Assembly: GCF_053078305.1 (NCBI RefSeq) | Contig: NZ_CP166879.1 | Length of the DNA stretch: 64,000 nt | Reading direction: 5' to 3' (one strand) | Shown: positions 1 to 64,000 of the stretch, in pieces | How the letters are laid out: every line of letters begins with the position of its first letter | Numbering within the stretch: position 1 is the first letter of the stretch | The notes under the pieces: model-generated | What the model was told of the DNA's origin: nothing | The model's input: the letters and a program-made list of their open reading frames with translations, nothing else | The model's database searches: none | Position numbers and translations under genes: made by a program

Positions 1-834
1 GAACCGGTGGTGGTGCCTCTTTCAGTCCGTGGCAGCAGTACGGTACAACCCGGGGCACCGGTATCCGGGATCCGGTCTGAAGTACCGGAGTGTCAACCGG
101 ATACGGATACAGAGGCGATGCCGGAAAGCACAGTCTCCATATTCCCCGGTACTGAGCGCGAGCAACATGGTATTACCCGGCCACTGAAAGCCGTGTCTGA
201 TACTGACACAGAGCGCACTGAAAAATGCAGTCGACCTTCTCAGGAAGAGAGCGCAGGCAGGGGGGACAGTGGGGCGTCTTCTGCTGAAAATGCCCTGCGT
301 CCTGAGATACAGCCGGATATGTACGGTGGTAAGCCAGTCTTCAGTGGTGATGTTATGGAAGATGGTGCTGCCGGAGCAGTACTGGCATCAGTTATGACAG
401 GAGATACTGCTCCGGGAACCACTGATGCTCTTCCCGCGTCGGTGACGCACTTTGCTGTGGGGCGGGATGATATCGAACATCTGCAGAATGAAGCGTTCCG
501 TCTGGCCTGGGAACTGGCTGAATCAGCCGGTTGTGCTGAAGAGATTGCCATGGACAGGGAAAGCGACCTGTCTGCCGGTTTCGGGGCAACAGTGGAGAAA
601 TGTTCTCCTGTAGTGGCGTTTCTGGCGGGTCTGGCCGGTGATGCACCGCGGACAGTCCTCCCCGTGAGTCTGAAAGACCTGCTTACAGGGGGCAGTGCAC
701 CGGAAGCGTGGCCACTGCTGGATGACGACCATGCCGTGAAGCTGCTGCGTCTTCTGAGTGTGCTGCGCCGCCTGAGAGCCCTGCAGCGCAGTGTATTACC
801 CGACGACGATGAGGGGGATGAGAATGATGAGTGA
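1..834 (+). CDS. C-terminal part of a larger protein entering from upstream of the window; function unknown, acidic DDDEGDENDE tail
   Basis: Frame 1 is open from nt 1 to the stop at 832-834 (track ORF 7..834). No motif recognised. Confidence 0.4.
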   Translation, partial: EPVVVPLSVRGSSTVQPGAPVSGIRSEVPECQPDTDTEAMPESTVSIFPGTEREQHGITRPLKAVSDTDTERTEKCSRPSQEESAGRGDSGASSAENALRPEIQPDMYGGKPVFSGDVMEDGAAGAVLASVMTGDTAPGTTDALPASVTHFAVGRDDIEHLQNEAFRLAWELAESAGCAEEIAMDRESDLSAGFGATVEKCSPVVAFLAGLAGDAPRTVLPVSLKDLLTGGSAPEAWPLLDDDHAVKLLRLLSVLRRLRALQRSVLPDDDEGDENDE

Positions 835-1552
835 TATGTCGCATCAGGAACGTCTGATCAGGCGGGTCAGGAAACTGCTGGAGCTGAGCCGTAATAACAG
901 CAATGCCCATGAGGCCGGGCTGGCGCTTGCAAGGGCGCAACAGCTGATGGCGAAACACGGTATCACGGAGCAGGATGCCGGACTTTCTTCGGTGCAGACC
1001 TCTTCATCACAGGGGGCACCTTCTGATGCTGAAAAAGTTCCGGCGTGGATGTTTCGTCTGGTCATGGTGGTGACACAGACATTTGGCTGCCGGGCGTATT
1101 ACGACTGGCGGGCGGTGCCCGGAGGCCGGTATCGCCGGTGTGTGACGTTTTACGGTTTCAGTGAACGTCCTCAGGTGGCGGCTTATGCGTTTGATGTTCT
1201 GTGCCGTCAGCTAAGGGAAGCAACGGATGCGTATCTTCGTACACAGAGCCGGAGACTGAAACTGAGCACCCGTCGTGCCCGGGCGGCTCAGTTTCGTGAT
1301 GGCTGGGTTCAGGGGATTCGTCAGGTGGTGATGCCATTCAGTGTGACAGAAGAGGAAAGTCGGCTGATGCGTCTCTGGATGGAGCAGCAGGATATGGTGA
1401 CGGTGGACTCCCGTGAGATGAAAGCCTGTCGCGGCGGTGACCTGGCCCGCTGGCAGGGGTATGAGGCCGGGAAAAATGCCTCACTGCATCATGGTGTGGG
1501 GGAGAGTGCCCGACAGGTGGTGCCGGGTCTGATGATACGGGAGGCGTCATGA
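824..1552 (+). CDS. DUF2786-like domain protein
   Basis: N-terminal ERLIRRVRKLLELSRNNSNAHEAGLALARAQQLMAKHGI resembles the DUF2786 helical motif (from memory). In-frame ATGs at 809, 818, 824, 827 and 836; 824 chosen because of GAGGGGG at 811-817. Confidence 0.5.
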   Translation: MMSDMSHQERLIRRVRKLLELSRNNSNAHEAGLALARAQQLMAKHGITEQDAGLSSVQTSSSQGAPSDAEKVPAWMFRLVMVVTQTFGCRAYYDWRAVPGGRYRRCVTFYGFSERPQVAAYAFDVLCRQLREATDAYLRTQSRRLKLSTRRARAAQFRDGWVQGIRQVVMPFSVTEEESRLMRLWMEQQDMVTVDSREMKACRGGDLARWQGYEAGKNASLHHGVGESARQVVPGLMIREAS

Positions 1553-2157
1553 ATAACAGCTTGTCTCAGGCAACCAACGGTCTGCTGATGCAACTGGTGA
1601 TGGACCTCAAGAGCGGCTACCTGCGTCGCTGCGAATCTCTGGGGCTGGCCCGGGAGGAAATGCAGATGCTGCAGGGACTGACCATTGAGGAAATTCATTA
1701 CCTGTCAAACTCTGAAGTGTCGGTTATCCGGCTGGACATTAATCATGAAAACCTGCTGCGTATGCTGCAGCAGGCCCGGACGGAGCAGAAACGTCTGCAG
1801 CGCATTGACCGGGCACTGGCGCTGGGAGGCTCCATTGAACTGATGGCGTTTTACTTTGGACTTTCCAGTGTGGATGTGGCAGCGCGCCGTCGCATTGCCG
1901 GTATTGATGTTCGCCCGGGACGTGGCATCACACTGAGTGATGAGGAAAGTGCAGAGCTGTGGCGTTTATGGCAGAAGAGCGGCATCACAGATGTGGAAAG
2001 TGCGGACGGACTGGATGTCATGATGCTGGCAGCTGAGCAAATGAATATCCCGCTGACGGCGGTATGGCATGCAGTGAGGGGATGGCATCAGGGAACTGCG
2101 GGGTTTAATGATGTATCGGCCAGTCGCCGGAAACTGAACCGGGAAAAAGCAGAATGA
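1549..2157 (+). CDS. ICE/pathogenicity-island replication-associated protein (DUF2857 / STY4526-YPO1902-like)
   Basis: ATGA overlap with the upstream gene. Motifs RIDRALALGGSIELMAFYFGLSSVDVAARRR and EESAELWRLWQ match my recollection of this family; unverified. Confidence 0.5.
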   Translation: MNNSLSQATNGLLMQLVMDLKSGYLRRCESLGLAREEMQMLQGLTIEEIHYLSNSEVSVIRLDINHENLLRMLQQARTEQKRLQRIDRALALGGSIELMAFYFGLSSVDVAARRRIAGIDVRPGRGITLSDEESAELWRLWQKSGITDVESADGLDVMMLAAEQMNIPLTAVWHAVRGWHQGTAGFNDVSASRRKLNREKAE

Positions 2158-2321
2158 CAAGGACAAATGACATGGCCGAAATTAACTTTCAGGTACTGCG
2201 GGAGGCTGAACAGGTGAAGCGAGAGAACCAGCCGGTTGAGGCTGGAGCGTGGAAAGATGCCGTTGAGTGGGTGCTCCAGGAGGATTGCCAGGCTGTAAAC
2301 ATTCGCATCAAAGGAGAGTGA
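2154..2321 (+). CDS. 55-aa small ORF, truncated paralogue of the C-terminus of the 2615..3013 product
   Basis: Not in the ORF track (under 60 aa). ATGA overlap with the previous stop. Its last 37 aa (EQVKRENQPVEAGAWKDAVEWVLQEDCQAVNIRIKGE) repeat the C-terminus of ORF 2615..3013. Confidence 0.35.
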   Translation: MTRTNDMAEINFQVLREAEQVKRENQPVEAGAWKDAVEWVLQEDCQAVNIRIKGE

Positions 2322-2323
2322 AC

Positions 2324-2611
2324 ATGGCTACTTTGCAGGAATTAATCGACCTGACGCCAGAACAGGAAAAAGCGTGGAAGCGCCTTGTGAAGGCTGTAAA
2401 GGATTTCAGGGCAGCCGGAGGAAAGTTTTATAGCGTCCTGGACACGCTGAGTGCATACAACGGCGAGCACGTTGCCAGCATTGATAACGATAAGGGCTAC
2501 CACACTGCAAGAGTCTATATGCCTGGCATTGATGCGCCAGGGCTAACCAGTTGGGCTGATGACTGGCACGGCATCACGCTGAAAGATGGCGTTGAAGTGG
2601 ATGATGACTAA
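2324..2611 (+). CDS. hypothetical protein (95 aa)
   Basis: ATG 2324 lies 5 nt after the AAAGGAGAG RBS embedded in the upstream gene end. The track ORF 2267..2611 extends upstream in the same frame. Confidence 0.5.
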   Translation: MATLQELIDLTPEQEKAWKRLVKAVKDFRAAGGKFYSVLDTLSAYNGEHVASIDNDKGYHTARVYMPGIDAPGLTSWADDWHGITLKDGVEVDDD

Positions 2612-2614
2612 CAC

Positions 2615-3013
2615 ATGACCACGATTACCAAAGAGCGACTGCAATGGCTGGCTAACATTTCTGGCCGCGATGACATTGACGATATAGACGGCGGTGAGAT
2701 TCGTGAGCTGGCGCTTATCGCGCTGGCATCGCTGGAAGCAGAGCCTGTGGCGTCATGCATTATTGAAGATGGGGGCATGTGTGTTGACGGGGTCGGTGAG
2801 TATGTAGGTCACTCGCTGCCTGGTGGAACGTACCAGCTATACACCGCTTCACCTGTGCCGGTAGTGCCTGAAGGACTGGTTAAAGCAGTGCGCTTTTATG
2901 AACAGGTAAAGCGTGAGAATCCACCAGTTGAAACTGGGGCATGGAAAGATGCCGTTGAGTGGGTGCTCAAAGAGGCTTGCCAGGCTGTAAATATTCGCAT
3001 CAAAGGAGAGTGA
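2615..3013 (+). CDS. hypothetical protein (132 aa)
   Basis: Track ORF, tightly packed with its neighbours. No motif recognised. Confidence 0.5.
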   Translation: MTTITKERLQWLANISGRDDIDDIDGGEIRELALIALASLEAEPVASCIIEDGGMCVDGVGEYVGHSLPGGTYQLYTASPVPVVPEGLVKAVRFYEQVKRENPPVETGAWKDAVEWVLKEACQAVNIRIKGE

Positions 3014-3015
3014 GC

Positions 3016-3507
3016 GTGCAGATTTCACCAGTCACTCTTCGTGTTGCGAAGGCGTTTATATCCAGACATCACCGACACAATAAACCTCCGGTGGTGCATA
3101 AATTCAGTATTGGTCTGAGAAATGATGCGGGTGAATTGACAGGTGTGGCGACAGCCGGCAGACCTGTTGCACGCCACTTTGACGATGGGCTGACACTGGA
3201 GGTCAATCGTACCTGTACTACTGGTGAACGTAACGCTAACAGCGCACTTTATGGCGCTGTCTGGAGGGCGGCAAAAGATATGGGCTATCGCCGTTGCATT
3301 ACATACACCAGGGCTGATGAATCCGGGGCCTCTCTTCGGGCAGATGGTTTTGTTCGTGTGAAAGAACTTCCTTCAGGAAAAAGCTGGGCAGAATCAAGTG
3401 TCGCCCTGAAGAGTACACGCGATCCGGTTGGAAGCGGTGGTGTTCCTCGTGTGCTCCGGGAAATCAGGAGAATGAGCACTACTGTCATTCACATCAAAGG
3501 GGAATGA
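3016..3507 (+). CDS. XF1762-like / putative GNAT-fold protein
   Basis: GTG start 3 nt after the upstream stop, preceded by AAAGGAGAG. RHHRHNKPPVVHKFSIGL and the overall pattern resemble phage/ICE XF1762-family proteins (from memory, unverified). Confidence 0.4.
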   Translation: MQISPVTLRVAKAFISRHHRHNKPPVVHKFSIGLRNDAGELTGVATAGRPVARHFDDGLTLEVNRTCTTGERNANSALYGAVWRAAKDMGYRRCITYTRADESGASLRADGFVRVKELPSGKSWAESSVALKSTRDPVGSGGVPRVLREIRRMSTTVIHIKGE

Positions 3508-3510
3508 GAT

Positions 3511-3978
3511 ATGGCTATTGCAGAGAGAATGGGTATCTCCTCGCGCGGCGATACTTACGAAATCTGGTTGGGAGCAAACTGTTATCACTACCGCTCTGAT
3601 GGTTATGCAGTGCTTCTGAAAGAAGGCAGGAATCGTGCTTATCCATGTCGGGTGACGAGTGAAACGATTAAATCTGCGCTGGCAGCAATTGTTGAATTGC
3701 AACAGAAATTAACTGCGGCAGAGAAGAAAAAGGAGTGTGAGAACCACGGGGTTCTTTTGCCAGCTGAGATGTTAATTCGCTGTCTGGAAGATCAAACAGG
3801 GGGACGGTGGATCCGTGCACATGAACCAGTAATGCTGATGAAACGATTAATCAGTAACCTGAAAAAAGCCAGACCAGAATGTACCGTTCCTGATGAAGCG
3901 CTGGCATATCTCCGGCGTAACTGTCTGGTGAATATGGGCGATATACCCGTTACCAGCAGACGGATGTCTGACGTATAA
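3511..3978 (+). CDS. hypothetical protein (155 aa)
   Basis: Track ORF. ATG follows AAAGGGGAA in the end of the upstream gene. Confidence 0.5.
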   Translation: MAIAERMGISSRGDTYEIWLGANCYHYRSDGYAVLLKEGRNRAYPCRVTSETIKSALAAIVELQQKLTAAEKKKECENHGVLLPAEMLIRCLEDQTGGRWIRAHEPVMLMKRLISNLKKARPECTVPDEALAYLRRNCLVNMGDIPVTSRRMSDV

Positions 3979-3995
3979 CAAAAAGGAAAAGTGTA

Positions 3996-4571
3996 ATGAC
4001 ATTACCCGTAGACAGCCTGATTGCGTACACGCTGGAAAAAATGCAAGAGCGGATAGTGCAGAAAGGCCGACAACAGGACGGAAAAATACAAAGCGGACTG
4101 CTGTTTACCGGAAATGTGCATGATGCCATTCCGCGTCGACTGCTTCTGGATACTCGACTTTCTCCGCTGGATAAGATGGCGTGGATGATGATTCGGCTGT
4201 ATGCACAGAATAATGAAGGTGCAGTTTTCCCCACATATGACGAACTGCAACTGCAGCTTGCTTCCCCGGGGAAAGGAAAAGCCTCCAGGGAGACTGTCAG
4301 CCGGGTGCTGCTGATGCTGCGGATCACGGGCTGGCTGAGTCTGTGCAAACGGGTGCGTGATGAGAAAGGGCGGGTACGGGGCAATATTTATGCCCAGCAC
4401 GATGAACCGGTGACGTGCCGGGATGCTGAAATACTGGATCCACGTTATCTGGATATGGTGGCAGATGCCTGTATGAGCCGGAACCGGACCATAAGTCAGA
4501 CGGCCCGGGATATTCTGTGCGAAATAAAAAATGATCCGGGGATGCGTCATTATCACAGCCATATCAGTTAA
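3996..4571 (+). CDS. winged-helix replication-initiator-like protein (STY4528-type island replication protein)
   Basis: RBS AAAGGAAAAG. The central segment LSPLDKMAWMMIRLYA...FPTYDELQLQL...SRETVSRVLLMLRITGWL looks like a wHTH DnaD/Rep-type fold. Family name from memory. Confidence 0.5.
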   Translation: MTLPVDSLIAYTLEKMQERIVQKGRQQDGKIQSGLLFTGNVHDAIPRRLLLDTRLSPLDKMAWMMIRLYAQNNEGAVFPTYDELQLQLASPGKGKASRETVSRVLLMLRITGWLSLCKRVRDEKGRVRGNIYAQHDEPVTCRDAEILDPRYLDMVADACMSRNRTISQTARDILCEIKNDPGMRHYHSHIS

Positions 4572-4610
4572 CTGGAAGCCCGGATAGGGAGTGCCCAGAC
4601 ACCGGGACAG

Positions 4611-5240
4611 ATGGCGGCCCGTCAGCGGGTGACTGAGGACCGAATGCAGCCGGGTTCGGAAACCGAACCGGGGGTAGAAACACAGAGTTCGGTATTGAAA
4701 ATGCTGAGTTCGGATTCCGAACTCAGTGAAAAACAGGGGCAAAAAATACTGAGTTCGGATTCCGAACCATCAGAAAAATCAGAAGGTTATCACAGAGTTC
4801 GGAAACCGAACCATTACGTACGTAATATCACACACAGTGTGATTAAAAACACGTACGTATTGCCTGAAGCGCTGACAGGGCAAATCAGGGAGGAGGAGGC
4901 CATTATGCTGACCAGTCAGTTGCAGGCGCTGCCGGAAGAACTGGCGCAGGGGGTTCTGGAAAGTCTGTCAGGGATGCTGGGCAGCCACTCGCTGCAGAAT
5001 CCTGTGGGCTGGTTGCTTGCAGTGCTGAAGCGAGCCCGGGAGGGAAATTTTTATCCGCCGAAGCAGAAACAACGTGTTGTTGTGCCAGCCTCCGTACTGG
5101 CAGGAGAAAGGGGGCGAGCTACTGCGCAATCAGTTTCATCGGGGAAACGTACGGAACCGATTTCAGCAGAACGTCTGAGTGGCATTGTGGCTGGATTACG
5201 GGCCTCGCTGCGCAGATGTTCTGCGATGAGACCTGAGTGA
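4611..5240 (+). CDS. hypothetical protein; the 5' third contains palindromic iterons, C-terminus NPVGWLLAVLKRAREGNF
   Basis: Track ORF. The low-complexity repeat KMLSSDSELSEK/KILSSDSEPSEK is caused by the DNA palindromes. The coding status of the 5' part is uncertain. Confidence 0.4.
   Translation: MAARQRVTEDRMQPGSETEPGVETQSSVLKMLSSDSELSEKQGQKILSSDSEPSEKSEGYHRVRKPNHYVRNITHSVIKNTYVLPEALTGQIREEEAIMLTSQLQALPEELAQGVLESLSGMLGSHSLQNPVGWLLAVLKRAREGNFYPPKQKQRVVVPASVLAGERGRATAQSVSSGKRTEPISAERLSGIVAGLRASLRRCSAMRPE
4654..4811. repeat. four dyad-symmetric iterons GTTCGGAWWCCGAAC plus one half-site
   Basis: Cores at 4654-4668, 4708-4722 (23-bp perfect palindrome 4704-4726), 4753-4767 and 4797-4811. Half-site at 4687-4692. 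Further palindromes TTACGTACGTAA and ATCACAC-ACA-GTGTGAT follow at 4814-4845. Confidence 0.8.
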
Positions 5241-5351
5241 TTGCGATACGGGCTATGTTCGCGGGAATAAAAATCAACCAGTGCCGCCAGCGACTGGTTA
5301 AAAAGAAAACAGAATCGGGAACTGGTCAGGTGAAACAAGGTGGTAAATAGC

Positions 5352-5582
5352 ATGCAGAAATACAAACAGGAAAGTCTGAGTGCAGCCATGAAAGAAAGTG
5401 GCCTGTTGATCGCTAAAATTTGTGCCTGCGTGATTGCCGGAGTGGTGGTTATCTGGGGACTGGTGACAGGCACAGAGACCCTGCTCACTGCGCTGAAAAC
5501 AATGCACGAACAGTACGATAACAGTATGTGTTATATCGTATGTGCCACAGGGTGGTTTTTCCTGGTGTTAAGTAACTGGCTG
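5352..5582 (+). pseudogene. 5' part of a membrane-protein gene interrupted by the IS66-family element
   Basis: ATG 5352 after AAGGTGG. The reading frame continues exactly at 8104 once 5583..8103 (IS plus one TSD copy) is removed. Confidence 0.65.
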
Positions 5583-5612
5583 GTAAGCGTCAACGGAGCA
5601 CCGTATTGACGC

Positions 5613-7205
5613 TTATTTATTGGTGAGTACTACGTTCCATGGCAAGAGTTCATCAACTCGGTTGGAAGGCCATTCCGGCAGTACGCTCAGGATATGGCGC
5701 AGATACGCTTCCGGATCGATACCGTTCAGACGGCAGGTGCCGATCAGCCCGTACAACAGTGCTCCACGCTCGCCGCCGTGATCGCTGCCAAAGAACATAA
5801 AGTTTTTCTTTCCGAGACAGACTGCACGAAGCGCTCTTTCCGCAGCATTATTATCCGCCTCCGCCAGACCGTCATCACTGTAATAACAGAGGGCATCCCA
5901 CTGATTCAGTACATAGCTGAACGCTTCGCCCAGTCTGGATTTTTTCGACAGCGTACCATTCTTCTCCACCATCCATTCATGCAGCGACGTCAGTAACACT
6001 TTGCTTCGCTGCTGCCTGACGGAAAGACGCTCTGACTCCGGTAATCCCCGTATTTCATCCTCGATGGCGTACAGTTCACTGATTCGCTTCAGGGCTTCTT
6101 CTGCCTTCGCACTTTTGCTGCTGATGTATACATCGTGGATTTTTCGCCGGGCATGGGCCCAGCACGCAACTTCTGTCAGTGCACCACCTTCACGTTCTGC
6201 ACTGAACAACCTGTCGTAACCTGTGAACGCATCCGCCTGCAGGATACCCCGGAAGGGGCGGAGGTGTTGCTCCGGGTGTTTCCCCTGCCGGTTCGGCGAG
6301 TACGCGAACCAGACCGCTGGAGGAGATGACGAACCCACATTGCGATCATCCCGGACATACGTCCAGATACGCCCTGTTTTCGCCTTTTTCTGACCCGGTG
6401 CCAGTACCTTTACCGGTGTGTCATCAGTGTGAACCTTGCGGGTGTTCATTACATAACGGTACAGGGCATCATTCACCGGTGTCATTAACTGGCAGCACGC
6501 GTCAACCCAGTTGGAGAGTAAGGCCCGGCTCAGTTCGACACCCTTGCGGGCAAAGATTTCACTCTGACGATACAGTGGCAGATGTTCGCAGTATTTTCCC
6601 GTTAACACGCGGGCAAGTAATCCGGGGCCCGCGATACCACGCTCTATCGGGCGGGACGGCGCCGGTGCTTCAACGATGCAGTCACATTTTGTACAGGCTT
6701 TTTTTACCCGTTCTGTGCGGATCACTTTCAGGGCGCTGCTCACCAGTTCCAGTTGTTCTGCACTGACTTCCCCCAGATAATCCAGCTCACCGCCACACTC
6801 CGGGCAACAGCTTTCTTCAGACTCCAGACGGTGTATTTCACGGGGAAGGTGTGCCGGTAACGGACGACGATGGCGCGACTGTCGCAACTGGCGGGGAACC
6901 TGTGGATCGTCTTCCCGCCCACTGTAACGATCGCTGTCCTGTTCGCGTTGTTTCAGCAGGGCCTCAGCCTGTTCAACTTCACGACGCAGTTTTTCAGAAC
7001 GGGTACCGAACAGCATCCGGCGCAGTTTTTCTATCTGAGCCCGCAGATGTTCTATTTCCCGTTCATCTTCTTCGATCTTTTCTTCGGCACGTGCCAGTGC
7101 AGAGCGCAGGAAGGCCTCCGTCTCTTCAACCAGACTCAGTTGCTGGTCTTTCTGACGGAGCTGGCTTTCCAGTTCTGCAATGCGAATGAGGTATTTCTGA
7201 CTCAT
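5613..7205 (-). CDS. tnpC: IS66-family transposase TnpC
   Basis: 530 aa with an N-terminal coiled coil, zinc-finger CPECGGEL...CTKCDC, and the conserved core typical of IS66 Orf3. Confidence 0.9.
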   Translation of the reverse strand: MSQKYLIRIAELESQLRQKDQQLSLVEETEAFLRSALARAEEKIEEDEREIEHLRAQIEKLRRMLFGTRSEKLRREVEQAEALLKQREQDSDRYSGREDDPQVPRQLRQSRHRRPLPAHLPREIHRLESEESCCPECGGELDYLGEVSAEQLELVSSALKVIRTERVKKACTKCDCIVEAPAPSRPIERGIAGPGLLARVLTGKYCEHLPLYRQSEIFARKGVELSRALLSNWVDACCQLMTPVNDALYRYVMNTRKVHTDDTPVKVLAPGQKKAKTGRIWTYVRDDRNVGSSSPPAVWFAYSPNRQGKHPEQHLRPFRGILQADAFTGYDRLFSAEREGGALTEVACWAHARRKIHDVYISSKSAKAEEALKRISELYAIEDEIRGLPESERLSVRQQRSKVLLTSLHEWMVEKNGTLSKKSRLGEAFSYVLNQWDALCYYSDDGLAEADNNAAERALRAVCLGKKNFMFFGSDHGGERGALLYGLIGTCRLNGIDPEAYLRHILSVLPEWPSNRVDELLPWNVVLTNK

Positions 7206-7235
7206 GACCGTTTTTATAATGCGGTCAGGATTTTT

Positions 7236-7586
7236 TTACAACATTGTCAGTGAGTTACGGCGGGATGTTTTTGGCTGACGCCAGTCCAGCTTATCGAGGA
7301 GCATTGCCAGTTGCGAGCGGGTAATGGATACCTTGCCGTCACGTACCGCAGGCCAGATAAACTGGCCTTCCTCCAGGCGTTTAGTGAACAGGCACAGACC
7401 ATCAGCATCAGCCCAAAGAATTTTAACGGTGTCACCCCGTCGGCCACGGAAGATAAACAGGTGACCGGAGAAGGGATTATCATTCAGCACATGTTGTACC
7501 TGTTCTCCCAGTCCGTTGAAGGATTTACGCATATCGGTAACGCCGGCAACGAGCCAGATACGGGTACCTGATGGGAGTGAGATCAT
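7236..7586 (-). CDS. tnpB: IS66 accessory protein TnpB (Orf2)
   Basis: 116 aa. RIWLVAGVTDMRKSFNGL...IFRGRRGDTVKILWADADGLCLF is the hallmark IS66 Orf2 sequence. Confidence 0.9.
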   Translation of the reverse strand: MISLPSGTRIWLVAGVTDMRKSFNGLGEQVQHVLNDNPFSGHLFIFRGRRGDTVKILWADADGLCLFTKRLEEGQFIWPAVRDGKVSITRSQLAMLLDKLDWRQPKTSRRNSLTML

Positions 7587-8008
7587 CTTCCCCTCCCGGT
7601 CAGTTCACGGATCAACACCGTGAGCAGCTCTGGCGATGGATTTTCCAGCGTCATGTTACCGTGACGGAATTCCACCTTGCAGGAGCTGGCACTGACTCTG
7701 GTCTGAGAGGTAGTGGATAAAGATGGCGCAATGGCCACCACAGGTTCTTTCTGCTCATCCGGCGTTATTTCTACAGGTAATAATTCAACGCCAGTGTCAG
7801 AAGAGGTCGTTACCGGAAGACGCCGCGAAACACGCCCTTCGTTCTGCCAGAGCCTGAGCCATTTGAACAGGAGGTTATCATTGATATCGTGTTCCCGGGC
7901 GATACGGGCAACAGAGGCTCCTGGTTGCAAAGCCAGTTTAACCATTTGAAGTTTAAAATTATTTGAAAATGATCTGCGGGGTTCTGCGGATAATGTTTTT
8001 TGCTCCAT
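7583..8008 (-). CDS. tnpA: IS66 accessory protein TnpA (Orf1, HTH)
   Basis: 141 aa. RRSFSNNFKLQMVKLALQPGASVARIAREHDINDNLLFKW is an HTH. 4-nt overlap with tnpB. Confidence 0.85.
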   Translation of the reverse strand: MEQKTLSAEPRRSFSNNFKLQMVKLALQPGASVARIAREHDINDNLLFKWLRLWQNEGRVSRRLPVTTSSDTGVELLPVEITPDEQKEPVVAIAPSLSTTSQTRVSASSCKVEFRHGNMTLENPSPELLTVLIRELTGRGR

Positions 8009-8103
8009 AACAGGCGTCCACTAGTTTGAAAAGGTGGGCACCTACGTTACCAATACTGGCTTAATGGCTACATACGGCAGTCGGTTTACGCTTACACTGG
8101 CTG

Positions 8104-8352
8104 TGGATCACATACAGTCTTTATAAAGCGCGTACAGGCAGTACAGTCGGAGGGGGCCTGCAATTTATGCTCCTCCTGAGTCTGCTGGCAGAATGCTTTT
8201 CATTTTTTGTGATTTTCTGGTCATTGTCTCATCTGGATATAACCGACATTCAGTTGCTCGTGATGGGGATAACAACATTAATGCTGTTTTTGTCTCTGAA
8301 CGTTAAGGTAGTAGTCATCATTAACCATGTTGCCAGTGGCAACAGTGATTAA
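8104..8352 (+). pseudogene. 3' part of the IS-interrupted membrane-protein gene
   Basis: In frame with 5352..5582 after IS removal (21 codons, then track ORF 8167..8352). The stop lies in the first unit of the 36-bp array. Confidence 0.65.
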
Positions 8353-9120
8353 AAAGCGAGCGGTGTTGCCAGTGGCAACAGAGTACAGAAAATAGTCAAT
8401 GGTGCCAGTGGCACCAGAGTACAAAAAATACTCAATGGTGCCAGTGGCACCATAGTATAAAAAATAGCCAATGGTGCCAGTGGTACCAGAGTACAAAAAA
8501 TAGCCAATGGTGCCAGTGGCACCAGAGTACAAAAAATAGCCAATGGTGCCAGTGGCACCATAGTATAAAAAATAGCCAATGGTGCCAGTGGCACCAGAGT
8601 ACAAAAAATAGCCAATGGTGCCAGTGGCACCAGAGTACAAAAAATAGCCAATGGTGCCAGTGGCACCATAGTATAAAAAATAGCCAATGGTGCCAGTGGC
8701 ACCAGAGTACAAAAAATAGCCAATGGTGCCAGTGGCACCATAGTATAAAAAATAGCCAATGGTGCCAGTGGCACCAGAGTACAAAAAATAGCCAATGGTG
8801 CCAGTGGCACCATAGTATAAAAAATAGCCAATGGTGCCAGTGGCAACAGAGTACAGAAAATAGTCAATGGTGCCAGTGGCACCAGAGTACAAAAAATAGT
8901 CAATGGTGCCAGTGGCACCATAGTATAAAAAATAGCCAATGGTGCCAGTGGCAGCAGAGGTTAAAAAGCGAACAGTGCAGCCAGTGGCAGCAGAGGTTAA
9001 AAAGTGAACAGTGCTGCCAGTGGCAGCAGAGATTAAAAAATGAGCAGTGCTGCCAGTGGCAACAGAGGTTAAAAAGTGAGCGGTGTTGCCAGTGGCAACA
9101 GCGATTAAAAAATAAGCGGC
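8325..9120. repeat. tandem array of 22 x 36-bp units, each with a 15-bp palindrome NNTGCCAGTGGCANN and an A-tract
   Basis: The CCAGTGG core recurs at exactly 8333+36k for k=0..21. Central units alternate two subtypes (..CAGAGTACAAAAAATAG.. and ..CATAGTATAAAAAATAG..); outer units are more diverged. Confidence 0.95.
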
Positions 9121-9192
9121 GTTAAATGTATATTCTGCCTGATTTGTTTTTTTGTTGTCGGTAATACGCAACCTGCGGACTATCTTCTGGTC

Positions 9193-9921
9193 ATGAAATC
9201 ATTCGGAGTAAACACAATGCCCCAGGAGAAAACCGGAGAAGTCAGAAAATCAGAACAAGTTGGTGCTCTGCAGTCATCGCTGACTATTGCCCTTCATACC
9301 CGATATGCGATCCGTCTCTGGGAGGGACGCAGGAATAATCAGAAGGAAGAAAAACAGGAAAAGCGGCCTGACATCATCAGTATGCCCAGGGCTATTGCGT
9401 TTGCGGGTCAGGCAACCAGAGATTCAGCCAGGGATAATCCTTATGCAGATATGATGTTAGTCAGGCTGGAAAATGCCCTGACGAAGGCAACTGAAACAAT
9501 TGAAAAGCATCTTGCGTGGCTTGACGGGATCCTTAAAAACCTGCCGGGACAGATCTCCCTTTCTGATATTAAATCCTCTTCGCCGGTAAATATTGGCGTG
9601 TACAGTAGTTCTCCGGTCGGTTATCGATGTGTATGGCTTCTGATCGGATATGATCGACTGGTCATGAAGGTATTTCAGGTATTTCATTACGGACTTATTT
9701 CCCGCACAAAACGGGATGAGTTGCTGAATCAGGGAGGGTATGCGGTACGCAGGATTTACGGGATTATTCAAAATTATAAATCAGTCAGTGTTACACGTGC
9801 TGATATTTTGTCCGGCACAGCCCGTGGAAAGGAGGCGGTTAACCGCATGGGGGAGCCGGATCCTGACGTGATGAGCGGTAAGAAACGTTCTGTTTATTCA
9901 CCACCGGTTAAAGCGGGGTGA
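9193..9921 (+). CDS. ICE conserved protein (PFL_4669/DUF3158-like)
   Basis: Position immediately upstream of topB with a 4-nt overlap. LHTRYAIRLWEGR matches my recollection of this ICE family; unverified. Alternative start at 9217. Confidence 0.45.
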   Translation: MKSFGVNTMPQEKTGEVRKSEQVGALQSSLTIALHTRYAIRLWEGRRNNQKEEKQEKRPDIISMPRAIAFAGQATRDSARDNPYADMMLVRLENALTKATETIEKHLAWLDGILKNLPGQISLSDIKSSSPVNIGVYSSSPVGYRCVWLLIGYDRLVMKVFQVFHYGLISRTKRDELLNQGGYAVRRIYGIIQNYKSVSVTRADILSGTARGKEAVNRMGEPDPDVMSGKKRSVYSPPVKAG

Positions 9922-11966
9922 GTATGCAACTCTTTCTGTGTGAAAAACCTTCTCAGGCGAAAGATATCGCCCGTGAACTGGCGCTCAGTAAGCGGGGCGA
10001 CGGATACATCGGAGATGACAATATTGCTGTCACCTGGGCGATAGGACACCTGCTGGAACTGGCTGAGCCGGAAGCTTACGGTGAACAGTTCGGTTCCCCA
10101 TGGCGTTCTGATGTGTTGCCGCTGATACCGGAACAATGGCAGATGGTGGTGAAGCCGAAGGTGAAAAAACAACTTATTGTGATCCGGGGGCTGTTAAAAC
10201 GCGCTTCTGAAGTGGTTATTGCCACAGATGCCGATCGTGAAGGAGAAGTGATAGCCAGAGAGTTGCTGGAGTACTGTCAGTACAGAGGGCGTGTCAGGCG
10301 TCTGTGGTTATCTGCACTGGATGAGGCCAGTATCAGGAAGGCGCTGAATAATATTCTCCCGGGCGAACAGACTGCGCTTCTCAGTGAAGCCGGTAAGGGG
10401 CGTGCCCGGGCTGACTGGCTGACAGGGATGAATCTGACCCGGTTGTATACCCTGAAGGCACGGGAACGTGGAATTTCTGGGGTTTTGTCAGTGGGCCGGG
10501 TGCAGACACCCACGCTGGCAATGGTGGTCAGACGGGATCAGGAGATCGCCACATTTGTGCCGGTTTCCTGGTGGCAGGTGATTGTCTGGCTGGAAAAGGA
10601 GGGGCTCCGTTTCCGCAGTAACTGGGTGGCAGCTGAGCAGTACTGCGATGATGAGGGACGTTGTGTGAATGTGCAGGCGGCCGGTGCTGTTCTCGGTCTG
10701 TGCCGTCAGCAGTCCTCTGCTGTTGTACAGGATGTTGTACAGAAGAGGGAGAAAACACCGCCACCTTTGTGTTTTTCGCTGGGAACGTTGCAGGACGCCT
10801 GTTCCCGGAAGTTTGGCATGGGGGCTCAGACCGTTCTGGATATCGCACAGTCCCTTTATGAGACTCACAAAGCAACAACTTATCCCAGGACAGACTGTGG
10901 TTATCTGCCTGCCTCGATGCATGAGGAGAGTTCTGAAGTGCTTGAGGCTGTCGGGCGTTCAGATCCGTCCGTGCTTCCACAACTGGCTGAACTGGAATCA
11001 GGACGGGTATCCCGTATCTGGAATGATAAAAAAATTACGGCTCACCATGCCATTATTCCGACCCGGCAGTTTTTTGACCTCAGCTTACTGAACGGTGATG
11101 AACTGAAGGTATATCAACTGATTCGTCAGCACTATCTGGCACAGTTTCTGCCGGAGCAGGAAGCCGATGTTACTGAGGCAACATTTGTGATTGGGGGGCA
11201 GTTATTCCGTTCCCGCGGAAGAGTGAATGTGATTATCGGGTGGAAACAGTTATTTCCACCGGAAAATCATGCAGATGAAGAAAAGCCTGACAGTGATGAA
11301 AGTGGAAACATATTGCCCCCTTTGATAAAGGGAGAACTCTGTGCTCTGGATGGTGCTGAACAGAAGGAGCTGAAAACCGTACCTCCCCGTCCTTTTACTG
11401 AAGGCAGTCTTATTACTGCGATGAAGAATGCTTCGTCTGGTGTAACGGATCCGGTGCTGAAAAAGATCCTGAGGGATAATGCGGGACTGGGAACGGAAGC
11501 CACACGCGCGGGGATCCTGGAAACGTTATTTGCGCGCAACTATATTGAGAGAGCGGGAAAACATATCCGTTCCACGCAACTGGGAAGAGAACTGGTGGCG
11601 GCATTGCCGGACTCTCTGACAAATCCGGGTATGACGGCTTTATGGGAACAGGCGCTGGATGATGTTGCCCGGGGGAAAATCTCACTGGAGGCGTTTATGG
11701 AGAAACAGCATCAGTGGATCAGGCACCTGGTGTTATCCGGACGTAACCAGACGGTTAATCTGTCAGTGGAATCAGGTCCTTCATGTCCACTCTGTAACGG
11801 TCCGACGGTGAAACGGAAGGGAAAAAGCGGTTTTTTCTGGGGATGCTCCCGTTATCCCGACTGCAGGGGAATTGCTGGTGAGCAGGGAAACAGCAGGGGC
11901 AGGAAAAGAAAAATTAATTTTTCTCATAAACAAAAATCTGGTGATGTCGGAGACAAACTGAATTAA
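9918..11966 (+). CDS. topB: DNA topoisomerase III
   Basis: TOPRIM N-terminus MQLFLCEKPSQAKDIA, DADREGE motif, active-site TTYPRTDC, C-terminal zinc ribbon CPLCNG...CSRYPDC. Confidence 0.9.
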   Translation: MSMQLFLCEKPSQAKDIARELALSKRGDGYIGDDNIAVTWAIGHLLELAEPEAYGEQFGSPWRSDVLPLIPEQWQMVVKPKVKKQLIVIRGLLKRASEVVIATDADREGEVIARELLEYCQYRGRVRRLWLSALDEASIRKALNNILPGEQTALLSEAGKGRARADWLTGMNLTRLYTLKARERGISGVLSVGRVQTPTLAMVVRRDQEIATFVPVSWWQVIVWLEKEGLRFRSNWVAAEQYCDDEGRCVNVQAAGAVLGLCRQQSSAVVQDVVQKREKTPPPLCFSLGTLQDACSRKFGMGAQTVLDIAQSLYETHKATTYPRTDCGYLPASMHEESSEVLEAVGRSDPSVLPQLAELESGRVSRIWNDKKITAHHAIIPTRQFFDLSLLNGDELKVYQLIRQHYLAQFLPEQEADVTEATFVIGGQLFRSRGRVNVIIGWKQLFPPENHADEEKPDSDESGNILPPLIKGELCALDGAEQKELKTVPPRPFTEGSLITAMKNASSGVTDPVLKKILRDNAGLGTEATRAGILETLFARNYIERAGKHIRSTQLGRELVAALPDSLTNPGMTALWEQALDDVARGKISLEAFMEKQHQWIRHLVLSGRNQTVNLSVESGPSCPLCNGPTVKRKGKSGFFWGCSRYPDCRGIAGEQGNSRGRKRKINFSHKQKSGDVGDKLN

Positions 11967-12148
11967 AATTGCGGGCGAGTTCTGGTATCACCCTGTTGAC
12001 CACAGTGGGGCTGACAGCCCTGAGAGGTCCGGTAACCCGTTATGCACACGGCGGGGTTACAAGGCACATGCACTCCGTGAAAACCGTGCCGGGAGTCGCT
12101 CTCTCCGGAGAAGATGAGAATCAACACCGGGATTTGGTATCCCCCTGA

Positions 12149-12179
12149 AGCACCGGCTTGCCGGTGCTTTTTTGTTTTT
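12149..12179 (+). terminator. intrinsic terminator after topB
   Basis: AGCACCGGC-TT-GCCGGTGCT stem followed by TTTTTTGTTTTT. Confidence 0.7.
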
Positions 12180-12232
12180 GGTTAGCTGTTGACTTTTTCC
12201 ATCAGTGATTTCAGTCTGTCCGGGCACATAAC

Positions 12233-12515
12233 GTCGCTCCGGCGACCACCAATGCTCCACAAGTGGCCTGAGAGGAGCGCCTTCGGGTGGCTACATGTCG
12301 CTTCGGCGACCACCAATGCTCCATAAGTGGTCTGAGAGGAGCGCCTTCGGGTGACCACATCCCGCTTCGGTGGGCACCAATGTTCCGTTGATCTGAGAGG
12401 AACGCCTTCGGGTGATCAACACCCCCGTAACCTGAAAGGGGATGTGCAGCCAGGATGTTTCTGGTGGTGGTAAATCTGCCCACCTTTGAGAGCAGATATC
12501 GTCAGTCATGACGAT
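12233..12515 (+). ncRNA. STAXI-type repeated-pseudoknot element, copy 1 (three 64-nt modules plus a conserved ~90-nt tail)
   Basis: Modules start at 12233, 12297 and 12361. Each has a tetraloop hairpin (GTCGC-TTCG-GCGAC), CCAAT, and a pseudoknot with covarying stems. G-U pairs are only possible in the + sense. Confidence 0.7.
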
Positions 12516-12644
12516 GAAGGTTTTCTTTAACTGTTACTGAGTCAGCCGGAATAGTTCTGTTCCGGCTCCCTGACGGGAATATCACAACCCGTCAGGGATG
12601 ATGATGTTCTCTGTCTTTCCGATACTGAGAATGGAGATATCATT

Positions 12645-13112
12645 ATGACTGCAAATACTTCTTCTGCAAACGCTAAAACTGAGTACTTCAATCTGACACT
12701 GAAAGGCCTGGGGTATCTCAGCAACATTCGTCAGGTTAATCATCAGAACGGGACATTTCTCAGTTGTGTTGTGAATGCACTGAGTGGTCCGACGGACAGC
12801 CCGTCCTATGTGCGTTTTGATGTGACGGTTGCCGGTAAAGAGGCAACTTCCCTGATTGCCCGCTGCCAGAAAGCGGTGGATGAAGATCGCAAGGTGCTGA
12901 TTGGTTTTACCATGAGCAACCCCTCTACTGACATTTTTACCCTTAACCGGGGTGAACATGCCGGTGAGCAACGCGTCAGTCTGAAAGCCCGCCTGATCAA
13001 GGTGGAGTGGATCAAAATAGGCCAGGACATGGTTTATAAGACTGAAAAATCGGAATCCATACCGCCACAGAATGGCAATACCCCGCGGGAATACGCAGAA
13101 AATTCTTTCTGA
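12645..13112 (+). CDS. DUF3577 / STY4534-like ICE replication-associated protein
   Basis: YFNLTLKGLGYLSNIRQV... matches my recollection of this family. Located upstream of ssb, as in related islands. Confidence 0.5.
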   Translation: MTANTSSANAKTEYFNLTLKGLGYLSNIRQVNHQNGTFLSCVVNALSGPTDSPSYVRFDVTVAGKEATSLIARCQKAVDEDRKVLIGFTMSNPSTDIFTLNRGEHAGEQRVSLKARLIKVEWIKIGQDMVYKTEKSESIPPQNGNTPREYAENSF

Positions 13113-13130
13113 TCGTATTTTTCAACTCAA

Positions 13131-13176
13131 CCTCCCTGATGAAAACAGACCAACCATCAGGGAGGTCTGTTTTCTT
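13131..13176 (+). terminator. intrinsic terminator
   Basis: 11-bp stem CCTCCCTGATG / CATCAGGGAGG followed by TCTGTTTTCTT. Confidence 0.6.
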
Positions 13177-13202
13177 ATCGTTTAACTTTAAGGAAACATG
13201 TT

Positions 13203-13406
13203 ATGAAACCGACAAGCGGAATTCTGGCCGCCAAAGCGGGCTATACCTTACCTCTGCAGATCCTCAGCAGTGCTCGTGGTTATTATATTGGTACTCAGTG
13301 CGACGAAGGGCCTGTGTCCCGGGAATCCGAAGAGTATTTCAGAAATTATGAGCAGGCAGTCCGGGCTCTGGAAAACGGCATCTGGACTCAGCGTGAATGT
13401 GTGTGA
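13203..13406 (+). CDS. hypothetical protein (67 aa)
   Basis: Track ORF with RBS TAAGGAAA. No motif recognised. Confidence 0.45.
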   Translation: MKPTSGILAAKAGYTLPLQILSSARGYYIGTQCDEGPVSRESEEYFRNYEQAVRALENGIWTQRECV

Positions 13407-13421
13407 GGATAAGGAGTTGTT

Positions 13422-13982
13422 ATGGCATCGCGTGGAGTGAATAAAGTCATACTGATTGGTCATCTGGGACAGGATCCGGAAATCCGTTATTTCCCCAACG
13501 GCGGAGGTGCAGTGGCAAATCTGACGCTGGCCACCACTGATACCTGGCGTGATAAACAGAGCGGTGAAATGAAGGAACACACTGAATGGCACCGTGTTGT
13601 GATTTACGGAAAACTGGCTGAGATTGCCGGTGAATACCTTCGTAAAGGTTCACAGGTGTATATTGAAGGTCAGTTAAGAACCCGGAAGTGGTTCGATCAG
13701 CAGAATGGTGTTGATCGTTATTCCACGGAAGTTGTTGTGAGTGTCAATGGTACCCTGCAGATGCTGGGGTCTCCGCGTCAGCAGCAGGGGGGTGGAAATG
13801 TTTCATCTGCTCCTGCTCAGGGAGGATGGGGACAACCACCACAAAATGCACAACAATCAACGGGAAAAAACGGTCAGGCTTCCTCAGGAAGCGGGGGAAT
13901 GCCGCCGATGGACTTTGACGATGATATCCCCTTTATGGGGCGTGGGTATGGCGTTGAACGACGGATTATCCATGTCATCTGA
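13422..13982 (+). CDS. ssb: single-stranded DNA-binding protein with a 15-aa extension after the DDDIPF tip
   Basis: OB-fold N-terminus [28 protein letters not shown]...TEWHRVV, Gly/Gln-rich linker, MDFDDDIPF followed by [15 protein letters not shown]. Confidence 0.9.
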
Positions 13983-14030
13983 TGTTAACCACGGGGCTTA
14001 CCGCCCCACTTTTAATTCAAGGAGGCGGTT

Positions 14031-14951
14031 GTGAATGAAAACACACCCACTACCCCCACGCCACATGATGCGGCGTTCAGAGCGATGATGGAATGTCCCT
14101 CTGTTGCGAGGGATTTCCTGAAAGGCGCGTTGCCCCCGGAACAACTGAACCGGTGCGATATGAACACCCTGCAACTGGAGCCGACCACGTTTGTGGATCC
14201 GGATCTTCGCCAGTTTGCCTGTGATGTTCTGTGGAGTATGAAAACCACAGATGGCAGGGATGGATACATTTATACGCTGACAGAGCACCAGAGCAAGGCG
14301 GATAAGTATATGGCCCTGCGAATGATGCGCTATGTTCTGGCGGTGATACATCGCCACCTGAAAGCACATGCGTGTGCTCCCGTTGTGATACCGGTGCTTT
14401 TTTACCATGGTGTACCCAGTCCTTATCCATACAGCATGAACTGGCCTGACTGTCTGGATGATCCGGCGTTTGGTCGGGAGCTTTATGGAGAAGGCAGGCC
14501 ACCCAGGGTGATTGATGTCGGTCTTCTTGATGATGAGGGTATCCGTCGCTATAAGCAGATGGCTGCGCTGATGCTTATGATGAAGCTCCGGCAGAAGAAA
14601 GTGGATCTGATGGTTCATCTTGACTTTTTGTCACAGTTGATTCAGATACAGGAAACACACACTCAGGTGGTGACATTGTTTAACTATATGGTGAAAGAAT
14701 GTGATTCAGCTTCACCTGAATTTATACGGGCGATGGCAGAACGTCTGCCAAGACATGAGGATGATCTAATGACTATTGCTGAACGACTGGAACTGGCTGG
14801 TATCGAAAAGGGCCGCCAGGAGGAGAGAGAAAAGGCTCTTCAGGAGAATTACGCATCGGCCCGTCGCATGCAGCAGATGGGTATATCGTCAGAGAAAATC
14901 AAAGAAATACTGCAGTTCTCGGATGATGATTTGCGTAATGCTCTCCGGTAA
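14031..14951 (+). CDS. Rpn (YhgA-like) PD-(D/E)XK recombination-promoting nuclease
   Basis: N-terminus PHDAAFRAMM...ARDFL, nuclease core CDVLWSMK...IYTLTEHQSK. GTG start after AAGGAGG. Confidence 0.8.
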   Translation: MNENTPTTPTPHDAAFRAMMECPSVARDFLKGALPPEQLNRCDMNTLQLEPTTFVDPDLRQFACDVLWSMKTTDGRDGYIYTLTEHQSKADKYMALRMMRYVLAVIHRHLKAHACAPVVIPVLFYHGVPSPYPYSMNWPDCLDDPAFGRELYGEGRPPRVIDVGLLDDEGIRRYKQMAALMLMMKLRQKKVDLMVHLDFLSQLIQIQETHTQVVTLFNYMVKECDSASPEFIRAMAERLPRHEDDLMTIAERLELAGIEKGRQEEREKALQENYASARRMQQMGISSEKIKEILQFSDDDLRNALR

Positions 14952-15019
14952 TCGGTAATTTATGTTAACCGCAGGATTGTGACATATTTGTTATGTTGCT
15001 TTCCTTCCTGTCAACAAAG

Positions 15020-15047
15020 CGCCTGCATGTCTGCAGGCGTTTTTTTT
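15020..15047 (+). terminator. intrinsic terminator after rpn
   Basis: CGCCTGCA-TGTC-TGCAGGCG followed by T8. Confidence 0.8.
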
Positions 15048-15136
15048 CGCCAGCGGGTAATGAGTTGTTCATTGAGCCAGCCCCGTCTTCTTCTGCACAT
15101 TGACCTCTGATTTATCACTGCAGAGGTAAATACCCG

Positions 15137-15736
15137 ATGAAAAAACGCTTTATCCTGTCCGGACTGACAGTCTGCCTCCTGATGGCGGGATGTCAGGGCA
15201 CTCAGAAACTACAGCAACGGGATGCGGCCATGCCGGTACCGTCGGTCACAGTAAACCGTAATGTACAGCCTGCCAGCCCGGATGTGTATTCACAGGCACC
15301 GGAGGTGGTGCGCTATGACCGTTACCTGCTGGTCAGCACAGAGCCGCAGGCTGTACAGCGTGATCCACTTTCTCAGGTGATCGACATTCGCATTCCCTCC
15401 TCCCTGAAACCCACGGTGGCCGATGCCATGCGTTATGCCCTGAAACAGTCCGGTTACACGCTCTGCGCCACCGGACCGGCCAACGGCGTGCTGTACCGTC
15501 AGCCTCTGCCGGCGGTGCAGTATCAGCCAGGACCACTGAGACTGCGTACTGCCCTGCAGTTAATGGCGGGGCCGGCATGGCAACTGGAAGTGGATGATGT
15601 GCAGAGGGTGGTCTGCCACAGTCTGCGTGACGGTTACCAGTTACCGGTCAGCCAGCTGGCTCCTGTTCCGGTCACCGTTCCTTTTGTGGGTCGTGAACCG
15701 GGTGTGAAGGCAACAGGAGGGTTTCTGAAAAAATGA
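15137..15736 (+). CDS. pilL: PilL-like lipoprotein of the ICE transfer region
   Basis: Lipobox LLMAGC. First gene of the transfer cluster, as in PAPI-1/SPI-7-type elements. Family call from memory. Confidence 0.55.
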   Translation: MKKRFILSGLTVCLLMAGCQGTQKLQQRDAAMPVPSVTVNRNVQPASPDVYSQAPEVVRYDRYLLVSTEPQAVQRDPLSQVIDIRIPSSLKPTVADAMRYALKQSGYTLCATGPANGVLYRQPLPAVQYQPGPLRLRTALQLMAGPAWQLEVDDVQRVVCHSLRDGYQLPVSQLAPVPVTVPFVGREPGVKATGGFLKK

Positions 15737-16482
15737 GTGAGAAACAGCCGCAGATACCGGAGGGTGCGTCTGGTATGTCGCCGGAGCGAAGAAAAAGTCG
15801 TTTCCCCGGCGTGTTGATACTGTCTGTCACTGTGGGGCTGGTCATGGGGGCAGTGGTATATGGCGTACTGATGCTTATGACCGGTCTTGACAGCCGGATC
15901 ACGACCCTGGAAGGCCAGAGAAGAGAAATGCTTTCTGCGTCAGAACTCGCGCCCCTGAGAATGAAACTGACAGAGACGGAGAAGCAACTGAAGGATATGG
16001 AAAAGCGCCTGGCAGTCCTGGAGCAGCAGCCCGTGCTGACAGCATCCTGGAAGGAACAACTGGAGAATCTGCCGGAGATGCTGGAGCAGATTGAGTCTGC
16101 CCGGGAAAAGCTTTCCCTGAGACTGGATACACTCAGCGGTCTGGTGGAGAAAATGCAGAAAGTACCGGAGTCACCGTCACAGCCGGACAGCAGGAAAGCG
16201 GGGATGAAAAAAACGGAGGAGAAAAAGCCCGCTCCGGTGACGTCCTCCCGTAAATCCCGCGCAGTTCATACAGTTCGGCAGGCTCCTTTTGTGCTGACCG
16301 GGACAGAGCTGCGCGGTGGCAGTACCCGTGCAGCCGTGGCTCCCCGGGGGTATACCAGCCTCTCTCAGGTGGCTCTGCTGGGTGAAGGAGAGAGTGTGGC
16401 CGGGTGGACGCTTGTGTATGCCGGCCATGGTGAAGCAACGTTCCGGGTGAATGGTCGTCAGACGGTGCTCAGGGTGGAGTAG
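15733..16482 (+). CDS. ICE transfer-region membrane/coiled-coil protein
   Basis: One TM segment (VLILSVTVGLVMGAVVYGVLMLM) followed by a coiled coil. 4-nt overlap with pilL. Confidence 0.5.
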   Translation: MSEKQPQIPEGASGMSPERRKSRFPGVLILSVTVGLVMGAVVYGVLMLMTGLDSRITTLEGQRREMLSASELAPLRMKLTETEKQLKDMEKRLAVLEQQPVLTASWKEQLENLPEMLEQIESAREKLSLRLDTLSGLVEKMQKVPESPSQPDSRKAGMKKTEEKKPAPVTSSRKSRAVHTVRQAPFVLTGTELRGGSTRAAVAPRGYTSLSQVALLGEGESVAGWTLVYAGHGEATFRVNGRQTVLRVE

Positions 16483-17205
16483 ATGATGAAGCGAAAAATA
16501 CTGTATCTGCTGGCACTGTGCCCCGTTCTGGCTCAGTCTGCCGGGCAGACGAATATGTCGTCAGAGGCGCAACGGACGACCGGTACGGTGGTGACGCAGA
16601 GTACCACATCCGGACTTCAGCAGCAGGCCGGGCAGTGGGGGGTGAGTGAGGAGGATTACCGGCGTTATCAGTCACTGATGTCCGGCCCCCGGGGGATACA
16701 GTCTCCCGGACTTGATCCGCTGACGGTACTCGGTATAGAGGCCAGAACGCCGGCAGAGCGACGTGTCTGGGCCGAAAAGTGGGTCAGGGCTGAATATGAA
16801 CGAACAGAGAAGGAGCTGGCGTTTCAGCAGGAGGTGAATGCGGCCTGGAAGCGCCTGTATCCCGGTATGTTGCCTGTCAGTATGGGAAAAACAGGAGCAC
16901 TTACCGGAGATACGGGGGGACGGCTGGCGCTGTTTGTGAAGGCGAAGGAATGTGGCACCTGTGATGCCCGTCTTGCCTCCGTACTGGCCACGGGACGGCA
17001 GGTTGATATCTACCTTGTCGACAGTCAGGGAAAGGATGAGATTCTGCGTCAGTGGGCGCATGCGCACAGCATACCTGTGGAGAAAGTTCGCAGCCGTCAT
17101 ATCACCCTGAATCATGATGCCGGACGCTGGCTGCGTTTTGGTGAAGGAAAAATGCCGGTGGTACTGCAGCAGGGGGCTGACGGATGGCGCGTGGCGGCAT
17201 TCTGA
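16483..17205 (+). CDS. periplasmic ICE protein with a CXXC (thioredoxin-like) motif
   Basis: Signal peptide MMKRKILYLLALCPVLAQSA; KECGTCD motif. Confidence 0.5.
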   Translation: MMKRKILYLLALCPVLAQSAGQTNMSSEAQRTTGTVVTQSTTSGLQQQAGQWGVSEEDYRRYQSLMSGPRGIQSPGLDPLTVLGIEARTPAERRVWAEKWVRAEYERTEKELAFQQEVNAAWKRLYPGMLPVSMGKTGALTGDTGGRLALFVKAKECGTCDARLASVLATGRQVDIYLVDSQGKDEILRQWAHAHSIPVEKVRSRHITLNHDAGRWLRFGEGKMPVVLQQGADGWRVAAF

Positions 17206-17864
17206 CGGTTCTGCTGATGGTGGCCTGCAGTGGTGTCTGTCGTGCTGCCGTTCAGAACGTACCGGACGGGTACGTGCGGGTGGCCCGTGCCCATGGTATT
17301 CCCGCAGAGCTTTTGTATGCCGTTTCCCTGACGGAAACGTCCATGTCTCCGGAAGCGATGTCCGGAGTACTGAAACAACGGCGTCGTGATTTTCGTCAGC
17401 CGGACGTGGCCCGCCCCTGGCCCTGGACAATAAATGTGGCAGGAAAAGGGTACCGTTATGCCACACGTCTGGAGGCCTGGCAGGCATTGCAGGTGTTTCT
17501 GAAACATTATCCGGCAAAACGTATTGATGTCGGGATAGCACAGGTCAATCTGGGCTGGAATGGACATCGTTTCCCGTCCACATGGGCGGCATTTGATCCT
17601 TACACCAGTCTGAATACGGCAGCGGTCATTCTGCAGGAATGCCGGCGTCGCCATCCGGTCAGCTGGCTGCAGGTGGCCGGGTGTTATCACCACCCGGCAG
17701 GTGGTGCGCCGGCCGCACGTTATACCGCCGTGGTCAGACGGCATCTTGCCCGGCTCCACCGGGATAATTTCCTGAATCCGTCTGATGTGCATGTGGCAGC
17801 GACCGCCATGCTGACACCATCCCCCCGTTATATCTGGACTGAACCACAGGAGGAGCTGAAATGA
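17184..17864 (+). CDS. lytic transglycosylase (SLT domain)
   Basis: AELLYAVSLTETS (catalytic Glu context) and VGIAQVN motifs. Confidence 0.7.
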   Translation: MARGGILTVLLMVACSGVCRAAVQNVPDGYVRVARAHGIPAELLYAVSLTETSMSPEAMSGVLKQRRRDFRQPDVARPWPWTINVAGKGYRYATRLEAWQALQVFLKHYPAKRIDVGIAQVNLGWNGHRFPSTWAAFDPYTSLNTAAVILQECRRRHPVSWLQVAGCYHHPAGGAPAARYTAVVRRHLARLHRDNFLNPSDVHVAATAMLTPSPRYIWTEPQEELK

Positions 17865-18379
17865 AACGAGAAAGACTGTTTTATGTACTGAGTCTGCTGC
17901 TGTTCTGTACAACAGCTGGCGCAGAACTGAAAGTGATTGCAGACCTGGGCGGCAGGGATGCCAGCCCCTTTTTTGAGGCGATAAACCGGCAGCCACCGGT
18001 TCCCGCTTCAGTTGTGCCATCACCCTCTTTTCCGCAGGGAGAGGCGGCAATGTTACCGGTCAGTACGCCTGAAATGTCACCCGGAGAGGTTGTGGCGCGC
18101 CGGCTTCAGTTACCGGGCATCGGTGCACTTTTTCTTGTGGGCGATGATGCCCATTCCCGCACATGGCTGCAGATGAATGCAGCAGTACTCAGGGAGCGGA
18201 AGGCGGCGGGAATGGTAGTGAATGTGGCGGATGAGAGCAGTCTGCGCGTACTGCGTGAGCTGGCACCGGGGGTGGTGATGGTTCCGGCATCCGGTTCTGT
18301 ACTGGCCCGCAGGTTACAGATAAGTCATTACCCGGTGCTGATAACGGACAACGGCCTGTCACAGGTACCAGCACCATGA
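17861..18379 (+). CDS. ICE transfer-region periplasmic protein
   Basis: Signal peptide; translationally coupled within the operon. Confidence 0.45.
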   Translation: MKRERLFYVLSLLLFCTTAGAELKVIADLGGRDASPFFEAINRQPPVPASVVPSPSFPQGEAAMLPVSTPEMSPGEVVARRLQLPGIGALFLVGDDAHSRTWLQMNAAVLRERKAAGMVVNVADESSLRVLRELAPGVVMVPASGSVLARRLQISHYPVLITDNGLSQVPAP

Positions 18380-18969
18380 TGCCGCTGTCTGCCACTTCTG
18401 CTGCGCTCTCTGCTTCTCCGGTACTGACAGCCTGCCTGGTTCTCAGCCTGCTGGCTGTTGTCCTGGGGCCGGCACTGTGGCGCAGCCGGCGAAAAAAAGC
18501 GTGTGTGAGAACACGCCGGCATCAGCGTTATCGTGCCACGGCCTCACGGGTAATGAAGCGGCTGAACGAATTGCAGGGCGATGCCCGGCGGCTGAAATAT
18601 CTGCGCAAAATCAGTCCGTATGTGTTTGAGGAACTGTTGCTGCTGGCTTTTGAGCAACAGGGGATGCCGGTTATCCGTAACCCCTCATACAGCGGCGATG
18701 GTGGTCTTGATGGTCAGGTGGTGATTAACGGTGAACGCTGGCTGATACAGGCTAAACGTTACGGAAGAACCATTCGTCCGGCACATATTGATGCTTTTGG
18801 CGAACTGCTGCGCCGGAAGGGATGCAGGGGCTTTTTTATCCATACGGGGCGTACGGGGAACATCAGCCGGGCACGGCTGACACTGTGGCCGGATATTGAG
18901 CTGATCAGTGGACAACGTCTGTTGCAACTGCTGAATGGCACCTTACTGAGTAATAAAGGAAGATCATGA
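18376..18969 (+). CDS. membrane-anchored Mrr-type restriction-endonuclease-domain protein
   Basis: N-terminal TM, then FEELLLLAFEQQG...GDGGLDGQVVINGERWLIQAKRY (PD-(D/E)XK D...QxK pattern of Mrr_cat). Confidence 0.6.
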   Translation: MMPLSATSAALSASPVLTACLVLSLLAVVLGPALWRSRRKKACVRTRRHQRYRATASRVMKRLNELQGDARRLKYLRKISPYVFEELLLLAFEQQGMPVIRNPSYSGDGGLDGQVVINGERWLIQAKRYGRTIRPAHIDAFGELLRRKGCRGFFIHTGRTGNISRARLTLWPDIELISGQRLLQLLNGTLLSNKGRS

Positions 18970-19448
18970 TTATGACACTGTACCGGTTTGTTATGCTGCT
19001 GCTCCGGCTTCTGATTGTCTGGCCGTCAATGCTGGCAGGATGTCTGGTAATGCTGTATGTCTGGAACAATCTGAGTGGTGGTGAGGCAGGCATGACACAG
19101 CGTTATGCGACGGAGTCATCCCGCTGGCGTGATGCGCCTGAAGGGCATGTGATGGTACAAAAATGTTCCTCCGTCATATCCGTCTCAGGTATGTATGTCG
19201 ATGAGCAGGAATGTCCGCGAACAGCGATTTCTTTCGGGGAGGCTGTTGCTGAAGATATTCGTGAACTGAAAATGCAGGCAGTGGTTCTGTTGCTGGGCGC
19301 TTTGTTTATGGAAGGTGTCTCGTCAGTCATTCTGTTTCGTGGTTGTGGTTCTGCAGCCGTATCCGGGGAAGGCAGGGGGGGCCCGGCTGTTATGCCGTGG
19401 CCTGACGGTATCGGTATCTCAAAAGTGCAGGAGAGAAGAGCTGAATGA
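18966..19448 (+). CDS. membrane protein
   Basis: Two hydrophobic segments; overlaps both neighbours by 4 nt. Confidence 0.4.
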   Translation: MIMTLYRFVMLLLRLLIVWPSMLAGCLVMLYVWNNLSGGEAGMTQRYATESSRWRDAPEGHVMVQKCSSVISVSGMYVDEQECPRTAISFGEAVAEDIRELKMQAVVLLLGALFMEGVSSVILFRGCGSAAVSGEGRGGPAVMPWPDGIGISKVQERRAE

Positions 19449-20233
19449 AGGGGGCATTTACAGAGCGGATACAGGCGAATGCTCCGGCCTGGGCACATGA
19501 ACAACTGGTTGCATGGGATACCGCAGAGTTTGCGGCAATGTCGGATTTTATTACGGAACACTACTGGACGGGACAGGGCAGTATCAATGTGTACCGCATT
19601 GTGGGGACTGACCATCCACAGTATGCCGGAATGAGCTGGCTGGAGCTGCTGGAGCGTGGTGAACGCATGGACATCAATATCCCGTTACTTGAAAAGAATC
19701 CGGGATATTACACGCAGGCAGAGCAACAGCATGCCGGGATGGGTTTTGTCAGCACGGATGGCATTCACTGGTATGTCAGTGCTGACGGTAATCACCGCAG
19801 CTGTCTGGCCCGCTTTCTGTTCCACCTGCAGGGGGAGGGGCGCACACAGCTTCACAATGTGGCCCAGAGTATTTATCACACAGACCAGGCGTTCCGGTCT
19901 GCCTGTCGGGAAATTCACAACCTGGCAGAACCGTTGTCCCGGCATGATGTGTATCTTCGTCTGCAGATCCGGCGGCAGTGTGTTTCCCGCGAAGACCTGG
20001 CCTGCTGGAAAGTGGATCGTTTCAGAACAGAGGCGCAGTTGACAGTGGATGATGTGCATGCCGGCGGACATGACGGGCCACTGGTGTATAAGGCATTACT
20101 GCTGAATGCGGCAGACGCATGGCGGGAGGTGATGGTGTTACAGCGCAGGCTGGAGGCACTGTCAGCGTCACCGGAGAAAGCGTTGCCGCGCTCATGGTGG
20201 CGGCGTCTTTTACAGAGAGGTACCCGGTCATGA
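19445..20233 (+). CDS. hypothetical protein with a ParB/Srx-like DGNHR motif
   Basis: WYVSADGNHRSCLARFLF resembles the DGxHR signature of ParB-N/sulfiredoxin-fold proteins. Weak, single-motif call. Confidence 0.35.
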   Translation: MKGAFTERIQANAPAWAHEQLVAWDTAEFAAMSDFITEHYWTGQGSINVYRIVGTDHPQYAGMSWLELLERGERMDINIPLLEKNPGYYTQAEQQHAGMGFVSTDGIHWYVSADGNHRSCLARFLFHLQGEGRTQLHNVAQSIYHTDQAFRSACREIHNLAEPLSRHDVYLRLQIRRQCVSREDLACWKVDRFRTEAQLTVDDVHAGGHDGPLVYKALLLNAADAWREVMVLQRRLEALSASPEKALPRSWWRRLLQRGTRS

Positions 20234-22326
20234 GTAACCGTTATGTGATTGAGGCTCTGCTGCGTCCGGCTGTGGAACTGAATACCGCCGTGGTGGCAGC
20301 AACGGCGGCCGGTGTCTGTGTGACAGCGCCCTGGGCGGTGGCGCTCGCGCCTTCGGTCAGCTATGTCACAGCCGCCGGCTTTGGCGTTCTGGCAGTGGTC
20401 CGTTTCCGACAGGGGATGAAGATCATCCGTTACCGTCGCAATCTGCGCCGGCTGCCCCGTTATGTGATGAGTTCCCGGCAAATTCCGGTCAGCCGTCAGC
20501 GGCTGTTTCTGGGACGCGGCTTCCGCTGGACACAGAAGCACACCCAGCGCCTTCAGGACACGCTGCGACCGGAGGTTGCGCACTATCTTCAGCCGGGCAG
20601 TCTGTACCGGACAGCGCGCTGGCTTGAAATGAAAACGGAGCGCAGTCTTCCCTGGATTGGGCAGCTTCTTCGTCGTGACTCGCCGCTGAATCCCGTCCGT
20701 CCCCTGCCGCCGGTGGGAGGAAATCCTGCCCTGCATGGTATTGAGCCGGATGAGCAGGATGTGACGCTGGCACTGGGTGAACGTGTGGGGCACACCATTG
20801 TCTATGGCACCACCCGTGTCGGGAAAACCCGGCTGGCGGAGTTGCTGGTCACACAGGATATTCGTCGGGGAGATGTCACCATTGTCTTTGATCCCAAAGG
20901 GGATGCGGATCTGTTGCTGCGTGTCTGGGCTGAAGCACACCGTGCAGGCAGGGGCGATGAGCTTTATATCTTTCATCTGGGCTGGCCGGAAATCTCTGCG
21001 CGTTATAACGCCGTGGGGCGTTTTGGTCGTGTGTCGGAGGTGGCTTCCCGTGTGGCCGGTCAGTTATCCGGTGAAGGTAACAGTGCGGCCTTCCGTGAGT
21101 TTGCATGGCGGTTTGTCAACATTGTTGCCCGTGCACTGGTGGCACTGGGGGAGCGCCCAGATTACACGCTGATTATGCGTTATGTGAATAATATTGCCGA
21201 CCTTTATATCCGTTATGCTGGTAAGGTGATCAGCGAACAGATGCCGGAACTGGAAAACGCCATTCTGAATAACATGAATGTACTGGGGGAAGCGGATGTT
21301 CCCCGGACCATGCAGAACCAGCCGGATGCTGTGCGTATCTGGGCCATTGAGGTGGCTCTCAGCAGTGAAGCCGGAAAGAAACTCTATGATCCGATACTGG
21401 ATGGTCTGCGAAGCGCGGTACGTTATGATCGTACCTATTTTGACAAAATTGTGGCATCCCTGTTGCCGTTGCTGGAAAAACTGACCACAGGAAAGACGGC
21501 AGAACTGCTGGCACCTGACTACCTGGATATGAGCGATACCCGTCCCGTGTTTGACTGGGAGCAGGTGATACGTAAAAAGGCGGTGGTGTACATTGGTCTT
21601 GATGCGCTGAGTGACAGTGAGGTGGCCAGTGCCGTGGGTAACTCCATGTTTGCGGATCTGGTGAGTGTCGCCGGGCATATCTACAAACACGGAATGAATG
21701 CCGGTCTTCCGGGAGGGAATGGTACCAAAAATCCGGTTAACCTGCATTGTGATGAGTTTAATGAACTGATGGGTGATGAGTTCATTCCGTTAATCAACAA
21801 GGGAGGCGGTGCCGGTATGCAGGTGACGGCTTACACGCAGACCTCTTCTGATATTGAGGCCCGTACCGGTAGTGCTGCCAAAACGGCCCAGGTGCAGGGT
21901 AACTTTAATAACATGATTATGCTGCGGGTCAGGGAGAACCGGACGGCCGAGTTACTGACGACCCAGTTGTCCCAGGTGGAAATTTATACCAAAACGCTGG
22001 TTTCCGGCCATCAGGACACCGCAGATGTCACGACCGGCCAGGACTTCACATCCAGTACCCAGGATCGTGTTGGTACTGTGAAGGTGCCTTTGCTGGAGCC
22101 GGCAGATATCGTGACCCTGCCGAAAGGACAGGCCTTTGCTCTGCTGGAAGGGGGACAGTTGTGGAAAATCCGTATGCCCCTGCCTGCAACTGATGCAGAT
22201 GACGCGCTGATGCCGGAGAGTATTGCAAAAATTGCAGAGGCCATGCGGCGTAATTACCACACCGGAGAGGGATGGTGGAATGAGACTCCCTCCGTGAACA
22301 TGCCGGAAGGAGAGCAGAATGGCTGA
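20230..22326 (+). CDS. traD: type IV coupling protein TraD (ICE class)
   Basis: ATGA overlap start (MSNRYVIEALL). N-terminal TMs, Walker A YGTTRVGKT, Walker B LHCDEFNEL. Confidence 0.85.
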   Translation: MSNRYVIEALLRPAVELNTAVVAATAAGVCVTAPWAVALAPSVSYVTAAGFGVLAVVRFRQGMKIIRYRRNLRRLPRYVMSSRQIPVSRQRLFLGRGFRWTQKHTQRLQDTLRPEVAHYLQPGSLYRTARWLEMKTERSLPWIGQLLRRDSPLNPVRPLPPVGGNPALHGIEPDEQDVTLALGERVGHTIVYGTTRVGKTRLAELLVTQDIRRGDVTIVFDPKGDADLLLRVWAEAHRAGRGDELYIFHLGWPEISARYNAVGRFGRVSEVASRVAGQLSGEGNSAAFREFAWRFVNIVARALVALGERPDYTLIMRYVNNIADLYIRYAGKVISEQMPELENAILNNMNVLGEADVPRTMQNQPDAVRIWAIEVALSSEAGKKLYDPILDGLRSAVRYDRTYFDKIVASLLPLLEKLTTGKTAELLAPDYLDMSDTRPVFDWEQVIRKKAVVYIGLDALSDSEVASAVGNSMFADLVSVAGHIYKHGMNAGLPGGNGTKNPVNLHCDEFNELMGDEFIPLINKGGGAGMQVTAYTQTSSDIEARTGSAAKTAQVQGNFNNMIMLRVRENRTAELLTTQLSQVEIYTKTLVSGHQDTADVTTGQDFTSSTQDRVGTVKVPLLEPADIVTLPKGQAFALLEGGQLWKIRMPLPATDADDALMPESIAKIAEAMRRNYHTGEGWWNETPSVNMPEGEQNG

Positions 22327-23080
22327 ACCCCGTCGTGAGGTGAACAGAGCAGCACAACCCTCTCCGCCACGTCAGCACGGACTGCTCTGGAATCTGTTGT
22401 GGGGCTGGCCGTGGATGCTGGTCGGGATCCTGTTTTCCTCCCTGCTGCTGAGCCTGCTGGTTGAGTATATCGGGATTGCTTTTTTCTGGCCGGAGCAGGG
22501 GGCAGCACACAGTGAGGCAGTGATGAAGACAGAACTGGGGTGGCTGTCTTCGGAATTCACCCGCAGTCTGCTGCTGTCGGCACCATCGGTAACGGTGACA
22601 GAATGGATAGCAACGGCGTATCAGTGGCTGTTTGTGGAAACAGGTTTTCTGTCGTGGCTGAAGCAGCAAAATGCCGGTGCCGTGGTGGGTAACAGTGTGT
22701 CACAGTACAGTGAGGATGTGGGGCGCTGGCTGAGCCATTATCTGTATGAGTACCTGATGGCCACAGTATATGTCACGGTGGTCACACTGATACGGGTGAC
22801 GATCCTGGTGTTGTCTGTTCCGCTGTTTGTGATGGTGATACTGATCGCGGTTGTGGAGGGACTGGGGCGTCGTGATCTGCGCCGGTATGGTGCTGCGTAT
22901 GAGTCCAGCTTTGTTTATCACCATGCAAAAAAGTCTATTAAACCGGCGATATATATTCCCTGCATTCTTTACCTGTCCTGGCCGACGTCGGTGTATCCGA
23001 ACCTGCTGATATGGCCGGCAGCCATGCTGCTGGGGGTGGCCATCACCGTGACCATGGCATCCTTCAAGAAATATTTATAA
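22319..23080 (+). CDS. ICE integral membrane protein
   Basis: Multiple TM segments; overlaps the traD end. Confidence 0.5.
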   Translation: MAEPRREVNRAAQPSPPRQHGLLWNLLWGWPWMLVGILFSSLLLSLLVEYIGIAFFWPEQGAAHSEAVMKTELGWLSSEFTRSLLLSAPSVTVTEWIATAYQWLFVETGFLSWLKQQNAGAVVGNSVSQYSEDVGRWLSHYLYEYLMATVYVTVVTLIRVTILVLSVPLFVMVILIAVVEGLGRRDLRRYGAAYESSFVYHHAKKSIKPAIYIPCILYLSWPTSVYPNLLIWPAAMLLGVAITVTMASFKKYL

Positions 23081-23171
23081 TCCACAGAGGCCGGACACCC
23101 TGATGCAAAACTTGTTTTGTGGCAGGGTGTCGGCAGACAAGCCACGCCCTTACGGTCAGTGCGCGTCAGTG

Positions 23172-23357
23172 TCAGAGTAACGACAGCGCCGGAATGACAA
23201 CAATGTTGACGAAAATAATGAACAGAGTGATGGCCCTGATGACGTCATAGATCCACGGGGGGCAACGAGGTTCTTCATAAATGAAAAAATACACAACACA
23301 AACCCAGGTCAGAAGGAACAGGGCCCAGAACGGAAGGGCAGTACGGAGAAATTCCAT
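23172..23357 (-). CDS. small membrane protein (61 aa)
   Basis: Two TM helices. Opposite strand to the transfer operon, in AT-rich DNA. Confidence 0.4.
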   Translation of the reverse strand: MEFLRTALPFWALFLLTWVCVVYFFIYEEPRCPPWIYDVIRAITLFIIFVNIVVIPALSLL

Positions 23358-23463
23358 GCTGATGTGTTTCCTCTTTAAATTGTTAATGCGGTGCCATTAA
23401 CGGGAAACAGTAGTGATGCCGTGTTTTAATAAACAGGAATAAATCATTCAGGCTGGAATAAAT

Positions 23464-24030
23464 TTATTTGAACAGAATCTGGAACAGCGAGATGCAGAAA
23501 CTGGCTATGCTGACAGCCCCCAGAACATAGTTTATTCTTCTGGCCAGCTTCTCTTTTTTCTGACAGGAATTATAAATGTCATGAAGTGACATGGCTAATA
23601 ACTGCACTTCTGACTCACTGACATCGGGTAAACTGATTATATTTTGTAACTGTTGTTTTATATCCTCAGGGAGTTCTGTGAATGGGGCATATTTCTCGTA
23701 CCATGTGATCAGTTCTCTGACCCGGGGGACGTGATGTGAAAAGTTGTTATCAGTCAGAAAATCATTGAAAACAGACAGCAGTGCGCTTTTGATATGTTCA
23801 TGACTGGCAGACCAGCGTTCGGCCAGTAAACAGATATCATTATTTTGTAAACTGCCATTTATTATCGCTTCTTTCAGTTTTTTCTCGTACTTTCTCTTTT
23901 TTGATGATCTGTCTATATCATTGATAGTCAGGATAATGAATATCAGGCCGATGAGATAGACTGTCAGGAGAATGATTATACTGATGATGTCGTTCATGCC
24001 AGGAGTTCCGGGTTGTTTGCCTTCATCCAC
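23464..24030 (-). CDS. hypothetical membrane-anchored protein (188 aa)
   Basis: N- and C-terminal TM helices, AT-rich codon usage. Confidence 0.45.
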   Translation of the reverse strand: MDEGKQPGTPGMNDIISIIILLTVYLIGLIFIILTINDIDRSSKKRKYEKKLKEAIINGSLQNNDICLLAERWSASHEHIKSALLSVFNDFLTDNNFSHHVPRVRELITWYEKYAPFTELPEDIKQQLQNIISLPDVSESEVQLLAMSLHDIYNSCQKKEKLARRINYVLGAVSIASFCISLFQILFK

Positions 24031-24136
24031 ACCAGTGTATTCTCCCGTAAAAATTTTCTGTTTTGCAAATAGAGTTTATCGCTGATCCAGTCCCCTGCCT
24101 TACGCATCCTGTACGCACTGTTTAACTCTGACGGAG

Positions 24137-24484
24137 GTGCGTATGTTTTCTTTTCCGGCATCATCCTGCCGTGCCGGCCGTCTGGCCGGTGCCGTGGGGA
24201 TGCTGTTTCTTTTGTCCTTTGCATTACCTGCGCAGGCTGCCGAAAAGGATGAACTGGCCACTGTAATGCGCCAGCTTGACCACGTGCAGGCAGCGCTGGA
24301 GCGGGCCAGAACGGCCTCTCTGCAGGCTTCTTCACAGGGGGAACGCTACTTTTTTGATTATCTGCGTGCCCGTGCAGATTTGCAGACCATTCGTGACGGT
24401 ATTGACCATTATCTGGCCCCTTCCCGGGCGCAACCCCGGTCTTCCGCAGCCGTGATCGGTGACTACCGGCGGGAGCGTCCCTGA
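24137..24484 (+). CDS. RAQPRD-family ICE protein
   Basis: Signal peptide and the name-giving motif region SRAQPRSS near the C-terminus. Confidence 0.6.
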   Translation: MRMFSFPASSCRAGRLAGAVGMLFLLSFALPAQAAEKDELATVMRQLDHVQAALERARTASLQASSQGERYFFDYLRARADLQTIRDGIDHYLAPSRAQPRSSAAVIGDYRRERP

Positions 24485-24726
24485 TGGCGATGACGGCCCT
24501 GCAGAATACGGCCTTCCGGGCTGCTTCAGGTGAAGTGGATCTCAGTGTGCTGCATCTCATCACGCTGGGATTTCTGCTGGCAGTCGTGTTCCTCTGGGCA
24601 GCGTGGAGTCTGACGGATGCCTGGGCAGGCTGGCGTAGCGGTGATGTCCGGGATGGTGTGTTCGGCTGGTTTATGTTCCGACTCGTCCTGCTGCTGATCT
24701 GCAGTATCTGGATGTTTGCGGGTTGA
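24484..24726 (+). CDS. small ICE membrane protein
   Basis: 80 aa, two TMs, coupled to its neighbours. Confidence 0.5.
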   Translation: MAMTALQNTAFRAASGEVDLSVLHLITLGFLLAVVFLWAAWSLTDAWAGWRSGDVRDGVFGWFMFRLVLLLICSIWMFAG

Positions 24727-24760
24727 TTTCAGTGTCTTGTTTAAGTTTCAGGAGGAAATA

Positions 24761-25117
24761 ATGCATAAAAAAATGCGCATCTGTCGCCAGGCCTGGTATG
24801 CCATGGCGGTGTTTCTGTGTACCGGGATCACACCTGCTCTGGCTGATTTGCCTCAGATAGAGCCGCCAACATCCGGTGGAGGTGGTGGACTTTTCGGACA
24901 GATCAAAGGCTATCTCCAGGATGGTGTTGTGCTGTTTGGTCTTGTACTCAGTGCAGTTGCTTTTGTGAAGGTGGCGGAAGCGGCGCTTTCCACCTTCTCA
25001 GAGGTTCGTGACGGGAAGGCCGGATGGGGGCAGTTTGGTGCCATCGTGGTGGTTGGTGTTGTTCTGCTGGTCGCCATTATCTGGCTGCTGGGCAAGTCGG
25101 CCTCCATCATTCTGTAA
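24761..25117 (+). CDS. pilin-like ICE membrane protein
   Basis: RBS GGAGG; signal peptide ending ALA; GGGG stretch and two TM segments. Confidence 0.5.
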   Translation: MHKKMRICRQAWYAMAVFLCTGITPALADLPQIEPPTSGGGGGLFGQIKGYLQDGVVLFGLVLSAVAFVKVAEAALSTFSEVRDGKAGWGQFGAIVVVGVVLLVAIIWLLGKSASIIL

Positions 25118-25129
25118 GGAGACATCCCC

Positions 25130-25492
25130 ATGCAGACCATTCGTTTTTTGCCCGATCGTCTGAACGTGGAGCCTGCGGTTTTTCGTGGTTTTACCACACC
25201 GGAACTGGGGCTGGCGGCCCTGACAGGCGCTGTGGCAGGGGGGATCTGGCCGTTACCGCTGATTCCGCTACTTGGCTGGGTGATTATCCCGACCGGGATG
25301 TTGCTGACTCCCCTGCTGCTGGTCTGGTTCGGTGGCGTCTGGATCAGCCGGCTGAAGCGGGGAAAACCTGACAACTGGCTCTGGCAGCATCTGGCGAAGA
25401 AAAGCAGTGCATGGGGTGGTGGCCGGAAAACATTTATCCGGGAGGCGCATGGCTGGTCCCTGCGCCGTACCCGTAGCAGGGGGAAAAAATGA
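25130..25492 (+). CDS. ICE membrane protein
   Basis: 120 aa, two TMs. Confidence 0.5.
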   Translation: MQTIRFLPDRLNVEPAVFRGFTTPELGLAALTGAVAGGIWPLPLIPLLGWVIIPTGMLLTPLLLVWFGGVWISRLKRGKPDNWLWQHLAKKSSAWGGGRKTFIREAHGWSLRRTRSRGKK

Positions 25493-26151
25493 GTCGTTTT
25501 CGTCATGCTCTGCGGGATCGCGACCAGCATATCCTGACACTGCGTATTTTCAGCGGTGTGCTGGCCGGAATTCTGATGCTGGTCTGTATCGGGTGGATGA
25601 CGGCACCGGACAGACTGACAATTCACAATCCGCCGGATCTGCGTTCCGGCAGTACCCGTCCCTGGTGGGAAGTCCCGCCGTCAACGGTTTATTCCTTTGC
25701 CTTTTATATCTTTCAGCAACTGAATGCCTGGCCGAAGAACGGAGAGGTGGACTACCCGGCGAAAATTCATGCGCTCTCCGCCTACCTGACGCCATCCTGT
25801 CGGGAGATTCTGGAGAGTGATGCCCGCCGTCGCAGTGATGCGGGGGAGCTGCTGGAGCGTGTGCGCGTGGTGTATGAAATTCCGGAACATGGCTACGGGG
25901 GCAGGTACAACAAAAATCCGGTGACGGTGGAAGGGCGGGATAACTGGCAGGTACAGCTGGATCTGGTGGCAGATGAGTATTTTCATGCTGAGCCGGTAAA
26001 ACGGGCACTTGTCCGTTATCCGATAAAGGTGGTGCGCATGGAGGGGGATCCTGAACGTAATCCGTTCGGACTGGCGCTGGACTGCTACAGCAGTACACCA
26101 CAGCGGCTGGAAGCAGCCTCCCCGGCAGCCGGGAAGGGGGATAATCAGTGA
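25489..26151 (+). CDS. ICE transfer-region protein (single TM)
   Basis: Coupled ORF with an N-terminal TM. Confidence 0.5.
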   Translation: MSRFRHALRDRDQHILTLRIFSGVLAGILMLVCIGWMTAPDRLTIHNPPDLRSGSTRPWWEVPPSTVYSFAFYIFQQLNAWPKNGEVDYPAKIHALSAYLTPSCREILESDARRRSDAGELLERVRVVYEIPEHGYGGRYNKNPVTVEGRDNWQVQLDLVADEYFHAEPVKRALVRYPIKVVRMEGDPERNPFGLALDCYSSTPQRLEAASPAAGKGDNQ

Positions 26152-27059
26152 TGAACGGAGCTGAACGTTGTTTATACCGTAGTATTGTGATGGTCCTGTC
26201 ACTGCTGGTTTTACCACTGAGCGCACGGGCTGATGAGCTGATGAAATGGGAGCGCATTCCCTTACCCGTTACCCTGATGGCAGGACAGGAGCGGGTTATT
26301 TTTGCAGATAAAAATGTGCGGGTGGGCTTCCCGCCAGCACTGAACGGAAAGTTGAGGGTACAGAGTACCGGTGGGGCAGTCTATCTGAAAGCAGAGAGTG
26401 TTTTTCCGCAGACGCGTCTGCAACTGCAGGATGTGGAGAGCGGAGAAATTATTCTGCTGGATGTGACAGCAGCAGAAAAAGGGCCCACAGAGCCCGTACG
26501 GATTGTGTATGAGGGAAGCGTCAGTACGGTCAGTCAGGCTGGCACAGCGGCGTCTGCACGCTCTGCAGAACACAAAAAGGTGGTACCCGGCGGGGATGAC
26601 GGCTCGCAGGCCCTCCGTCAGCCGGTGAAGTATGCAGAGCCTTTACCCGTTCTGTTGACCCGCTATGCGGCACAGTCGCTGTACGCACCGTTACGGACGC
26701 TGGAAGCGGTACCGGGTATCCGGCCGGTTAATACACATCTGCCCGGGAAAATCACCACACTCTATCCGTCAGAGCCACTGACAGTCACGCCACTGGCAGC
26801 CTGGGCTGCGGGTGGGCGTGCAGTTGTTGCACTGAAACTGACGAGTACGGTAAGCCGCAAAATTATCCTTGATCCGCGGGCACTTCAGGGAAAATTCATT
26901 GCCGCGACTTTCCAGCACCGCTGGCTGGGTGCAGCAGGTACCCCTGAGGATACCACCACGCTCTATGTGGTGACGGCAGAACGGCCGGAACAGGCGTTTA
27001 TCGCGGAGCCTGCCTCCCGTCGCATTCCTTCACGGGGGGAGGTGAAGCATGCAGATTAA
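26148..27059 (+). CDS. periplasmic T4SS component
   Basis: Signal peptide ...LPLSARA. GTG 26148 or ATG 26151 start. Confidence 0.5.
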   Translation: MMNGAERCLYRSIVMVLSLLVLPLSARADELMKWERIPLPVTLMAGQERVIFADKNVRVGFPPALNGKLRVQSTGGAVYLKAESVFPQTRLQLQDVESGEIILLDVTAAEKGPTEPVRIVYEGSVSTVSQAGTAASARSAEHKKVVPGGDDGSQALRQPVKYAEPLPVLLTRYAAQSLYAPLRTLEAVPGIRPVNTHLPGKITTLYPSEPLTVTPLAAWAAGGRAVVALKLTSTVSRKIILDPRALQGKFIAATFQHRWLGAAGTPEDTTTLYVVTAERPEQAFIAEPASRRIPSRGEVKHAD

Positions 27060-28536
27060 ATCCAATACGATCGTGAAGTATGTGGTGCCCTGTGTGGTGG
27101 TGGCGGGGATCCTGACGGGATTAAAAAGCTGTGGAGGAGATACCGGGGAGCCCTCGTCTGCGGAAAGCTCAGGAACGCTGGCCGGACTGTCACCGGATGA
27201 ACTGAAGGCCCTGGGCGTGGAAGGAGACACACCTGAAGATACCCTGCGCACACTGATTGGGCGTATGAATCAGGTGAGGGAGCGGCAACTGGTACTGGAC
27301 AAACAGAATGAAAAGTTGCTGAAAGAAAATGAAATGCTGCGCAAGCGGGGCACGGATGTTTCCGGTCAGGTCAGTGAGGCAGTGGCAGGATTGCAGAAAA
27401 ATTATGAGCAGTCGCAGCGCCAGTTCCGGAATGAACAGAACGCGTTAATGACACAGGTTCAGTCACTGACAGAGCAACTGAAGCGTCAGCAGGAGAGTGC
27501 TGATGCCGGCGCCGGAGGACAGGAGAGCGATATTCCAGCAGGTCTGGGCCTTGACGGACTGGGGAGCGTGACAGGATCGGCAGCCTCACCGGGAACGGAT
27601 GGTCTGATGTGGGTGACACCGGCCGATCAGGTGCAGGATGAAGCGTCGTCGGTGGGGGATAAGAGCGGACCGCGTTTTCCAGTCTCTTTTCTGGATGACA
27701 ATCCACTGACCCGTCAGAAAGCGGCTTATGAACAGCAGGTGAAGGGATACAGCAATGAACAGCAGAAGGCGAGCACCCGGGCAGTGTATACCCTGCCGGA
27801 GAACTCGACGCTGGCAGGCAGCCGGGCGATGACAGCGCTTCTGGGACGGGTTCCGGTGAACGGAACCGTGACGGATCCCTATCCGTTCAAGATCCTGGTG
27901 GGTAAGGATAACCTGACGGCAAACGGAATAGAGCTGCCGGATGTGGAAGGTGCAGTGGTGTCCGGTACTGCGAGTGGTGACTGGACGCTCTCCTGTGTCC
28001 GTGGGCAGGTGAACAGCATCACGTTTGTTTTTGCCGACGGGACAGTGCGTACGCTGCCGTCATCAGACGTGAACGGCAGCAGTAACGCACAGGCAAAAAA
28101 TAACAGCAGTACAGGAGGCATTGGCTGGATTTCGGATGATGACGGGATCCCGTGTATCAGCGGAACCCGTAAATCCAATGCCTCCACGTATCTGCCGACA
28201 ATATTTGCCCTGTCTGCAGCCGGCGCTGCGGGTGATGCACTGAGTGAGGGGCAGTACACCTCACAGAACAACGTCAATGGCATCACATCAACACTGACCG
28301 GCAGTGCCGGAGAGGCGGCACTTGGAAAAGCCCTGTCCGGCGGGATGAATGAAACCGCGGAATGGGTGAAACAGCGATACGGGCAGACGTTTGATGCCAT
28401 TTATGTTCCCCCGGGGCAGACGCTGGCGGTGCATATCACGCGTCAACTGGCCATTGATTATGAAGATCAGGGGCGCCGGGTACGTTACGACTTCACTCTG
28501 CCGGGGGAAGTCCACGGTACCGGTGGTCTGGACTGA
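27049..28536 (+). CDS. T4SS envelope-spanning protein (possible TraB/VirB10 analogue)
   Basis: N-terminal TM, coiled coil, large periplasmic C-terminal domain. The analogy is positional. Confidence 0.45.
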   Translation: MQIKSNTIVKYVVPCVVVAGILTGLKSCGGDTGEPSSAESSGTLAGLSPDELKALGVEGDTPEDTLRTLIGRMNQVRERQLVLDKQNEKLLKENEMLRKRGTDVSGQVSEAVAGLQKNYEQSQRQFRNEQNALMTQVQSLTEQLKRQQESADAGAGGQESDIPAGLGLDGLGSVTGSAASPGTDGLMWVTPADQVQDEASSVGDKSGPRFPVSFLDDNPLTRQKAAYEQQVKGYSNEQQKASTRAVYTLPENSTLAGSRAMTALLGRVPVNGTVTDPYPFKILVGKDNLTANGIELPDVEGAVVSGTASGDWTLSCVRGQVNSITFVFADGTVRTLPSSDVNGSSNAQAKNNSSTGGIGWISDDDGIPCISGTRKSNASTYLPTIFALSAAGAAGDALSEGQYTSQNNVNGITSTLTGSAGEAALGKALSGGMNETAEWVKQRYGQTFDAIYVPPGQTLAVHITRQLAIDYEDQGRRVRYDFTLPGEVHGTGGLD

Positions 28537-28550
28537 TGTAAGGAGATCCC

Positions 28551-28964
28551 GTGAAACGACAGTTATCTGTAATGACCGTCATGGTGGCGGTATTTATTCT
28601 GTCCGGCTGCTCGACATCGAAAGAGGAGCTTCTGCCTCCGGGTGAACAGAGTATGCTGGAGATCTGGCAGGGGAAAGGAAGCGGAGGACATTCGCGGCAC
28701 ATGACAGCGGCCAGGGACACCCTGCGGCGTCCGCTGACAATGCCGGAGCAGCAGGCAGATGCGCACGGAGCCATAAGCTACAGCCGGACACAGGAAAGTG
28801 AGATCAGTCAGCAGTTTCCGCGGCTGCCCAATCCTGACATGGTGATGTATGTTTTTCCGCATCTGGCTTCCGGTACGTCACCGGTTCCGGGGTACAGCAC
28901 AGTATTTCCTTTTTACAGCCGGACGCAGTATGCCATGCCGGGTGAACGAACGGAGGCGTTGTGA
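28551..28964 (+). CDS. T4SS lipoprotein
   Basis: Lipobox ILSGC. Confidence 0.6.
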   Translation: MKRQLSVMTVMVAVFILSGCSTSKEELLPPGEQSMLEIWQGKGSGGHSRHMTAARDTLRRPLTMPEQQADAHGAISYSRTQESEISQQFPRLPNPDMVMYVFPHLASGTSPVPGYSTVFPFYSRTQYAMPGERTEAL

Positions 28965-31798
28965 TGCGATTTTCCCTGTTTACAGACACAAAAAAACGGG
29001 TTTCTTCCCCGGTGTCGCAGCATGACGGAGAAGCGGTATCTCCGGATATGAAAGAAAGAGTGGACCCTCAGGTACGAAAGCCACTGTCAAGGCCGGGGAA
29101 GATGACCCGACAGGATGAGACGAAGGTTTACCATGCCTGTCCGTCGGTGATTGATTTTCTGCCATGGGTGGAATATCTGGACGAAGAGCAGTGCCTGCTG
29201 CTGGATGATGGGGTGTCGGTTGGTGCCGTGTATGAGGTGAGTCCGGCTGCTACGGAAGGGCGGACCGCAGAGCGTCTGGAGCAAATCCGGGATACGGTGG
29301 AGGATGCGCTGCAGGACAGTTTTGATGAATATGACTCACATCCCTGGGTGGTGCAGTTCTTCTGTCAGGATGAAAACGACGTGGACACGTATGTTGACCA
29401 GCTCAGGGGGTACGTGAAACCTCATGCAGAAGGCTCCTCATTTACGGAGGCCTGGCTGAGGGAGATGGAGCGCCATCTGAAGGGGATTGCCCGACCGGAA
29501 GGTCTGTTCAGGGATACGCTGGTCACAGGTCAGCCATGGCGTGGTCAGCAGCGGCGCACGAGGATGGTGATTTACCGGTGGATCGGGAAAAACAACCACG
29601 ATCCGATGCCGCCGGTGGCAATGCTGAACCAGGTCTGTTCGCGGGTCGTGGGGGCGCTGGGTGGCGCAGGCGTCCGCTGTACACGGATGAACGGGCAGCA
29701 GGTGCATGGCTGGCTGCTGAGGCTGTTCAATCCCCGGCCGGAATGGGTGGACAGGGATATTCTGTACCGTATGGCATCCCGTGCAGAACCGCAGGAGACA
29801 CCGGAGGGAATGATGCCGGTGATGACCGATTTTGCAGAAAGCCTCTGGTTCACCCCACCGGTATCTGATCCGGAAAACGGCGTGTGGTGGCTGGACGGGC
29901 TTCCGCATGCCGCTGTTGTGGTGGAGAAACTGCGCACACCACCGGAGCCGGGAACCATCACAGGGGAACAGGCCCGGGGCGAAAAGACAGTGAATGCCCT
30001 GATGGACACCTTTCCGGAGGGAACGGTGCTGTGTATGACAATTGTGGTCCAGCCACAGGACACACTGGAAGAGCGCTTCACGAGGTTGTCGAAAAATGCG
30101 GTCGGGGAGAACAGTGAATCCCTGCGTGCCCGGGAGGATGTGGCGACCGTGAAGAAATATCTGGGAAACCGGCACAAGCTCTACCGTGCCGGGATCACGT
30201 TTCTGCTGCGGGCAGAGGATATGGAGAGTCTGAAGCGCAGACGGGTTGAACTGACGACGGTGCTGCTGGGCGCGGGCTTACAGCCAGTGCGCCCGGAGTT
30301 TGATGTCGGACCGCTGAACAGCTGGCTGCGCGCGCTGCCCATGTGTTTTGATCCTGATACGGATAAAAAACAGTGGTACACGCGTCTGATGTGGGTACAG
30401 CATCTGGCAGGGCTCCTGCCGGTGACGGGAAGGGAAACCGGTACGGGGCATCCCGGATTCAGTTTCTTTAACCGTGGCGGGGATGTGCTGACCTTTGATC
30501 CGCTGAACAAGCTGGACCGGACCCAGAATGCACATCTGCTGCTTTTCGGGCCTACCGGAGCCGGTAAATCGGCCACGCTGTGTGGTTCGTTGTCGCAGAT
30601 AATGGCAGTTCATCGTCCCCGTCTGTTTATCGCTGAGGCCGGGAACTCGTTTGGTCTGCTGGCGGATTATTTTGAGAGTCTCGGGCTTTCGGTTAACAAA
30701 ATCAGTGTCAAACCGGGAACGGGGGTGTGTCTTCCTCCATTTGCGGATGCTCATCAACTGGTGGAGCAGGGAGAGACGCTGCAGAGTGTGGATGAGCATT
30801 CACTGCCCGATCTTGATGAAGATGAGGGGGATGAAGAGGCAGAGAAACGCGACATTCTGGGGGAGATGGAAATCTCTGCCCGCATGATGATCACCGGAGG
30901 GGATCCGAAAGAAGAAGCAGCGCTCAAACGTGCGGACAGGGCGATGATCCGTGAGGCACTGCTGATGGCCACGCACACCACGTACCGGGAGGGGCGTCAG
31001 ATGCTGCCGGTGGATCTGCAGAGTGCGTTGTGGGAAATTTCGCGGGACACTCAGCGTAATGATGTTCGCCGGGCTAAAGCCGCAGAGATGGCAGAGTCGC
31101 TGGGGATGTTCACCCAGCCGGGCAGTTTTGAAGCGGAGCTGTTTAACCGGGAAGGAAAACTGTGGCCGGAAGCGGATGTGACCCTGATTGATCTGGGGCA
31201 TCTTGCCCGTGAAGGTTATGAAGCCCAGATGGCACTGACCATGGTGTCAATGACCAATATGATTAACAACATTGCCGAGCGCGATCAGTATCTGGGACGG
31301 GATATTCTGTTTGTGGTGGATGAGGCGCATATCGTGACGGTAAACCCGCTTTTGTCCCCGTATATGACCAAAGTGGTGAAAATGTGGCGCAAGCTGGGGG
31401 CCTGGCTGTGGCTGGCCACGCAGAACCTGAAGGATTATCCGGATGTTTCAGAGAAGATGCTGAATATGGCAGAGTGGTGGGTGTGCCTGACCATGCCGCC
31501 GGAGGAAGTGAACAATATTGCCCGTTTTAAATCCCTGACGGAGGAGCAGAAGGCGGTACTGCTGTCAGCCAGTAAACTGTCCGGCTGCTATACGGAGGGG
31601 GTGGTACTGGCGAAGCGCACAGAAGCGTTGTTCCGGGTTGTGCCACCGAGTCTGTATCTGGCTCTGGGGATGACGGAGAAAGAAGAGAAGGCTGAACGCC
31701 GCGCCCTGATGAAGGTGCACCAGTGCAGCGAACTGGAAGCAGCGTTTCATGTGGCACGAAAGCTGGACGGGCTACGTGGTCTGGCTGGCAGGGAGTGA
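28961..31798 (+). CDS. conjugative transfer ATPase (VirB4/TraC-like, ICE class)
   Basis: 945 aa. Walker A GPTGAGKSAT, Walker B ILFVVDEAH. Confidence 0.85.
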   Translation: MMRFSLFTDTKKRVSSPVSQHDGEAVSPDMKERVDPQVRKPLSRPGKMTRQDETKVYHACPSVIDFLPWVEYLDEEQCLLLDDGVSVGAVYEVSPAATEGRTAERLEQIRDTVEDALQDSFDEYDSHPWVVQFFCQDENDVDTYVDQLRGYVKPHAEGSSFTEAWLREMERHLKGIARPEGLFRDTLVTGQPWRGQQRRTRMVIYRWIGKNNHDPMPPVAMLNQVCSRVVGALGGAGVRCTRMNGQQVHGWLLRLFNPRPEWVDRDILYRMASRAEPQETPEGMMPVMTDFAESLWFTPPVSDPENGVWWLDGLPHAAVVVEKLRTPPEPGTITGEQARGEKTVNALMDTFPEGTVLCMTIVVQPQDTLEERFTRLSKNAVGENSESLRAREDVATVKKYLGNRHKLYRAGITFLLRAEDMESLKRRRVELTTVLLGAGLQPVRPEFDVGPLNSWLRALPMCFDPDTDKKQWYTRLMWVQHLAGLLPVTGRETGTGHPGFSFFNRGGDVLTFDPLNKLDRTQNAHLLLFGPTGAGKSATLCGSLSQIMAVHRPRLFIAEAGNSFGLLADYFESLGLSVNKISVKPGTGVCLPPFADAHQLVEQGETLQSVDEHSLPDLDEDEGDEEAEKRDILGEMEISARMMITGGDPKEEAALKRADRAMIREALLMATHTTYREGRQMLPVDLQSALWEISRDTQRNDVRRAKAAEMAESLGMFTQPGSFEAELFNREGKLWPEADVTLIDLGHLAREGYEAQMALTMVSMTNMINNIAERDQYLGRDILFVVDEAHIVTVNPLLSPYMTKVVKMWRKLGAWLWLATQNLKDYPDVSEKMLNMAEWWVCLTMPPEEVNNIARFKSLTEEQKAVLLSASKLSGCYTEGVVLAKRTEALFRVVPPSLYLALGMTEKEEKAERRALMKVHQCSELEAAFHVARKLDGLRGLAGRE

Positions 31799-31802
31799 GA
31801 CT

Positions 31803-32180
31803 ATGCTGTGTCTGAAGTATCCGGAACCGGAAGTGGTGTCTGCTGTTCACCCCGCCGGAAGTGTGTTTGTTCTGCCGCCACAGGGTGCGCCGGGGATAAG
31901 TTGCACCACACGGGATAATCTTGAACGTCTTCGCGGGCATCTGGCGGCGCAACTGGGGCGGGTGGAGTGTATCCGTTGCCAGCCACAGAGGGTGGGTCTG
32001 AACAGCAGTGTGGCGGTGATGCTGGAAGGTCAGCGGGGTCAGTATGTGCATATTCTGCTTACTGTGAGTGGGCATGAGAGCTGGCCGTCGGAGGAGGAGT
32101 ATATTCATCCCCGCTGGTATATATCAGTGACTGATGCGGCGGATTTGTTCTATCTGCTGTTGTGGCTGGGAGAGGGGTGA
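31803..32180 (+). CDS. hypothetical protein (125 aa)
   Basis: ATG after GGGAG; the track ORF extends upstream in frame. Confidence 0.45.
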   Translation: MLCLKYPEPEVVSAVHPAGSVFVLPPQGAPGISCTTRDNLERLRGHLAAQLGRVECIRCQPQRVGLNSSVAVMLEGQRGQYVHILLTVSGHESWPSEEEYIHPRWYISVTDAADLFYLLLWLGEG

Positions 32181-32181
32181 T

Positions 32182-32397
32182 ATGAGGAGCGATATCGATT
32201 TTCCGGGACCACTGTATCCATCGCTGTCAGATCAAATTGCCAGTGAACCTGTGCTGTTTCTGGCGGGAGCTGTGGGTGTGGCTGTGTTTTCATGGGTGCT
32301 TGCGAATTTTTCATGGATGCTTACGAATGTACTGGCCCGGATGCTGTCAGGGTTGTACTCCCGTGTCAGGAGGAGGGTAAAGAACTCTGAAAAATAG
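32182..32397 (+). CDS. small membrane protein (71 aa)
   Basis: One or two TMs (PVLFLAGAVGVAVFSWVLANFSWML). Confidence 0.4.
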   Translation: MRSDIDFPGPLYPSLSDQIASEPVLFLAGAVGVAVFSWVLANFSWMLTNVLARMLSGLYSRVRRRVKNSEK

Positions 32398-32521
32398 CGG
32401 GAGAGAGGTGCTGCCCTGATGCCTTCGTTGTATTCTGCGACGCTGTTGGTGCCCGTATTTTGTGCGGGTACCGTACAGAATCACCGCATGAGCCATTGCT
32501 GAGACGCTCACTTTTTTTCGC

Positions 32522-32767
32522 ATGCATTACCGGAGTGATGGCTCAGCCGGTGATTTTGGTGTTGAGATGAGAGCCAGTATGGGAAAGCGATATAAAATAA
32601 CTGCGACAATAATCAAACCAGGCAATATGCCGGTTCAGTGGCTGCGTTACCAGGATGAAAAAATGACTCAGGATGAATGTGAAAAACTGTTTGCGCCCGC
32701 AAAAGAGCCGGGACGGTATATTGGCGTCAGGGTGGAGGACTTCCGGTGTGAAGTGGTGAAGGCCTGA
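32522..32767 (+). CDS. hypothetical protein; start uncertain (32522, 32567 or 32579)
   Basis: Track ORF only. Confidence 0.3.
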   Translation: MHYRSDGSAGDFGVEMRASMGKRYKITATIIKPGNMPVQWLRYQDEKMTQDECEKLFAPAKEPGRYIGVRVEDFRCEVVKA

Positions 32768-33151
32768 GTATGAAAATAAAAACCTCCGGCGGAGTCGGAG
32801 GGGGCAAAAACAGATAGTCCCGGAGTGTATCTGTGTAAATGGTGTTATTGGTATAATAATGGTGGTAAAGACCACGGGAGAATTTATTCATTTTATTCGT
32901 CATGAAATCAACGGTAATAGTGTGTTTCTGTGACGGGAATAAAAAAATACAGCACCGCCGATGACCCGGTGCTGAAAACAGGTTAAATGTAGTGGGCACA
33001 TTTCCGGTAATATCAGGAACAGCATGTTATGGTTATAAAAGCATATACCGGGAGTGTGCCCTGGCACTGTGATGTTCTGGTTGTCTTTTGACCATTTTCC
33101 GGGGACGAAATATAAGCTGTTCTGCGTTAACACTTAATAATGAGAGATTGT

Positions 33152-33601
33152 ATGCTGAAAAAAACAATTCTGGCGTTATGTATTTCCGCACCATTTCTGG
33201 TTGCGGGCTGTGATGATGCGACAAAGGAGAATGTAAGTAAGAAGGCGGCAGATATAAAGGAAGCTGCGCAGACTCAACTCAGTGATGTGAAGGATGCCGC
33301 GGAGGAAGTGAAAATGCAGGCTGTCGGAAAGGTGGCAGAGGTTTCTGAAGCGGCTCAGTCCGGGCTCAGCGAGGTGAAGGATGCCGTGGAGGAAGTGAAA
33401 ACACAGGCAGCCGGAAAGGTGGCAGAGGTCTCTGAAGCGGCTCAGTCCGGGCTCAGCGAGGTGAAGGATGCCGTGGAGGAAGTAAAAACACAGGCAGCCA
33501 GAAAGGTGGCAGAGGTCTCTGAAGCGACTCAGTCCGGTCTCAGTGATGTGAAGGATACCGCTCCTGAAAAGGGGGCTGAAATATCCGTAACGGAGGAGTA
33601 A
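33152..33601 (+). CDS. lipoprotein with three 28-aa LEA/apolipoprotein-like amphipathic repeats
   Basis: Lipobox LVAGC. An 84-bp DNA repeat encodes VAEVSEAAQSGLSEVKDAVEEVKTQAAGK three times. Confidence 0.6.
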   Translation: MLKKTILALCISAPFLVAGCDDATKENVSKKAADIKEAAQTQLSDVKDAAEEVKMQAVGKVAEVSEAAQSGLSEVKDAVEEVKTQAAGKVAEVSEAAQSGLSEVKDAVEEVKTQAARKVAEVSEATQSGLSDVKDTAPEKGAEISVTEE

Positions 33602-33705
33602 AAGAGCGCCGTCGGTGCAGTTTTTTTCAGCACCCGGTGACACGGAATTTTATATACGGGGCATGTCTGTCTCTTTAATAAATCAGCATATTTACCGGAT
33701 ATCCG

Positions 33706-34425
33706 ATGCCCTGTACCTGCGCTGTCATTATGGCTCTCAAACAGACAATGCTTTGTCTGGAGCACAGGAACTCTGTCATACCTGCCGGCACAATGCTTCT
33801 GATTGCCGGGCATCTGCGCCCTGCTTTTCAGGCTCATACCGGACGTTTCCTTATCGCTGACCTCAGTGAGGAGGTGGTGAGGCGGTATCTGCGGTTCTGC
33901 ACGCCATTATCCGGTATGGCAGTCAGCCCGTCGTCTTTGCTTTTACAGATCCGGCCACAGATGTCCGTGCTGGCGGAATGTCTGATCAGACAACTTATTA
34001 CAGATGAACCATCGCCGGTGTACTTCAGGGATGCGGTGGCTTTTTCCAGTCTGGCGCTGTTTGAGGAACATCCGGATTTCCATGCCCTGCTCACGGGGTG
34101 TATCCGGAGCTGCACTGTCCGGGTGAAGAATATTATCAGTGCTGATTTGTCCCGTCCATGGATGCTGGGTGAAGTGGCCAGTCTGTTATATATAAGTGAG
34201 AGTTTACTGAAGAAAAAGCTTCAGGAAGAGCTGACGACCTTCAGTGAGCTTCTTCTGAAAGAGAGAATGCAGTATGCCGTTCAGCTTTTGTCTGCGGGAG
34301 AAAACCGTATTTCCCGGGTGGCAGAGTTGTGTGGCTATGCCAGTGCTTCTTATTTTATTTCTGTGTTCAGGCGTTATTATAGTATTACCCCGAATCAGTG
34401 GCTTCCTGTGATGCAACCGGATTAA
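33706..34425 (+). CDS. AraC-family transcriptional regulator
   Basis: C-terminal double HTH: LGEVASLLYISESLLKKKL... and ISRVAELCGYASASYFISVFRRYYSITPNQW. Confidence 0.7.
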   Translation: MPCTCAVIMALKQTMLCLEHRNSVIPAGTMLLIAGHLRPAFQAHTGRFLIADLSEEVVRRYLRFCTPLSGMAVSPSSLLLQIRPQMSVLAECLIRQLITDEPSPVYFRDAVAFSSLALFEEHPDFHALLTGCIRSCTVRVKNIISADLSRPWMLGEVASLLYISESLLKKKLQEELTTFSELLLKERMQYAVQLLSAGENRISRVAELCGYASASYFISVFRRYYSITPNQWLPVMQPD

Positions 34426-34560
34426 TTTGATTCAGATGCAGAGTGTGCGTTATTCAGAGGAAGAGGCTTAATTTTTATCATCCGGTTTTGAATTTATTGC
34501 TGATTGTCCCTTTGCCTTTGCGCACGCTGTCAGATACCAGTTGTCTGACGGAGTCGCATC

Positions 34561-34956
34561 ATGTACCGACTGTTACTGTATTCCTTCCTGATACTACCGG
34601 TGGCAGCATCTGCCGGTACAACAATTTATACCGATTCGCACCAGCGCCCCATGAACCCGCCAGCAGGTGTTCGTGTTGTCCTGCTTGATGCTCCTGAGCA
34701 GACGCAGGATACATTTTTCGGGGTACTTCCCGCAGAGCCTGCAGAAGCATCTGCCCGTGTCATGGAACGGATGCAGTCGCCTGAATGGCAGTCGTTTCAG
34801 GCAGGGCTTGCTGAACACTACCGTGCATTAGCACATGCCTGGTCCCTTGGACTGAAAAAATATCCGGCTGTGGTTTTTGATGACAGTGAAGTGGTCTACG
34901 GAACCACAGACGTGGTGCTGGCAGAACAACTGCGTACAGGGGGAGGGCAGCCATGA
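34561..34956 (+). CDS. ICE periplasmic protein (DUF1525-like)
   Basis: Signal peptide; position upstream of the TraU-like gene. Confidence 0.45.
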   Translation: MYRLLLYSFLILPVAASAGTTIYTDSHQRPMNPPAGVRVVLLDAPEQTQDTFFGVLPAEPAEASARVMERMQSPEWQSFQAGLAEHYRALAHAWSLGLKKYPAVVFDDSEVVYGTTDVVLAEQLRTGGGQP

Positions 34957-35927
34957 TTTCCTGCACATCACGTCATCGCGCCGGTGTTCTGCTGTTAAGT
35001 ATGGCGGTATTGCCGGTGGCAGAGGCATCGCTGAACACCGCGCAGATAGTGGCCAGTGCAGCCTCACAGAGCTGTATCAGCTGGCGGGTCAGCGGGATTT
35101 GCTACTGGCTGTTCTGCACCAAATTCAGTTGCAAGGTCAGAACATCAGTGAAAGTTTCCCATTATATCCCGGAAGTGGTTGTTTCCACCTATACCGCACC
35201 TGGCGGAAATCCCTGGCGTGAAATGTCGGCGGTCAGCAGTACAGCCGGTGGTCCGGAGAATGCCATAAGCAAAGGTATTGCCGGTCTGTCAGCAGGAGGA
35301 GGGAACCCCGCAGACATGAAGGTACAGGGGGAACGTCGTTCGTCAATCCGTTTTAAATATGCCGATGCAACAGGGCACCCGGCCACCACGCTTATCGGAG
35401 GGATGGTGCCGGGATATTCCTGTGAGTCACCGGTGACACCTTTTGTTCCTTATTTTCTCAGTACGCTTGACAGTATTGCCTGGCGTACAGGACTGCCGGA
35501 GTCACTGTACCCGGAGGCCCTGATCCCCGGTAAACGCGAAATAGGCAGCCAGGAAGAAGAGAATATGTGGGGCAATGTGTATCCCCGCTCCGGGTTCGTG
35601 ACCCAGACAGATGATGATAAAGCTGCTGCGGTGGTGGCCCAGCGGGTGGCTGACATTATCACCCGCACCGGTGAGCCACATGTCTATCAGCCGGTGAAAG
35701 CAGGGAAGAAGGACGGTTACTGGCCACCGGATCCGGTGGAGGAAAATACGGGCACCCGGAACCATAAATGGCAGAGACTGACGCCTTCAGTCTCCACGTC
35801 CTGCGCAGTCTTCCCTGACGGAGAGCATGAAGCGGCTGAAACAGGTAATGCTGCCTTTGCCCTGTGGCAGCCCTACAGTTGCTGCAAGAAACGGGGACAG
35901 ACATTCCTGGGCAGTACGAATTTTTAA
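34953..35927 (+). CDS. TraU-like mating-pair assembly protein
   Basis: Signal peptide; Cys/Trp-rich SCISWRVSGICYWLFC motif typical of the TraU family (from memory). Confidence 0.55.
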   Translation: MISCTSRHRAGVLLLSMAVLPVAEASLNTAQIVASAASQSCISWRVSGICYWLFCTKFSCKVRTSVKVSHYIPEVVVSTYTAPGGNPWREMSAVSSTAGGPENAISKGIAGLSAGGGNPADMKVQGERRSSIRFKYADATGHPATTLIGGMVPGYSCESPVTPFVPYFLSTLDSIAWRTGLPESLYPEALIPGKREIGSQEEENMWGNVYPRSGFVTQTDDDKAAAVVAQRVADIITRTGEPHVYQPVKAGKKDGYWPPDPVEENTGTRNHKWQRLTPSVSTSCAVFPDGEHEAAETGNAAFALWQPYSCCKKRGQTFLGSTNF

Positions 35928-35937
35928 GTAAGGGGAA

Positions 35938-37362
35938 GTGATGAAACAGAAAATGACGATACCTGTTCTGGCTGTGGTGCTTTGTGCGGGTACGGTACAG
36001 GCTGACGGAAACTTTTTGTCCCTGCCGAAAGTGAATGACAGTGCGTTTGGCTACGGTAAATCCGTGGACGGCGCAGTATCAGACAAACTGTTTTATACCC
36101 TGGGAGGGGGCTCGGTGATATCGCAGCCGGCAACGCGCAGCAATATGCAGAAACTTGGGGTGGATCTCGGGTGGAGCAGTGATCTGATGTGTGGCAATTT
36201 TGACCTGAAAACAACAGTGGGTAACCAGCTGAACGGGATCACTGATGGTTTCAAAAACCTGATGGGGGATGTGATTCAGGGGGCGAGCGGAGCCGTGGCG
36301 AGTCTGCCGGCAATGGTGATACAGCGGGCTAATCCGGGGCTGTATGACATGCTGACCAACGGTGTACTGCAGGCGAATGTGGCATTCGACAAAGCGCAGC
36401 TCAATTGTCAGAACATGGCGAAACGCATGATGGAGTTCACGGACAGCAATAAGTGGACGCAGGCGGCCATGCTCGAGGAGTACAAAAAAATTGTGAATAC
36501 GGGGGACGGTGATGCGATCAAAGGGGATGAAGCAGGTCGTCAGGTTACCGGGGAGGAGGGGCAACGCTGGATCGGAGGGCAGCAGCGTGGTGGAGCGGGA
36601 CAGTCTGCTATCCGGCCGACACATGATCTGACAGCTGCCGGTTTCAATATGATGAACAGTCTGCCTTCGACCAGTACATCCAGTGTCAGTCCCGGGAACT
36701 GTAACGGGAGTGCCTGCATGAAATACCGTAATGCAGAGGAAGCTGCCCGGGCGGTGGTGAAGGTTCTGGGGGATAAATCCATGCGGACCTGTGGTGATGC
36801 AAAGGCATGTACCAGCGGGGATGCTGATCAGCAGCCGGGGACCAGTATTGCCGGCACGGGGTTTGCGCCGATGCTTGAAGAAGCGACGCGGGTTAACACG
36901 GAACTGCTGGCAGGTATGGTCAATGGTCGTGACAAGCCGACAGCCGGGAATCTGGCAAAACTGAAAGCCGGGAGTCTGTCTGTGACAGCGGGAGTGATCC
37001 GTGCCCTGCAGCGTGATCCGGACAATGGTGCCCTGACGTCGCGTCTGGCGGGAGAACTGGCCATGGCGGATACCGTTGAAACGGCGCTGCTGATGCGCAG
37101 GATGCTGCTCACGGGGATGGCCGAGCCGTATGCTGCAGCTCAGCCTGCTGCACTGGAAGAGGGGGAACGCCGTATTGAGGCGCTGGATCGGGAAATTATG
37201 GCGCTGAAAAACGAGATGGAGCTGAAGCGGGATCTGGCGCGTAACAGTGTTCTGACCATCATTGAACGGGATAACGAGCGTGTGGGGAATAACCCGATGA
37301 TCCAGCAGGCTGACAATGCTGACAGCCGTATCCATTCTCTCGATGCCCCGGATAAGGAGTGA
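35938..37362 (+). CDS. ICE periplasmic protein (PFL_4711-like)
   Basis: Signal peptide; 474 aa; conserved position between the TraU-like and TraG-like genes. Confidence 0.45.
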   Translation: MMKQKMTIPVLAVVLCAGTVQADGNFLSLPKVNDSAFGYGKSVDGAVSDKLFYTLGGGSVISQPATRSNMQKLGVDLGWSSDLMCGNFDLKTTVGNQLNGITDGFKNLMGDVIQGASGAVASLPAMVIQRANPGLYDMLTNGVLQANVAFDKAQLNCQNMAKRMMEFTDSNKWTQAAMLEEYKKIVNTGDGDAIKGDEAGRQVTGEEGQRWIGGQQRGGAGQSAIRPTHDLTAAGFNMMNSLPSTSTSSVSPGNCNGSACMKYRNAEEAARAVVKVLGDKSMRTCGDAKACTSGDADQQPGTSIAGTGFAPMLEEATRVNTELLAGMVNGRDKPTAGNLAKLKAGSLSVTAGVIRALQRDPDNGALTSRLAGELAMADTVETALLMRRMLLTGMAEPYAAAQPAALEEGERRIEALDREIMALKNEMELKRDLARNSVLTIIERDNERVGNNPMIQQADNADSRIHSLDAPDKE

Positions 37363-37366
37363 GAGG

Positions 37367-37708
37367 ATGAGCAGAATTTATGGCCGGGTGAAAAAGAGGA
37401 TGAAGGTATTCGCCCTGTATACGCTGTTGCTGACAGGGATTACCGTGTTTTCCCTCTGGCTGGCCGATACCGGTATACGTCACGCAGAAGGATTTGCGGC
37501 CCTGCGGGAGTGGATGTATGAGACACGTTATGGCTGGCTGGGATGGCGTCTGTGTCTTTACAGTGCGATCGGATGGCTGGGGTGGAGGATCTGGCATGCG
37601 CCGGGGTTCAGGGCAGAATACCGGGCTTCTTTTCTGCGTATGGCCACAGTCAGTGTTCTGTTTATCCTGCTGTGTGAATACGCCATTTTTGCTGAGCCGG
37701 GGCGTTGA
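37367..37708 (+). CDS. membrane protein (113 aa)
   Basis: ATG after GAGAGG; three TMs. Confidence 0.45.
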   Translation: MSRIYGRVKKRMKVFALYTLLLTGITVFSLWLADTGIRHAEGFAALREWMYETRYGWLGWRLCLYSAIGWLGWRIWHAPGFRAEYRASFLRMATVSVLFILLCEYAIFAEPGR

Positions 37709-37714
37709 GCAATC

Positions 37715-39233
37715 ATGACCACAAATAACTATCTGGAATATTTTCTGACTCTGCTGGGCTGGGTGGTGAATAACGGTCTGTGGAATGTGTTGATCAGCAC
37801 AGGACTGTTTGCCCTGCCACTGGCATTCAGGATCATCGGGATCTGGCTGAAAGTCAGGGAAGAAGGTGCGGATGAGGGAAACAAAGGGATGCTTTCCCTG
37901 CCGCGTATTGAGCATGTTCTCTATGGTGCTTTTTTTGTGATGATATCCTGCTGTGTTCCTCTGGTACAGGTGACGCTGGATACGCTGTCATTCGATAAAT
38001 CCAGGGCACAGACCTGTGGGGTATGGACACCTGAAGAGCCCGGAGAGACGGGGTACAGTGGGGTGATCAGCAGTATAGGGGATCAGACTGCTGCAGCCCC
38101 GGTATGGTGGGTGGTGGTTCATAAATTGTCGAAAGGTGTCACCCAGGCGGCAGTGGCTTCGATTCCGTGCCGGCCTGATTTGCGCCAGTTGCGTTTTGAG
38201 ATCCAGCGAACGTTTATAGAAAACAGGGCACTTGCTGATGAGCTGCAGGACTTTATGAACGACTGTTATTCACTGGCACTGTATGTGGAAACAGCGTGAT
38301 CAGGGGCAGAGTAAAGATAAAAAAGTGCTTGATGATATCTCCTGGATAGGGAGCGCCACATTCATGCAGGGGGATTACGGGACGCTGCAGTCAAAGATGC
38401 CGCGGGCTGCGTTCCCGTGGAATACAGCACGTGACAGCGGACGACCGGATACGGGGCGGGGAGGCTATCCGACATGCCGGGAGTGGTGGAGTGACAGTAG
38501 TGTGGGGCTGAAAAAACGGGTCATGGAGGAGGTCAGTGACCATTACTGGTTACGTCTGTCAGCTGCAATGAAGATGATTGGCAGTAGTCAGGTGGATTAT
38601 AAGGAGGAGGTGATCAAGCGTCTGGTGAGTCCGGCAAACCTGACGCTCTCTCAGGGGGGAGAGGTGTATCGTGGCTATGGTGGCAATGCAGATATGACGA
38701 CTATGAATGCGGTGGCCCGGATTGCGGGAACGGCGGGCAGTGCGGTAGCAGCACTGGGTGCGTTTCCGGCACTGGATGCAATGCGGCAGGCACTGCCGAT
38801 GGTACAGTCGATAATACTGATGGCGATTTACATCATGATACCGCTGATTCTGGCGTTTGCGGCATATGAACTGTCGACGTTAATCACACTGACGTTTGTG
38901 GTGTTTGCGGTACACTTTCTGACGTTCTGGTGGGAGCTTGCACGGTGGCTTGACAGCTGGATGCTGACGGCGCTGTACAGTTCGGATACACATACCCGGT
39001 TCAATATGATGGGATTCCAGAACACATCGGATGATCTGATAATGAATCTGGTGATGGGGACAATGTTTCTCGTCTTGCCGGCAGTGTGGCTGGGTGCGTT
39101 GTCCTGGGCTGGGGTGAATATGGGCTCTGTGGTTGGTGATACTTTTGGAAAAAGTACAAGTCATACCTTTCAAGCTGCATCAAAAAGTGGTGATCTTGCA
39201 TCTAGTGGAATTTCAAAAGGTATGAATAAATAA
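37715..39233 (+). pseudogene. traG: TraG-like (F-type TraG N-terminal domain) mating-pair protein, split into two frames
   Basis: 194-aa and 316-aa ORFs overlap at 38283-38299 in different frames. The downstream frame is open only from 38259 and ATG 38283 has no RBS. The two sum to about 510 aa, the size I recall for intact homologues. Confidence 0.5.
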
Positions 39234-39234
39234 G

Positions 39235-39267
39235 AAAAAGTCCAGTATAATTTATACTGGACTTTTT
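39235..39267 (+). terminator. bidirectional intrinsic terminator at the end of the transfer cluster
   Basis: AAAAA-GTCCAGTATA-ATT-TATACTGGAC-TTTTT. Confidence 0.75.
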
Positions 39268-39279
39268 GAATAAGTATCA

Positions 39280-39579
39280 TCATATGAAAGGCGTTTTTAT
39301 TTGTGTTGGTGAAATAAATGGAGATTCAATTTCTGATACAAATGGTGATTTATAAGATAGGTCTAAGGGCATGTCGTTATTATTTTTAATAACTGAAGCA
39401 GATTGTTTATTAGCCAAAAATGCACAAGTGACCTTTTTTACAAGGGAGTTGAAGGTCCATGGATTATCCATCGGCTTACAACGCCACATTGCTTTTTCAG
39501 ATTCGTTATTCATATCTATACCCTCGGCGCAGGATAAATAACACAGTGTTATCATACGTCTTGTATGATAAATGTGCAA
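39280..39579 (-). CDS. hypothetical protein (AT-rich)
   Basis: Track ORF only. Confidence 0.25.
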   Translation of the reverse strand: MHIYHTRRMITLCYLSCAEGIDMNNESEKAMWRCKPMDNPWTFNSLVKKVTCAFLANKQSASVIKNNNDMPLDLSYKSPFVSEIESPFISPTQIKTPFI

Positions 39580-39673
39580 TCACATGTCTTCCATTTGATG
39601 AGAGGCTGTGACGCCACATTACCTTGGGACACGGGGATTCTGTTGAAATGATCCATCTGAGAATGTATCTTGT

Positions 39674-39689
39674 TGTTATGTTATAACAT
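39674..39689 (+). promoter_or_regulatory. putative Zur box upstream of ykgM
   Basis: TGTTATGTTATAACAT, 13 nt upstream of the ATG, matches the TGTTAT..ATAACA core of the enterobacterial Zur operator (from memory). Confidence 0.55.
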
Positions 39690-39701
39690 GGGTGAAGACA
39701 G

Positions 39702-39965
39702 ATGAAACCAAATATCCATCCTGAATACCGCACAGTAGTGTTCCATGACACGAGTGTGGATGAGTACTTTAAAATAGGTTCTACCATCAAAACAGAGCGC
39801 GAGATTGAACTGGACGGTGTGACGTATCCGTATGTGACGATTGACGTTTCCTCCAAATCGCATCCGTTCTATACCGGTAAACTTAGAACGGTGGCATCAG
39901 AAGGCAATGTTGCCCGCTTTACTCAGCGTTTTGGTCGTTTCGTTGGGACTCAGAAGGGGGAATGA
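39702..39965 (+). CDS. ykgM: ribosomal protein L31 type B (zinc-independent paralogue)
   Basis: [31 protein letters not shown]...[20 protein letters not shown] is near-identical to E. coli YkgM as I remember it and lacks the CxxC zinc motif. Confidence 0.9.
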
Positions 39966-40105
39966 TGAAAGTGCTTAATTCTCTGCGAACGGCCAAAGAG
40001 CGACCTCCTGACTGTCAGATAGTGAAGCGCAAAGGGCGATTGTATGTAATTTGTAAATCCAATCCTCGTTTTAAGGCTGTTCAGGGACGCAAAAAAAAGC
40101 GTTGA
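39965..40105 (+). CDS. ykgO: ribosomal protein L36 paralogue
   Basis: Not in the track (46 aa). [46 protein letters not shown]. The start overlaps the ykgM stop by 1 nt. Confidence 0.85.
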
Positions 40106-40320
40106 TTCCGAAGCTTGTACATAGACTGTGAGCAGTGCTCAGACATGATTTATGTCGGTACATTAGCATTGATGTGTGTCGGCATTAATTAATTTTTGTG
40201 GATGCGTTCTATCATTCATATCTTCCTGTGCTTTGCTGCTTGATGGGAAATCCTCTTCCAATATCACGGCGATGTTCACTTTTTGCGTAAGTGGACATCG
40301 CTGCGTATTTTTTGTTAGTT

Positions 40321-40584
40321 GGGGTTTGAGGCTCAGTGGAACAATAACCGCCGTTAAGCGGTCATTTTAAATAGCCAAAAATCAACCCAAAAATCAACCA
40401 GCCAATTTACATCGTGAATCTGCGTTCTTGGCTATCTGTTTTGGGGGGGCCAAGTTGGCTTTAGTCATCCTGGCCGTTTGCGGAACAAAAGACGTTGTTG
40501 ATCTCAACAGATTGATTTACCTGTTATTGACCATTCAATTGAACCGCTTAACCGCCTTTTGAGTTCCACTACTCCCCAAACCCC
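40321..40584. mobile_element. Tn3-family-derived miniature inverted-repeat element (TIME), 264 bp
   Basis: Terminal IRs GGGGTTTGAGGCTCAGTGGAAC...GTTAAGCGG and (reverse) GGGGTTTGGGGAGTAGTGGAAC...GTTAAGCGG resemble the Tn3 38-bp IR. 5-bp direct repeat TAGTT at 40316-40320 and 40585-40589. No transposase. Confidence 0.8.
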
Positions 40585-40588
40585 TAGT

Positions 40589-41683
40589 TTAGTTTTTAGT
40601 TTCCAACGGTGGTAATTTTTCAAGTGTCAGTAGTTCCTGCCCCTTTACCCGACGGCATTGGGAAGCTGCATCCTGAAGTTTTTCGCGAACGTTATTATCA
40701 TAGTCGGGATCCAATAGTTGGTATTGAAGACTATCTTTGTATGATTGAATGATATTTAGTGGACAGATAAGGCGTATATCACCGAGTGAATAAAGTTTTA
40801 CTGCCTTAAGTAAATAGTATTTTTCATCTGAAGAGCGAGCACTCTGCCAGGCTGAGTTTCTGAAATATTCAGCAGGATATGAGGTGGTCGGTATTCCATA
40901 AACATGAGGAGTCAAGTCCATGATTCCTGATATTTTAAGGAAAATAGTTAGTATTAGAGCTGGAACCATATGCACAAACGTAAAAATGAAGGCTAATATT
41001 CCAGCCATGATTCCGCCAGTCACAATTACCTGATTTAGCAAGCTGGTGCGGGTTCTTAACCTGAGGAAAACAATACAGGGAATAAGTGAAAAAATAATCA
41101 GAAGAATTGATAATACTATAACACTCAACACCTGCCAGAACTCGTTTATTCCTTCCGGGAATTCCAACGTATGAAGAAATAACTCAAGAGGAATAATATA
41201 TATGCAGGCTGCGTGGGTGAATAGCGTTGACTGTACAATATGCATGGAAAGAAACTTTTTGATCTGCTTCCACTTACCCTCTGTGCTTATCTGTCTATAA
41301 GTAATAGAGCCATTGAGACACAGAGAAAGTATAAAACTGCAAATCCAGATAATGCTTAACTGAAGTAGCACATATTGTTCAATTTCTTTTCCTGCGTTGT
41401 ACATGAGGAAAAAATAACCAAAAAATATCAGTGTTGATAATAGCGAGGTCAGAAGAACGATTTTGATGTTGTTTTCCGTCAGTTCATTCCGGAAATCACT
41501 TTCCCCTGGATAATTGGAAATATAGAATCCTGCCACTAGTGAGGGCATAAATAACGCCATGCAAAATAGGAGTACGCTGATACAAGCAAAGACCATCAGA
41601 TAACTGAACAATGATGAAAAAGAAATACTGTCAAAAAAAAGTCCTGTTTGTCCAATACGCGCAAGATGTGACCATATAAACAA
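40589..41683 (-). CDS. polytopic membrane protein (364 aa), unknown function
   Basis: About 8 hydrophobic segments plus a roughly 90-aa soluble C-terminus; AT-rich. Confidence 0.5.
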   Translation of the reverse strand: MFIWSHLARIGQTGLFFDSISFSSLFSYLMVFACISVLLFCMALFMPSLVAGFYISNYPGESDFRNELTENNIKIVLLTSLLSTLIFFGYFFLMYNAGKEIEQYVLLQLSIIWICSFILSLCLNGSITYRQISTEGKWKQIKKFLSMHIVQSTLFTHAACIYIIPLELFLHTLEFPEGINEFWQVLSVIVLSILLIIFSLIPCIVFLRLRTRTSLLNQVIVTGGIMAGILAFIFTFVHMVPALILTIFLKISGIMDLTPHVYGIPTTSYPAEYFRNSAWQSARSSDEKYYLLKAVKLYSLGDIRLICPLNIIQSYKDSLQYQLLDPDYDNNVREKLQDAASQCRRVKGQELLTLEKLPPLETKN

Positions 41684-41881
41684 TGCTACAATAGAAGTTG
41701 ACGCGATCGGTGTAAGGATTGTTAAAAACCAAGCACATAGTTTTATAAAATGTTTGTTTACTCTGTAATTTTCTATATTTTAGTGTCCATTCAAAGTTTG
41801 ACATATGATCTAGCTAATGACTCCATTTTTGGGCATTGCTTACCAACATACCTCTTATGTGTATTACTGTGAAGGAGAACG

Positions 41882-41998
41882 ATGAATAGCGACTATTCAC
41901 GTGGATCTCCACAACAACCATCAATATTCCAGCCATTATCATTCCCGGTATCCTTACCGGCATTACCTGTAGAATCGGTTATTGTTGTTGCCCTATAA
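41882..41998 (+). CDS. possible 38-aa small protein
   Basis: Strong RBS GAAGGAGAACG before the ATG. Not in the track. MNSDYSRGSPQQPSIFQPLSFPVSLPALPVESVIVVAL. Confidence 0.2.
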   Translation: MNSDYSRGSPQQPSIFQPLSFPVSLPALPVESVIVVAL

Positions 41999-42026
41999 CA
42001 CACTTTTGTGGCTATAACGTTTATAG

Positions 42027-42521
42027 CTATCGACAAAAAACCATATTAATTCTTTTGGAAAAAAGAAAATAAGGTATCCATATAACAACACCAAATATTC
42101 CACTCACTAATAATCTGATATTATCTGAATCCAGCTGTACGTCAAAAAGAATAGCCGGTAATAAAGTAAGATAGAGAGCAATAATCAGTCCTGTTGCATA
42201 ATAAGCGATCATGGCTTTTCGAGTTCCTTTTTTGCGTCTGAAAAACAACCACGTTGCATAAAGGGAAACAATGAATCCACATATCAGCAACACAAATGCC
42301 CCCATAGCGTAATAAGATAAAAAGCCAGTTTCATTGAAATAATTGAATGCAGTTATGGTAAAACTGTAAAGTTCAATAGTACTACCAATAACACCCAAGA
42401 TAAGTCCCAGAGCAGGAAGATATAATAGTCCATTAATTTTACTTAACTCTTCTCTTTCACAGGCATCACACAATCCCGACTCTTTGTTTGCTTCTGACAT
42501 TTTACATTTTATACATTCCAT
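42027..42521 (-). CDS. DUF2569-like membrane protein with an N-terminal CxxC...CxxC zinc ribbon
   Basis: CIKC...CDAC followed by four TM helices. The layout resembles YdgK/DUF2569 (from memory). Confidence 0.5.
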   Translation of the reverse strand: MECIKCKMSEANKESGLCDACEREELSKINGLLYLPALGLILGVIGSTIELYSFTITAFNYFNETGFLSYYAMGAFVLLICGFIVSLYATWLFFRRKKGTRKAMIAYYATGLIIALYLTLLPAILFDVQLDSDNIRLLVSGIFGVVIWIPYFLFSKRINMVFCR

Positions 42522-42606
42522 TTTTTATTCCATTATTCATTGCGTTACGATAATGTTTAGTTTTTTAAACATCCCCCACCACATGTATGGGGATTGTTGC
42601 AAATCT

Positions 42607-42862
42607 CACTTAGGATCTGATGGTGTTTTCTTACGGGAGTTAAATTTATCTATTAAATTAAATACTATTGTAGCTAATGTTATTGCTGTTCCTGCTATAC
42701 AACCAAAAACGATAGCTCTTTTAAACTGATTCACTGGAAAATAAAACCCATCACCTTTAAAAAATAAAAGATTGAAACCGCCCCTCCCAGAAATAGTAAC
42801 ATGACTATAGATGATAAACAGCTATAAAGGAACAATATCACATAACTATATAGTTGTTTCAT
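42607..42862 (-). pseudogene. cdiI: orphan cdiI homologue, frameshifted
   Basis: DNA and protein homology to cdiI 43100..43348 in two different frames: N-terminal MKQLYSYVILFLYSCLSSIVMLLFLGGAVSIFYFLK, C-terminal GDGFYFPVNQFKRAIVFGCIAGTAITLATIVFNLIDKFNSRKKTPSDPK. The shift is near A6 at 42759-42764. Confidence 0.65.
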
Positions 42863-43061
42863 TTTTTCTTATCCTCTGACGAACCTTTCGGTTTATTGAG
42901 TTATTGGCTCCTTCAGGTAACTCACCTTTGGCAAGTTTATCCAGTCCTGCCTGCTTCTGTTCCGAGGTGAGATTATTGGCATCAGCATACTGATTCCATG
43001 AGGAAACCGCCTGACCATAACTCACCATTCCTGATGGAAGACTGAGCGAGTTATTCTCAAC
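42846..43061 (-). pseudogene. orphan cdiA-CT remnant (VENN plus about 45 aa of CT, toxin core deleted)
   Basis: VENNSLSL...SSWNQYADANNLTSEQKQAGLDKLAKGELPEG parallels the cdiA sequence VENNALSF...TSWNKYAVDNNLTPEQTQAGLDKIAKGDMPDS, then ends after 17 unrelated codons. Confidence 0.65.
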
Positions 43062-43099
43062 AACAATCCTAACCGCAAAGGTTGGGATTGTTGTTAATC

Positions 43100-43348
43100 T
43101 CACTCAGGATCTGATGGAGGTTTTTTACGAGAATTAAACTTATCGATCAGATTAAAAACTATCGCTGCTAGTGTTATCGATGTACCTGCTATGCACCCAA
43201 ACACAATAACTCTTATCATTTGGTGGGTCGGGAAAAAAAAGAATCCTTTTGTTAGGTAAATAAATAAAGCTCCTCCCCCCATCAAAAGAAATCCACTGAT
43301 GATACAAAAGAGGCATGCATATATGAACAATACAATGTAAGCAATCAT
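43100..43348 (-). CDS. cdiI: CdiI immunity protein (82 aa, integral membrane)
   Basis: 4-nt overlap with the cdiA stop. Hydrophobic helices IVLFIYACLFCIISGFLLMGGGALFIY and VIVFGCIAGTSITLAAIVF. Confidence 0.7.
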   Translation of the reverse strand: MIAYIVLFIYACLFCIISGFLLMGGGALFIYLTKGFFFFPTHQMIRVIVFGCIAGTSITLAAIVFNLIDKFNSRKKPPSDPE

Positions 43349-46300
43349 TTCCCCTCCTCCTTCTTCGCGCTAGAAGAGAACTGATTATTACTACTTGCTT
43401 CTTTTATATATCCACCAAGAAATTCACTACCAAAAGATCCTGTCGCATCAAATATAAATCCCGGAAACTCTTTCCCAGTAACTGAGTTTACTATTCCGGG
43501 AGCATATACTCCAAATGCTCCACCCAATCCGGCCCCGGCAGCAGCCCCTCCAATAGAGCCTGTATTTGGACCATCGGTAAAGAATGCACCACCCATCGCA
43601 ATTCCGACGTTTTGTCCGACAGTTCTCCCCGGCGCAAGCATACCCGCAATGCCTGAACTGGCACTGCTTTTCCAGTCCCAGTTTTTGTTTTCATTACCTG
43701 GCTGGCTTAAATCAAACCACTGGTAACTTCCATTGGCTATCTCCGCGACGACTCCACCACTGACCATTTTACCGACCGAAGCAGCAGGCCCCAGATACCA
43801 TGCCCCGGCAATCATTACACCATCCTGATATCCATCCACGATCACTTTCGTGATATTGGTGCTGTCCGGCATATCACCTTTCGCTATCTTATCCAGTCCA
43901 GCCTGTGTTTGTTCCGGTGTCAGATTATTGTCCACCGCGTACTTGTTCCATGATGTAGCCGCAGCAGCATTGCTTTCAAAACCATCACCGAAGCTGAGCG
44001 CATTATTCTCAACCGTCGTCTTACCTGACTGTGCTCCGGCTACCGCTGAAGCTCCCGAATCTCCCACCAGACCACCGGCCAGGCCGGCAGCAACCGTTGC
44101 CAGTGTCGAGACCGTCTGCTTCTCTGTCCCGCTCAGTTCACTCACCGGCTTACCGTACATCTGTGTGGCTATCATTCCCACCACCTCGCCGGTGGCTGCG
44201 CCTGCGGCACCAGCCAGAGCATTCTTACCCTGTGCCAGAGACAGGGCTGCATTCACTACTGCATGAGCTGCCACACGTCCCGCACCGTCCGGGGTGGTCT
44301 GTTTGATAATTTCAGCAATATACGGTGCTGCACCACCTGCCAGGGCTGCACTCAGATTACCGCCGGCCAGCCCCTGTACTGCTGCCGTTGCGGCCTGTAT
44401 CGCCTGCTGGTATTTGCCTCCCGTTCCAAAACCTGAGGCCGCCATACCGTTATTGTAGGCCCGCTGCGCCACATCCTGTTCCGTGAACGGTTTTCCTGCT
44501 GCCTCAAGCTCCTCACGGGCCTGATTCAGTGCTGCCGGGTCCCGCTTCGCTTTCTCACCAGCTATCTGGCCTTCCGTTCTGGCAATATCTGCCACCTGGT
44601 TACCAATCTCACCAATGAGCTGCGCCTGCTGCAGTCGCTGCTGCTCTTTTTCCCTGTCAAAGATGGGGGACAGCGTCTGGTTTGCATGTGCTGCGTCACG
44701 GTTCAGGTCTGCCACATCCTGTTTCTGGCTCTGCGTATCCCGGATGGTGATATTCCCGGCAGACACAGCCGACTGAGTGGTGCTTTCTGCATGGCCTTCA
44801 TGATTTGCACCAACCAGCAGATTGTTGGCCATATTTCCCGCGAACTGGCCACCGATGCTGCCGCCAGTGCTGATACCCACGCTCTGGTGTTCAACTTTGT
44901 AATCAGCACGATTTTCGATATCACGGAAGCCCAGTGTACCGGTATCCAGCCGGTTTTTATCTGCCGTTGCCGTGGACGCAATCACCGCACCGTTCAGTTG
45001 CGTATGCTGTCCGGTGGTGACATCAAACCCGCCCCTGCCGGCAAAAATCCCCGTCTGCTCCTGCACACTGTCATAGTTACTGTGCATTTTATCCCGGCTG
45101 AGGCTCACACTCGCCGAACCGCTCATGGACCCGAAAGTGAAGCTGCCTCCGGCACTGGCATTCTGCTGCTTACTGTCATAACGGTCACTGTCCTGCTCAC
45201 TGGTCAGTGTCAGATGACGACCGGCATCCACTTTCACCGTTTCACCGCCGGCCTGCACGCCGGTAAGCGTGGTGTCCCGCCCGCTGATAATGGTCAGGCG
45301 GTTTCCCGCATCCACCGTGGTTTCTGTATGGGTGGTACCGTTGCCTTTTTCACTGCCCTTACCCTGGTTTGCGCTGGCTGAAACACTGATACCCCAGCCT
45401 CCGGCCCCCACACCGATACCGACACCCACACTGCCGCCACTGGATGAGTTCTTTCCTTCCAGCTTTGACGTGTTTTCTGCTGATACCAGATTCACGTCAC
45501 GGTTTGCCTGCAGCAGAACGTTGTTCCCTGCCTTTATCTGACTGCCCTGTATCGTCAGGTCACCATCCACGTCCTTCACGCCGGAGCCGGTGGCCTGAAT
45601 ACTGAGGTTATTACCTGCGGTCAGGGCGCTGTTCTTCGCCACCGTCTGCTCTGACTGCTGTTCTGATTTCGAAGACTGGCTGCCGTAAGAGAGGCTGATA
45701 CCCACGGCATTGTTATTCTCTTTCTGGTTGCCCTGTGCTTCTGCCAGTCGTCCGGCCTGCACGGCCTGAGCCCCCGAGAGCGCGGCCTTCACCCCCTGCA
45801 GGGCTTCAAGCCGGCTGTTTCCGGCAGATTTCGCCGCCTGCACGGTCTCCACCGTCGTGTTCAGGGCGCTGCCCACTGTGCCGGACAGGGCAAGCGTCAG
45901 ACCGGAGGTTTTCTGCTCCACCGAATGCGTCTGCACATGCCGGTCTGTGACGGCGCTAATGCTGACCTCCTTACCACTGAGTGCCATGTCCCTGCCGGCA
46001 ATCAGGTCAGCACTGTTGGCGCTCAGCCGGTTACCTGCCTGAAGGGAAACATCACCGTGAACACTCCCCACCGTGCTGCCTTTCTGTGTGCTGTCTGTTG
46101 CGGTGTCCGTGACTTTCAGACTCTGGCTGCCCACACTGAATCCCACACCTCCGGAGCTCATCAGCCCGGATTTTTTCTCCTGTTTCAGGTGTGTTTCACG
46201 GTTGCTTTCTGTCAGCGTGCCGATACTCAGGTCATTTCCGGCAGCCAGGGAGACACGGTTATCCCCGGCCACACTGCTGCCCGTGACGTTCAGATTATGT

Positions 46301-49300
46301 CCGGCACTGATACTGACCGTATCCCCGTTCAGTTCACTGCCCGTCATGGTCCGGCGGTCAGTGACATCATGCGTGGTTGTGGTGGTTTTCGATAACATCC
46401 CGCTGCTGCCGGTCACTTTATGGTATTCATCCAGCGAGCGGGTATTCTGTGCACCGGTCAGCGTCACGTCATGACCTGCCATCAGGGCCAGGCCTTTCTG
46501 AGCTGACAGCGATGCCGCCTGTGACGTCATATCCCGTCCGGCGGTCAGCGTGACATCACCGTTACCGGCAAGCGTGCTGCCCGTACTCTGTGTGACGCCC
46601 TGCGACAGACGATTATTTTTATCCCAGATAATATTGTCCTGCGCGGAAGTGGTCACTGTGGAAAGCGTCATATCCCTGCCCGCACTGAGTTGCGTCAGGC
46701 TGTCCTTACCCTGATTCACCACCGTTGCAGCCGTCAGATTCATATCCCGTCCGGCCTGCAGCACCAGTCTTCCCTGGTCGTTCTGCACATACACGCCGGC
46801 CACACTGTCGATACTGGTACGTTCAAAATGGTTCTGTCCGGCGTCGCGCTGTGCCGTACGGGTGGTGGTGGTCAGACTGATATCCCGTCCGGCCATCGCC
46901 AGCAGGCTGTCCGTGGCCTGCAGCAGCCCGCCGGTACTGTTAATATCCGTCCGGGCCGTCAGGCTGACATTTGCTCCCTGAATGGAGCCGGCCTGGTTGT
47001 GAATGTTTTCTGCACTGAGCTGCACGGTCTGCTTCCCGGCCAGTTTACCGCTGTTAAACAGGTCACCATCCAGCTTCATCACCATGTCCCTGCCGGCAAT
47101 CAGCGCACCGGCACTGTTCACATCACCGGGTTTTACACGGGCATACACCTGAGGTACCTGAACTGTCTGCGTGCTGCCGTCCGGCAGTGTCACCGTGGTG
47201 TTAACCAGCCAGACAATATCCCCGGTCAGTAACGCCATCTGCTCAGCCGTCAGCGCCACACCCGGTTTCAGGTTGTATTGCTTACCAAATGCAATACCCG
47301 CATCCATTAATGCCTTAAACTGCTCTTCATCACTGCCGTATCTGTCCAGGTACCGTTGCCCGGTCAGAGCGACAACCTGCTCTCGAATCAGACGCTGCTC
47401 GTAAAAACCGTCTCCCAGACGTTTGAGCATGTTATCCCCGTTCTGAGAAAACGCCTTCTGCATGTAATCACTGCCCAGCCACATCTTCTGGTTCGTAAAA
47501 CGCGGGTCCGTTTCAACCAGATATGGCACATTCACTGCCGGATTTGTTTTAAACAGACTGCTGTCCGGCAGACGGGTATCCGGCCCGGCAACATGGATAC
47601 TGCCCTGAGGTGTGCTGACTTCAAACTGCTGCCCCGGCAACAGAATGACCGGTTCACCGGCAGACACCACCGGGCGAAGCGGTATCCGGTCAGTAGCGGC
47701 TACTGCCGCATCCACATTTCCGGCCTGTCCTGTCTGTACATCCGTTCCCTGTGGCTTCAGAGGAGAAAGCGTGACCTGGCTGCCCTGAATCTGTCCGTGG
47801 CTGGTGAGCTCTCCCGGCTTCAGCGTAATGCTCTGAATTACAGTGGGCGGAGTGTACTGAGAGGTTTTCTCCCCCTGCTTATCCTTTCCTTTTTTCCTGA
47901 TACGGTAATAATACGTGGATGTTCCTGAGTCCGTAACATGCCGCTCGCCACTGACACTGACATTTTCCACGCTTCCTGACGGAATGGTCAGCAGGCCGCC
48001 TGCAACAACCTGACTCTTATCATTAAGCAGTTTGTCTGCCACAATCGTCATGCCGGCACCGGACAGAATTTTTCCCGGGTCGGAGTCTTTTACCCGGGTT
48101 TCTTCCACGGTACGGGTGTAATCATACTGCGTGAATTTATCTCTGGCGCCTTCCGGTGTATGCAGTTTTTTCAGTGAGTTACTGGAATCGTTATCCACAT
48201 AAACGCCCGGTTCACCGGCGCTCCAGCGTTTATCTGAGCCGCTGAGCTGATACTCAGTCACCTTTTCCGTGGAAACCACCACGCGCTCCGTGGTGAAATG
48301 GTCATTGACGTTATTGATTTGTCCGGCACTCAGTACCAGATATCCGGCGGCTTCAATAGTGGCACTGTGATTATTCAGTACACCGGCTTTCCCCGTGGCG
48401 GCACCATTCGCATCCAGCATGCCACCAGTATGCATATCACCTGCACTGTAAATCAGGCTGTGCGTCCGGTTATTCAGGGTCTGTACCCCTAAGTCCACAC
48501 GCTCACGCCCGGCCAGCGTCGCCGCCACGCCATTTTCTTCCAGATTATTAAATGTGGCAGCGCTGACACCAACAGCATCGCCGTAGATTCGCCCGGTACC
48601 GGAATTCGTCAGGGTGTTCGCCTGAAGATGCGTATATTTCCCGTCAATCAGCCCACGGTTCAGCAGTGTGTCCGTCACGTTAAGCCAGGTCTGCCCGGCA
48701 CTGATTTCACCTTTCTCTGTGTTTTCAAGGCGGATGCTGTTCAGGTCAAGCCGGCTGCCTGCCAGCAGGCTGCCGGTATTAGAGACATCGCCATTAACGG
48801 AAAGCGTAAGGTTTCCGTTCGCAATAGTCTGACCACTGTTGCTGAACGTTGTGTTACTTTTCAGCGTCATATCGCCCAGCGAAAGCAGTTTCCCGTCACC
48901 ACCGAGCTGACCGGCATCCACAGATACTGACTGCCCGGCCTTAACCACGCCGTCACGGTTCGAAAACGCCAGCTGACGGCCACTGACAGACAATGTCGCG
49001 CCGGAAGAGAGGACGCCGTCATTATTACTGAGCGTCCTGTCTGCCATAACCGTAAGCGCCCTGTCTGCCAGAATACTGCCCTCCTGGTTATCAAGGTCCT
49101 GCGTCGTGATGTGTATTGTCTGCGCTTCCAGCCCCTGACCGGTATTCTGCGTGTGGCGATTGATAAACTGCAGGGCGTTCAGCGTAATGGCGGAACCACT
49201 GCGAATCAGACCAGAGACGTTGTCCACAACGCCCCGTACACTGTTGAGCAACATGTCGCCCACAGACTGTATTTGTCCGTGGCTGTTCTGCAGACCTCCC

Positions 49301-52290
49301 GTATGCAGACGGAGTTCACCTTCACTGACCAGCCGGCCCCCCTCACGGTTATCCAGCGAGGTGGTGCTCAGGTCAGCTGTCGTTTTCGCCCCCACGGTCC
49401 CGCCCCGGTTATCCATTGCTCCGGTACTGACAGTCAGTTCCTGCAGGCTGTTCAGCGTACCGCGTCTGTTATCCAGCGTCTGGCCTGCGGTATTAATGCT
49501 GATACCCCTCCCCTGAATAAGACCGGACTGATTGTTCAGCGCCTGGCTGTTCCAGCCGAGCAGACCGTTTGCCACCATCTGACCGGATGTATTGTTAACC
49601 ACGCCTGCAGTCAGGGACAGAGCATCTCCCGACAAAAGCACACCGGCAGTGCTGTCCAGTGTGCCGGCATTCAGCGTCATCGGACCCTGACTGATAACCC
49701 CGCCCCGGTCACCACTATTACGGTTACTCAGTGTGTCAGCACGGAGATTCAGCGATGCACCGCTCTGTATCAGGCCGCCGGCATCGTTGATGATATCCGT
49801 CGAGGAAAGTGTCAGTGACTGCTGTGCCACCAGTCTGCCGCCCTGATTATCAAACCGTGTGACATCCAGCCTGCTGTTACCGTTGCTGACCACCGTCCCC
49901 TGCTGATTTTCCAGCACACTCAGGTGCGTATTCAGGTCCCCGCCGGCGGCAAGCGCCCCTTCCTGATTACTGACATCACCACCACTCAGCAACATATCCG
50001 TCCCGGCCTTCAGTGCGCCTTTCTGGTTCATCAGCGTACCTGACGATATCTGTAATGACGTCTGACTCCCCAGCACGCCCTGACGGTTATCGAGCGTTCC
50101 GGCGTTCAGGGTCATATCCTTCTGACCCGCCATAAATCCCTGCTGGTTATTCAGCATACCGGCCCGCACTGTCAGGGTACCGGCGCTGCTGATACCACCC
50201 CGTGTTTTCGTGTTCCGGTTACTGAGTACCCCGTCCTGTACATCCAGCGTCATGTCACTGCCGGACTGAATCAGACCATCATCAGAGACCAGTTCGCTGC
50301 CTGACACAGACAGCGTTTTCTGTGAAAGCAGTCTGCCGGACGTATTATCCAGCGCACCATCCAGCGTCACAGACAGCCCGTCAGCCACCACCGTACCCTG
50401 GTGGTTATTCAGATTCCCTGCCGAAATATCCAGCCTGCCGGCGGACTCCATTCGTCCCTCAGTATTGCTGACAGCCTGCTGTGTTTTTATCCTGCCCGTT
50501 CCGGCAGCAGCTGAAATCAGTCCGTTGTCGTTATTCAGCGCCTGTGTATTAATCAGGATGTCACGGCTGGCAAGCAGACGTCCCTGCTGGTTATCCACGG
50601 CGCCGGTTGTCCTCACCTGCAGACTGCCTGACTGCGCCGCCTGCACTTTCCCCCTGCGATTATCAAGGCTCAGTGCATCCAGACGCACCGCGCCATTTGC
50701 CGCAAACAGCCCTTCCCGGTTATCCACGCTTCCCGGCAGACTCAGCGAAAAATCCCCTGTTCCCGTCTGAGTCAGACTGCCTTTACGATTTGACAGGCTT
50801 TGTGCCGATATCTGCAGTGTGTCGGCATTTATCGTGCCACCATTATTGCTGAAGTGCCCGACAGTCCGGGCGGAAAGCGTACCGGCACTCAGTTGCGCAT
50901 TCTGTGTGGACAGATTTCCACTGGTTGCATCCAGCTCAGTATGTTGTCCCTGTATCCGGCTGTTGCTTAAATCCAGCCCCTGCCCCTTCAGTTGCATGTC
51001 CCCACCGGACAGAACCTGTCCGTGTGCCGCCAGTTCGCCGGTGGTACTGACAGTCAGGTTGCCCGCTGCCGCCAGACGTCCGTCATCTTTCACCCCGGCG
51101 GCCAGCAGACTCCGCTCACCGCCGGTCAGACGCGCTGTCTGAATCCGGGTGTTGCGACGTGATGCCACAGAGCCTGTATGGGTGAAGACACCATCACTCT
51201 GTATCTGCGTATCCTGCCCCGCATAAACAGAACCACTGTTATGCAGCTCCCGGGTTGTCGCCAGATGCACATCCGTTTTCGCACTGATACTGCCACTGTT
51301 TTCAATACGTCCGTCAGCCGTCAGGGTAACCGCCCCTGCCTGTGCACCAATATGACCGGCGTTACGAACACCCACCCCCGTTTCCGTACCGACAAGGCGA
51401 ATTTTTCCGGCATACATTCCGCCAAGACTGGCCACATCCAGTGCCATCTGAGGCTGTGAAGAGACATCACCGGTCTTTTTCTCAATCTGCCCGTGCGCGA
51501 TATCCACATTGTTACGTCCTGTGGTCACTTTCAGATCCTGCGCCCAGATACCCGCATTAATCTTCACAGACCGGGCAATGATATCGGTATAATCCGTGCG
51601 CGAGGCATCCATCCCTTTGCCCGTAACCTGAATCTCACCACGTTCAACACTGAATCCGGTCAGACTGCCGTTTTTCATCTGCGGCTGCCCCGTGGTCAGC
51701 GTGGCCCGGTTCGCATTAATAAAACCGCACCCGTCGCAACTGATGCCGGCCGGGTTCGCAATCACCACCTGCGCCTTTTTACCGGCAACCTCAACAAAAC
51801 CGTTCAACTGGCTGGGATTGCGACTGTTCACTTCATTAAGAATGATTCTGGCCTCTCCCTTAGCCAGCCACGGGTTCCCGGCCACCATGCCACCCAGTTG
51901 AGTCTGCACATTGTTATGGGCATTATTCAGAATGACGCCCTGGTTACCGACGTCGAACTGGCTGTATGCGTTATGTGAAACCCCGCCGGCAGAAGGCGTC
52001 TGAATATTCACCTGCGGAATGCCGCTGGCCGTCTGCGTAATCGTGGGCTGCTGATACCCTGGTGCGCCATGGTCTGCGACAATGCCTGCAGCACTGACAG
52101 AATGCACCATCCCCGAAGCCAGCCACAAAGAGAATGCAAGCGGCGTGACACGGCAGATACGTTGCCTGTGTGGATATCCTGTGCGGGAGGACAGTGATGT
52201 ACCGGCGCGACCGGAACGGGCAATATCTGCCACCACCATCAGCATTCCCCGGGCTTTGTTAAAAATAATGCGGTAACAATTTCTGTTCAT
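43345..52290 (-). CDS. cdiA: CdiA contact-dependent inhibition exoprotein (2981 aa)
   Basis: ESPR signal MNRNCYRIIFNKARGMLMVVADIA; TPS domain (NAYSQFDVGNQGVILNN, IANPAGISCDGCGFINA); long FHA-type repeats; VENN at 44002-44013 followed by a 218-aa CT. Confidence 0.95.
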   Translation of the reverse strand: MNRNCYRIIFNKARGMLMVVADIARSGRAGTSLSSRTGYPHRQRICRVTPLAFSLWLASGMVHSVSAAGIVADHGAPGYQQPTITQTASGIPQVNIQTPSAGGVSHNAYSQFDVGNQGVILNNAHNNVQTQLGGMVAGNPWLAKGEARIILNEVNSRNPSQLNGFVEVAGKKAQVVIANPAGISCDGCGFINANRATLTTGQPQMKNGSLTGFSVERGEIQVTGKGMDASRTDYTDIIARSVKINAGIWAQDLKVTTGRNNVDIAHGQIEKKTGDVSSQPQMALDVASLGGMYAGKIRLVGTETGVGVRNAGHIGAQAGAVTLTADGRIENSGSISAKTDVHLATTRELHNSGSVYAGQDTQIQSDGVFTHTGSVASRRNTRIQTARLTGGERSLLAAGVKDDGRLAAAGNLTVSTTGELAAHGQVLSGGDMQLKGQGLDLSNSRIQGQHTELDATSGNLSTQNAQLSAGTLSARTVGHFSNNGGTINADTLQISAQSLSNRKGSLTQTGTGDFSLSLPGSVDNREGLFAANGAVRLDALSLDNRRGKVQAAQSGSLQVRTTGAVDNQQGRLLASRDILINTQALNNDNGLISAAAGTGRIKTQQAVSNTEGRMESAGRLDISAGNLNNHQGTVVADGLSVTLDGALDNTSGRLLSQKTLSVSGSELVSDDGLIQSGSDMTLDVQDGVLSNRNTKTRGGISSAGTLTVRAGMLNNQQGFMAGQKDMTLNAGTLDNRQGVLGSQTSLQISSGTLMNQKGALKAGTDMLLSGGDVSNQEGALAAGGDLNTHLSVLENQQGTVVSNGNSRLDVTRFDNQGGRLVAQQSLTLSSTDIINDAGGLIQSGASLNLRADTLSNRNSGDRGGVISQGPMTLNAGTLDSTAGVLLSGDALSLTAGVVNNTSGQMVANGLLGWNSQALNNQSGLIQGRGISINTAGQTLDNRRGTLNSLQELTVSTGAMDNRGGTVGAKTTADLSTTSLDNREGGRLVSEGELRLHTGGLQNSHGQIQSVGDMLLNSVRGVVDNVSGLIRSGSAITLNALQFINRHTQNTGQGLEAQTIHITTQDLDNQEGSILADRALTVMADRTLSNNDGVLSSGATLSVSGRQLAFSNRDGVVKAGQSVSVDAGQLGGDGKLLSLGDMTLKSNTTFSNSGQTIANGNLTLSVNGDVSNTGSLLAGSRLDLNSIRLENTEKGEISAGQTWLNVTDTLLNRGLIDGKYTHLQANTLTNSGTGRIYGDAVGVSAATFNNLEENGVAATLAGRERVDLGVQTLNNRTHSLIYSAGDMHTGGMLDANGAATGKAGVLNNHSATIEAAGYLVLSAGQINNVNDHFTTERVVVSTEKVTEYQLSGSDKRWSAGEPGVYVDNDSSNSLKKLHTPEGARDKFTQYDYTRTVEETRVKDSDPGKILSGAGMTIVADKLLNDKSQVVAGGLLTIPSGSVENVSVSGERHVTDSGTSTYYYRIRKKGKDKQGEKTSQYTPPTVIQSITLKPGELTSHGQIQGSQVTLSPLKPQGTDVQTGQAGNVDAAVAATDRIPLRPVVSAGEPVILLPGQQFEVSTPQGSIHVAGPDTRLPDSSLFKTNPAVNVPYLVETDPRFTNQKMWLGSDYMQKAFSQNGDNMLKRLGDGFYEQRLIREQVVALTGQRYLDRYGSDEEQFKALMDAGIAFGKQYNLKPGVALTAEQMALLTGDIVWLVNTTVTLPDGSTQTVQVPQVYARVKPGDVNSAGALIAGRDMVMKLDGDLFNSGKLAGKQTVQLSAENIHNQAGSIQGANVSLTARTDINSTGGLLQATDSLLAMAGRDISLTTTTRTAQRDAGQNHFERTSIDSVAGVYVQNDQGRLVLQAGRDMNLTAATVVNQGKDSLTQLSAGRDMTLSTVTTSAQDNIIWDKNNRLSQGVTQSTGSTLAGNGDVTLTAGRDMTSQAASLSAQKGLALMAGHDVTLTGAQNTRSLDEYHKVTGSSGMLSKTTTTTHDVTDRRTMTGSELNGDTVSISAGHNLNVTGSSVAGDNRVSLAAGNDLSIGTLTESNRETHLKQEKKSGLMSSGGVGFSVGSQSLKVTDTATDSTQKGSTVGSVHGDVSLQAGNRLSANSADLIAGRDMALSGKEVSISAVTDRHVQTHSVEQKTSGLTLALSGTVGSALNTTVETVQAAKSAGNSRLEALQGVKAALSGAQAVQAGRLAEAQGNQKENNNAVGISLSYGSQSSKSEQQSEQTVAKNSALTAGNNLSIQATGSGVKDVDGDLTIQGSQIKAGNNVLLQANRDVNLVSAENTSKLEGKNSSSGGSVGVGIGVGAGGWGISVSASANQGKGSEKGNGTTHTETTVDAGNRLTIISGRDTTLTGVQAGGETVKVDAGRHLTLTSEQDSDRYDSKQQNASAGGSFTFGSMSGSASVSLSRDKMHSNYDSVQEQTGIFAGRGGFDVTTGQHTQLNGAVIASTATADKNRLDTGTLGFRDIENRADYKVEHQSVGISTGGSIGGQFAGNMANNLLVGANHEGHAESTTQSAVSAGNITIRDTQSQKQDVADLNRDAAHANQTLSPIFDREKEQQRLQQAQLIGEIGNQVADIARTEGQIAGEKAKRDPAALNQAREELEAAGKPFTEQDVAQRAYNNGMAASGFGTGGKYQQAIQAATAAVQGLAGGNLSAALAGGAAPYIAEIIKQTTPDGAGRVAAHAVVNAALSLAQGKNALAGAAGAATGEVVGMIATQMYGKPVSELSGTEKQTVSTLATVAAGLAGGLVGDSGASAVAGAQSGKTTVENNALSFGDGFESNAAAATSWNKYAVDNNLTPEQTQAGLDKIAKGDMPDSTNITKVIVDGYQDGVMIAGAWYLGPAASVGKMVSGGVVAEIANGSYQWFDLSQPGNENKNWDWKSSASSGIAGMLAPGRTVGQNVGIAMGGAFFTDGPNTGSIGGAAAGAGLGGAFGVYAPGIVNSVTGKEFPGFIFDATGSFGSEFLGGYIKEASSNNQFSSSAKKEEGK

Positions 52291-52305
52291 TCTGATAAAC
52301 CTGAC

Positions 52306-52833
52306 TTATCTCTCCGGCACATCCACAGCAAGCGGGTGCTGCACACGCCACTGGCGCGCCTCTTCACGACTGACCTGTGCACCCCGGAAATTCATCACCC
52401 GTAACCCGGTCTGCTGCCCACGGTGGTACAGCGAACGCCAGCACAGACGGGGAAAAATATCCTGCCGGACAAGACGACTCATATCCGGAGTGTGTCCAAA
52501 AGGGGCAACCCAGTCACAGACCCACATCCGGTCGCCGCTGTTCCAGTCCGACTGAGGCATGAGAATTGCCGGCTGCGTAAGATAACGCGCCTCTGCCTCC
52601 GGGCTGAGCCAGGCCTGGCTCATGAAGAAAACCGGTCGCCCCTGCTCTGTTGCCACCACATACTGTCGGTGCTTAATCACCGGCAGCTGCAGGTCCGGCA
52701 GGGTATGCAGTGGCGCATCACGATGCAGGGGGGAGTGCATCCACAACCAGACGGCCGCCCCCAGGACTTCCGCCTCATTGACCGGCTCACCGGAATACAG
52801 GGGACTCAGAACGTCATATTTCCCGTTACGCAT
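52306..52833 (-). CDS. cdiC: CdiC, HlyC/TAAT-family toxin-activating lysine acyltransferase
   Basis: LGAAVWLWMHSPLHR, WNSGDRMWVCDWVAPFG parallel the HlyC motifs LGHVSWLWASSPLHR, WTSGDRKWFIDWIAPFG. Located between cdiB and cdiA. Confidence 0.85.
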   Translation of the reverse strand: MRNGKYDVLSPLYSGEPVNEAEVLGAAVWLWMHSPLHRDAPLHTLPDLQLPVIKHRQYVVATEQGRPVFFMSQAWLSPEAEARYLTQPAILMPQSDWNSGDRMWVCDWVAPFGHTPDMSRLVRQDIFPRLCWRSLYHRGQQTGLRVMNFRGAQVSREEARQWRVQHPLAVDVPER

Positions 52834-52842
52834 GAAACTTTC

Positions 52843-54582
52843 TCAGAAATCCCGGAACAGATTAAAACCGGCTGTCACATCACTCGTCATAAAACCCGCC
52901 GGCTTTGAAAACGGACGACCGATGAAAACGTCATAATCCGTACTGAACAGTTGCCCCCTCAGCCCCACAACACCACCGGCCAGATGACGTCCCACCAGAT
53001 ATTCACTGCCGGCTCCCCCCACCTCGCCGTAATCCATTCCCAGATATAACGCCTGCTCCGGCAGTGGCGTACGCCAGGCCAGGTCGTTGCGGATATACCA
53101 GCCGTTACTGGCATTCAGCGTTCGCTCCCCGTCAAAACCACGAACCGTCCAGCGGTTACCGATGGCAAACTGTTCCTGTGGGGTCAGCGGGGTATTGCTC
53201 AGCTGGCGCTGATACCGGAAGGAATAACTGAAGGGCTGCTCTGCCAGTGTAAAGGGCAGATTAAAGGATGCATTCATCTGCAGGATCTTACTGAGCGCCG
53301 TTGCCTCACCGAAGATTTCCTCCGGTGCCGGCTGTGCACCAAACCAGCGGGTTCCCCGTTGCCAGCTGACACCAGCATCCAGTGTGGCCTGAGAAATATA
53401 ATGACGGTGCTGCAGCCCAAGTCGCCAGGCCGCTGTCTGCCGGCGCTGCACCTGGATTTCCGTATCATTAATGTAGTTACGCGACCTGCGGGCCTGAACA
53501 TCGTAAGTCAGCACCGTTTTCTGCGTCCCGTTACGATGCAGTACCCGGCTCAGCTGCATGCCCAGATTCTGACTCTCGCCACTGTACTGGTAATCCTCAA
53601 CCGCACCAGCTACCGTCTGATGGTAATCGTAATCACTGGCGGTGACGGAAAACTGCCAGTAACCGAAAGGCACAGAGTAATGGGCCGTGTAGTTTTTACT
53701 GCCCTTACCCCCGTAATGTGGAAAATTATGGGTGGCAGAAACATACAGCAGGTCACTCAGGGAAAAAGGATTATCCAGAGAAAATGTTATACCACCGAGA
53801 TAACGCCCTGTGCTGCGGGTACCTGAATCATCAAGCGAAAACCCCAGTCGCCAGTATTTATCCTGTTTACGGGTAATAAGAATATCACTTTCCCCTGGCT
53901 GCTCACCGGGCACAATTTCCATATCAGCCTGCACACCCGGCAGTCGTTGCATATTCTCCAGCCCCTGCTCAATGTCCCGTAAATCCAGCAGAGAACCTTC
54001 GTGTGCCGGGAATGAGGAATACAACTGAATATAGTCATCACTGTCCGGTGTCAGACGCACATGTCGCACAACACCGGGAATAACAACCAGCCGGAGGATA
54101 CCGCTTTTTAAATCCTGCGAAGGTGCCAGAACACGGGTGGTGACATAACCATGATCGACAAGACGGTTCTGCAATGTACTCATCAGCAGATTAATTCCTT
54201 TCGCCCCCAGGCAATGCCCGACCGCCCCGTTGGCGATTTTTTGTAAAGGCAGCCAGTGTGGTAACGCATCAGCCCCCTTCAGTTCCGTCTGTTTAATCTG
54301 AAAACAGGGCGTTTCAACAGGAAAATTAATCTTATGGGCAAAAGAGCCAGGTGCAGAAAGGCGAACATCAGGGGCTGAAGGCGTCAGTTGTTGCTCAAGG
54401 GCTTCCTGACGCTGCTGCTGAATGATAAATGTATCCTCTCCACTACGCCGGATATCCGCGGCCTGAAGAGATAAAGGCGATAATAAAACAGACATCAGTG
54501 TCAGTGATAAAATGAACGGACAGCGCCGGAATAAGCTTTGTTCCTCAGCCCTCTCGTTCCTGCAACATAATTTTCCAGCCAA
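52843..54582 (-). CDS. cdiB: CdiB TpsB-family (ShlB/FhaC-type) outer-membrane transporter
   Basis: Signal peptide ...[15 protein letters not shown]-type N-terminus, beta-barrel ending in ...GFNLFRDF. Alternative start at M30 (54495). Confidence 0.9.
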
Positions 54583-55203
54583 ACGAAAAACCTTTTATGC
54601 ATGCTGTGTCAACAATCACCAGCCTCCTGACGATGTCTGCCGCCATTTTGGCAATAACACACTACCGCCCTTCCGGAATTCCCCGTATCAACCGGTACCA
54701 GAATGCTGAGTAACCAGTCAGCCAAATCAGGCTGGTTTAATTTTGCTCATTATAGAATAATGATCTGAAAAATATCAATATAACAGGTGTATCGATCGTA
54801 ATTGCAGATGCTTGCAGATCTTTATTCCAGTATATGTTGTCAAGCTGGAATATTTAGAAATATATATCCATGACTAATGTGGAAATACAGAAAATTATTC
54901 CAGTGAATGCTTTTTATACGGTCTCCTGGCACAGAAAATGGTGATTTTTGATTTGAATCATTGAAATCAGTTCTGCTAATAAGAAGACATGCTGAAAAGC
55001 CGATTTTCAGGGGGTGATTGAAGGGATTGTGAGTTTTTCCTTCGGCTTTTAACGTAACTTCCTGTTTTCCTGATATTCCACGGCAAGATTAATTTTTAGC
55101 GGAGCAGAATGAATAAAATCTTCATCTGGTGTTTTTGCTGCGCGTAAATGCAGGTGTAACTGTGGATGTTATCCACTGAAGAGCTGCTGATGAGGATGAA
55201 GAC

Positions 55204-55776
55204 ATGCTGACTAAAAAAATGTTACTCGTTTGTGCTTCGTGTGTTGCGCTGAGTGCCTGTTCTGCACAGGAAATTGCAGAGCTGAACAGGCAGATAAGTG
55301 ACGGTGCATTTGCTGTGACAAAAGTACTGAACGTAGGTGTAAACCAGGCAGATGATGATCTCAAATATCTGTCTCAGGCACCCCGGGCAAAAAGAGAGAA
55401 ACGTGATCATGTCATAGAAGTCCCTGTTGATGTGGATACAGCTGCGGGAAGACTGAAACGGTACTATAAGTTTTATTCAAATGAAGAAGTCGATGCGATT
55501 CGTAATAACGGACATGCGAACGGGAAGTGGGCCGCAGCAGCAATAAGTCAGAACGGACATATGTGGGATGCCATGCCCGGTAGTTATTATAAAATGGGCA
55601 GTGACTGGGATGGTGGCGAATTTGATGATCATCTGACGCTTGAACTTGAAAAAAATGGCAAAGGAAGTCGGATATATATAACGTATGCATCTCCGGCACC
55701 GGGGCATCTGAAAGATAAATTTATTGAGCCATTAGTTAAACGTGTGAAGGATGTGGCTGAAGGCCGGGTCAGGTAA
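55204..55776 (+). CDS. lipoprotein, unknown function
   Basis: Lipobox ALSAC. Confidence 0.55.
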   Translation: MLTKKMLLVCASCVALSACSAQEIAELNRQISDGAFAVTKVLNVGVNQADDDLKYLSQAPRAKREKRDHVIEVPVDVDTAAGRLKRYYKFYSNEEVDAIRNNGHANGKWAAAAISQNGHMWDAMPGSYYKMGSDWDGGEFDDHLTLELEKNGKGSRIYITYASPAPGHLKDKFIEPLVKRVKDVAEGRVR

Positions 55777-56165
55777 CGTGTACTATATAATATATCCCCT
55801 GGCATACTGCCAGGGGATGTTGTTTTTCTGTATGTCATTTTATGATGATACCTTTGATATTCTTATAGATGTTTAGGTGAACTGTTAATGATAAATATTG
55901 TCCGATATTATACTTTCTTGTAAGTATATTTTGGGGAGGTTATTTTTATTAAGGTTTTAAATGTTTTATTTTGTTCGCTTTTTCTTTCTCTGTTTGTTGT
56001 TTCTTGCTATTACAACTATCTTGTGATTGTTTATATGCTAAACATAATTCTGATGTTTTAGTACATGTAACATATTGACACATTCTTTATCTGTTTGTAT
56101 TTTACGTGTTAGCAGTGTTTTTATTTTGACATTGCTGTTAACAACCGATTGCTGGAGAGGTGAAA

Positions 56166-56444
56166 ATGAATAAAATGTTCAGTCAGTGGATTGATTTTGA
56201 TGAGATGATTACTCCGAAGATCATCAAGGTAATATACTGGTTTTTTCTTTTTATTACAGTGGCCGGTGGTGTTATAGGTATGATAGCCAATCCGTTTGTC
56301 GGACTGCTTGGTCTTATTATGGGTATTATTGGTCTGAGGATTGGGTGTGAAATGATAATTCTTCTTTTTAATATTTATAAGCAGGTTAAAAAGATTGCTG
56401 ATGCGGTACCGGATAAAATAAACGAACAGGCTGAGGATAGTTAA
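56166..56444 (+). CDS. DUF4282-like small membrane protein
   Basis: RBS GGAGAGG. FDEMITPKIIKVIYWFFLFITVAGGVIGMI... matches the DUF4282 pattern (from memory). Confidence 0.55.
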   Translation: MNKMFSQWIDFDEMITPKIIKVIYWFFLFITVAGGVIGMIANPFVGLLGLIMGIIGLRIGCEMIILLFNIYKQVKKIADAVPDKINEQAEDS

Positions 56445-56474
56445 TTATCTCAGAATAAACATTGATGAATGGTA

Positions 56475-56511
56475 ATAACAGGGACTGTTAATACTGTCCC
56501 TGTTATTTTTT
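56475..56511 (+). terminator. intrinsic terminator
   Basis: ATAACAGGGAC-(10 nt)-GTCCCTGTTAT followed by TTTTT. Confidence 0.8.
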
Positions 56512-56559
56512 CTGCAGACTGTTTTCTGTTCTTCCTGGTTATGTTCTGAGTGATGATGA

Positions 56560-56588
56560 TTGACGCCTTTTATACGCTCTGATATGCT
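56560..56588 (+). promoter_or_regulatory. sigma70-like promoter in front of STAXI copy 2
   Basis: TTGACG-17 nt-TATGCT. The -35 lies 44 nt upstream of the first STAXI hairpin, the same spacing as TTGACT in copy 1 and within 1 nt of TTGACA in copy 3. Confidence 0.45.
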
Positions 56589-56603
56589 CAGAATGCATTA
56601 TCT

Positions 56604-56822
56604 GTCGCTTCGGCGACCACCAATGCTCCATAAGTGGTCTGAGAGGAGCGCCTTCGGGTGGCCACATCCCGCTTCGGTGGGCACCAATGTTCCGTTGATC
56701 TGAGAGGAACGCCTTCGGGTGATCAACACCCCCGTAACCTGAAAGGGGATGTGCAGCCAGGATGTTTCTGGTGGTGGTAAATCTGCCCACCTTTGAGAGC
56801 AGATATCGTCAGTCATGATGAT
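56604..56822 (+). ncRNA. STAXI-type repeated-pseudoknot element, copy 2 (two modules plus tail)
   Basis: Near-identical to modules 2-3 and the tail of copy 1. The differences are G-U-compatible in the + sense (GTGGTC/GGCCAC; ATCGTCA/TGATGAT). Confidence 0.7.
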
Positions 56823-57467
56823 GAAGGTTTCTTTTAACCGCGCCCTTTATTACGGGCAATACACAGCAGTGGTTGTGTGATCCTTATCTATCCGGTGATG
56901 CCGGAATGTTTTTACTGCGTAATGGCGGTATTGACTTCTTTTATTCTTTTCATTTGTTTGCCAGCACTTCCTGCGACTGTGCGCGCTGTATAAGACCATT
57001 TGAAATTTGGTCGCTTACGCGTGTACCTGGCGTCTGAAGCTGCGCGGCGTCACTTTCGTCAGCGTGTCACGATGACAAAGTGACGCACGCGCGTCTGCTT
57101 AACGAACCCGCACGAACTGCCGTTTCACGTGATGTTTTTTAACATTTGAAGAAGTGACCCGGCGTGAGAGTGTTTTTTCAACCTCTTCTGCAAATTTACG
57201 GACGATTTTGTGAATAACGTCCATAAATGGTTTTTTGCAGAATTAATTGTTTTTTAAGGAGTTTTATGTAGTGAGATGCCGAATCGGCGATACCACTTAT
57301 TAGAGGTGGTGTCGGGGGCGACCTGGAGACAGGTACAGCAAATGCTGCAGTCGGTGTGCAACACCGATTTGTTACCCCTCAATACCTAAACAATCTGCGC
57401 TACCCTGGCGCACAGGCAGTCACTACCCGAAGGATCGCAACGTTTAACCGTGTCGTCAGGGAGAAAT

Positions 57468-57518
57468 GCAGATGAGTTTTTCTGTTGTGTTCACGGCACA
57501 ACAGAAAAACTCATCTGC
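57468..57518. repeat. perfect 22-bp inverted repeat with a 7-nt spacer (lox/FRT-like architecture)
   Basis: GCAGATGAGTTTTTCTGTTGTG-TTCACGG-CACAACAGAAAAACTCATCTGC, 49 nt upstream of the recombinase ATG. Confidence 0.9.
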
Positions 57519-57567
57519 CGAACGTACAGCTGTTTAAGGTAAAAATTATTATGTGCAGGAGAAGTTG

Positions 57568-58470
57568 ATGTCCAGACGTGAAAAATTACTGAAACAGGAT
57601 CTGGTTGCTCACATTCGAAAAGACAAAGGCAGCTTCAAGAAGCTGAGTGATTACACCAGGATCATGCACCGCTTTGCTGAAAGTCTGGCAAAAATGAATG
57701 TACAGATCAGTTCTGCCGCGCAGGTAAAAGTCCGGCATATTGAGCTATATATGAGAAGCCGGAGTAATGTTTCTGGGCGAACAAGGGAAAATGAAATGTC
57801 TGCAATACGGGTTATGTTACGTCAGGCAGGTAAATATAAGATGGCTGATCCCGAACATCCTCGTCTCAGCAATAAAGCGTTAGGCATTTCCGGCTCCAGT
57901 CGTAAGGGAACAAAAAAATTAATCACGGATGAGCGTTTTCGGGAGATTCTTCAGCGTGTGGAAGCAAAAGATAAAGGGGTGGCTGCTGTTGTTAAACTGT
58001 CACGTTACCTCGGTCTGAGAAATGAAGAAGCTATCCAGTCGGCCAAATCATTACGAACCTGGAAAAAAGCGTTACAACGGGGAGATGAAAAAATAAGAGT
58101 GATTTTTGGTACGAAAGGGGGACGGGAAAGAATGACAACGGTTGTTGACCGGGATAACGTTCTTGATGCTGTTAATTATGCACTCAAATATGCCAGTGAA
58201 CATAATGGACGTCTTATAGACAGAGATAATCTTAAGTCGGCAATGGATTATTATCTTAATACATTACGTCGTTATGGAGAACTGAAAGGCGGAGATGAGA
58301 CTGCACACAGTTTTCGGTACAGTTACGCTGCAAGTGCCATGAAATATCATATTATGAACGGTTACAGTTATAAGGAGGCACTTGCACTGACATCAATTGA
58401 TCTTGGTCATGGTGATGGCAGAGGACGATATATTGAACAGGTTTATTGTCAGTTGTTAGGCTATGAGTAA
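57568..58470 (+). CDS. tyrosine recombinase / integrase-family protein
   Basis: RBS AGGAG. Catalytic-type residues in LGLRNEE (R), GTKGGRER (K), AHSFRYSYA (HxxR), LGHGDG (H), RYIEQVY (Y). Confidence 0.75.
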   Translation: MSRREKLLKQDLVAHIRKDKGSFKKLSDYTRIMHRFAESLAKMNVQISSAAQVKVRHIELYMRSRSNVSGRTRENEMSAIRVMLRQAGKYKMADPEHPRLSNKALGISGSSRKGTKKLITDERFREILQRVEAKDKGVAAVVKLSRYLGLRNEEAIQSAKSLRTWKKALQRGDEKIRVIFGTKGGRERMTTVVDRDNVLDAVNYALKYASEHNGRLIDRDNLKSAMDYYLNTLRRYGELKGGDETAHSFRYSYAASAMKYHIMNGYSYKEALALTSIDLGHGDGRGRYIEQVYCQLLGYE

Positions 58471-58502
58471 TAACTCATGGCGATTTCGTACGGGTAAATA
58501 TT

Positions 58503-58826
58503 ATGGATTGTACTATTTTGCTGAAAATAATCTCTGTAAAAGAGATTACAAAAAATTCGCCTTTGTGGTCACACTATCTGGCGCGATATGTTGATTCCGG
58601 ATATCAGGCCGAGTTTGAATGTGAAGGAACAGCAGATAAATGGGATATCTATGATGAATGGGACATCTATGAATCCATTGCGGATTATTTTGATGTGGTA
58701 GGAGATTTTAACTGTGATGTCAGATGGTCGGGAAGAAAAATACTGATTAAAGGGACCTGTGTTTTTCCTCTGGGAGAACCCGTTAAGGGAATACATAATA
58801 TTCCTCTTTGGATTGATGTTGAATAA
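58503..58826 (+). CDS. hypothetical protein (107 aa)
   Basis: Track ORF, AT-rich. Confidence 0.4.
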   Translation: MDCTILLKIISVKEITKNSPLWSHYLARYVDSGYQAEFECEGTADKWDIYDEWDIYESIADYFDVVGDFNCDVRWSGRKILIKGTCVFPLGEPVKGIHNIPLWIDVE

Positions 58827-58827
58827 C

Positions 58828-58856
58828 TTGACATTCATCTTTTGTGATTTAAAAAT
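58828..58856 (+). promoter_or_regulatory. sigma70-like promoter in front of STAXI copy 3
   Basis: TTGACA-17 nt-AAAAAT; -35 is 43 nt upstream of the first hairpin. Confidence 0.4.
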
Positions 58857-58870
58857 ATACAGGCTTATAT

Positions 58871-59089
58871 GTCGCTTCGGCGACCACCAATGCTCCATAA
58901 GTGGTCTGAGAGGAGCGCCTTCGGGTGACCACATCCCGCTTCGGTGGGCACCAATGTTCCGTTGATCTGAGAGGAACGCCTTCGGGTGATCAACACCCCC
59001 GTAACCTGAAAGGGGATGTGCAGCCAGGATGTTTCTGGTGGTGGTAAATCTGCCCACCTTTGAGAGCAGATATCGTCAGTCATGACGAT
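58871..59089 (+). ncRNA. STAXI-type repeated-pseudoknot element, copy 3 (two modules plus tail)
   Basis: Near-identical to copy 2 and to modules 2-3 of copy 1. Confidence 0.7.
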
Positions 59090-59227
59090 GAAGGTTTCTT
59101 TATAACTGCGCCCTTTATTAACGGGCTTTTTCTGACAGCAACACCATGCTGTACTGGTGGTGTTTTAACCCTGACGGGAGTTTTTGTCCGTCGGGGCGAA
59201 GGCTCCCGTTTTTTTACAGGAGTCTTT

Positions 59228-59620
59228 ATGTCAACGTTTATTTTGTGCCCTGAACCGGGCATCTCTTCTTTTTTCCGGCGAATGACGGCTCAGTTGCGGG
59301 TGTTTTTTTCCCGCAATAACCTGTCATATTACAGTCGCTGGTACACTAATCCGGCCGGCAATCTGAGCGTGCGGGTCTGTATGTTCCGTCGTGGCGGTGT
59401 CTGGACACCCTGCCTGTATTACCGGCAGGGAATGTATCGCAACGAGTACACAGGATGGTATCAGCCGTTACCGCGTGAGGTCATTTATCTGAACCGGTTT
59501 ACCGGACGGATATCCCGTCGCAGGACATGGCATGCTGCCTGCCGTATGGCGGAGCAACTGACCACCCTGCGTTACCGGTTTGGTCTGCAGGGTGATGGAA
59601 TCGTCGCACAGCCCTGCTGA
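59228..59620 (+). CDS. hypothetical protein (130 aa)
   Basis: ATG after CAGGAG. The track ORF 59060.. runs in from the STAXI element and is trimmed here. Confidence 0.45.
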   Translation: MSTFILCPEPGISSFFRRMTAQLRVFFSRNNLSYYSRWYTNPAGNLSVRVCMFRRGGVWTPCLYYRQGMYRNEYTGWYQPLPREVIYLNRFTGRISRRRTWHAACRMAEQLTTLRYRFGLQGDGIVAQPC

Positions 59621-59640
59621 TTTATCATTTATTACCCTGT

Positions 59641-59685
59641 CGGGAACACGCTTCCCGCAGGGCAGGTGTGTTCCCGTTATTTTTT
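59641..59685 (+). terminator. intrinsic terminator
   Basis: CGGGAACAC...GTGTTCCCG followed by TTATTTTTT. An alternative hairpin CCCTG...CAGGG overlaps it. Confidence 0.6.
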
Positions 59686-59702
59686 GTATCTGAGGTGAAC
59701 AC

Positions 59703-60182
59703 ATGCATAGTCTGTTAATACTCCTTTACGTTGTTGTATGGCGTGCCTGCACCATTCTTCGGGTAATCGCACCAGTGTCGGCTGTCCGTGCGTGGTGTGA
59801 GTATCAACTGGAAGGTATGACGATACTTCGTGATGCGTACAGCTCGCTGGCTAAGGCGGCTGGAATGCAGAATGATGCATTTGAATATACTGAAAGTATT
59901 GCACGTCATCTGGGCTACAAAAGCGGTGGTGACCAACTGAAATCAGGACTTTTCCGGCCGTTTCTGTGGCATATACGTGTGAAAGGCCACAGGCTGGGGG
60001 CTGTCATGGAGATGGAGGCATGGAAGACATGGAAGAATGGCTGTAACGATGTCTGCAATCCATGGGAGGATGTCTGTAATCCATGGGAGCGTGGATGGAA
60101 CGATGGCTGGACGGAATGTCTGAATCAACGTATAGCCGGGCTCCTGAAGCAGGCCTGTATTGAATTTTCCGACGCAGACTGA
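59703..60182 (+). CDS. hypothetical protein with a duplicated DVCNPWE motif; start uncertain
   Basis: Track ORF only. Confidence 0.4.
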   Translation: MHSLLILLYVVVWRACTILRVIAPVSAVRAWCEYQLEGMTILRDAYSSLAKAAGMQNDAFEYTESIARHLGYKSGGDQLKSGLFRPFLWHIRVKGHRLGAVMEMEAWKTWKNGCNDVCNPWEDVCNPWERGWNDGWTECLNQRIAGLLKQACIEFSDAD

Positions 60183-60377
60183 CGGGCAGGATGCCAGTCA
60201 GTCACAGGAAGGATGTCAAATCGTGAGCGATGCAACTGCCATTTTGCAATGATGGCTGTTTTGCTCCCGTAACGGTTTTTCTTTTACTTACTGCACCGTG
60301 TTTTTGCGCCGGTGTTTTCCCTGACGGGAGTTTTGTTCCGTCAGGGACAGGACTTCCTTTAAGAGACGGAGGTCATC

Positions 60378-60755
60378 ATGTATTCACCTTTAATTGCTCA
60401 TTATTCAGCGCTTCAGACGCAGTCTGCTCTGCTGGCTCATATCAGTCAGATGGAAGGCGAGCTGATGCGGTTACGTGCCTGGCAACGGCTGGGTATTACC
60501 CCGGAGCCGGATGATGAGACGGAGCCTTCACTGGTATACGTGTATCTGTGGGATACCGGCGAGGCGCTGGGCTGGCTGTTGTATGACCTGGAGCAGGAGG
60601 AGATTTCCGCACCGGGAATTCAGGCCCGTCAGGCACTCGACAGTCTGATGGCTCTGGGGCGTGAAATTAATCATGAAATCTGGGCTGACAGTATCAGTAC
60701 CGGAAAGATGGTGGCCGGAGCGGATGAATATTTTGCCCGGCACGACATGATGTAA
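60378..60755 (+). CDS. hypothetical acidic protein (125 aa)
   Basis: RBS GACGGAGG. Confidence 0.5.
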   Translation: MYSPLIAHYSALQTQSALLAHISQMEGELMRLRAWQRLGITPEPDDETEPSLVYVYLWDTGEALGWLLYDLEQEEISAPGIQARQALDSLMALGREINHEIWADSISTGKMVAGADEYFARHDMM

Positions 60756-60836
60756 TTCATGACCTGACTCTGACGGGGGAGTTCTCCGTCCGGGAGACAT
60801 TCCCCGTTGTTTAGTTTTAACCATGAGGAATGTTCC

Positions 60837-61466
60837 ATGTCTGAGTTATCTTCACGTCCGGTCCGTGAGCCGGTGGTATATACCCTTGAGCAGGTTTCCA
60901 CAATACCGGAAAAGCAGTGGCATGCTTTTGTTCTGGCTGTCACTGAAACCTTCTGGCAGTTGCCGGAGGCGTTACGGCCGCAGAATGCGTATTTCGGCTC
61001 CCTGACCCGGGCGTCAGAGTTGTTTCCGGTAACGGACACGCTGGCGTTTTACTGCCGGTCTGCCGACGGGCTGTGGTCGGTGAATGTCACTATTGAGCGG
61101 GAGCACAGCCGGAATATCCTGGCTCTTAATGAGCTGAATTTCGGACGTCAGCCGGGAGATTTCTTTGCCCGTACAGTCTTTGTGCTGTTGCACAATCTGT
61201 GTCCGGACTGTTTTCGTATTCATTCCACTGTCGGTGGTGCCAGCTGGTCGCTGCCGCTGAAATGGATAAAACGGTACCTGGGGCATGAGAATTTTTCTGC
61301 TCCGGAGTCTGTATTAACCACCCCGGTAAGGGGAGATGCGTTTGACAGCTTACTGCTGCAGTTTTTGTCCGGTCAGGGGCGACAGTTATCCCCGGATGAC
61401 TGGGCAGCACTGGAAGAGGCCGAATATCAGCTTTACTGGCTGCGGGCTCTTGCCGGTGGGCGGTAA
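60837..61466 (+). CDS. hypothetical protein (209 aa)
   Basis: ATG after GAGGAA; the track ORF is trimmed. Confidence 0.5.
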   Translation: MSELSSRPVREPVVYTLEQVSTIPEKQWHAFVLAVTETFWQLPEALRPQNAYFGSLTRASELFPVTDTLAFYCRSADGLWSVNVTIEREHSRNILALNELNFGRQPGDFFARTVFVLLHNLCPDCFRIHSTVGGASWSLPLKWIKRYLGHENFSAPESVLTTPVRGDAFDSLLLQFLSGQGRQLSPDDWAALEEAEYQLYWLRALAGGR

Positions 61467-61581
61467 CAGAACGCCGTAGTTTCTTTATCCGGAATAACGT
61501 CATCACGTATTCCGTCATTATATCACCCGGCAGGGACATATCCCTGTGGGGAGAGTCCCGGCTTTATTCAGGAGAATTGTT

Positions 61582-61965
61582 ATGGGACTCGATATTTACT
61601 TTCTGGCTCGTGATAACCATCACAGTGGTGCCGTTGTGGGAACACAGGAACATCAGGAGGTGGGGGCTTTCCGTAAGGTGAAACCGCTTCTGACATGGTT
61701 TCGTGAACATACCGGTGCTTCAGATGAGCAGCATGCTTTCCCTGTAACCCGCAGTTCACTGGCTGCATTATTGCGCGACCTCAGTATGCTGACACCGGGG
61801 AACTGCCACAGGCTGTTTCCTTATGTCACAGGCTCGTGTTTACGGGGGGAAGATTATGCCGGTGATTACTGGTATGACGTGGATGACGTAAAAGCGTGGG
61901 TCAGCAATACGCTGAAGACGTTTGATTTTGAGCGTCGTTCACTGGTGATGCTGGCGTTGTGGTAA
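61582..61965 (+). CDS. hypothetical protein (127 aa)
   Basis: ATG after CAGGAGAA. Confidence 0.5.
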   Translation: MGLDIYFLARDNHHSGAVVGTQEHQEVGAFRKVKPLLTWFREHTGASDEQHAFPVTRSSLAALLRDLSMLTPGNCHRLFPYVTGSCLRGEDYAGDYWYDVDDVKAWVSNTLKTFDFERRSLVMLALW

Positions 61966-62057
61966 TTCTGGCCAGTCTGATTTTCGTTATTAATTTAACT
62001 GTACGGTGCACTCTCACCGTACAGGGAGCGTGCATCTTTTTCAGGGGGCATGCTCTT

Positions 62058-63035
62058 ATGAAAACGAAAAAACATACTTCACGTACCGCGATTAAAACTC
62101 CGGAACGTGACCTGTATCAGCTTGTGACCGACAGGGTTGTTACGGCCATTGAAAATGGTGTGCCACCCTGGAAACGTCCCTGGCGCTCTGCGCGTAATGG
62201 CGTGGGGCTTCCGGAGATGATGCCGGCAAATGCCCTGACCGGGAAGCCTTATACAGGGGTGAACGTCCTGTTGCTGTGGCTGGCCGCGGATGAAGCCGGG
62301 TATGTCAGCAATGACTGGCTGACGTACCGTCAGGCGCAACAACTGGGTGGCCACGTCCGTAAAGGGGAGGTGGCCACGCTGGCGGTGATTTACAAAGACT
62401 GGAAAAAACAGGCTGTGGATGAACACGGTAACCGGCTGACGGACAGTGAGGGGGAGCCTCTCATGGAAATCGTACCGGTACTGAAATCGAATCCTCTGTT
62501 TAATGTGGGGCAGTGTGACGGTTTACCTGAACATCTGATGGTGAAGGCGGAAGGCAGCGCGGATGCACTGCCGGCAGATACCTTCAGTGAGCGGGTGCTG
62601 CAGGTACTGAATGGCAGCGGCGTCAGCGTCTCGTCACTTCCACAGGACAGGGCATTCTACCGGCCTGATCTTGACCGTATCGTGATGCCACTGTCGTCGC
62701 AGTTTGACCAGGTGGCTGATTACTGGACCACCCTGCTGCATGAGCTGGTACACAGTACCGGTCATGAAAAGCGCCTGCGGCGGGTGGGGATAAGTACCTT
62801 TACCGGTCGCAAAAGCCCGGAATATGCGTTTGAAGAGCTGATTGCCGAGATGGGCAGTGCTTTTCTGTGTGCACATCTCGGGATTGCCGGTGACGTACAG
62901 CACGAAAGTTATATTGACGGATGGCTTAAGGTTCTGAAGTCTGACAAAAAAGCGCTGTTTCGCGCCTGCCGGCAGGCACGTGAAGCATCAGAGTATTTAC
63001 TGACGCGGCGAACTTCGCAGGAGTGCGCAGCATAA
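62058..63035 (+). CDS. ardC: ArdC-like antirestriction protein (ssDNA-binding N-domain plus zincin metalloprotease)
   Basis: DLYQLVTDRVVTAIENGVPPWKRPW and NDWLTYRQAQQLGGHVRKGE (ArdC-N); HELVHSTGH HExxH motif. Confidence 0.8.
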   Translation: MKTKKHTSRTAIKTPERDLYQLVTDRVVTAIENGVPPWKRPWRSARNGVGLPEMMPANALTGKPYTGVNVLLLWLAADEAGYVSNDWLTYRQAQQLGGHVRKGEVATLAVIYKDWKKQAVDEHGNRLTDSEGEPLMEIVPVLKSNPLFNVGQCDGLPEHLMVKAEGSADALPADTFSERVLQVLNGSGVSVSSLPQDRAFYRPDLDRIVMPLSSQFDQVADYWTTLLHELVHSTGHEKRLRRVGISTFTGRKSPEYAFEELIAEMGSAFLCAHLGIAGDVQHESYIDGWLKVLKSDKKALFRACRQAREASEYLLTRRTSQECAA

Positions 63036-63081
63036 TTTTTACTACCGGTGGCGGTTATAACCTGACCGCCATTTATCCCGT

Positions 63082-63118
63082 GAGGGCATTGTACCTCACG
63101 GGACAATGCCCTCTTTTT
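63082..63118 (+). terminator. intrinsic terminator after ardC, with a competing upstream hairpin
   Basis: GAGGGCATTGT...ACAATGCCCTC followed by TTTTT. The mutually exclusive hairpin is CCCGTGAGG/CCTCACGGG (63077-63102). Confidence 0.7.
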
Positions 63119-63148
63119 ACATCTGTATAAAAAAGAGGAGCGTAAACA

Positions 63149-64000
63149 ATGTCTGAATGGTGCAAAAACCGTTTTGAAATTACCGGTAAATCAGTCTGTC
63201 TTGATGTACTTACACAGTGGATTGAAGGGCGTGAGACCCCGCGCTACCGTCATGCCATACAGCAGAGTATACAGCTGTTTCTGGCCGGTTGTGCAGGGCT
63301 GGTAAAACCCACACGGACGACGCAGTATCCGCCATATCCGGCGCTGGTTCGTCAAGGAACGGGGTTGTCATCTCCGGCTAACCAGGCGTTTGAGCAGTGG
63401 CTGGGGTTGCTGGTAAAAAATGCCGTTCTGGATGGTGAAACGATAAAGACCATTGAGCGTCTTTATCACCAGTCATGTATCGGCGCTGTTCGCTGGGGTA
63501 ATCTGCCGGATAATGCCAGGGAGATCATCACCACGCTGATGAGCCGTCAGTATTCTGACTGGTTTGGTCTGGCCGGGCTGAGTGAACACATTGATGCAGA
63601 AGCCTGCTGGAGCTGGTTGTCGGATTACCCGGAACAGGCGCAGCCCTGTGACATGCTGATGGTCATACCCTCCCGTCTGGCTACAGAGCTGAATGGTTCA
63701 GGTGGACTGCTGCAGGGTATTTCCACAACGACCAGCCTTTACAGCCGGATATACGGTGTGGAGTGGCCGTCAGGAAATAATGTTCGCCATGCGCGTGATG
63801 AGATGAGCAGTCTGGTGCTGCTGATCGACACGCCCTGGTATCCGCCTTCAGGCGAACTGGTTGGTGAGATCTCGAAGGTGTTTGACTGCGAGGTCCGACA
63901 CTGGTACAGCGAGCCGGTACACGGTATACAGGGTTACAACTGTTACGATGGCGGAGAGCATACGGACAGTGATCTGCAGGCCGAATGGCCGGGCAGGGAA
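63149..64000 (+). CDS. hypothetical protein, 3'-truncated by the window end
   Basis: RBS AAGAGGAG, ATG 63149. I translated 284 codons to nt 64000 without a stop. Not in the ORF track, presumably because no stop is reached. Confidence 0.55.
   Translation, partial: MSEWCKNRFEITGKSVCLDVLTQWIEGRETPRYRHAIQQSIQLFLAGCAGLVKPTRTTQYPPYPALVRQGTGLSSPANQAFEQWLGLLVKNAVLDGETIKTIERLYHQSCIGAVRWGNLPDNAREIITTLMSRQYSDWFGLAGLSEHIDAEACWSWLSDYPEQAQPCDMLMVIPSRLATELNGSGGLLQGISTTTSLYSRIYGVEWPSGNNVRHARDEMSSLVLLIDTPWYPPSGELVGEISKVFDCEVRHWYSEPVHGIQGYNCYDGGEHTDSDLQAEWPGRE

Follow-up and report, generated by a model that had tools for sequence, protein, structure and literature searches.

A second ykgM-ykgO operon with a predicted Zur operator, carried as accessory cargo by an SPI-7/PAPI-1/ICEclc-family ICE of Escherichia coli

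Ribosomal-protein genes are a textbook case of rare transfer. The window, i.e., the whole 64,000-nucleotide stretch of DNA analysed here, raises the question of how two of them, ykgM and ykgO, came to lie downstream of the conjugation genes of a mobile element, and whether they would still work there under the control of the host. The sequence leads us to propose, with a probability of roughly 80%, that the pair is a self-contained and functional second copy of the Zur-repressed ykgM-ykgO operon (ykgMO), and that an ICE of the SPI-7/PAPI-1/ICEclc family carries it as accessory cargo, at the left margin of the variable region of the element. The features on which the following discussion draws are collected in Table 1.

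Table 1. Features of the ykgMO locus and its flanks (positions in the window, except for the last line).
Feature	Position	Strand	Description
traG_N	37715-39233	+	Last gene of the ICE T4SS (MPF-G) module; Pfam TraG_N, 2e-43
Bidirectional terminator hairpin	39235-39267	.	Perfect 16-bp inverted repeat, 100% complementary, flanked by an A-run and a T-run
77-aa ORF between traG_N and ykgM	39280-39513	-	Called/annotated in all related ICEs
ykgMO sigma-70 promoter	39643-39671	+	TTGAAA, 17 nt, TATCTT; sequence-predicted
Zur operator TGTTATGTTATAACATGGGT	39674-39693	.	Motif match and cross-genus conservation; motif from PMC4219657
ykgM	39702-39965	+	87 aa; type B (zinc-free, no cysteine) ribosomal protein L31
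ykgO	39965-40105	+	46 aa; type B ribosomal protein L36; H14P allele
Likely ykgMO intrinsic terminator	40267-40312	+	Hairpin with a 15-bp stem, then a U-run
TIME with target duplication	40316-40589	.	264-bp Tn3-type miniature element, itself at 40321-40584
395-aa ORF	40589-41776	-	Conserved flank gene, directly after the TIME
cdiA-like gene and its neighbours	43345-54582	-	cdiA-like gene itself 2981 codons; accompanied by genes for a toxin-activating acyltransferase and TpsB; part of the variable region that holds ykgMO
ter/ure-island ykgM	NZ_CP033605.1 1341048-1341311		E. coli O157:H7 TR01 (L099 4046-4309, L104 9106-9369)

Both genes are intact and encode the type B forms of L31 and L36. In NCBIfam, YkgM scores 122.7 bits with the type B L31 model NF002462 (cut-off 86) and stays below the cut-off of 70 with the type A models NF000612 and NF001809 (58.8 and 53.3 bits respectively), YkgO reaches 87 bits with the type B L36 model NF002021 (cut-off 70), and a Pfam search agrees with both assignments. 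The translation of ykgM contains no cysteine, and the CxxC cysteines of the zinc ribbon are thus lost. The original prediction, made from the letters of the window, regarded the two proteins as near-identical to YkgM and YkgO of E. coli, and the comparison with E. coli K-12 bears this out (83/87 residues, or 95%, and 45/46, or 98%, respectively). Residues 1-31 of YkgM are unchanged from K-12; its C-terminus reads GTQKGE in the window vs. STKKGA in K-12. The H14P substitution of YkgO falls within the three-residue insertion that sets type B apart from type A L36, and was found on 663 contigs; every other allele examined has His14, including the sister ICE allele of the O22:H8 strain 154, in which this residue is as in K-12. 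The stop codon of ykgM and the start codon of ykgO overlap as ATGA, through which ykgO is predicted to be translationally coupled to ykgM. A variant of the ICE YkgM with a five-residue tandem duplication (TYPYV TYPYV), 92 aa in length, occurs on 23 contigs in the ykgM-only form of the ICE (protein P0001, locus L100 4001-4279; P0011 is similar).

The predicted promoter has -35 and -10 hexamers in common with the ykgM promoters of K-12 and E. marmotae, and a 14-nt stretch of the promoter region, TGTTGAAATGATCC, aligns with K-12 without a single difference. The Zur operator abuts the -10 hexamer on its downstream side and spans the expected transcription start. Within it, TGTTATGTTATAACAT occupies 39674-39689, leaving 12 nt before the ATG at 39702, which corresponds to the palindrome originally placed 13 nt before the ATG when the distance is measured between its final base and the A with which ykgM starts. 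Scored against the structure-based E. coli Zur motif TGWNAYRWTATAWYRTNWCA (PMC4219657), the operator at 39674-39693 matches at 17/20 positions, vs. 19/20 for the K-12 operator. Its 16-bp core is perfect and stands at the same place relative to the promoter as in K-12; the three mismatches are all confined to the promoter-distal four bases (GGGT for NWCA), and one of the eight purine/pyrimidine skeleton contacts is missing.

Allowing up to three mismatches, the degenerate motif TGWNAYRWTATAWYRTNWCA has four matches in the window vs. 1.3 expected and is weak evidence by itself, and we therefore relied on the exact core and on its conservation across genera. The exact 16-mer occurs once in the 64-kb window, vs. 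0.03 occurrences expected at no more than two mismatches. A 15-nt core of the operator is found once per locus in 67 of the 103 loci fetched, from many genera (Kluyvera, Salmonella, Enterobacter, Raoultella, Kosakonia, Buttiauxella, Trabulsiella, Brenneria, Pectobacterium, and others), and with one exception these 67 copies stand immediately before ykgM. Such conservation across Enterobacterales is best read as a phylogenetic footprint of the Zur operator and argues for a genuine operator, in support of the earlier proposal that a Zur box precedes the pair. All three ICE alleles retain an intact promoter and operator and share the operator deviation; with the distal flank deviating and one contact lost, repression at the ICE operator may fall short of that seen at the native promoter. 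The Shine-Dalgarno (ribosome-binding) region of the ICE ykgM also differs from that of K-12. Terminators are predicted on both sides of the operon: the hairpin at 40267-40312 is likely the intrinsic terminator of ykgMO, and the one behind traG_N (39235-39267) would insulate ykgMO from the T4SS operon.

A mechanism can be outlined for the ICE copy on the model of its native homologue. In E. coli, native ykgM is repressed ~560-fold by Zur and has the tightest Zur operator of the organism, and operator quality tracks repression strength (PMC4219657). In zinc-replete cells, zinc-loaded Zur of the host would sit on 39674-39693 and block RNA polymerase, as this site directly adjoins the -10 hexamer and takes in the start of transcription. 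Upon zinc starvation, Zur would come off the DNA and both coupled genes would be expressed, and the zinc-free L31B and L36B would substitute for the zinc-binding L31 and L36 in ribosomes. The native L31B (also called L31p) represses translation of rpmE via its N-terminus (PMC9825181); the ICE-encoded L31B probably does so too, the required N-terminus being the same as in K-12. The ICE copy would thereby provide extra dosage or a backup, with the regulator of the host in control.

The surrounding genes place ykgMO in an SPI-7/PAPI-1/ICEclc-family ICE of E. coli, where the operon occupies the left margin of the variable cargo. To the left of the operon are backbone genes for ParB, an STY4528-family protein, topoisomerase III (topB), TraD, a conjugative ATPase, the TIGR037xx and PFL_47xx families, and TraG_N; to its right, the backbone resumes with an Integrase_1-domain gene (the Pfam Integrase_1 match lies within the window) and ArdC. 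For the backbone modules we used the RefSeq annotation of a 98.5% identical element in O22:H8 154, which spans a tRNA-Phe gene, a tyrosine integrase, TraI, and UvrD at one end and ParB, DnaB-PI, and ParA at the other. In this complete relative the ICE is ~85 kb long with ykgMO well inside it; the ends of the ICE in our assembly lie outside the window. The tRNA-Phe gene of O22:H8 154 (4924650-4924725) has a partial 50-nt copy (46/50 identical) ~90 nt past parA, consistent with integration into a tRNA gene between flanking direct repeats, as is typical of the SPI-7 family. Taken together, the annotation of O22:H8 154 and the matches in the window place replication/partition, MPF-G T4SS, relaxase, and integrase modules around the locus.

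That the pair has the T4SS terminator on one side and a TIME on the other, within an ICE, had likewise been proposed from the sequence, and it holds with backbone genes on both sides. The window copy of traG_N is broken by a frameshift into two ORFs (37715-38299 and 38283-39233) and is intact, at 506 aa, in sister assemblies; the frameshift may be a sequencing error or, if real, may mark a transfer-defective copy of the ICE. Neither the 77-aa ORF that follows traG_N nor the 395-aa ORF beyond the TIME has a match in Pfam or NCBIfam. The TIME itself has the expected properties of such an element, as it is short and non-coding, has imperfect terminal inverted repeats beginning with GGGG (arms at 40321-40381 and 40524-40584), and is flanked by a 5-bp target-site duplication, TAGTT, at 40316-40320 and 40585-40589. 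We take its terminal repeats to resemble the Tn3 repeat. More than 100 large conjugative plasmids of E. coli and Klebsiella contain the left 67 nt of the TIME at 100% identity. From ykgMO in the 3' direction, the TIME is followed by the 395-aa ORF, a DUF2569 gene, and the cdiA-like region, and then by the Integrase_1-domain gene and ArdC. The GC content is low at 39-44 kb (0.36-0.41). Only some of the sister ICEs have the cdi locus.

The DNA of the ICE operon is only 82-84% identical to the E. coli chromosomal allele. Nei-Gojobori counts between the window and K-12 give 42.5 differences at 60.7 synonymous sites (pS 0.70) and 4.5 at 200.3 nonsynonymous sites (pN 0.022) for ykgM, and 22.0/32.5 (pS 0.68) and 1.0/105.5 (pN 0.009) respectively for ykgO. 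For the two genes combined the counts are 64.5/93.2 (pS 0.69, an estimate from only ~93 synonymous sites) and 5.5/305.8 (pN 0.018), with dN/dS at ~0.01. Across the ICE alleles, pS to K-12 is 0.69-0.71 and pN 0.011-0.018, and silent sites are saturated; the allele of O22:H8 154 equals K-12 at YkgM residues 1-81 and throughout YkgO, though ~70% of its silent sites differ. By comparison, the native allele of E. marmotae stands at pS 0.34 and pN 0.011 from K-12, the ICE allele at pS 0.59-0.60 from E. marmotae, and E. coli at pS 0.73-0.81 and pN 0.08-0.12 from Kluyvera/Salmonella. Homology with K-12 begins ~3 nt upstream of the -35 hexamer and ends ~8 nt past the ykgO stop codon, with unrelated flanks, and the alignment thus limits what is shared with the native locus to a promoter-operator-operon cassette of ~470 bp.

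We interpret these distances as follows. By its proteins and promoter the ICE allele is of the Escherichia type, branching outside E. coli and E. marmotae; its split predates the radiation of these two species, with strong purifying selection since, and the protein clock of the Escherichia-type clade has been very slow throughout. Selection for silent divergence, or convergence, was considered as well and dropped, because with the E. marmotae calibration (pS 0.34, pN 0.011) a deep split and purifying selection suffice. The conservation of the proteins across saturated alleles points to a tight, lineage-specific constraint on L31B and L36B, possibly through their fit to the ribosome and the rpmE feedback loop.

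The search for a donor yielded none, either among the matches listed for species representatives or in a set of 5.8 billion proteins. Among the listed matches to species representatives, only that of E. coli exceeded 80% protein identity, the next best YkgM being that of Kluyvera (76-80%), and the 5.8-billion-protein search has a gap between E. coli-type proteins (>90%) and those of other genera (78% or less). All names attached to the ICE alleles are those of E. coli; the alleles are on at least 1000, 919, and 663 contigs respectively. A tblastn search of plasmids found the ICE ykgM allele on none of them; the plasmid matches to ykgM were F-prime-like or misassigned chromosomal records, or plasmids and chromids of other genera at no more than 78% identity.

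Within E. coli the arrangement is uncommon, and the traG_N-ykgM junction is present in only 12 of 5426 complete genomes. Among ~18 complete genomes with closely related ICEs, ykgMO is complete in five, seven have ykgM only, and six have a promoter stub or nothing. In the seven ykgM-only ICEs (the STEC2018-553 group), an IS remnant replaces ykgO. In three ICEs the promoter is kept but the homology breaks off halfway through the Zur box, where unrelated DNA takes over (e.g., NCCP 13963; L097 6150-6200), and three further genomes share just the first 98 nt of the query. The junction in NCCP 13963 looks like a deletion/replacement scar, which would make ykgMO ancestral there. The loss of ykgO or of the whole operon in relatives shows that the cargo is dispensable, and the pattern of loss among related ICEs argues for an operon that is ancestral in this ICE lineage and has been eroded repeatedly at the edge of the variable region.

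Whether the host chromosome has a ykgMO of its own, a check suggested along with the original prediction, can be answered from complete genomes. In a sensitive search, 5070 of the 5426 complete E. coli genomes have a match to ykgMO, with native copies 81-83% identical to the ICE copy; in K-12 and O157:H7 the native operon lies between ykgR and ecpR. The five complete genomes with the full ICE operon have two matching places each. One is the ICE copy, and the other is taken to be the native locus because 5070/5426 genomes have a match there. In these five genomes the ICE ykgMO is thus a duplicate beside a chromosomal-type copy, and any benefit must lie in dosage or timing, since the hosts already hold a second copy. 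The remaining 356 of the 5426 genomes lack a ykgMO match even in the sensitive search; some E. coli lineages therefore appear to be without the native operon, and in such lineages the ICE copy would be non-redundant.

Other readings of the locus have to be weighed against that of a functional second operon carried by the ICE. That ykgMO is no ICE cargo at all, because the T4SS and cdi regions were misjoined or because the native locus happens to lie beside an island, has next to no chance of being correct. The exact YkgM protein occurs in 1328 blocks of the assembly collection, the gene order (traG_N, 77-aa ORF, ykgM, ykgO, 395-aa ORF, DUF2569 gene) recurs in all ten independent assemblies shown, and contig JPQG01000001.1 of GCA_000736735.1 is identical to the window across all 20,264 nt compared. 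As the junction recurs in these ten assemblies and in complete genomes, the assembly artefact that had been named as a danger to the original prediction does not explain it; the native locus lies elsewhere, and att repeats bound the ICE and enclose the operon. A recent capture of the chromosomal ykgMO of the host by the ICE is very improbable too. It would account for the near-identity of the proteins, the common promoter architecture, and the E. coli-only names of the ICE alleles, but not for the silent-site distance, which at 0.70 in ykgM is about twice that between E. coli and E. marmotae, nor for the unrelated DNA outside the cassette or the failure of megablast, across 5426 genomes, to connect the native locus to its ICE counterpart. 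The earlier suggestion that the element had captured chromosomal DNA thus fails as far as a recent event is concerned, given the 82-84% DNA identity and a divergence deeper than that of E. coli from E. marmotae.

The two readings that accept an intact operon in the ICE and differ over its value deserve more attention, and we regard both as unlikely. The operon might work without benefit to host or ICE in E. coli, as a neutral passenger that is being lost; its rarity, its partial or complete loss among the ~18 related ICEs, and the second copy retained in the complete hosts checked would fit this. Long neutrality is, however, difficult to reconcile with a dN/dS of ~0.01 across a divergence that saturates silent sites, with the absence of any amino-acid change at YkgM residues 1-81 between the O22:H8 154 allele and K-12, or with the integrity of promoter and operator in all three ICE alleles. 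Still more doubtful, in our judgement, is an altered set-point, in which the degenerate distal half of the operator would lead to derepression at milder zinc limitation, or to leaky expression, and thus to an earlier ribosome switch than from the native operon. The lower operator score (17/20 vs. 19/20), the confinement of the mismatches to where the second Zur dimer makes its outer contacts, the presence of the deviation in all three ICE alleles, and the dependence of repression strength on operator quality in E. coli (PMC4219657) would all point that way; the perfect 16-bp core points the other way, and the argument is one from sequence only. We thus continue to favour a Zur-repressed functional duplicate residing in the ICE.

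Following an intermediate-looking protein (P0026), we found a further ykgM lineage on the EHEC ter/ure island, between ureG and hok/gef, with ureDABCEFG, hok/gef, IS66 copies, and terW as neighbours. We presume this island to be OI-43/48- or SpLE1-like. Its ykgM begins with GTG, has homologous promoter hexamers with unrelated sequence where the Zur box stood, and lacks ykgO; it may encode a Zur-independent L31B. Relative to both native and ICE alleles it has saturated silent sites (pS 0.67-0.71) and a pN of 0.017-0.025, and it is present in 589 of the 5426 complete E. coli genomes, including O157:H7, O145, O111, and O26. RefSeq has already annotated this gene, and we found no discussion of it in the literature. 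A "ykgM_2" is also listed without comment in a genomic island with dnaB, ssb, topB, and xerC (PMC12054123). The description of the pair as unusual cargo, part of the original prediction, therefore needs qualification: the operon itself is ordinary and a mobile location is uncommon, as had been proposed, but an island-borne ykgM is not unique to this ICE. The ter/ure-island gene resembles the ICE copy as a second, Escherichia-type L31B gene on an acquired island, with homologous promoter hexamers and saturated silent sites, and differs from it in lacking the Zur box and ykgO, in its start codon, in the type of island, and in being far commoner.

At least three DNA lineages (chromosomal, SPI-7-type ICE, and ter/ure island) are thus mutually saturated at silent sites and encode nearly the same protein. 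One could conceive of Escherichia-type L31B/L36B as mobile cargo that has long circulated matched to the ribosome of its hosts, with the ICE operator variant giving an earlier or faster switch under host zinc limitation (e.g., by calprotectin in the inflamed gut) and a measurable colonisation advantage in the STEC and bovine E. coli that are carriers; we consider this doubtful as a whole, and mention it for what it would imply. If the ICE copy alters the speed or onset of ribosome remodelling when zinc is withheld, it would help to determine the fitness of Shiga-toxin-producing and bovine E. coli, and would spread by conjugation together with a contact-dependent inhibition system. Otherwise, the ICE ykgMO is a duplicate of a well-understood operon. 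What is new is its stable residence in an ICE, its age, and the several saturated lineages of the Escherichia type that mobile islands carry. In the ICE, two ribosomal paralogues move together with their regulatory region on a conjugative element, and for their control they would depend on the metal sensor of the host.

Among known systems, the closest is the K-12 ykgM-ykgO operon (L31B/L36B, or L31p/L36p), with which the ICE copy shares its proteins at 95% and 98% identity, the ATGA coupling, the promoter hexamers, and the position of the 16-bp operator core, and from which it differs in its DNA (82-84%), the distal operator flank, the ribosome-binding region, the C-terminus of YkgM, and its location in an ICE instead of between ykgR and ecpR. 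The island VSP-II of Vibrio cholerae is similar in that acquired cargo has come under the Zur regulon of the host via a Zur box; unlike the present case, this cargo consists of chemotaxis/congregation genes and a peptidase and not of ribosomal proteins, and VSP-II is not a conjugative element of this family (PMC8248653). With the SPI-7/PAPI-1/ICEclc/ICEEc2-type (MPF-G) elements, the ICE has in common parA, dnaB-PI, parB, STY4528- and STY4534-family genes, topB, ssb, pilL, traD, TIGR037xx genes, traG_N, TraI, and a tyrosine integrase at a tRNA-Phe gene; it differs from them in its cargo, i.e., ykgMO, the TIME, DUF2569, and a cdiBCAI-type locus. In the literature we found no paper describing ykgMO in ICEs of this type, and the ICEEc2 papers do not mention it. 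Just past the partial tRNA-Phe repeat of the ICE in O22:H8 154 are a second tyrosine integrase and a further island (L015 22046-23308), the cargo of which includes tia, a phosphoethanolamine transferase gene, restriction genes, and a second cdiA; O22:H8 154 thus carries a tandem island array at one tRNA-Phe site.

Follow-up and report, generated by a model that had tools for sequence, protein, structure and literature searches.

The stretch of DNA analysed here (64,000 nucleotides, referred to below as the window) contains a non-coding segment bounded by inverted repeats directly beside the stop codon of a membrane-protein gene, and the question is what this segment is and how it came to lie there. 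The original prediction read it as a non-autonomous Tn3-family miniature element (TIME) of 264 bp with an intact TAGTT target duplication. This reading was supported by dispersed copies, empty sites and end alignments, and we consider the segment very probably to be a non-autonomous deletion derivative of a Tn3-family transposon (a TIME, or Tn3-type MITE).

Inspection of the sequence placed the element at 40321-40584 and the full feature with its duplications at 40316-40589, exactly as predicted. TAGTT abuts the element on both sides (40316-40320 and 40585-40589); it is a single 5-mer in homologous empty sites, and the last base of the right copy doubles as the third base of the neighbouring gene's stop codon. 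A repeat search delimited inverted arms of 61 nt at 40321-40381 and 40524-40584, which are 70% complementary. Within these arms, the inverted repeats of roughly 40 bp that had been proposed are canonical 38-bp ends with the signature GGGG...GTTAAG, identical to each other at 28 of 38 positions. The left repeat (IRL, 40321-40358, plus strand) begins with GGGGTTTGAGGCTCAGTGGAACAATAACCGCCGTTAAG at 40321, and the right repeat (IRR, 40547-40584, minus strand), which reads GGGGTTTGGGGAGTAGTGGAACTCAAAAGGCGGTTAAG inwards, terminates with CTTAACCGCCTTTTGAGTTCCACTACTCCCCAAACCCC at 40584. Between them lie a probable res or resolvase-binding region (40359-40475, plus strand) and a right subterminal region (40476-40546, plus strand), which is conserved among the miniature copies and over its last ~30 bp is similar to the right subterminal part of the autonomous transposons described below. 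No further related end was detected in the 64-kb window by blastn with the element or by a scan for GGGG-N30-TAAG.

The predicted lack of coding capacity was confirmed, since no conserved open reading frame with a start codon was present across the copies of the family. A small conserved frame in the right half of the element was considered and rejected: its start is not conserved, the frame shifts among copies, and it is broken in a copy from Erwinia.

The element is 264 bp here and 252-255 bp elsewhere because of a 12-bp tandem duplication (CCAAAAATCAAC twice, 40375-40398, plus strand), identified by the repeat search and by alignment. Among the copies examined, this duplication was seen only in those at the locus described below, which belongs to a conjugative element.

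The ends align to Tn3-family ends, but comparison with the IR of Tn3 itself gave a divided answer. The left repeat matches the 38-mer used as the Tn3 IR at 31 of 38 positions, including the block GCTCAGTGGAAC, and is indeed Tn3-like, whereas the right repeat matches it at only 25 of 38 and is not. Both repeats are closer to the IR of an autonomous transposon in the locus L005, described below (32/38 for the left and 31/38 for the right). The same asymmetry between left and right is present in the Erwinia copy, which indicates that it is old and does not reflect decay of the copy in the window. That the 38-mer is the Tn3 IR is established, and exact matches to it are present in 2,842 of 5,426 E. 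coli genomes and in sequences printed in 25 papers, some of which deal with vectors or constructs; in the one genomic context examined (H170), it lay in an IS26-truncated remnant, which by itself does not show a Tn3 end.

The right flank of the element is of low complexity (TAGTT TAGTT TTTAGTT), so that the chance of a 5-bp match exceeds 1/1024 at this site and such a match is weaker evidence than usual when taken alone. Empty sites were searched for with homologues of the neighbouring protein (395 amino acid residues in other strains); loci encoding proteins 81-84% identical to it were compared. In four of them (L028, L031, L032 and L034), which come from Klebsiella, Lelliottia and related bacteria, the stop codon runs without a gap into sequence colinear with the left flank of the window, including a terminator-like hairpin, and each has one AACTA, the reverse complement of TAGTT. 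On the strand of the gene, the window without the element reads GGAAACTAAAAACTAAACTAACAAAAAATACGCAGCGATGTCC and L034 reads GGAAACCAAAAAGTAAACTAGCAAGAAATGCGCAGCGATGTCC; no gap is needed to align them, and AACTA is present once in the alignment. These gap-free empty sites with a single 5-mer show that the 264 bp and the extra 5-mer are a true insertion with a target duplication, relative to the empty homologous sites. Empty sites were found only at this distance: among close relatives, all complete E. coli genomes with the locus and ten more contigs were occupied.

The element lies between the stop codon of the gene and its former terminator hairpin, which is followed by a T-run (40267-40303, plus strand) and lies 11 bp after the gene stop in the empty-site homologues. 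The gene (40589-41776, minus strand) encodes a hydrophobic membrane protein of 395 residues, annotated as hypothetical elsewhere and giving no match to Pfam. The original prediction had placed the element just past the stop codon of a 364-aa gene. The position was right, in that the stop codon overlaps the right TAGTT; the length of 364 residues reflects a start-codon change in the window. The version in the window is identical to that of other strains at 394 of 395 residues, with Ile in place of the starting Met, owing to a T-for-C difference at 41774 that changes ATG to ATA. Because of this change, the listed open reading frame has only 364 residues (40589-41683, minus strand), and for the same reason an exact look-up of the 364-aa product returned no match. 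The effect of the insertion on the locus is small: it leaves the coding sequence intact and only parts the gene from its former terminator hairpin. Were the transcript of the gene to continue into the element, a long hairpin would form there; we saw no sign of co-option.

A locus on the chromosome of E. coli STEC1585 matches the element and its flanks with 100% identity, and a wider stretch of 1.6 kb is likewise 100% identical in two other STEC chromosomes, of bovine or human origin. The annotation of STEC1585 indicates that the locus is part of an integrative conjugative element: it lists an 'integrating conjugative element protein', a TraG N-terminal-domain protein, an integrase-domain protein and ArdC, together with paralogues of the type-B L31/L36 ribosomal proteins. 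The Pfam domains found in the open reading frames of the window (TraC_F_IV, TraG_N, Ribosomal_L31 and DUF2569) agree with this annotation. Across the element itself, nothing is annotated in the STEC1585 record, the one complete record inspected at the locus.

The whole locus was found in four complete E. coli chromosomes, with a fifth copy truncated on the left, and the element was also present in ten further contigs encoding the identical L31 paralogue. It is present in 15 sampled copies of this locus with 99.8-100% identity over a stretch of 464 bp, and also in a sixteenth, from E. coli O22:H8 strain 154, which is 98.4% identical over the wider 1.6-kb locus. The nearest copy outside the locus is only ~94% identical. 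Such uniform occupancy does not bear out the proposal that the insertion is relatively recent.

Other copies of the element, which the original prediction suggested looking for, proved to be numerous. Matches were found in 286-287 plasmid records, of which 142 are full-length, and in 188 of the 5,426 complete E. coli genomes, where they occupy 192 places on plasmids and six on chromosomes. The full-length copies are mainly on ColV-type plasmids of E. coli (~94% identity, e.g. pAPEC-O2-ColV) and on pO113-like STEC plasmids (~92.6-92.8%), and Salmonella, Enterobacter, Serratia and E. coli have sub-families that are 72-82% identical to the element. Species-representative genomes and metagenomes added the Erwinia copies, diverged copies from Citrobacter and Photorhabdus, and several more sites. 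The 55 matches in Shigella are left ends of the autonomous relative and not miniature copies. At least 16 different sites, spread over E. coli, Salmonella, Enterobacter, Serratia and Erwinia, share the same deletion junction (TTGGCC|GTTTG).

Perfect target duplications were seen at just two of the ~16 distinct full-length sites, namely the copy in the window (5 bp) and one in the Salmonella plasmid pSA20080453.1 (L055; 6 bp, AATTAA); the others have unrelated flanks. Most copies accordingly bear no direct sign of having transposed as a miniature. Recombination between copies, intramolecular transposition or a position in mosaic DNA rich in IS elements would be expected to leave copies without duplications, and MITESen1 has likewise been noted without target duplications (PMC13367494).

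BLAST matches restricted to the ends of the element led to an ETEC plasmid, in which an end of this kind precedes a gene for a serine recombinase and a Tn3-family transposase that is disrupted. An intact unit of ~3.87 kb was then found in the Salmonella plasmid NZ_OP927727 (L005), with the order IR-tnpR (207 aa)-tnpA (994 aa)-IR and its own 5-bp duplication, AAATC. A second unit, in Citrobacter meridianamericanus BR102 (L007), has full-length tnpR and tnpA genes, and no target duplication was found at its flanks. Pfam assigned Resolvase and HTH_7 domains to the TnpR protein and DUF4158 and DDE_Tnp_Tn3 domains to TnpA. The transposon is annotated merely as 'Tn3 family transposase' and 'recombinase family protein', and fragments of it are present in plasmids of Shigella, E. 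coli and Yersinia.

In the alignment, positions 1-155 of the element are colinear with the left IR and the whole IR-to-tnpR spacer of this transposon, with ~85% identity over the left IR and subterminal ~66 bp. The homology stops ~8 bp before the ATG of tnpR, and the last ~70 bp of the element align with the right end of the transposon. Since both ends of the element align in this way, it is a derivative from which precisely tnpR and tnpA have been deleted. The TnpA protein is 59% identical to a transposase of the 'ISXc4 family' and 45.6% identical to that of Tn3. The alignments indicate that the element descends from a distinct tnpR-tnpA transposon lineage and not from Tn3 itself. Compared with the blaTEM transposons Tn3 and Tn2, it has no internal similarity; cross-mobilisation by the Tn3 transposase may be possible.

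The L005/L007-type transposon is a relative of the parent and not demonstrably the parent. It is autonomous, encoding both TnpR and TnpA, and its two ends are identical to each other at 37 of 38 positions, in contrast to those of the element. The transposases of Tn3 and Tn1000, the ends of which are about as divergent as those of the element and the L005 transposon (31-32 of 38 positions), are not known to cross-complement. The L005/L007-type transposon is therefore at most a candidate source of the cognate transposase. Candidates for a closer parent among the end-only matches (H90, H91, L049 and L051) were rejected, being truncated miniature copies interrupted by IS elements, as was a Tn3-family transposase beside the L056 copy, which has 23% identity and a different IR. 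Nothing usable was found in the literature on the candidate parent names ISYps3, ISEc63, Tn2502 and ISSfl3.

A resident Tn3-family transposase, for which the original prediction suggested a search, was not found in the window. Neither a transposase nor a resolvase of this family was detected by tblastn with TnpA and TnpR in the 64 kb of the window, and in the 5,426 complete E. coli genomes the nearest autonomous relative is represented by fragments only, the best of which covers 81%. Because a cognate transposase is absent from the window and none is intact in the complete E. coli genomes, the element is probably immobile in its present hosts.

The segment between the left repeat and the position of tnpR is probably a res site. 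Motifs AGCCAA/TTGGCT occur at element positions 53, 80, 108 and 135, that is, four in the retained spacer against 0.046 expected per 110 bp from their frequency in the whole window, and three or four motif positions (~53, 68, 116 and 124-137 in the numbering of the 252-bp copies) recur in the autonomous element. The pattern of repeated motifs resembles a multi-subsite resolvase-binding region, the assignment being based on position and on the repeated motifs. The 12-bp duplication of the copy in the window falls inside this res-like region, between the first two motifs.

A bolder proposal, which we regard as rather unlikely, is that the retained segment acts as a working portable resolution site, and that the copies on the conjugative element and on virulence plasmids of the ColV and pO113 types are recombination hot spots. 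If so, any related transposon could supply a resolvase that, at these sites, joins plasmids to conjugative elements in the chromosome or swaps DNA between the two. This would explain an arrangement common to the conjugative element and the pO113-like plasmids, in which the element is followed by DUF2569 and CdiA genes, and also the loss of target duplications in most copies.

How the element arose and why it has been kept at this site could be explained in other ways. One might suppose that a full-length transposon was inserted here and that tnpR and tnpA were later deleted in place, so that the miniature itself never moved. In favour of this, the element did arise by deletion from a tnpR-tnpA transposon, and the full-length relative in L005 makes a 5-bp duplication of the same type; however, the junction and the ~252-bp architecture recur at at least 16 unrelated sites in several genera, from which the deletion must be older than the dispersal, and a full-length allele is absent from the site among the 16 sampled occupied copies. 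We therefore judge deletion in place very improbable. The view that the segment has no relation to transposons, and is an inverted repeat formed by chance or an ordinary REP/ERIC-like intergenic repeat, deserves practically no credence. It could draw only on the low-complexity flank, where TAGTT occurs three times and a lone 5-bp match is weak, and it is refuted by the empty-site comparison, which demonstrates an insertion, and by the alignment to the ends of an annotated tnpR-tnpA transposon. Moreover, a 22-nt motif of the left end occurs once within the window against none expected from shuffled sequences, and there are hundreds of related copies, mostly plasmid-borne.

It could also be argued that the element has been retained for a function, either as a 3'-UTR hairpin that stabilises or terminates the mRNA of the membrane-protein gene, or as a portable res site at which the conjugative element and plasmids recombine. 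The predicted RNA fold is strong (-109.9 kcal/mol, z = -8.4), the element separates the stop codon from the former terminator hairpin, the 15 copies of the locus show it fixed and with 99.8-100% conservation over 464 bp, and its arrangement with DUF2569 and CdiA is shared with the pO113-like plasmids. A hairpin is, however, an automatic by-product of inverted repeats, and conservation inside one recently spread lineage of conjugative elements is no proof of selection. Rfam gave no significant match (one chance-level match, E = 0.16, lay outside the element), no sigma-70-like promoter was predicted in the element or in the parental spacer, and the homologous loci function without the element. 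Retention for a function thus seems improbable.

The reading that we prefer, a non-autonomous derivative of a Tn3-family transposon, would involve the following events. A member of the parent lineage would have lost tnpR and tnpA while keeping the two 38-bp terminal repeats, which a Tn3-family transposase is expected to bind and nick, and the ~115 bp that separate the resolvase gene from the left repeat. A related autonomous transposon may then have provided, in trans, the transposase for replicative 'paste-and-copy' transposition into the AT-rich target TAGTT, directly after the stop codon of the 395-aa membrane-protein gene on the integrative conjugative element, with duplication of the 5 bp. 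The cointegrate would have been resolved by the serine resolvase of the parent at the res-like region, or by homologous recombination, and the copy has presumably been inherited passively with the conjugative element since then. In this respect the element would work as the literature already describes for TIMEs.

Szuplewska et al. (2014) defined TIMEs as elements that can be mobilised by Tn3-family transposons (PMC4133298). The size expected is about 50-500 bp, with no transposase gene, and at 264 bp the element agrees with both; it also has Tn3-related ends of ~38 bp, a 5-bp duplication and dispersed copies in different contexts. Its predicted RNA folding energy is within the range of -70 to -115 kcal/mol given for TIMEs (PMC4133298). 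For mobilisation in trans by a Tn3-family transposase, the duplication together with the empty sites is indirect evidence. For Enterobacteriaceae, Gomi and Yano (2026) listed four TIMEs, namely IS101, IMU, MITESen1 and TIME244/MITEEc2, and reported that ISfinder contained just three enterobacterial MITEs in January 2026; their Table S2 was the source of our reference sequences of named TIMEs (PMC13367494). Identity of the element with any of these four was rejected, as global identity was 51-54% in either orientation, which is background. Isoforms in ISfinder are generally more than 95% identical to one another.

IS101 (TIME-IS101) is a 209-bp element of pSC101, reported to be mobilised by Tn1000 and to possess a working res site (PMC4133298; PMC13367494). 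Like the present element, it consists of two Tn3-type 38-bp ends around a resolvase-site region (a candidate one here) and encodes no protein, and both would be expected to move by cointegrate formation followed by resolution. The two differ in sequence, with 51-54% identity over the whole element and 22-26 of 38 positions in the ends, so that nothing beyond the generic IR signature is common to them; the parent lineage here, moreover, is not Tn1000 but a tnpR-tnpA transposon whose two genes share one orientation. MITESen1 (256 bp), TIME244/MITEEc2 (244 bp) and IMU (288 bp) resemble the element in size, in having Tn3-family ends, in being mostly plasmid-borne and in often lacking duplications, and TIME244 has also been proposed to bear a res site (PMC13367494). 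They nevertheless belong to different families, with 51-53% identity over the whole element and 17-21 of 38 positions in the ends. In design, IS101 is the closest known element; in descent, it is the unnamed tnpR-tnpA transposon.

The IR of the element was not found in print in the searchable literature. We also did not find the family named, although elements of this type are familiar. Annotation pipelines easily overlook TIMEs, and this family has apparently been overlooked: it occurs in 3.5% of complete E. coli genomes, compared with 0.06-2.3% of Enterobacteriaceae genomes for each of the four named TIMEs, and is therefore at least as common in E. coli as they are in Enterobacteriaceae. It is tied to an identifiable tnpR-tnpA lineage and is a candidate second example of a TIME carrying the resolution site of its parent. 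The family is present on a conjugative element and on major ColV- and pO113-type virulence plasmids, and its recognition helps to explain plasmid mosaicism.

The gene order running from the miniature element (40321-40584) through DUF2569 to a CdiA-type toxin is common to the conjugative element and pO113-like STEC plasmids. When positions 40321-43400 of the window were compared with L002, a locus from the plasmid NZ_CP027453.1, the DUF2569 region was 97-98% identical, whereas the miniature element was 92.6% identical; the common module could mark an exchange between conjugative element and plasmid near the miniature element. In the pO113-like plasmids (L002 6001-6427), the miniature copy lies flush, on one side, against the final 57 codons of a tnpA gene, a remnant which belongs to the same transposon lineage as the autonomous relative (the transposon of about 3.87 kb with the organization IR-tnpR-tnpA-IR), and on the other side is a truncated fragment of a VENN pre-toxin (CdiA). 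No target duplication was found around this copy.

A miniature copy is also present in L056 (NZ_CP045713.1), with a left IR identical to that of the autonomous transposon and a right IR identical to that of the window element. At L056 3857-5252, 1.1 kb from this copy, there is a different and apparently intact Tn3-family transposase gene, the product of which is 23% identical to the transposase of the autonomous relative and the IR of which is unrelated. Two loci from Photorhabdus, L010 (1719-2716) and L014 (2393 to about 3130), share with the miniature-element family its left end and its res-like spacer (the segment between the IR and tnpR), followed by about 700 bp of other DNA. An inverted-repeat-like end was found about 1 kb from the start in L010, and the right-end match in L014 was weak (score 31 versus 62). 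These elements may be small, cargo-carrying non-autonomous relatives.

The right half of the miniature element has an open frame (40470-40562, plus strand) ending in ...ILAVCG(T/A)KDVVDLNRLIYLLLTIQLNRLTAF*, which was found again in many copies of the family. No conserved start codon for this frame was found across the family copies compared, its upstream frame shifts from copy to copy, and it is broken in the Erwinia copy; this is probably not a gene but a relic.

Several features of the surrounding conjugative element were also noted. Paralogues of the ribosomal proteins L31 and L36, labelled 'type B' in the annotation of the matching E. coli record, are encoded at 39702-40105 and are unusual cargo for a mobile element. 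In the neighbouring 395-aa membrane-protein gene, a T in place of C at 41774 turns the start codon, as read on the gene strand, from ATG into ATA, and therefore the gene appears in the ORF list only as 364 aa from a downstream TTG. Because the window has a base or two fewer at about 38281 than other copies of the conjugative element, the 506-aa TraG N-terminal-domain gene is split into two ORFs of 194 aa (37715-38299) and 316 aa (38283-39233), which represents either a broken transfer gene in this copy or a sequencing error.

Follow-up and report, generated by a model that had tools for sequence, protein, structure and literature searches.

The cdi locus and its surroundings

The stretch of DNA analysed here (the window; 64,000 nucleotides of contig NZ_CP166879.1 in assembly GCF_053078305.1) comes from Escherichia coli, and five complete genomes, that of the O22:H8 strain 154 among them, match its positions 42400-43400 with 100% identity. 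The minus strand carries, in this order, cdiB, a gene for a HlyC-family acyltransferase, a full-length cdiA and cdiI, followed by a VENN-prefixed fragment of a cdiA C-terminal toxin region (CT) and a second cdiI. Conjugal-transfer genes are found on the flanks of the cdi locus, and it therefore sits on an integrative conjugative element (ICE). The genes that frame the second, orphan module, and a hairpin at its upstream border, are:

52843..54582, minus strand: a 579-aa ORF that immediately precedes the acyltransferase and cdiA genes and that we take from its position to be cdiB, the outer-membrane transporter of the two-partner secretion pair and the head of the operon
52306..52833, minus strand: cdiC-like HlyC-family acyltransferase gene between cdiB and cdiA (Pfam HlyC, PF02794, E=6e-31, 107 bits)
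43345..52290, minus strand: full-length cdiA, an ORF of 2981 aa with its VENN codons at 44013-44002
43100..43348, minus strand: cdiA-linked and presumably active cdiI, which by translation encodes a small hydrophobic protein of 82 aa (WP_001562757.1 in the annotation of strain 154)
43043..43107, minus strand: strong hairpin that extends from the end of the active cdiI across the orphan VENN (MFE -33.6 kcal/mol, z = -7.97)
42027..42521, minus strand: gene for a DUF2569 membrane protein that travels with the X-type module defined below (Pfam DUF2569, E=9e-34)

The identical 2981-aa CdiA product in other assemblies carries the Pfam families TPS, ESPR, Fil_haemagg and PT-VENN. The active CdiA-CT comprises 222 aa counted from VENN and is of the glycine-zipper, ionophore type. 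A scan for promoters and terminators found fewer promoter-like sites than in shuffled sequences and no terminator within the orphan module, and an Rfam scan of 41500-44200 returned no match. The hairpin is built on an inverted repeat with the core AACAACAATCCCAACC / GGTTAGGATTGTTGTT, the 3' arm of which leads straight into GAGAATAAC (ENN), and its stability was matched by 0 of 200 shuffles. The same repeat, with another loop, occurs in locus L011 on the 3' side of a related 82-aa cdiI and ahead of the VENN of a different orphan toxin, and it is implied by the translation of an ORF in L013; a search for the hairpin elsewhere in E. coli recovered only the same five genomes and one 80% match, which led to L011.

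To describe the relatives of the orphan module we use the name X-type cassette for the combination of a VENN-CT of 218 aa with an 85-aa cdiI whose ATG overlaps the toxin stop (ATGA). Megablast searches of E. coli recovered intact X-type cassettes on full-length cdiA (L001, L006 and L007) and as orphans on STEC plasmids and chromosomes (L002, L008 and L011). A DUF2569 gene follows the cassette in most loci, being found 3' of the X-type cdiI in L001, L002, L004, L011 and L013 as it is in the window. In other loci this gene lies between the X-type cdiI and the next VENN, and homology between loci stops right before the next VVENN.

Lesions of the orphan toxin and immunity genes

The orphan module itself consists of the following elements:

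42903..43061, minus strand: 5' part of the orphan cdiA-CT remnant, comprising VENN and 49 codons that correspond to the N-terminal portion of an X-type group 3 ionophore CT (translation; aligned with the intact CTs from L001 and L006)
42859..42902, minus strand: 3' tail of the orphan cdiA-CT remnant, comprising the final toxin codons, now out of frame (global alignment to L001 with a 454-nt gap)
42606..42862, minus strand: orphan cdiI pseudogene (translations; T7 in intact homologues)
42758..42764, minus strand: T6 followed by A, read in phase as T_TTT_TTA (Y33 F34 L35), the site of a 1-nt deletion and formally a -1 slippery heptamer (sequence; phase taken from the ATG at 42862)

A preliminary description of the window, made from its sequence alone, had reported a second VENN-prefixed fragment downstream of cdiI, the first 45 or so residues of which parallel the active CT. 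This fragment is indeed present on the minus strand with its VENN codons at 43061-43050, and the 49 codons that follow them are related to the cdiA-linked CT (31/53 aa identical, 70.6% DNA identity). The same 49-codon stretch is ~98% identical at the DNA level to intact X-type CTs in other E. coli. The only start upstream of the orphan VENN is a GTG that overlaps the cdiI stop, ~45 nt from VENN. The toxin sequence thereafter was described as skipping about 170 aa; the deletion is real, but alignment to the intact CTs corrects its size to 454 nt (~151 codons, or precisely 151 codons plus 1 nt), which puts it out of frame, with the junction at 42903|42902. It begins after the residues '...ELPEGAN', stops 13 codons short of the end of the toxin gene, and takes with it what remains of the entry region as well as the complete glycine-zipper domain. 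The alignment of another locus, L014, to the window begins exactly at 42902, the right-hand breakpoint of the deletion. A deletion between direct repeats (CAATA near both ends) was considered and rejected, as the junction sequence does not fit it and the microhomology at the junction amounts to at most 1 nt. Beyond the 5' part of the orphan CT the reading frame continues through unrelated residues to a stop at 42846. The mechanically called ORF at 43103-42846 thus extends 16 nt past the ATG of the orphan cdiI because the last 43 nt of the toxin gene are out of frame.

The fragment leads, as had been proposed, into a second cdiI homologue, with its ATG at 42862 and ~99% DNA identity to intact relatives over 357 nt, interrupted by a single 1-nt gap. 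Frame 0 runs for 43 codons from this ATG to a stop at 42731, and its 35 N-terminal residues are CdiI-like; the remaining 50 residues, at the C-terminus of CdiI, lie in the -1 frame, which ends at the stop 42608-42606. The switch falls on a run of six T on the minus strand (A6 on the plus strand, 42759-42764), which is T7 in all the intact homologues compared. Hence the split of the cdiI similarity over two frames at this run, noted in the preliminary description, holds both in the translations and against the intact relatives, and the comparison with homologous loci shows that it is not due to chance. The single-nucleotide change that was expected to restore a full-length protein does so: one added T (T6 to T7) yields a product of 85 aa that is identical in 84/85 positions to WP_073488148.1, the protein annotated in L006 and L008. 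This repaired CdiI has two hydrophobic segments (approximately residues 5-33 and 50-70 by Kyte-Doolittle hydropathy), and the hydropathy profile places the frameshift, at codon 35, at the end of the first of these segments and before the loop; what the genome holds instead is a 43-aa stub and a 3' piece. The statement that the downstream frame has no usable start is essentially right, its only candidate being a GTG at 42734 with no purine-rich Shine-Dalgarno-like sequence upstream. RefSeq leaves the orphan cdiI unannotated in the complete genomes that carry it.

The presence of two related modules side by side raises the question of whether the remnant has been kept as a recombination cassette, with exchange at the 5' ends of the CTs or the 3' ends of cdiI reshuffling toxin and immunity. 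The two modules are homologous and directly oriented, and the active CT is itself a mosaic of Y-type and X-type sequence: residues 1-80 are ~96% identical to the 'Y-type' orphan of L011, residues 80-185 are ~90% identical to the X-type, and the last ~40 residues are unique. However, DNA identity is 70.6% for the 5' parts of the CTs and 76.4% for the 3' halves of cdiI plus flank, and the modules share at most 12 nt in an exact match; in E. coli, RecA-dependent exchange reportedly needs ~23-27 bp of perfect identity to be efficient, as found by Shen and Huang in 1986. The preliminary description had singled out the 3' ends of the two cdiI copies as a recombination substrate, and at ~76% identity, with no exact match longer than 12 nt, they make a weak one. 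Such exchange could moreover produce nothing but a hybrid cdiI or a fusion of cdiA to a dead toxin stub, and no crossover derivative was seen among the 15 window-type genomes and assemblies. Exchange of modules at VENN has been documented in general (PMC3150448), and we nevertheless give its role in retaining this remnant only a very slender chance.

Distribution of the T6 allele and the order of decay

The preliminary description had left two readings of the split cdiI side by side, genuine decay of an orphan immunity gene or an error in sequencing a homopolymer. The latter, in the form of a sequencing or assembly error in a gene that is really T7 in the organism, draws on the size and place of the lesion, a single base within a T tract. 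Single-base miscalls in homopolymers of 6-7 nt are a common error of some platforms. We compared the tract across genomes with a 79-nt SNP-free probe placed around it, which has matches in 38 complete genomes. T6 was found in 11/38 complete E. coli genomes with this cdiI, and the gene is annotated in none of these 11; in the other 28 records the tract is T7 and the gene is annotated, and in 27/28 of them the toxin spacing is consistent with an undeleted toxin. A look-up of the active CdiI in a large assembly collection, where it is indexed in 897 blocks, provided ten further places with the architecture of the window (nine NCBI assemblies and one ENA metagenome), and in 10/10 T6 occurs together with the deletion junction, with no more than 1 mismatch over 578 nt. 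Comparison of 14 loci base by base further showed that T6 is perfectly linked to a C/T SNP (V28A) located 17 nt upstream, with C in 8/8 T6 loci and T in 6/6 T7 loci. A sequencing error would thus have to recur in 11 complete genomes from different countries and unrelated laboratories and in 10/10 other assemblies, one of them a metagenome, across four genomic architectures and always next to a flanking SNP absent from every T7 allele compared, while T7 was called without trouble in 28 other records. These data effectively refute it, leaving it next to no likelihood, and bear out the alternative of a genuine, inherited decay.

A length change in a mononucleotide tract also brings to mind a phase-variable switch, in which slipped-strand mispairing would flip the tract between T7 (ON) and T6 (OFF) and thereby toggle the orphan immunity. 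Tracts of 6-7 nt are shorter than typical contingency tracts. Against such a switch, tract length follows the flanking haplotype in the 14 loci, with no revertants or recurrences seen, and all 15 window-type genomes and assemblies have T6. The perfect linkage of T6 to the SNP in these 14 loci favours a single mutational origin over recurrent slippage or phase variation, and we regard the switch as highly improbable.

The T6 haplotype, inherited as a lesion, is found in four architectures: 1) The window type combines T6 with the 454-nt toxin deletion. 2) The L004/L005 type, seen in 6 complete genomes, joins the initial 48 aa of an Ntox25 domain to the final 124 aa of the X-type toxin, which has in addition suffered a GAG to TAG nonsense change five codons ahead of its natural stop. 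3) In L013, a contig from an ENA metagenome, a full-length toxin with its pre-VENN sequence is broken by a TGG to TAG nonsense change and an A5 to A4 frameshift. 4) L014, a Logan contig, is 99.0% identical to the window over 3186 nt, from 42902 through the DUF2569 gene, a 395-aa gene and an L31 paralogue, and has T6 together with the last 109 toxin codons intact. The toxin is hence damaged in a different way in each of the three T6 architectures with a visible toxin 5' part (the window, L004/L005 and L013). As L014 shares the downstream context of the window and T6, with an undeleted 3' part of the toxin, T6 predates the 454-nt deletion in the lineage of the window. No further disabling mutation was found in the 3' part of cdiI in any T6 allele seen, an observation that divergence is too low to let weigh much.

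The most economical reading of these sequence comparisons is that the immunity gene broke once and that the toxin was then destroyed independently several times, an order that draws on one truncated contig (L014) and on parsimony; alternatively, recombination could have moved the T6 allele between contexts. The comparisons show that the ancestor was an X-type cassette of a VENN-CT (218 aa), cdiI (85 aa) and the DUF2569 gene, of the kind still intact elsewhere in E. coli. The loss of one T from the T7 tract of cdiI left a 43-aa stub and an unstartable 3' part of what is predicted to be a two-helix protein, and an illegitimate deletion of 454 nt, later and in the lineage of the window, cost the toxin some of its entry region and all of the glycine-zipper ionophore domain. 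Loss of immunity to a rare toxin type was probably nearly neutral. Once unprotected, the orphan toxin gene would have been free to be destroyed, or may even have been mildly selected for destruction, because an unprotected membrane toxin gene is a liability. The remnant would then persist only by hitch-hiking with the ICE and the adjacent locus.

One way in which the T6 allele might yet be of use is recoding. Removal of one T from TAT TTT TTT AAA gives TAT TTT TTA AAG, in which U_UUU_UUA stands in X_XXY_YYZ phase; a -1 shift is required to regain the cdiI frame. A leaky or programmed -1 slip on this heptamer (42764-42758) would give a full-length CdiI with the change F35L, recognizable by the expected trans-frame peptide …IFYFLKGDGFYFPVNQFK…, and T6 would represent a down-tuned gene that still confers useful immunity. 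The heptamer is canonical and in the correct phase, the slip product would be near-native, and the T6 allele has persisted through four architectures with its 3' frame still open. In E. coli, two test proteins with single-base deletions showed an aggregate suppression of 1-10% (Springstein et al. 2024, PMC10861913), and a trace of full-length CdiI is therefore conceivable here. Slippage at a low level could suffice for partial protection because membrane immunity proteins might act at low copy number.

Several observations speak against this proposal. The 111 nt from the heptamer onward fold no more stably than shuffles (z = -0.31), and the only Shine-Dalgarno-like sequence, GGAGG, lies ~18 nt upstream of the heptamer. 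This spacing is outside the stimulatory range of 10-14 nt. The frameshift is not conserved, as 66 CdiI homologues, most of 79-87 aa, read as single uninterrupted proteins and T6 is confined to one haplotype. The toxin linked to T6 has been independently damaged wherever its 5' part is visible, which fits a dead module. The efficient -1 motifs of E. coli are V_VV.A_AA.R, H_HH.U_UU.Y and a few others, and 'heterogeneous' ZZN codons such as UUA are poorer shifters, which assigns the present motif to a low-efficiency class; even the best motifs, when lacking stimulators, reach merely 2-10 times a background of ~0.05% (Sharma et al. 2014, PMC4066793). The programmed -1 sites of E. coli, such as those of dnaX and IS911/IS3 (PMC4066793), thus resemble the window in having an in-phase heptamer, here U_UUU_UUA, at which a -1 shift restores the protein, but the orphan cdiI differs from them in having neither a stimulatory hairpin or pseudoknot nor a correctly spaced upstream Shine-Dalgarno sequence, and in that its shift is not conserved and its heptamer is merely left over from the loss of a T. 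On balance we consider it very unlikely that recoding provides useful immunity, and the chance that low-level -1 slippage yields some F35L CdiI, and with it partial protection against X-type ionophores, is similarly small. If it were true, a leaky T6 would explain the survival of the allele, with its 3' frame open, through four rearrangements.

Taken together, the orphan module is very likely a decayed CDI module carried as a passenger behind the ICE-borne cdiB-cdiC-cdiA-cdiI locus in E. coli, and, judged from the reading frames, neither of its genes is now expected to make a working product. The original characterization as a toxin-deleted cdiA-CT remnant with a frameshifted orphan cdiI is accordingly upheld in both its lesions when these are set against intact relatives. 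Only two points are mildly unexpected, the decay of the immunity gene ahead of the toxin and the incidental origin of a slippery heptamer that is formally perfect. The module provides a small worked example of orphan decay, in which the immunity-first order is contrary to the usual view of immunity genes as a 'collected' repertoire that survives the loss of their toxins. It also illustrates that population comparison alone can tell a real homopolymer frameshift from a sequencing error. For annotation, labels can now be given to two hitherto unannotated pseudogenes (42606-42862 and 42859-43061), and the adjacent toxin can be placed in the published group 3 ionophore family.

Relation to CDI ionophores and known orphan modules

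The E. coli CDI ionophore toxins have been divided into six groups, with a glycine zipper common to all (Halvorsen et al. 2024, PMC11630599). Their CdiI proteins are very hydrophobic two-helix hairpins of 72-100 aa, which protect against the cognate toxin only (PMC11630599). Pfam and NCBIfam scans of the active CT, the orphan remnant and both CdiI proteins recovered no family over threshold, and we therefore assigned the family via the literature and accession identity. A weak match to Pfam Gly-zipper_Omp (E=0.001-0.004, below the cut-off) was obtained with the intact X-type CT, in the sequence of which the zipper motif (GxxxGxxxG) is visible; the motif is likewise visible in the active CT, although with no Pfam match. 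The accessions WP_001562757 and WP_000812110 and short peptide strings were searched for in the supplements of Halvorsen et al. 2024 and none was found there. However, WP_073488148.1 appears in their S1 Table as the group 3 (AcrB-dependent) CdiI of strain PLATE1_D7 (PMC11630599), which is the protein that the repaired orphan CdiI of the window matches in all but one of its 85 residues. Ntox25 was also considered as the family of the X-type toxin, following the RefSeq name 'polymorphic toxin type 25' of the L004/L005 orphan, and was rejected: when this protein was split for the scan the Ntox25 match proved to be confined to its first 48 aa; the ORF is therefore chimeric, and the X-type toxin does not belong to Ntox25.

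The likeness to the group 3 family extends to the intact X-type relatives, in which a 218-aa glycine-zipper CT is paired with an 85-aa CdiI that has two hydrophobic segments, and the intact X-type CT shows 64% identity to that of the group 3 strain 94-3024. The cdiA-linked pair of the window is a member of this family as well: its CT shares 72.5% identity with the X-type CT and 54.5% with that of the published group 3 representative 94-3024, and its CdiI shares 58% identity with that of the intact X-type. Unlike the members of this family, the orphan copy in the window has no ionophore domain and its cdiI is split.

Orphan cdiA-CT/cdiI modules were described behind cdiBAI loci by Poole et al. 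2011, for instance o1 of EC93 and o1-o11 of EC869, along with VENN-to-VENN homology units, VENN-less fragments and disrupted orphans (PMC3150448). The module in the window shares with these orphans several features: 1) It lies downstream of cdiB, cdiA and cdiI in the same orientation. 2) Its fragment starts at VENN, has no translation-initiation signals and is followed by a small cdiI. 3) The same cassette is found on full-length cdiA in other strains (L001, L006, L007). 4) Its homology units run from one VENN to the next. The orphans tested by Poole et al. were functional toxin/immunity pairs and their orphan cdiI was expressed (PMC3150448), whereas both genes of the window orphan bear what are, from their reading frames, predicted to be inactivating lesions, the 454-nt out-of-frame deletion and the 1-nt frameshift. 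What we describe is thus the ordinary decay of an already known kind of module and not a new system.

Composite toxins

The toxin C-terminus (CT) that is carried by cdiA is a mosaic:

43348-44013, minus strand: cdiA-linked CT

Residues 1-80 of this CT show ~96% identity to the orphan CT of another type (Y-type) found in the comparison locus L011, residues 80-185 show ~90% identity to the CT of the X-type module, a group 3 ionophore cassette of VENN-CT, cdiI and usually a DUF2569 gene, and the C-terminal ~40 residues are unique. This patchwork of similarities indicates that the CT probably arose by intragenic recombination between group 3 ionophores. A composite toxin is also encoded in L004 and L005:

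L004 3175-3696 and L005 3175-3696: chimeric toxin ORF, named "polymorphic toxin type 25 domain-containing protein" in RefSeq

Here the first 48 aa of an Ntox25 domain are joined to the last 124 aa of an X-type ionophore, and the chimera has a premature stop; its RefSeq name is misleading.

Module boundaries and the genes downstream

The junction between the cdiA-linked ("active") cdiI and the orphan remnant holds a very stable hairpin, and the X-type module includes a further gene:

43043-43107, minus strand: hairpin spanning the end of the active cdiI to the VENN of the orphan (-33.6 kcal/mol, z = -8)
42027-42521, minus strand: DUF2569 membrane-protein gene, inside the X-type module's VENN-to-VENN unit

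The core of the hairpin is a 16-nt inverted repeat, AACAACAATCCCAACC / GGTT(A/G)GGATTGTTGTT, which directly adjoins GAGAATAA, coding for ENN. The repeat is present again, with a different loop, at L011 4440-4560, 3' of a related 82-aa cdiI and 5' of a different orphan toxin, and is implied by the ORF translation in the metagenome contig L013. The window hairpin has no T-tail and no match in Rfam; it may mark a module boundary or a transcript end, or serve in recombination. In the window, as in L001, L002, L004, L011 and L013, the X-type cdiI has the DUF2569 gene on its 3' side, and in the first four of these comparison loci homology stops right before the next VVENN. The product of the DUF2569 gene might be a second immunity protein or have an accessory function.

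Beyond the DUF2569 gene lie:

40589-41683, minus strand: large multi-pass hydrophobic ORF (395 aa in the RefSeq annotation)
39702-40105, plus strand: L31 and L36 ribosomal protein paralogues (type B, ykgM/ykgO-like), annotated thus in strain 154

The hydrophobic ORF, for which Pfam and NCBIfam gave no match, comes straight after DUF2569 and occupies the place where other loci have further orphan modules. The L31/L36 paralogues are ICE-borne; going downstream, they lie ~2 kb from the orphan region.

Loss and arrangement of the cdi genes

Three of the five complete genomes with this region (STEC1585, OkiPb01714 and OkiPb01696; compare L009 and L010) are without cdiB, cdiC and most of cdiA. The missing part corresponds approximately to window 43996-55000, with cdiA gone up to ~18 nt past the V codon of VENN, and the "active" CT/cdiI pair is merely an orphan there. 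Because this pair is itself orphan in three of five genomes, the ICE-borne locus is decaying at several levels.

Between cdiB and cdiA the window carries:

52306-52833, minus strand: HlyC-family acyltransferase gene

With this gene the order is a cdiBCAI arrangement, which presumably matches that of the lipidated "class IV" CdiA systems.

What the first reader, a model, noticed from the sequence alone, without database searches (positions are those of the whole stretch)
43100..54582. Complete cdiBCAI locus with a CdiC acyltransferase carried as ICE cargo
The gene order on the minus strand is cdiB (TpsB), cdiC (clear HlyC/TAAT motifs), cdiA (2981 aa) and cdiI. Most cdi loci lack cdiC. From memory, cdiC-containing loci form a distinct class in which CdiC lipidates CdiA to promote target-cell recognition. 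Here the whole system sits in the cargo bay of a conjugative element, flanked by AT-rich DNA. It could therefore spread horizontally, and may also favour ICE-bearing cells.
Basis: partly seen in the sequence, partly recalled or inferred. Interest (0 to 1): 0.55.

Follow-up and report, generated by a model that had tools for sequence, protein, structure and literature searches.

The report
Known lipid-assisted E. coli toxin-delivery locus on ICE
This is an intact copy of an already characterised type of E. coli bacterial-competition weapon (a class IV cdiBCAI contact-dependent inhibition system with a membrane-depolarising toxin). It sits as optional cargo in a conjugative element, which is a tidy but ordinary finding.

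Summary
Four tightly packed, uninterrupted minus-strand genes encode CdiB (52843-54582), the acyltransferase CdiC (52306-52833), a 2981-aa CdiA (43345-52290) and an 82-aa membrane CdiI (43100-43348).

The system is already known:
- The CdiA sequence is identical to GenBank KFD79096.1. That accession is listed in the supplement of Halvorsen et al. 2024 among "group 3" CDI ionophore toxins.
- Its receptor-binding region matches, residue number for residue number, the landmarks published for the class IV effector CdiA-STEC4. These include the acylated Lys1467 within KKGK 1466-1469.
- CdiC keeps the catalytic His37 and Asp107.

The ICE-cargo reading is also supported. Ten TIGR037xx ICE families flank the locus. 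A sister ICE shares the backbone up to 39973 and again from 55020, but lacks the roughly 15 kb in between.

The locus runs further left than reported. It also includes a degenerate orphan toxin/immunity module (42606-43103) and a DUF2569 gene (42027-42521). This copy of the ICE has a 2-bp frameshift in its traG-like gene, so self-transfer is uncertain.

cdiC occurs in 197 of 5426 complete E. coli genomes. The ICE-borne arrangement occurs in 2 of them, plus 3 remnants. Stabilisation of mobile elements by CDI has already been published. Interest is low.

The parts
52843..54582 (-). cdiB, the TpsB outer-membrane transporter. The likely start is the TTG at 54582, giving a signal peptide of about 41 aa (..[24 protein letters not shown]|AD).
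   Evidence: Pfam ShlB, POTRA_2 and POTRA_3. Closest solved structures are the CdiB entries 6WIL (9e-79) and 6WIM (3e-53). TTG is the only in-frame start upstream of the signal peptide. The internal Met30 is not conserved in strain 154.
52306..52833 (-). cdiC, a toxin-activating lysine acyltransferase (TAAT/HlyC family)
   Evidence: Pfam HlyC 6.2e-31. Matches ApxC (4WHN) at 1.4e-26, with SPLH37R and D107WVAPFG aligned to the ApxC motifs. His37 and Asp107 are the residues shown to be required in CdiC-STEC4. The sequence is identical to WP_044189736.1.
43345..52290 (-). cdiA, a class IV effector of 2981 aa. It contains ESPR 1-37, TPS 68-330, FHA-1 repeats, the receptor-binding domain at about 1328-1589 with KKGK 1466-1469, FHA-2, PT-VENN 2716-2766 (VENN at 2760-2763) and CdiA-CT 2764-2981.
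   Evidence: Identical to KFD79096.1. Landmarks V1328, R1465, K1466-R1535 (7 Lys, no internal Arg), P1589 and S2159-R2160 match the published CdiA-STEC4 numbering.
43348..44001 (-). cdiA-CT, a group 3 CDI ionophore toxin. It has an N-terminal entry domain and a Gly-zipper-rich C-terminal domain, with six overlapping GxxxGxxxG motifs starting at CdiA residues 2888-2919.
   Evidence: KFD79096.1 lies in the group 3 block of S1 Appendix of PMC11630599. It is 54.9% identical to the group 3 CT of strain 94-3024. Gly zippers were found. It has no Pfam or PDB relative.
43100..43348 (-). cdiI, an 82-aa immunity protein with two hydrophobic segments
   Evidence: Hydropathy peaks at about residues 1-32 and 45-66. 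Its size and hydrophobicity fit the 72-100-residue two-helix-hairpin CdiI proteins of ionophore toxins. The same sequence was seen on 430 contigs.
42846..43103 (-). Orphan cdiA-CT remnant. It keeps VENN and about 50 aa of entry domain, then has an internal deletion of about 450 nt that removes the ionophore domain.
   Evidence: Translation. Alignment to the intact orphan CT on plasmid NZ_CP027453 (L002).
42606..42862 (-). Orphan cdiI pseudogene. A 1-nt frameshift splits the 85-aa gene into ORFs of 43 aa and 42 aa.
   Evidence: The intact 85-aa version is at L002 10664-10921. The same degenerate form is found in L001, L003 and L006.
42027..42521 (-). DUF2569 membrane-protein gene that consistently trails class IV cdi loci and plasmid orphan arrays. 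Its function is unknown.
   Evidence: Pfam DUF2569 9e-34. Synteny with cdi loci in L001, L002, L003 and L006.
54749..54778 (-). Candidate cdi promoter (TTGATA, 18-nt spacer, TATAAT; 11 of 12 positions match)
   Evidence: This is a consensus match only, and the region as a whole is not enriched for such sites.
39974..55019 (.). Variable cargo segment of the ICE. It is absent from the sister ICE in E. coli STEC2018-553.
   Evidence: BLAST breakpoints. Annotation of L005.
15733..39233 (+). ICE conjugation module (MPF-G, pKLC102/PAGI-2/ICEclc type). It includes TraD (20119-22326), the TraC-like ATPase (28961-31798) and a frameshifted traG_N gene (37715-39233).

Best explanation
This is a functional-looking class IV contact-dependent growth inhibition operon, cdiBCAI, from E. 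coli. The mechanism below is inferred from near-identical characterised systems and was not tested here. CdiB exports CdiA to the cell surface. In the cytoplasm, CdiC uses acyl-ACP to attach a 3-hydroxy fatty acyl chain to Lys1467 in the basic and aromatic stretch YYYRIRKKGK of the CdiA receptor-binding domain. The lipidated domain binds the phosphorylated heptose core of LPS on a neighbouring enterobacterium. The C-terminal toxin after VENN is then transferred into that cell. Its entry domain uses the inner-membrane protein AcrB to insert the glycine-zipper helical domain into the membrane, which dissipates the membrane potential. The 82-aa two-helix CdiI protects sibling cells. The operon, together with a decayed orphan toxin/immunity pair and a DUF2569 gene, lies in a roughly 15-kb variable cargo slot of a pKLC102/ICEclc-type ICE. 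It can therefore in principle travel with the element and penalise cells that lose it.
For: Shown here:
- All four ORFs are intact, tightly spaced and carry the expected domains.
- CdiC keeps His37 and Asp107.
- CdiA has KKGK at 1466-1469, and seven further published STEC4 landmarks fall at identical residue numbers.
- CdiA is identical to KFD79096.1. That accession sits in the group 3 block of the published ionophore catalogue.
- The CT carries multiple GxxxGxxxG motifs, and CdiI has two hydrophobic segments.
- ICE genes flank the locus.
- A cdi-less sister ICE shares the backbone up to 39973 and again from 55020.
- The same cdi unit (42023-54966) occurs in a non-ICE island.

From the literature:
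- Class IV definition, the LPS-core receptor, CdiC-dependent 3-hydroxydecanoylation of K1467 and a roughly 100-fold loss of inhibition without cdiC (PMC8510554).
- Delta-acrB targets resist all representative group 3 toxins tested, and representatives of each ionophore group depolarise target cells (PMC11630599).
- CDI stabilises mobile elements (PMC4927057).
Against: - No experiment was done on this allele. Expression, export, acylation and toxicity are all inferred.
- The AlphaFold model of the CT was too poor to confirm the two-domain helical fold (pLDDT 41.8).
- Group 3 membership rests on the position of the accession within a block of a spreadsheet and on 55% identity to one named member. 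It does not rest on a structural comparison of entry domains.
- I could not align directly to the CdiA-STEC4 sequence. Only published residue numbers were compared, and residue 1243 is Ser here where STEC4 has Cys.
- The ICE copy has a traG frameshift and the ICE ends lie outside the window, so mobility of this copy is unproven.
Confidence: 0.9

Rival explanations
1. The locus is a two-partner-secreted, acylation-activated cytolysin or adhesin aimed at host cells (ShlA, HpmA or FHA-like, or RTX-like activation). It would not be an interbacterial weapon.
For: The closest solved structures for the CdiA N-terminus are the TPS domains of HpmA-type haemolysins and FHA. CdiC belongs to the family that activates RTX cytolysins. 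RefSeq names the protein a haemagglutinin or adhesin.
Against: The similarity to haemolysins and FHA is limited to the generic TPS domain. The protein has a PT-VENN pre-toxin domain followed by a polymorphic C-terminus, a small overlapping immunity gene and a downstream orphan CT/cdiI remnant, all of which are hallmarks of CDI. The identical protein is catalogued as a CDI ionophore. The class IV homologue was shown to kill E. coli in a cdiI-reversible manner.
Confidence: 0.03
2. CdiC acylates the membrane-inserting C-terminal ionophore toxin, as TAATs do for pore-forming RTX toxins, rather than or in addition to the receptor-binding domain.
For: The CT is a membrane-active toxin with lysines near its C-terminus. 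TAATs classically activate pore-formers.
Against: cdiC travels with the class IV FHA-1 and receptor-binding region, not with a particular toxin. The yak-strain class IV locus has cdiC with a different main CT and a 158-aa downstream protein. The same CT family occurs on plasmids, whereas cdiC was found only on chromosomes, at 217 places and on no plasmid. In STEC4 the single modified peptide mapped to K1466-R1535, and that peptide is conserved here.
Confidence: 0.04
3. The locus and its ICE are decaying passengers. The system would be silent or non-functional in this strain, and the element no longer transfers.
For: The traG-like gene is split by a 2-bp deletion. The orphan module is degenerate. 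An IS66 is inserted in the ICE. Three related genomes keep only the CT-proximal end of cdiA. The locus lies in AT-rich DNA, which could be silenced by H-NS; that last point is inference.
Against: The 11.5-kb four-gene operon has no stop codon or frameshift, and the catalytic and acceptor residues are intact. The same ORFs are intact in strains 154 and CFIAFB20190157 despite 2-3% nucleotide divergence, which argues for purifying selection. The STEC4 locus is expressed from its native promoter. The traG lesion could be an assembly error, and it does not affect CDI itself.
Confidence: 0.15

Closest known systems
Class IV cdiBCAI of E. coli STEC_O31 (CdiA-STEC4 and CdiC-STEC4; Halvorsen et al. 2021, mBio, PMC8510554)
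   Same: The gene order is cdiB-cdiC-cdiA-cdiI. CdiC is 175 aa with His37 and Asp107. The CdiA landmarks V1328, R1465, KKGK 1466-1469, R1535, P1589 and S2159-R2160 fall at identical residue numbers. The same basic and aromatic stretch surrounds K1467.
   Different: The C-terminal toxin differs: here it is a group 3 glycine-zipper ionophore with no Pfam family, whereas STEC4 carries Ntox25 (PF15530). Residue 1243 is Ser here and Cys in STEC4. The genomic context here is an ICE. The context of STEC4 is not stated in that paper.
Group 3 CDI ionophore toxins (Halvorsen et al. 2024, PLoS Genet, PMC11630599), for example CT of E. coli 94-3024 (AKF17068.1)
   Same: The identical CdiA accession, KFD79096.1, is in the paper's list. 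The CT is 54.9% identical to the 94-3024 CT over 92% of its length. It has a glycine-zipper motif, and the immunity protein is 82 aa and very hydrophobic.
   Different: The allele is divergent. According to the paper, immunity proteins within a group protect only against their cognate toxin, so this pair is probably its own specificity type. The 94-3024 toxin sits on a 3146-aa plasmid-borne CdiA with no cdiC.
CdiA-EC93/CdiI-EC93 (class I, BamA receptor, group 1 ionophore)
   Same: It has the same overall CDI mechanism and the same toxin activity, membrane depolarisation.
   Different: It uses a different receptor-binding class and lacks cdiC. The paper's PSI-BLAST lists only about 20% identity to this CT. 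It is plasmid-borne.
ICEEc2 and the pKLC102/PAGI-2/ICEclc family of ICEs (Roche et al. 2010, cited in PMC11537424)
   Same: It has the same set of TIGR037xx conjugation genes, including TraD, a TraC-like ATPase and TraG_N. It also has topoisomerase III, SSB and ArdC accessory genes.
   Different: The cargo here is a CDI system. I did not compare sequences with ICEEc2 itself. The integrase and attachment ends lie outside the window.
ICE-borne CDI system of Proteus mirabilis BL95 (Microorganisms 2024, PMC11278526)
   Same: A cdi operon is carried as cargo on an ICE.
   Different: It is from a different species, and no cdiC or acyltransferase is mentioned in that paper.

Membership tests
Contact-dependent growth inhibition (CdiB/CdiA/CdiI) systems | A TpsB transporter gene next to a TpsA exoprotein with an N-terminal TPS domain and FHA repeats | tested here: met
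   Pfam ShlB and POTRA domains in CdiB; TPS, Fil_haemagg and Fil_haemagg_2 in CdiA. CdiB structures 6WIL and 6WIM are the best PDB matches.
Contact-dependent growth inhibition (CdiB/CdiA/CdiI) systems | A pre-toxin (PT) domain ending in VENN, followed by a variable C-terminal toxin | tested here: met
   PT-VENN 3.7e-18 at residues 2716-2766, with VENN at 2760. The CT is polymorphic among relatives, at 55-85% identity.
Contact-dependent growth inhibition (CdiB/CdiA/CdiI) systems | A small immunity gene immediately downstream of cdiA | tested here: met
   An 82-aa ORF overlaps the cdiA stop by 4 nt. It co-varies with the CT, and the CT plus cdiI block is 100% identical in five genomes.
Contact-dependent growth inhibition (CdiB/CdiA/CdiI) systems | cdiI-reversible inhibition of neighbouring cells that requires contact | not testable with these tools
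   Needs competition co-cultures.
Class IV CdiA/CdiC (LPS-binding, lipidated) | A cdiC (TAAT) cistron between cdiB and cdiA | tested here: met
   The definition is in PMC8510554.
Class IV CdiA/CdiC (LPS-binding, lipidated) | Catalytic His37 and Asp107 in CdiC | tested here: met
   Alignment to ApxC 4WHN.
Class IV CdiA/CdiC (LPS-binding, lipidated) | A class IV receptor-binding domain with an acceptor Lys1467 in a Lys-rich, aromatic and basic segment | tested here: met
   YYYRIRKKGKDK with K1466, K1467 and K1469. The Arg-C peptide K1466-R1535 has 7 Lys. V1328 and P1589 mark the domain borders. This is an indirect test, because residue numbers were compared rather than the STEC4 sequence itself.
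Class IV CdiA/CdiC (LPS-binding, lipidated) | 3-hydroxyacylation of the Lys and dependence on the LPS core | not testable with these tools
   Needs mass spectrometry and waa mutant target strains.
CDI ionophore toxins, group 3 | Recovered by PSI-BLAST from CT-EC93 and placed in group 3 | tested here: met
   KFD79096.1, which is identical to the window CdiA, is listed between the group 3 and group 4 labels of the EC93 sheet.
CDI ionophore toxins, group 3 | A glycine-zipper GxxxGxxxG motif in the C-terminal domain | tested here: met
   Six overlapping matches start at CdiA residues 2888-2919.
CDI ionophore toxins, group 3 | A two-domain all-helical fold with a five-helix ionophore bundle | tested here: inconclusive
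   The AlphaFold2 model is all-helical, but its mean pLDDT is 41.8 and pTM is 0.24, so it is not usable.
CDI ionophore toxins, group 3 | A small (72-100 aa), hydrophobic, two-helix CdiI | tested here: met
   82 aa with two hydropathy peaks.
CDI ionophore toxins, group 3 | AcrB-dependent entry and depolarisation of the target cell | not testable with these tools
   Needs delta-acrB target strains and DiBAC4(3) staining.
Integrative and conjugative element (MPF-G, pKLC102/ICEclc type) | The conserved conjugation gene set | tested here: met
   Ten TIGR037xx families, TraD and the TraC-like ATPase, plus TraG_N.
Integrative and conjugative element (MPF-G, pKLC102/ICEclc type) | A terminal tyrosine integrase, a tRNA attachment site and a relaxase | tested here: not met
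   The window holds no tRNA. I identified no terminal integrase or relaxase among the ORFs I scanned. These features most likely lie outside the 64-kb window. Only an internal PF12835 integrase-domain gene (57553-58470) is present.
Integrative and conjugative element (MPF-G, pKLC102/ICEclc type) | All conjugation genes intact | tested here: not met
   traG_N is split by a 2-bp deletion relative to strain 154.

The most novel reading that the evidence does not exclude
The LPS-binding, lipidated CdiA carried by the ICE may do more than kill. It could act as a donor-recipient adhesin that brings enterobacterial cells with a full LPS core into contact. It would then make ICE acquisition, and so gain of cdiI, the only escape from depolarisation. 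That would couple contact-dependent killing to conjugative spread and to retention of the element. The rarity of the arrangement (2 intact copies and 3 remnants among about 18 closely related ICE backbones) would then reflect a recent or unstable capture.
Probability: 0.08. Interest if true: 0.5.

Novelty: already known. Interest (0 to 1): 0.15.

Why it matters
It matters little beyond bookkeeping. The system class, its lipidation mechanism, the toxin family and the idea that CDI stabilises mobile elements are all published. This exact CdiA is already in a published catalogue.

Three points have modest value:
- This is a clean example of a class IV locus captured in a defined cargo slot of a pKLC102/ICEclc-type ICE in Shiga-toxin-associated E. 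coli lineages.
- Class IV loci carry a conserved, decayed orphan module plus a DUF2569 gene.
- RefSeq annotation of these loci is systematically fragmented although the ORFs are intact.

Tried and rejected
- AlphaFold2 of the CT with a 60-sequence alignment gave pLDDT 41.8. It was unusable, so no fold search was run.
- Pfam, NCBIfam and PDB sequence searches gave no family for the CT or CdiI.
- Searching the supplements of the 2024 paper for peptide strings found nothing, because the files hold accessions only. The group was instead assigned through the exact-sequence accession.
- I could not retrieve the CdiA-STEC4 sequence, because no accession is given in the main text. I compared published residue numbers instead.
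- A literature search for strain O22:H8 154 led nowhere.
- I considered that cdiA and cdiB might be pseudogenes, because RefSeq splits them in related genomes. I rejected this because the ORFs there are uninterrupted.
- I considered Met30 as the cdiB start. I rejected it because it is not conserved and would leave no signal-peptide n-region.


Full report
**1. Observation**

- cdiB, 52843-54582
- cdiC, 52306-52833
- cdiA, 43345-52290 (2981 aa)
- cdiI, 43100-43348 (82 aa)

Pfam gives the expected domains. CdiB has ShlB (1.8e-109) plus two POTRA domains. CdiC has HlyC (6.2e-31). CdiA has ESPR, TPS, both haemagglutinin repeat families and PT-VENN. NCBIfam adds the FHA 20-aa repeat and the NPXG domain.

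The genes are 9 nt and 15 nt apart, and cdiI overlaps the cdiA stop by 4 nt. An 11-of-12 sigma-70-like site lies about 170 nt upstream of cdiB. This is a consensus match only.

The likely cdiB start is the TTG at 54582. It is the only in-frame start upstream of a good signal peptide, and the internal Met30 is not conserved in a relative.

GC content is 0.34-0.41 on the left flank and 0.41-0.46 on the right flank, against 0.54-0.59 inside the locus.

**2. What the proteins are**

CdiC aligns to the solved TAAT ApxC (4WHN, 1.4e-26). The SPLHR histidine falls at residue 37 and the DWxAPFG aspartate at residue 107. Mutation of these two residues phenocopies a cdiC deletion in the characterised class IV system (PMC8510554).

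CdiA carries KKGK at residues 1466-1469. The published CdiA-STEC4 data place the acylated lysine at 1467. The flanking lysines are at 1466 and 1469, with a Gly-Lys motif. The modified Arg-C peptide spans Lys1466-Arg1535 and contains seven lysines. The minimal receptor-binding construct runs from Val1328 to Pro1589, and Ser2159 precedes an engineered XbaI site. In the window protein every one of these holds at the same residue number:
- R1465 precedes K1466.
- There is no Arg before R1535.
- The peptide contains seven Lys.
- V1328, P1589 and S2159-R2160 are all present.

The only landmark that differs is residue 1243, which is Ser here and Cys in STEC4. The C1243S variant is reported to be fully active.

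I therefore treat the protein as a class IV effector. The caveat is that I compared residue numbers from the paper, not the STEC4 sequence itself.

**3. The toxin and immunity pair**

After VENN (2760) the 218-residue C-terminus is glycine-rich. It has six overlapping GxxxGxxxG motifs starting at residues 2888-2919. It has no Pfam, NCBIfam or PDB relative. CdiI is 82 aa with two strongly hydrophobic segments.

An exact-sequence look-up shows that the window CdiA is GenBank KFD79096.1 from E. coli. CdiC is WP_044189736.1.

KFD79096.1 is listed, at 2981 aa, in S1 Appendix of Halvorsen et al. 2024 (PMC11630599). It lies between the "group 3" and "group 4" labels of the PSI-BLAST sheet.

The CT is 54.9% identical over 92% of its length to the CT of strain 94-3024. 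That protein is a named group 3 member, AKF17068.1, 3146 aa, on plasmid pO104_H21.

The paper reports several relevant results:
- Representatives of every ionophore group depolarise target cells.
- Delta-acrB target cells resist all representative group 3 toxins tested.
- The immunity proteins are hydrophobic hairpins of 72-100 residues.

My own AlphaFold2 model of the CT was all-helical but of very low confidence (pLDDT 41.8). The fold criterion is therefore left inconclusive.

The toxin family is widespread in Enterobacterales and is usually annotated "adhesin".

**4. The locus is longer than reported**

Directly downstream of cdiI, ORF 42846-43103 contains a second VENN motif and about 50 residues resembling the entry domain.

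Compared with an intact orphan CT/cdiI pair on plasmid NZ_CP027453 (L002), the window copy has lost about 450 nt that encode the ionophore domain. Its 85-aa orphan cdiI (42606-42862) is split by a 1-nt frameshift into ORFs of 43 aa and 42 aa.

The same degenerate module is present in strain 154, in CFIAFB20190157 and in a non-ICE class IV locus (L006). It is therefore old.

A DUF2569 membrane-protein gene (42027-42521) follows in all of these contexts.

**5. ICE context**

Upstream on the plus strand are these ICE families, all far above their cut-offs:
- TIGR03759, 03754 (TraD), 03747, 03746, 03749 and 03752
- TIGR03744 (the TraC-like ATPase)
- TIGR03757, 03756 and 03755

A TraG_N gene, topoisomerase III, SSB and ArdC are also present. 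This is the pKLC102/PAGI-2/ICEclc type, known in E. coli as ICEEc2-like elements (cited in PMC11537424).

The window is about 99% identical to the same element in E. coli O22:H8 strain 154.

A sister ICE in E. coli STEC2018-553 shares the backbone up to window position 39973 and again from 55020. Between these points it has only about 220 bp containing a transposase fragment. Window 39974-55019 is therefore a variable cargo segment.

Conversely, a class IV locus in a yak isolate sits in an IS-rich non-ICE island. It shares window 42023-42902 and 44002-54966. This defines the cdi unit that moves between contexts.

Counts among 5426 complete E. coli genomes:

| Feature | Genomes |
|---|---|
| cdiC present (all chromosomal, none on plasmids) | 197 |
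| At least 80% of the locus present | 178 |
| Closely related ICE backbone (≥95% identity) | about 18 |
| traG-to-cdiA-CT junction present | 5 |
| Whole ICE-borne locus present | 2 |

No tRNA, terminal integrase or relaxase was identified in the window. The ICE ends probably lie outside it.

The traG-like gene is split into 37715-38299 and 38283-39233 by a 2-bp TA deletion relative to strain 154. This copy may therefore be unable to transfer itself, or the assembly may contain an error.

**6. Mechanism**

The domain content, the intactness of the genes, the conserved catalytic and acceptor residues and the cargo status are shown here. The rest is inferred from the near-identical published systems.

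- CdiB exports CdiA.
- CdiC 3-hydroxyacylates Lys1467.
- The lipidated receptor-binding domain binds the LPS core.
- The CT enters the target through AcrB and dissipates the membrane potential.
- CdiI protects sibling cells.

In that model, CDI eliminates cells that lose the linked element (PMC4927057).

**7. Rivals**

*A host-directed haemolysin or adhesin.* The PT-VENN domain, the polymorphic CT, the immunity gene, the orphan architecture and the catalogue entry all argue against this.

*Acylation of the CT rather than the receptor-binding domain.* This is unlikely. cdiC co-occurs with the class IV receptor-binding region whatever the toxin. The CT family also occurs on plasmids, whereas cdiC was never found on one.

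*A decaying, silent passenger.* This cannot be excluded for the ICE, given the traG lesion and the IS66 insertion. The 11.5-kb operon, however, is uninterrupted here and in two relatives that differ by 2-3% at the nucleotide level.

**8. Novelty and verdict**

The class (2021), the toxin family (2024), the stabilisation concept (2016) and ICE-borne CDI in another species (Proteus mirabilis, 2024) are all published. The exact protein is in GenBank and in a published list.

I found no paper describing this particular ICE-plus-class-IV combination, but it is an unsurprising combination of known parts.

Noticed in passing
window 37715-39233 (+): The ICE traG-like gene (Pfam TraG_N) is split into two ORFs by a 2-bp TA deletion near 38290, relative to E. 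coli strain 154, where it is one 501-aa gene. This is either a real inactivating lesion or an assembly error.
   Followed up: partly
window 42606-43103 (-): A degenerate orphan cdiA-CT/cdiI module. It has a VENN-containing CT stub with an internal deletion of about 450 nt, and an 85-aa orphan cdiI broken by a 1-nt frameshift. The same degenerate form is conserved in other class IV loci.
   Followed up: yes
window 42027-42521 (-): A DUF2569 gene with an N-terminal CxxC...CxxC motif and several hydrophobic segments. It always trails class IV cdi loci and plasmid orphan-toxin arrays. Its role is unknown, and it could be another immunity or accessory gene.
   Followed up: partly
window 39702-40105 (+): Paralogues of type B (zinc-independent) ribosomal proteins L31 and L36 (ykgM/ykgO-like) are carried on the ICE, just left of the cdi cargo segment.
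   Followed up: no
window 40589-41683 (-): A 364-aa ORF with many hydrophobic segments lies in very AT-rich DNA. It has no Pfam or NCBIfam match. It is shared with plasmid cdi orphan regions but is absent from the sister ICE and from the yak-strain locus.
   Followed up: no
window 5581-8098 (-): An IS66-family element (tnpA, tnpB, tnpC) is inserted in the left part of the ICE. Strain 154 lacks it there but has two IS66 copies at the position equivalent to window ~34455.
   Followed up: partly
L001 18846-29996; L003 12546-23714; L006 16089-27113: RefSeq/PGAP annotates class IV cdiA and cdiB as several partial or pseudogene pieces in three genomes. In L001 and L003, which I translated, the ORFs are uninterrupted (2981 aa and 579 aa). 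This is probably an annotation artefact linked to the TTG start and the size of the proteins.
   Followed up: partly
E. coli OkiPb01714, OkiPb01696 and STEC1585 (hits H98-H100): Three genomes carry the same ICE with only the CT-proximal end of cdiA plus cdiI, the orphan remnants and DUF2569. The match stops at window ~43995. These appear to be remnants of the ICE-borne locus that retain immunity.
   Followed up: no
window 57553-58470 (+): An internal integrase-domain gene (PF12835 and PF12834) is conserved in all related ICEs. It is not the terminal integrase.
   Followed up: no
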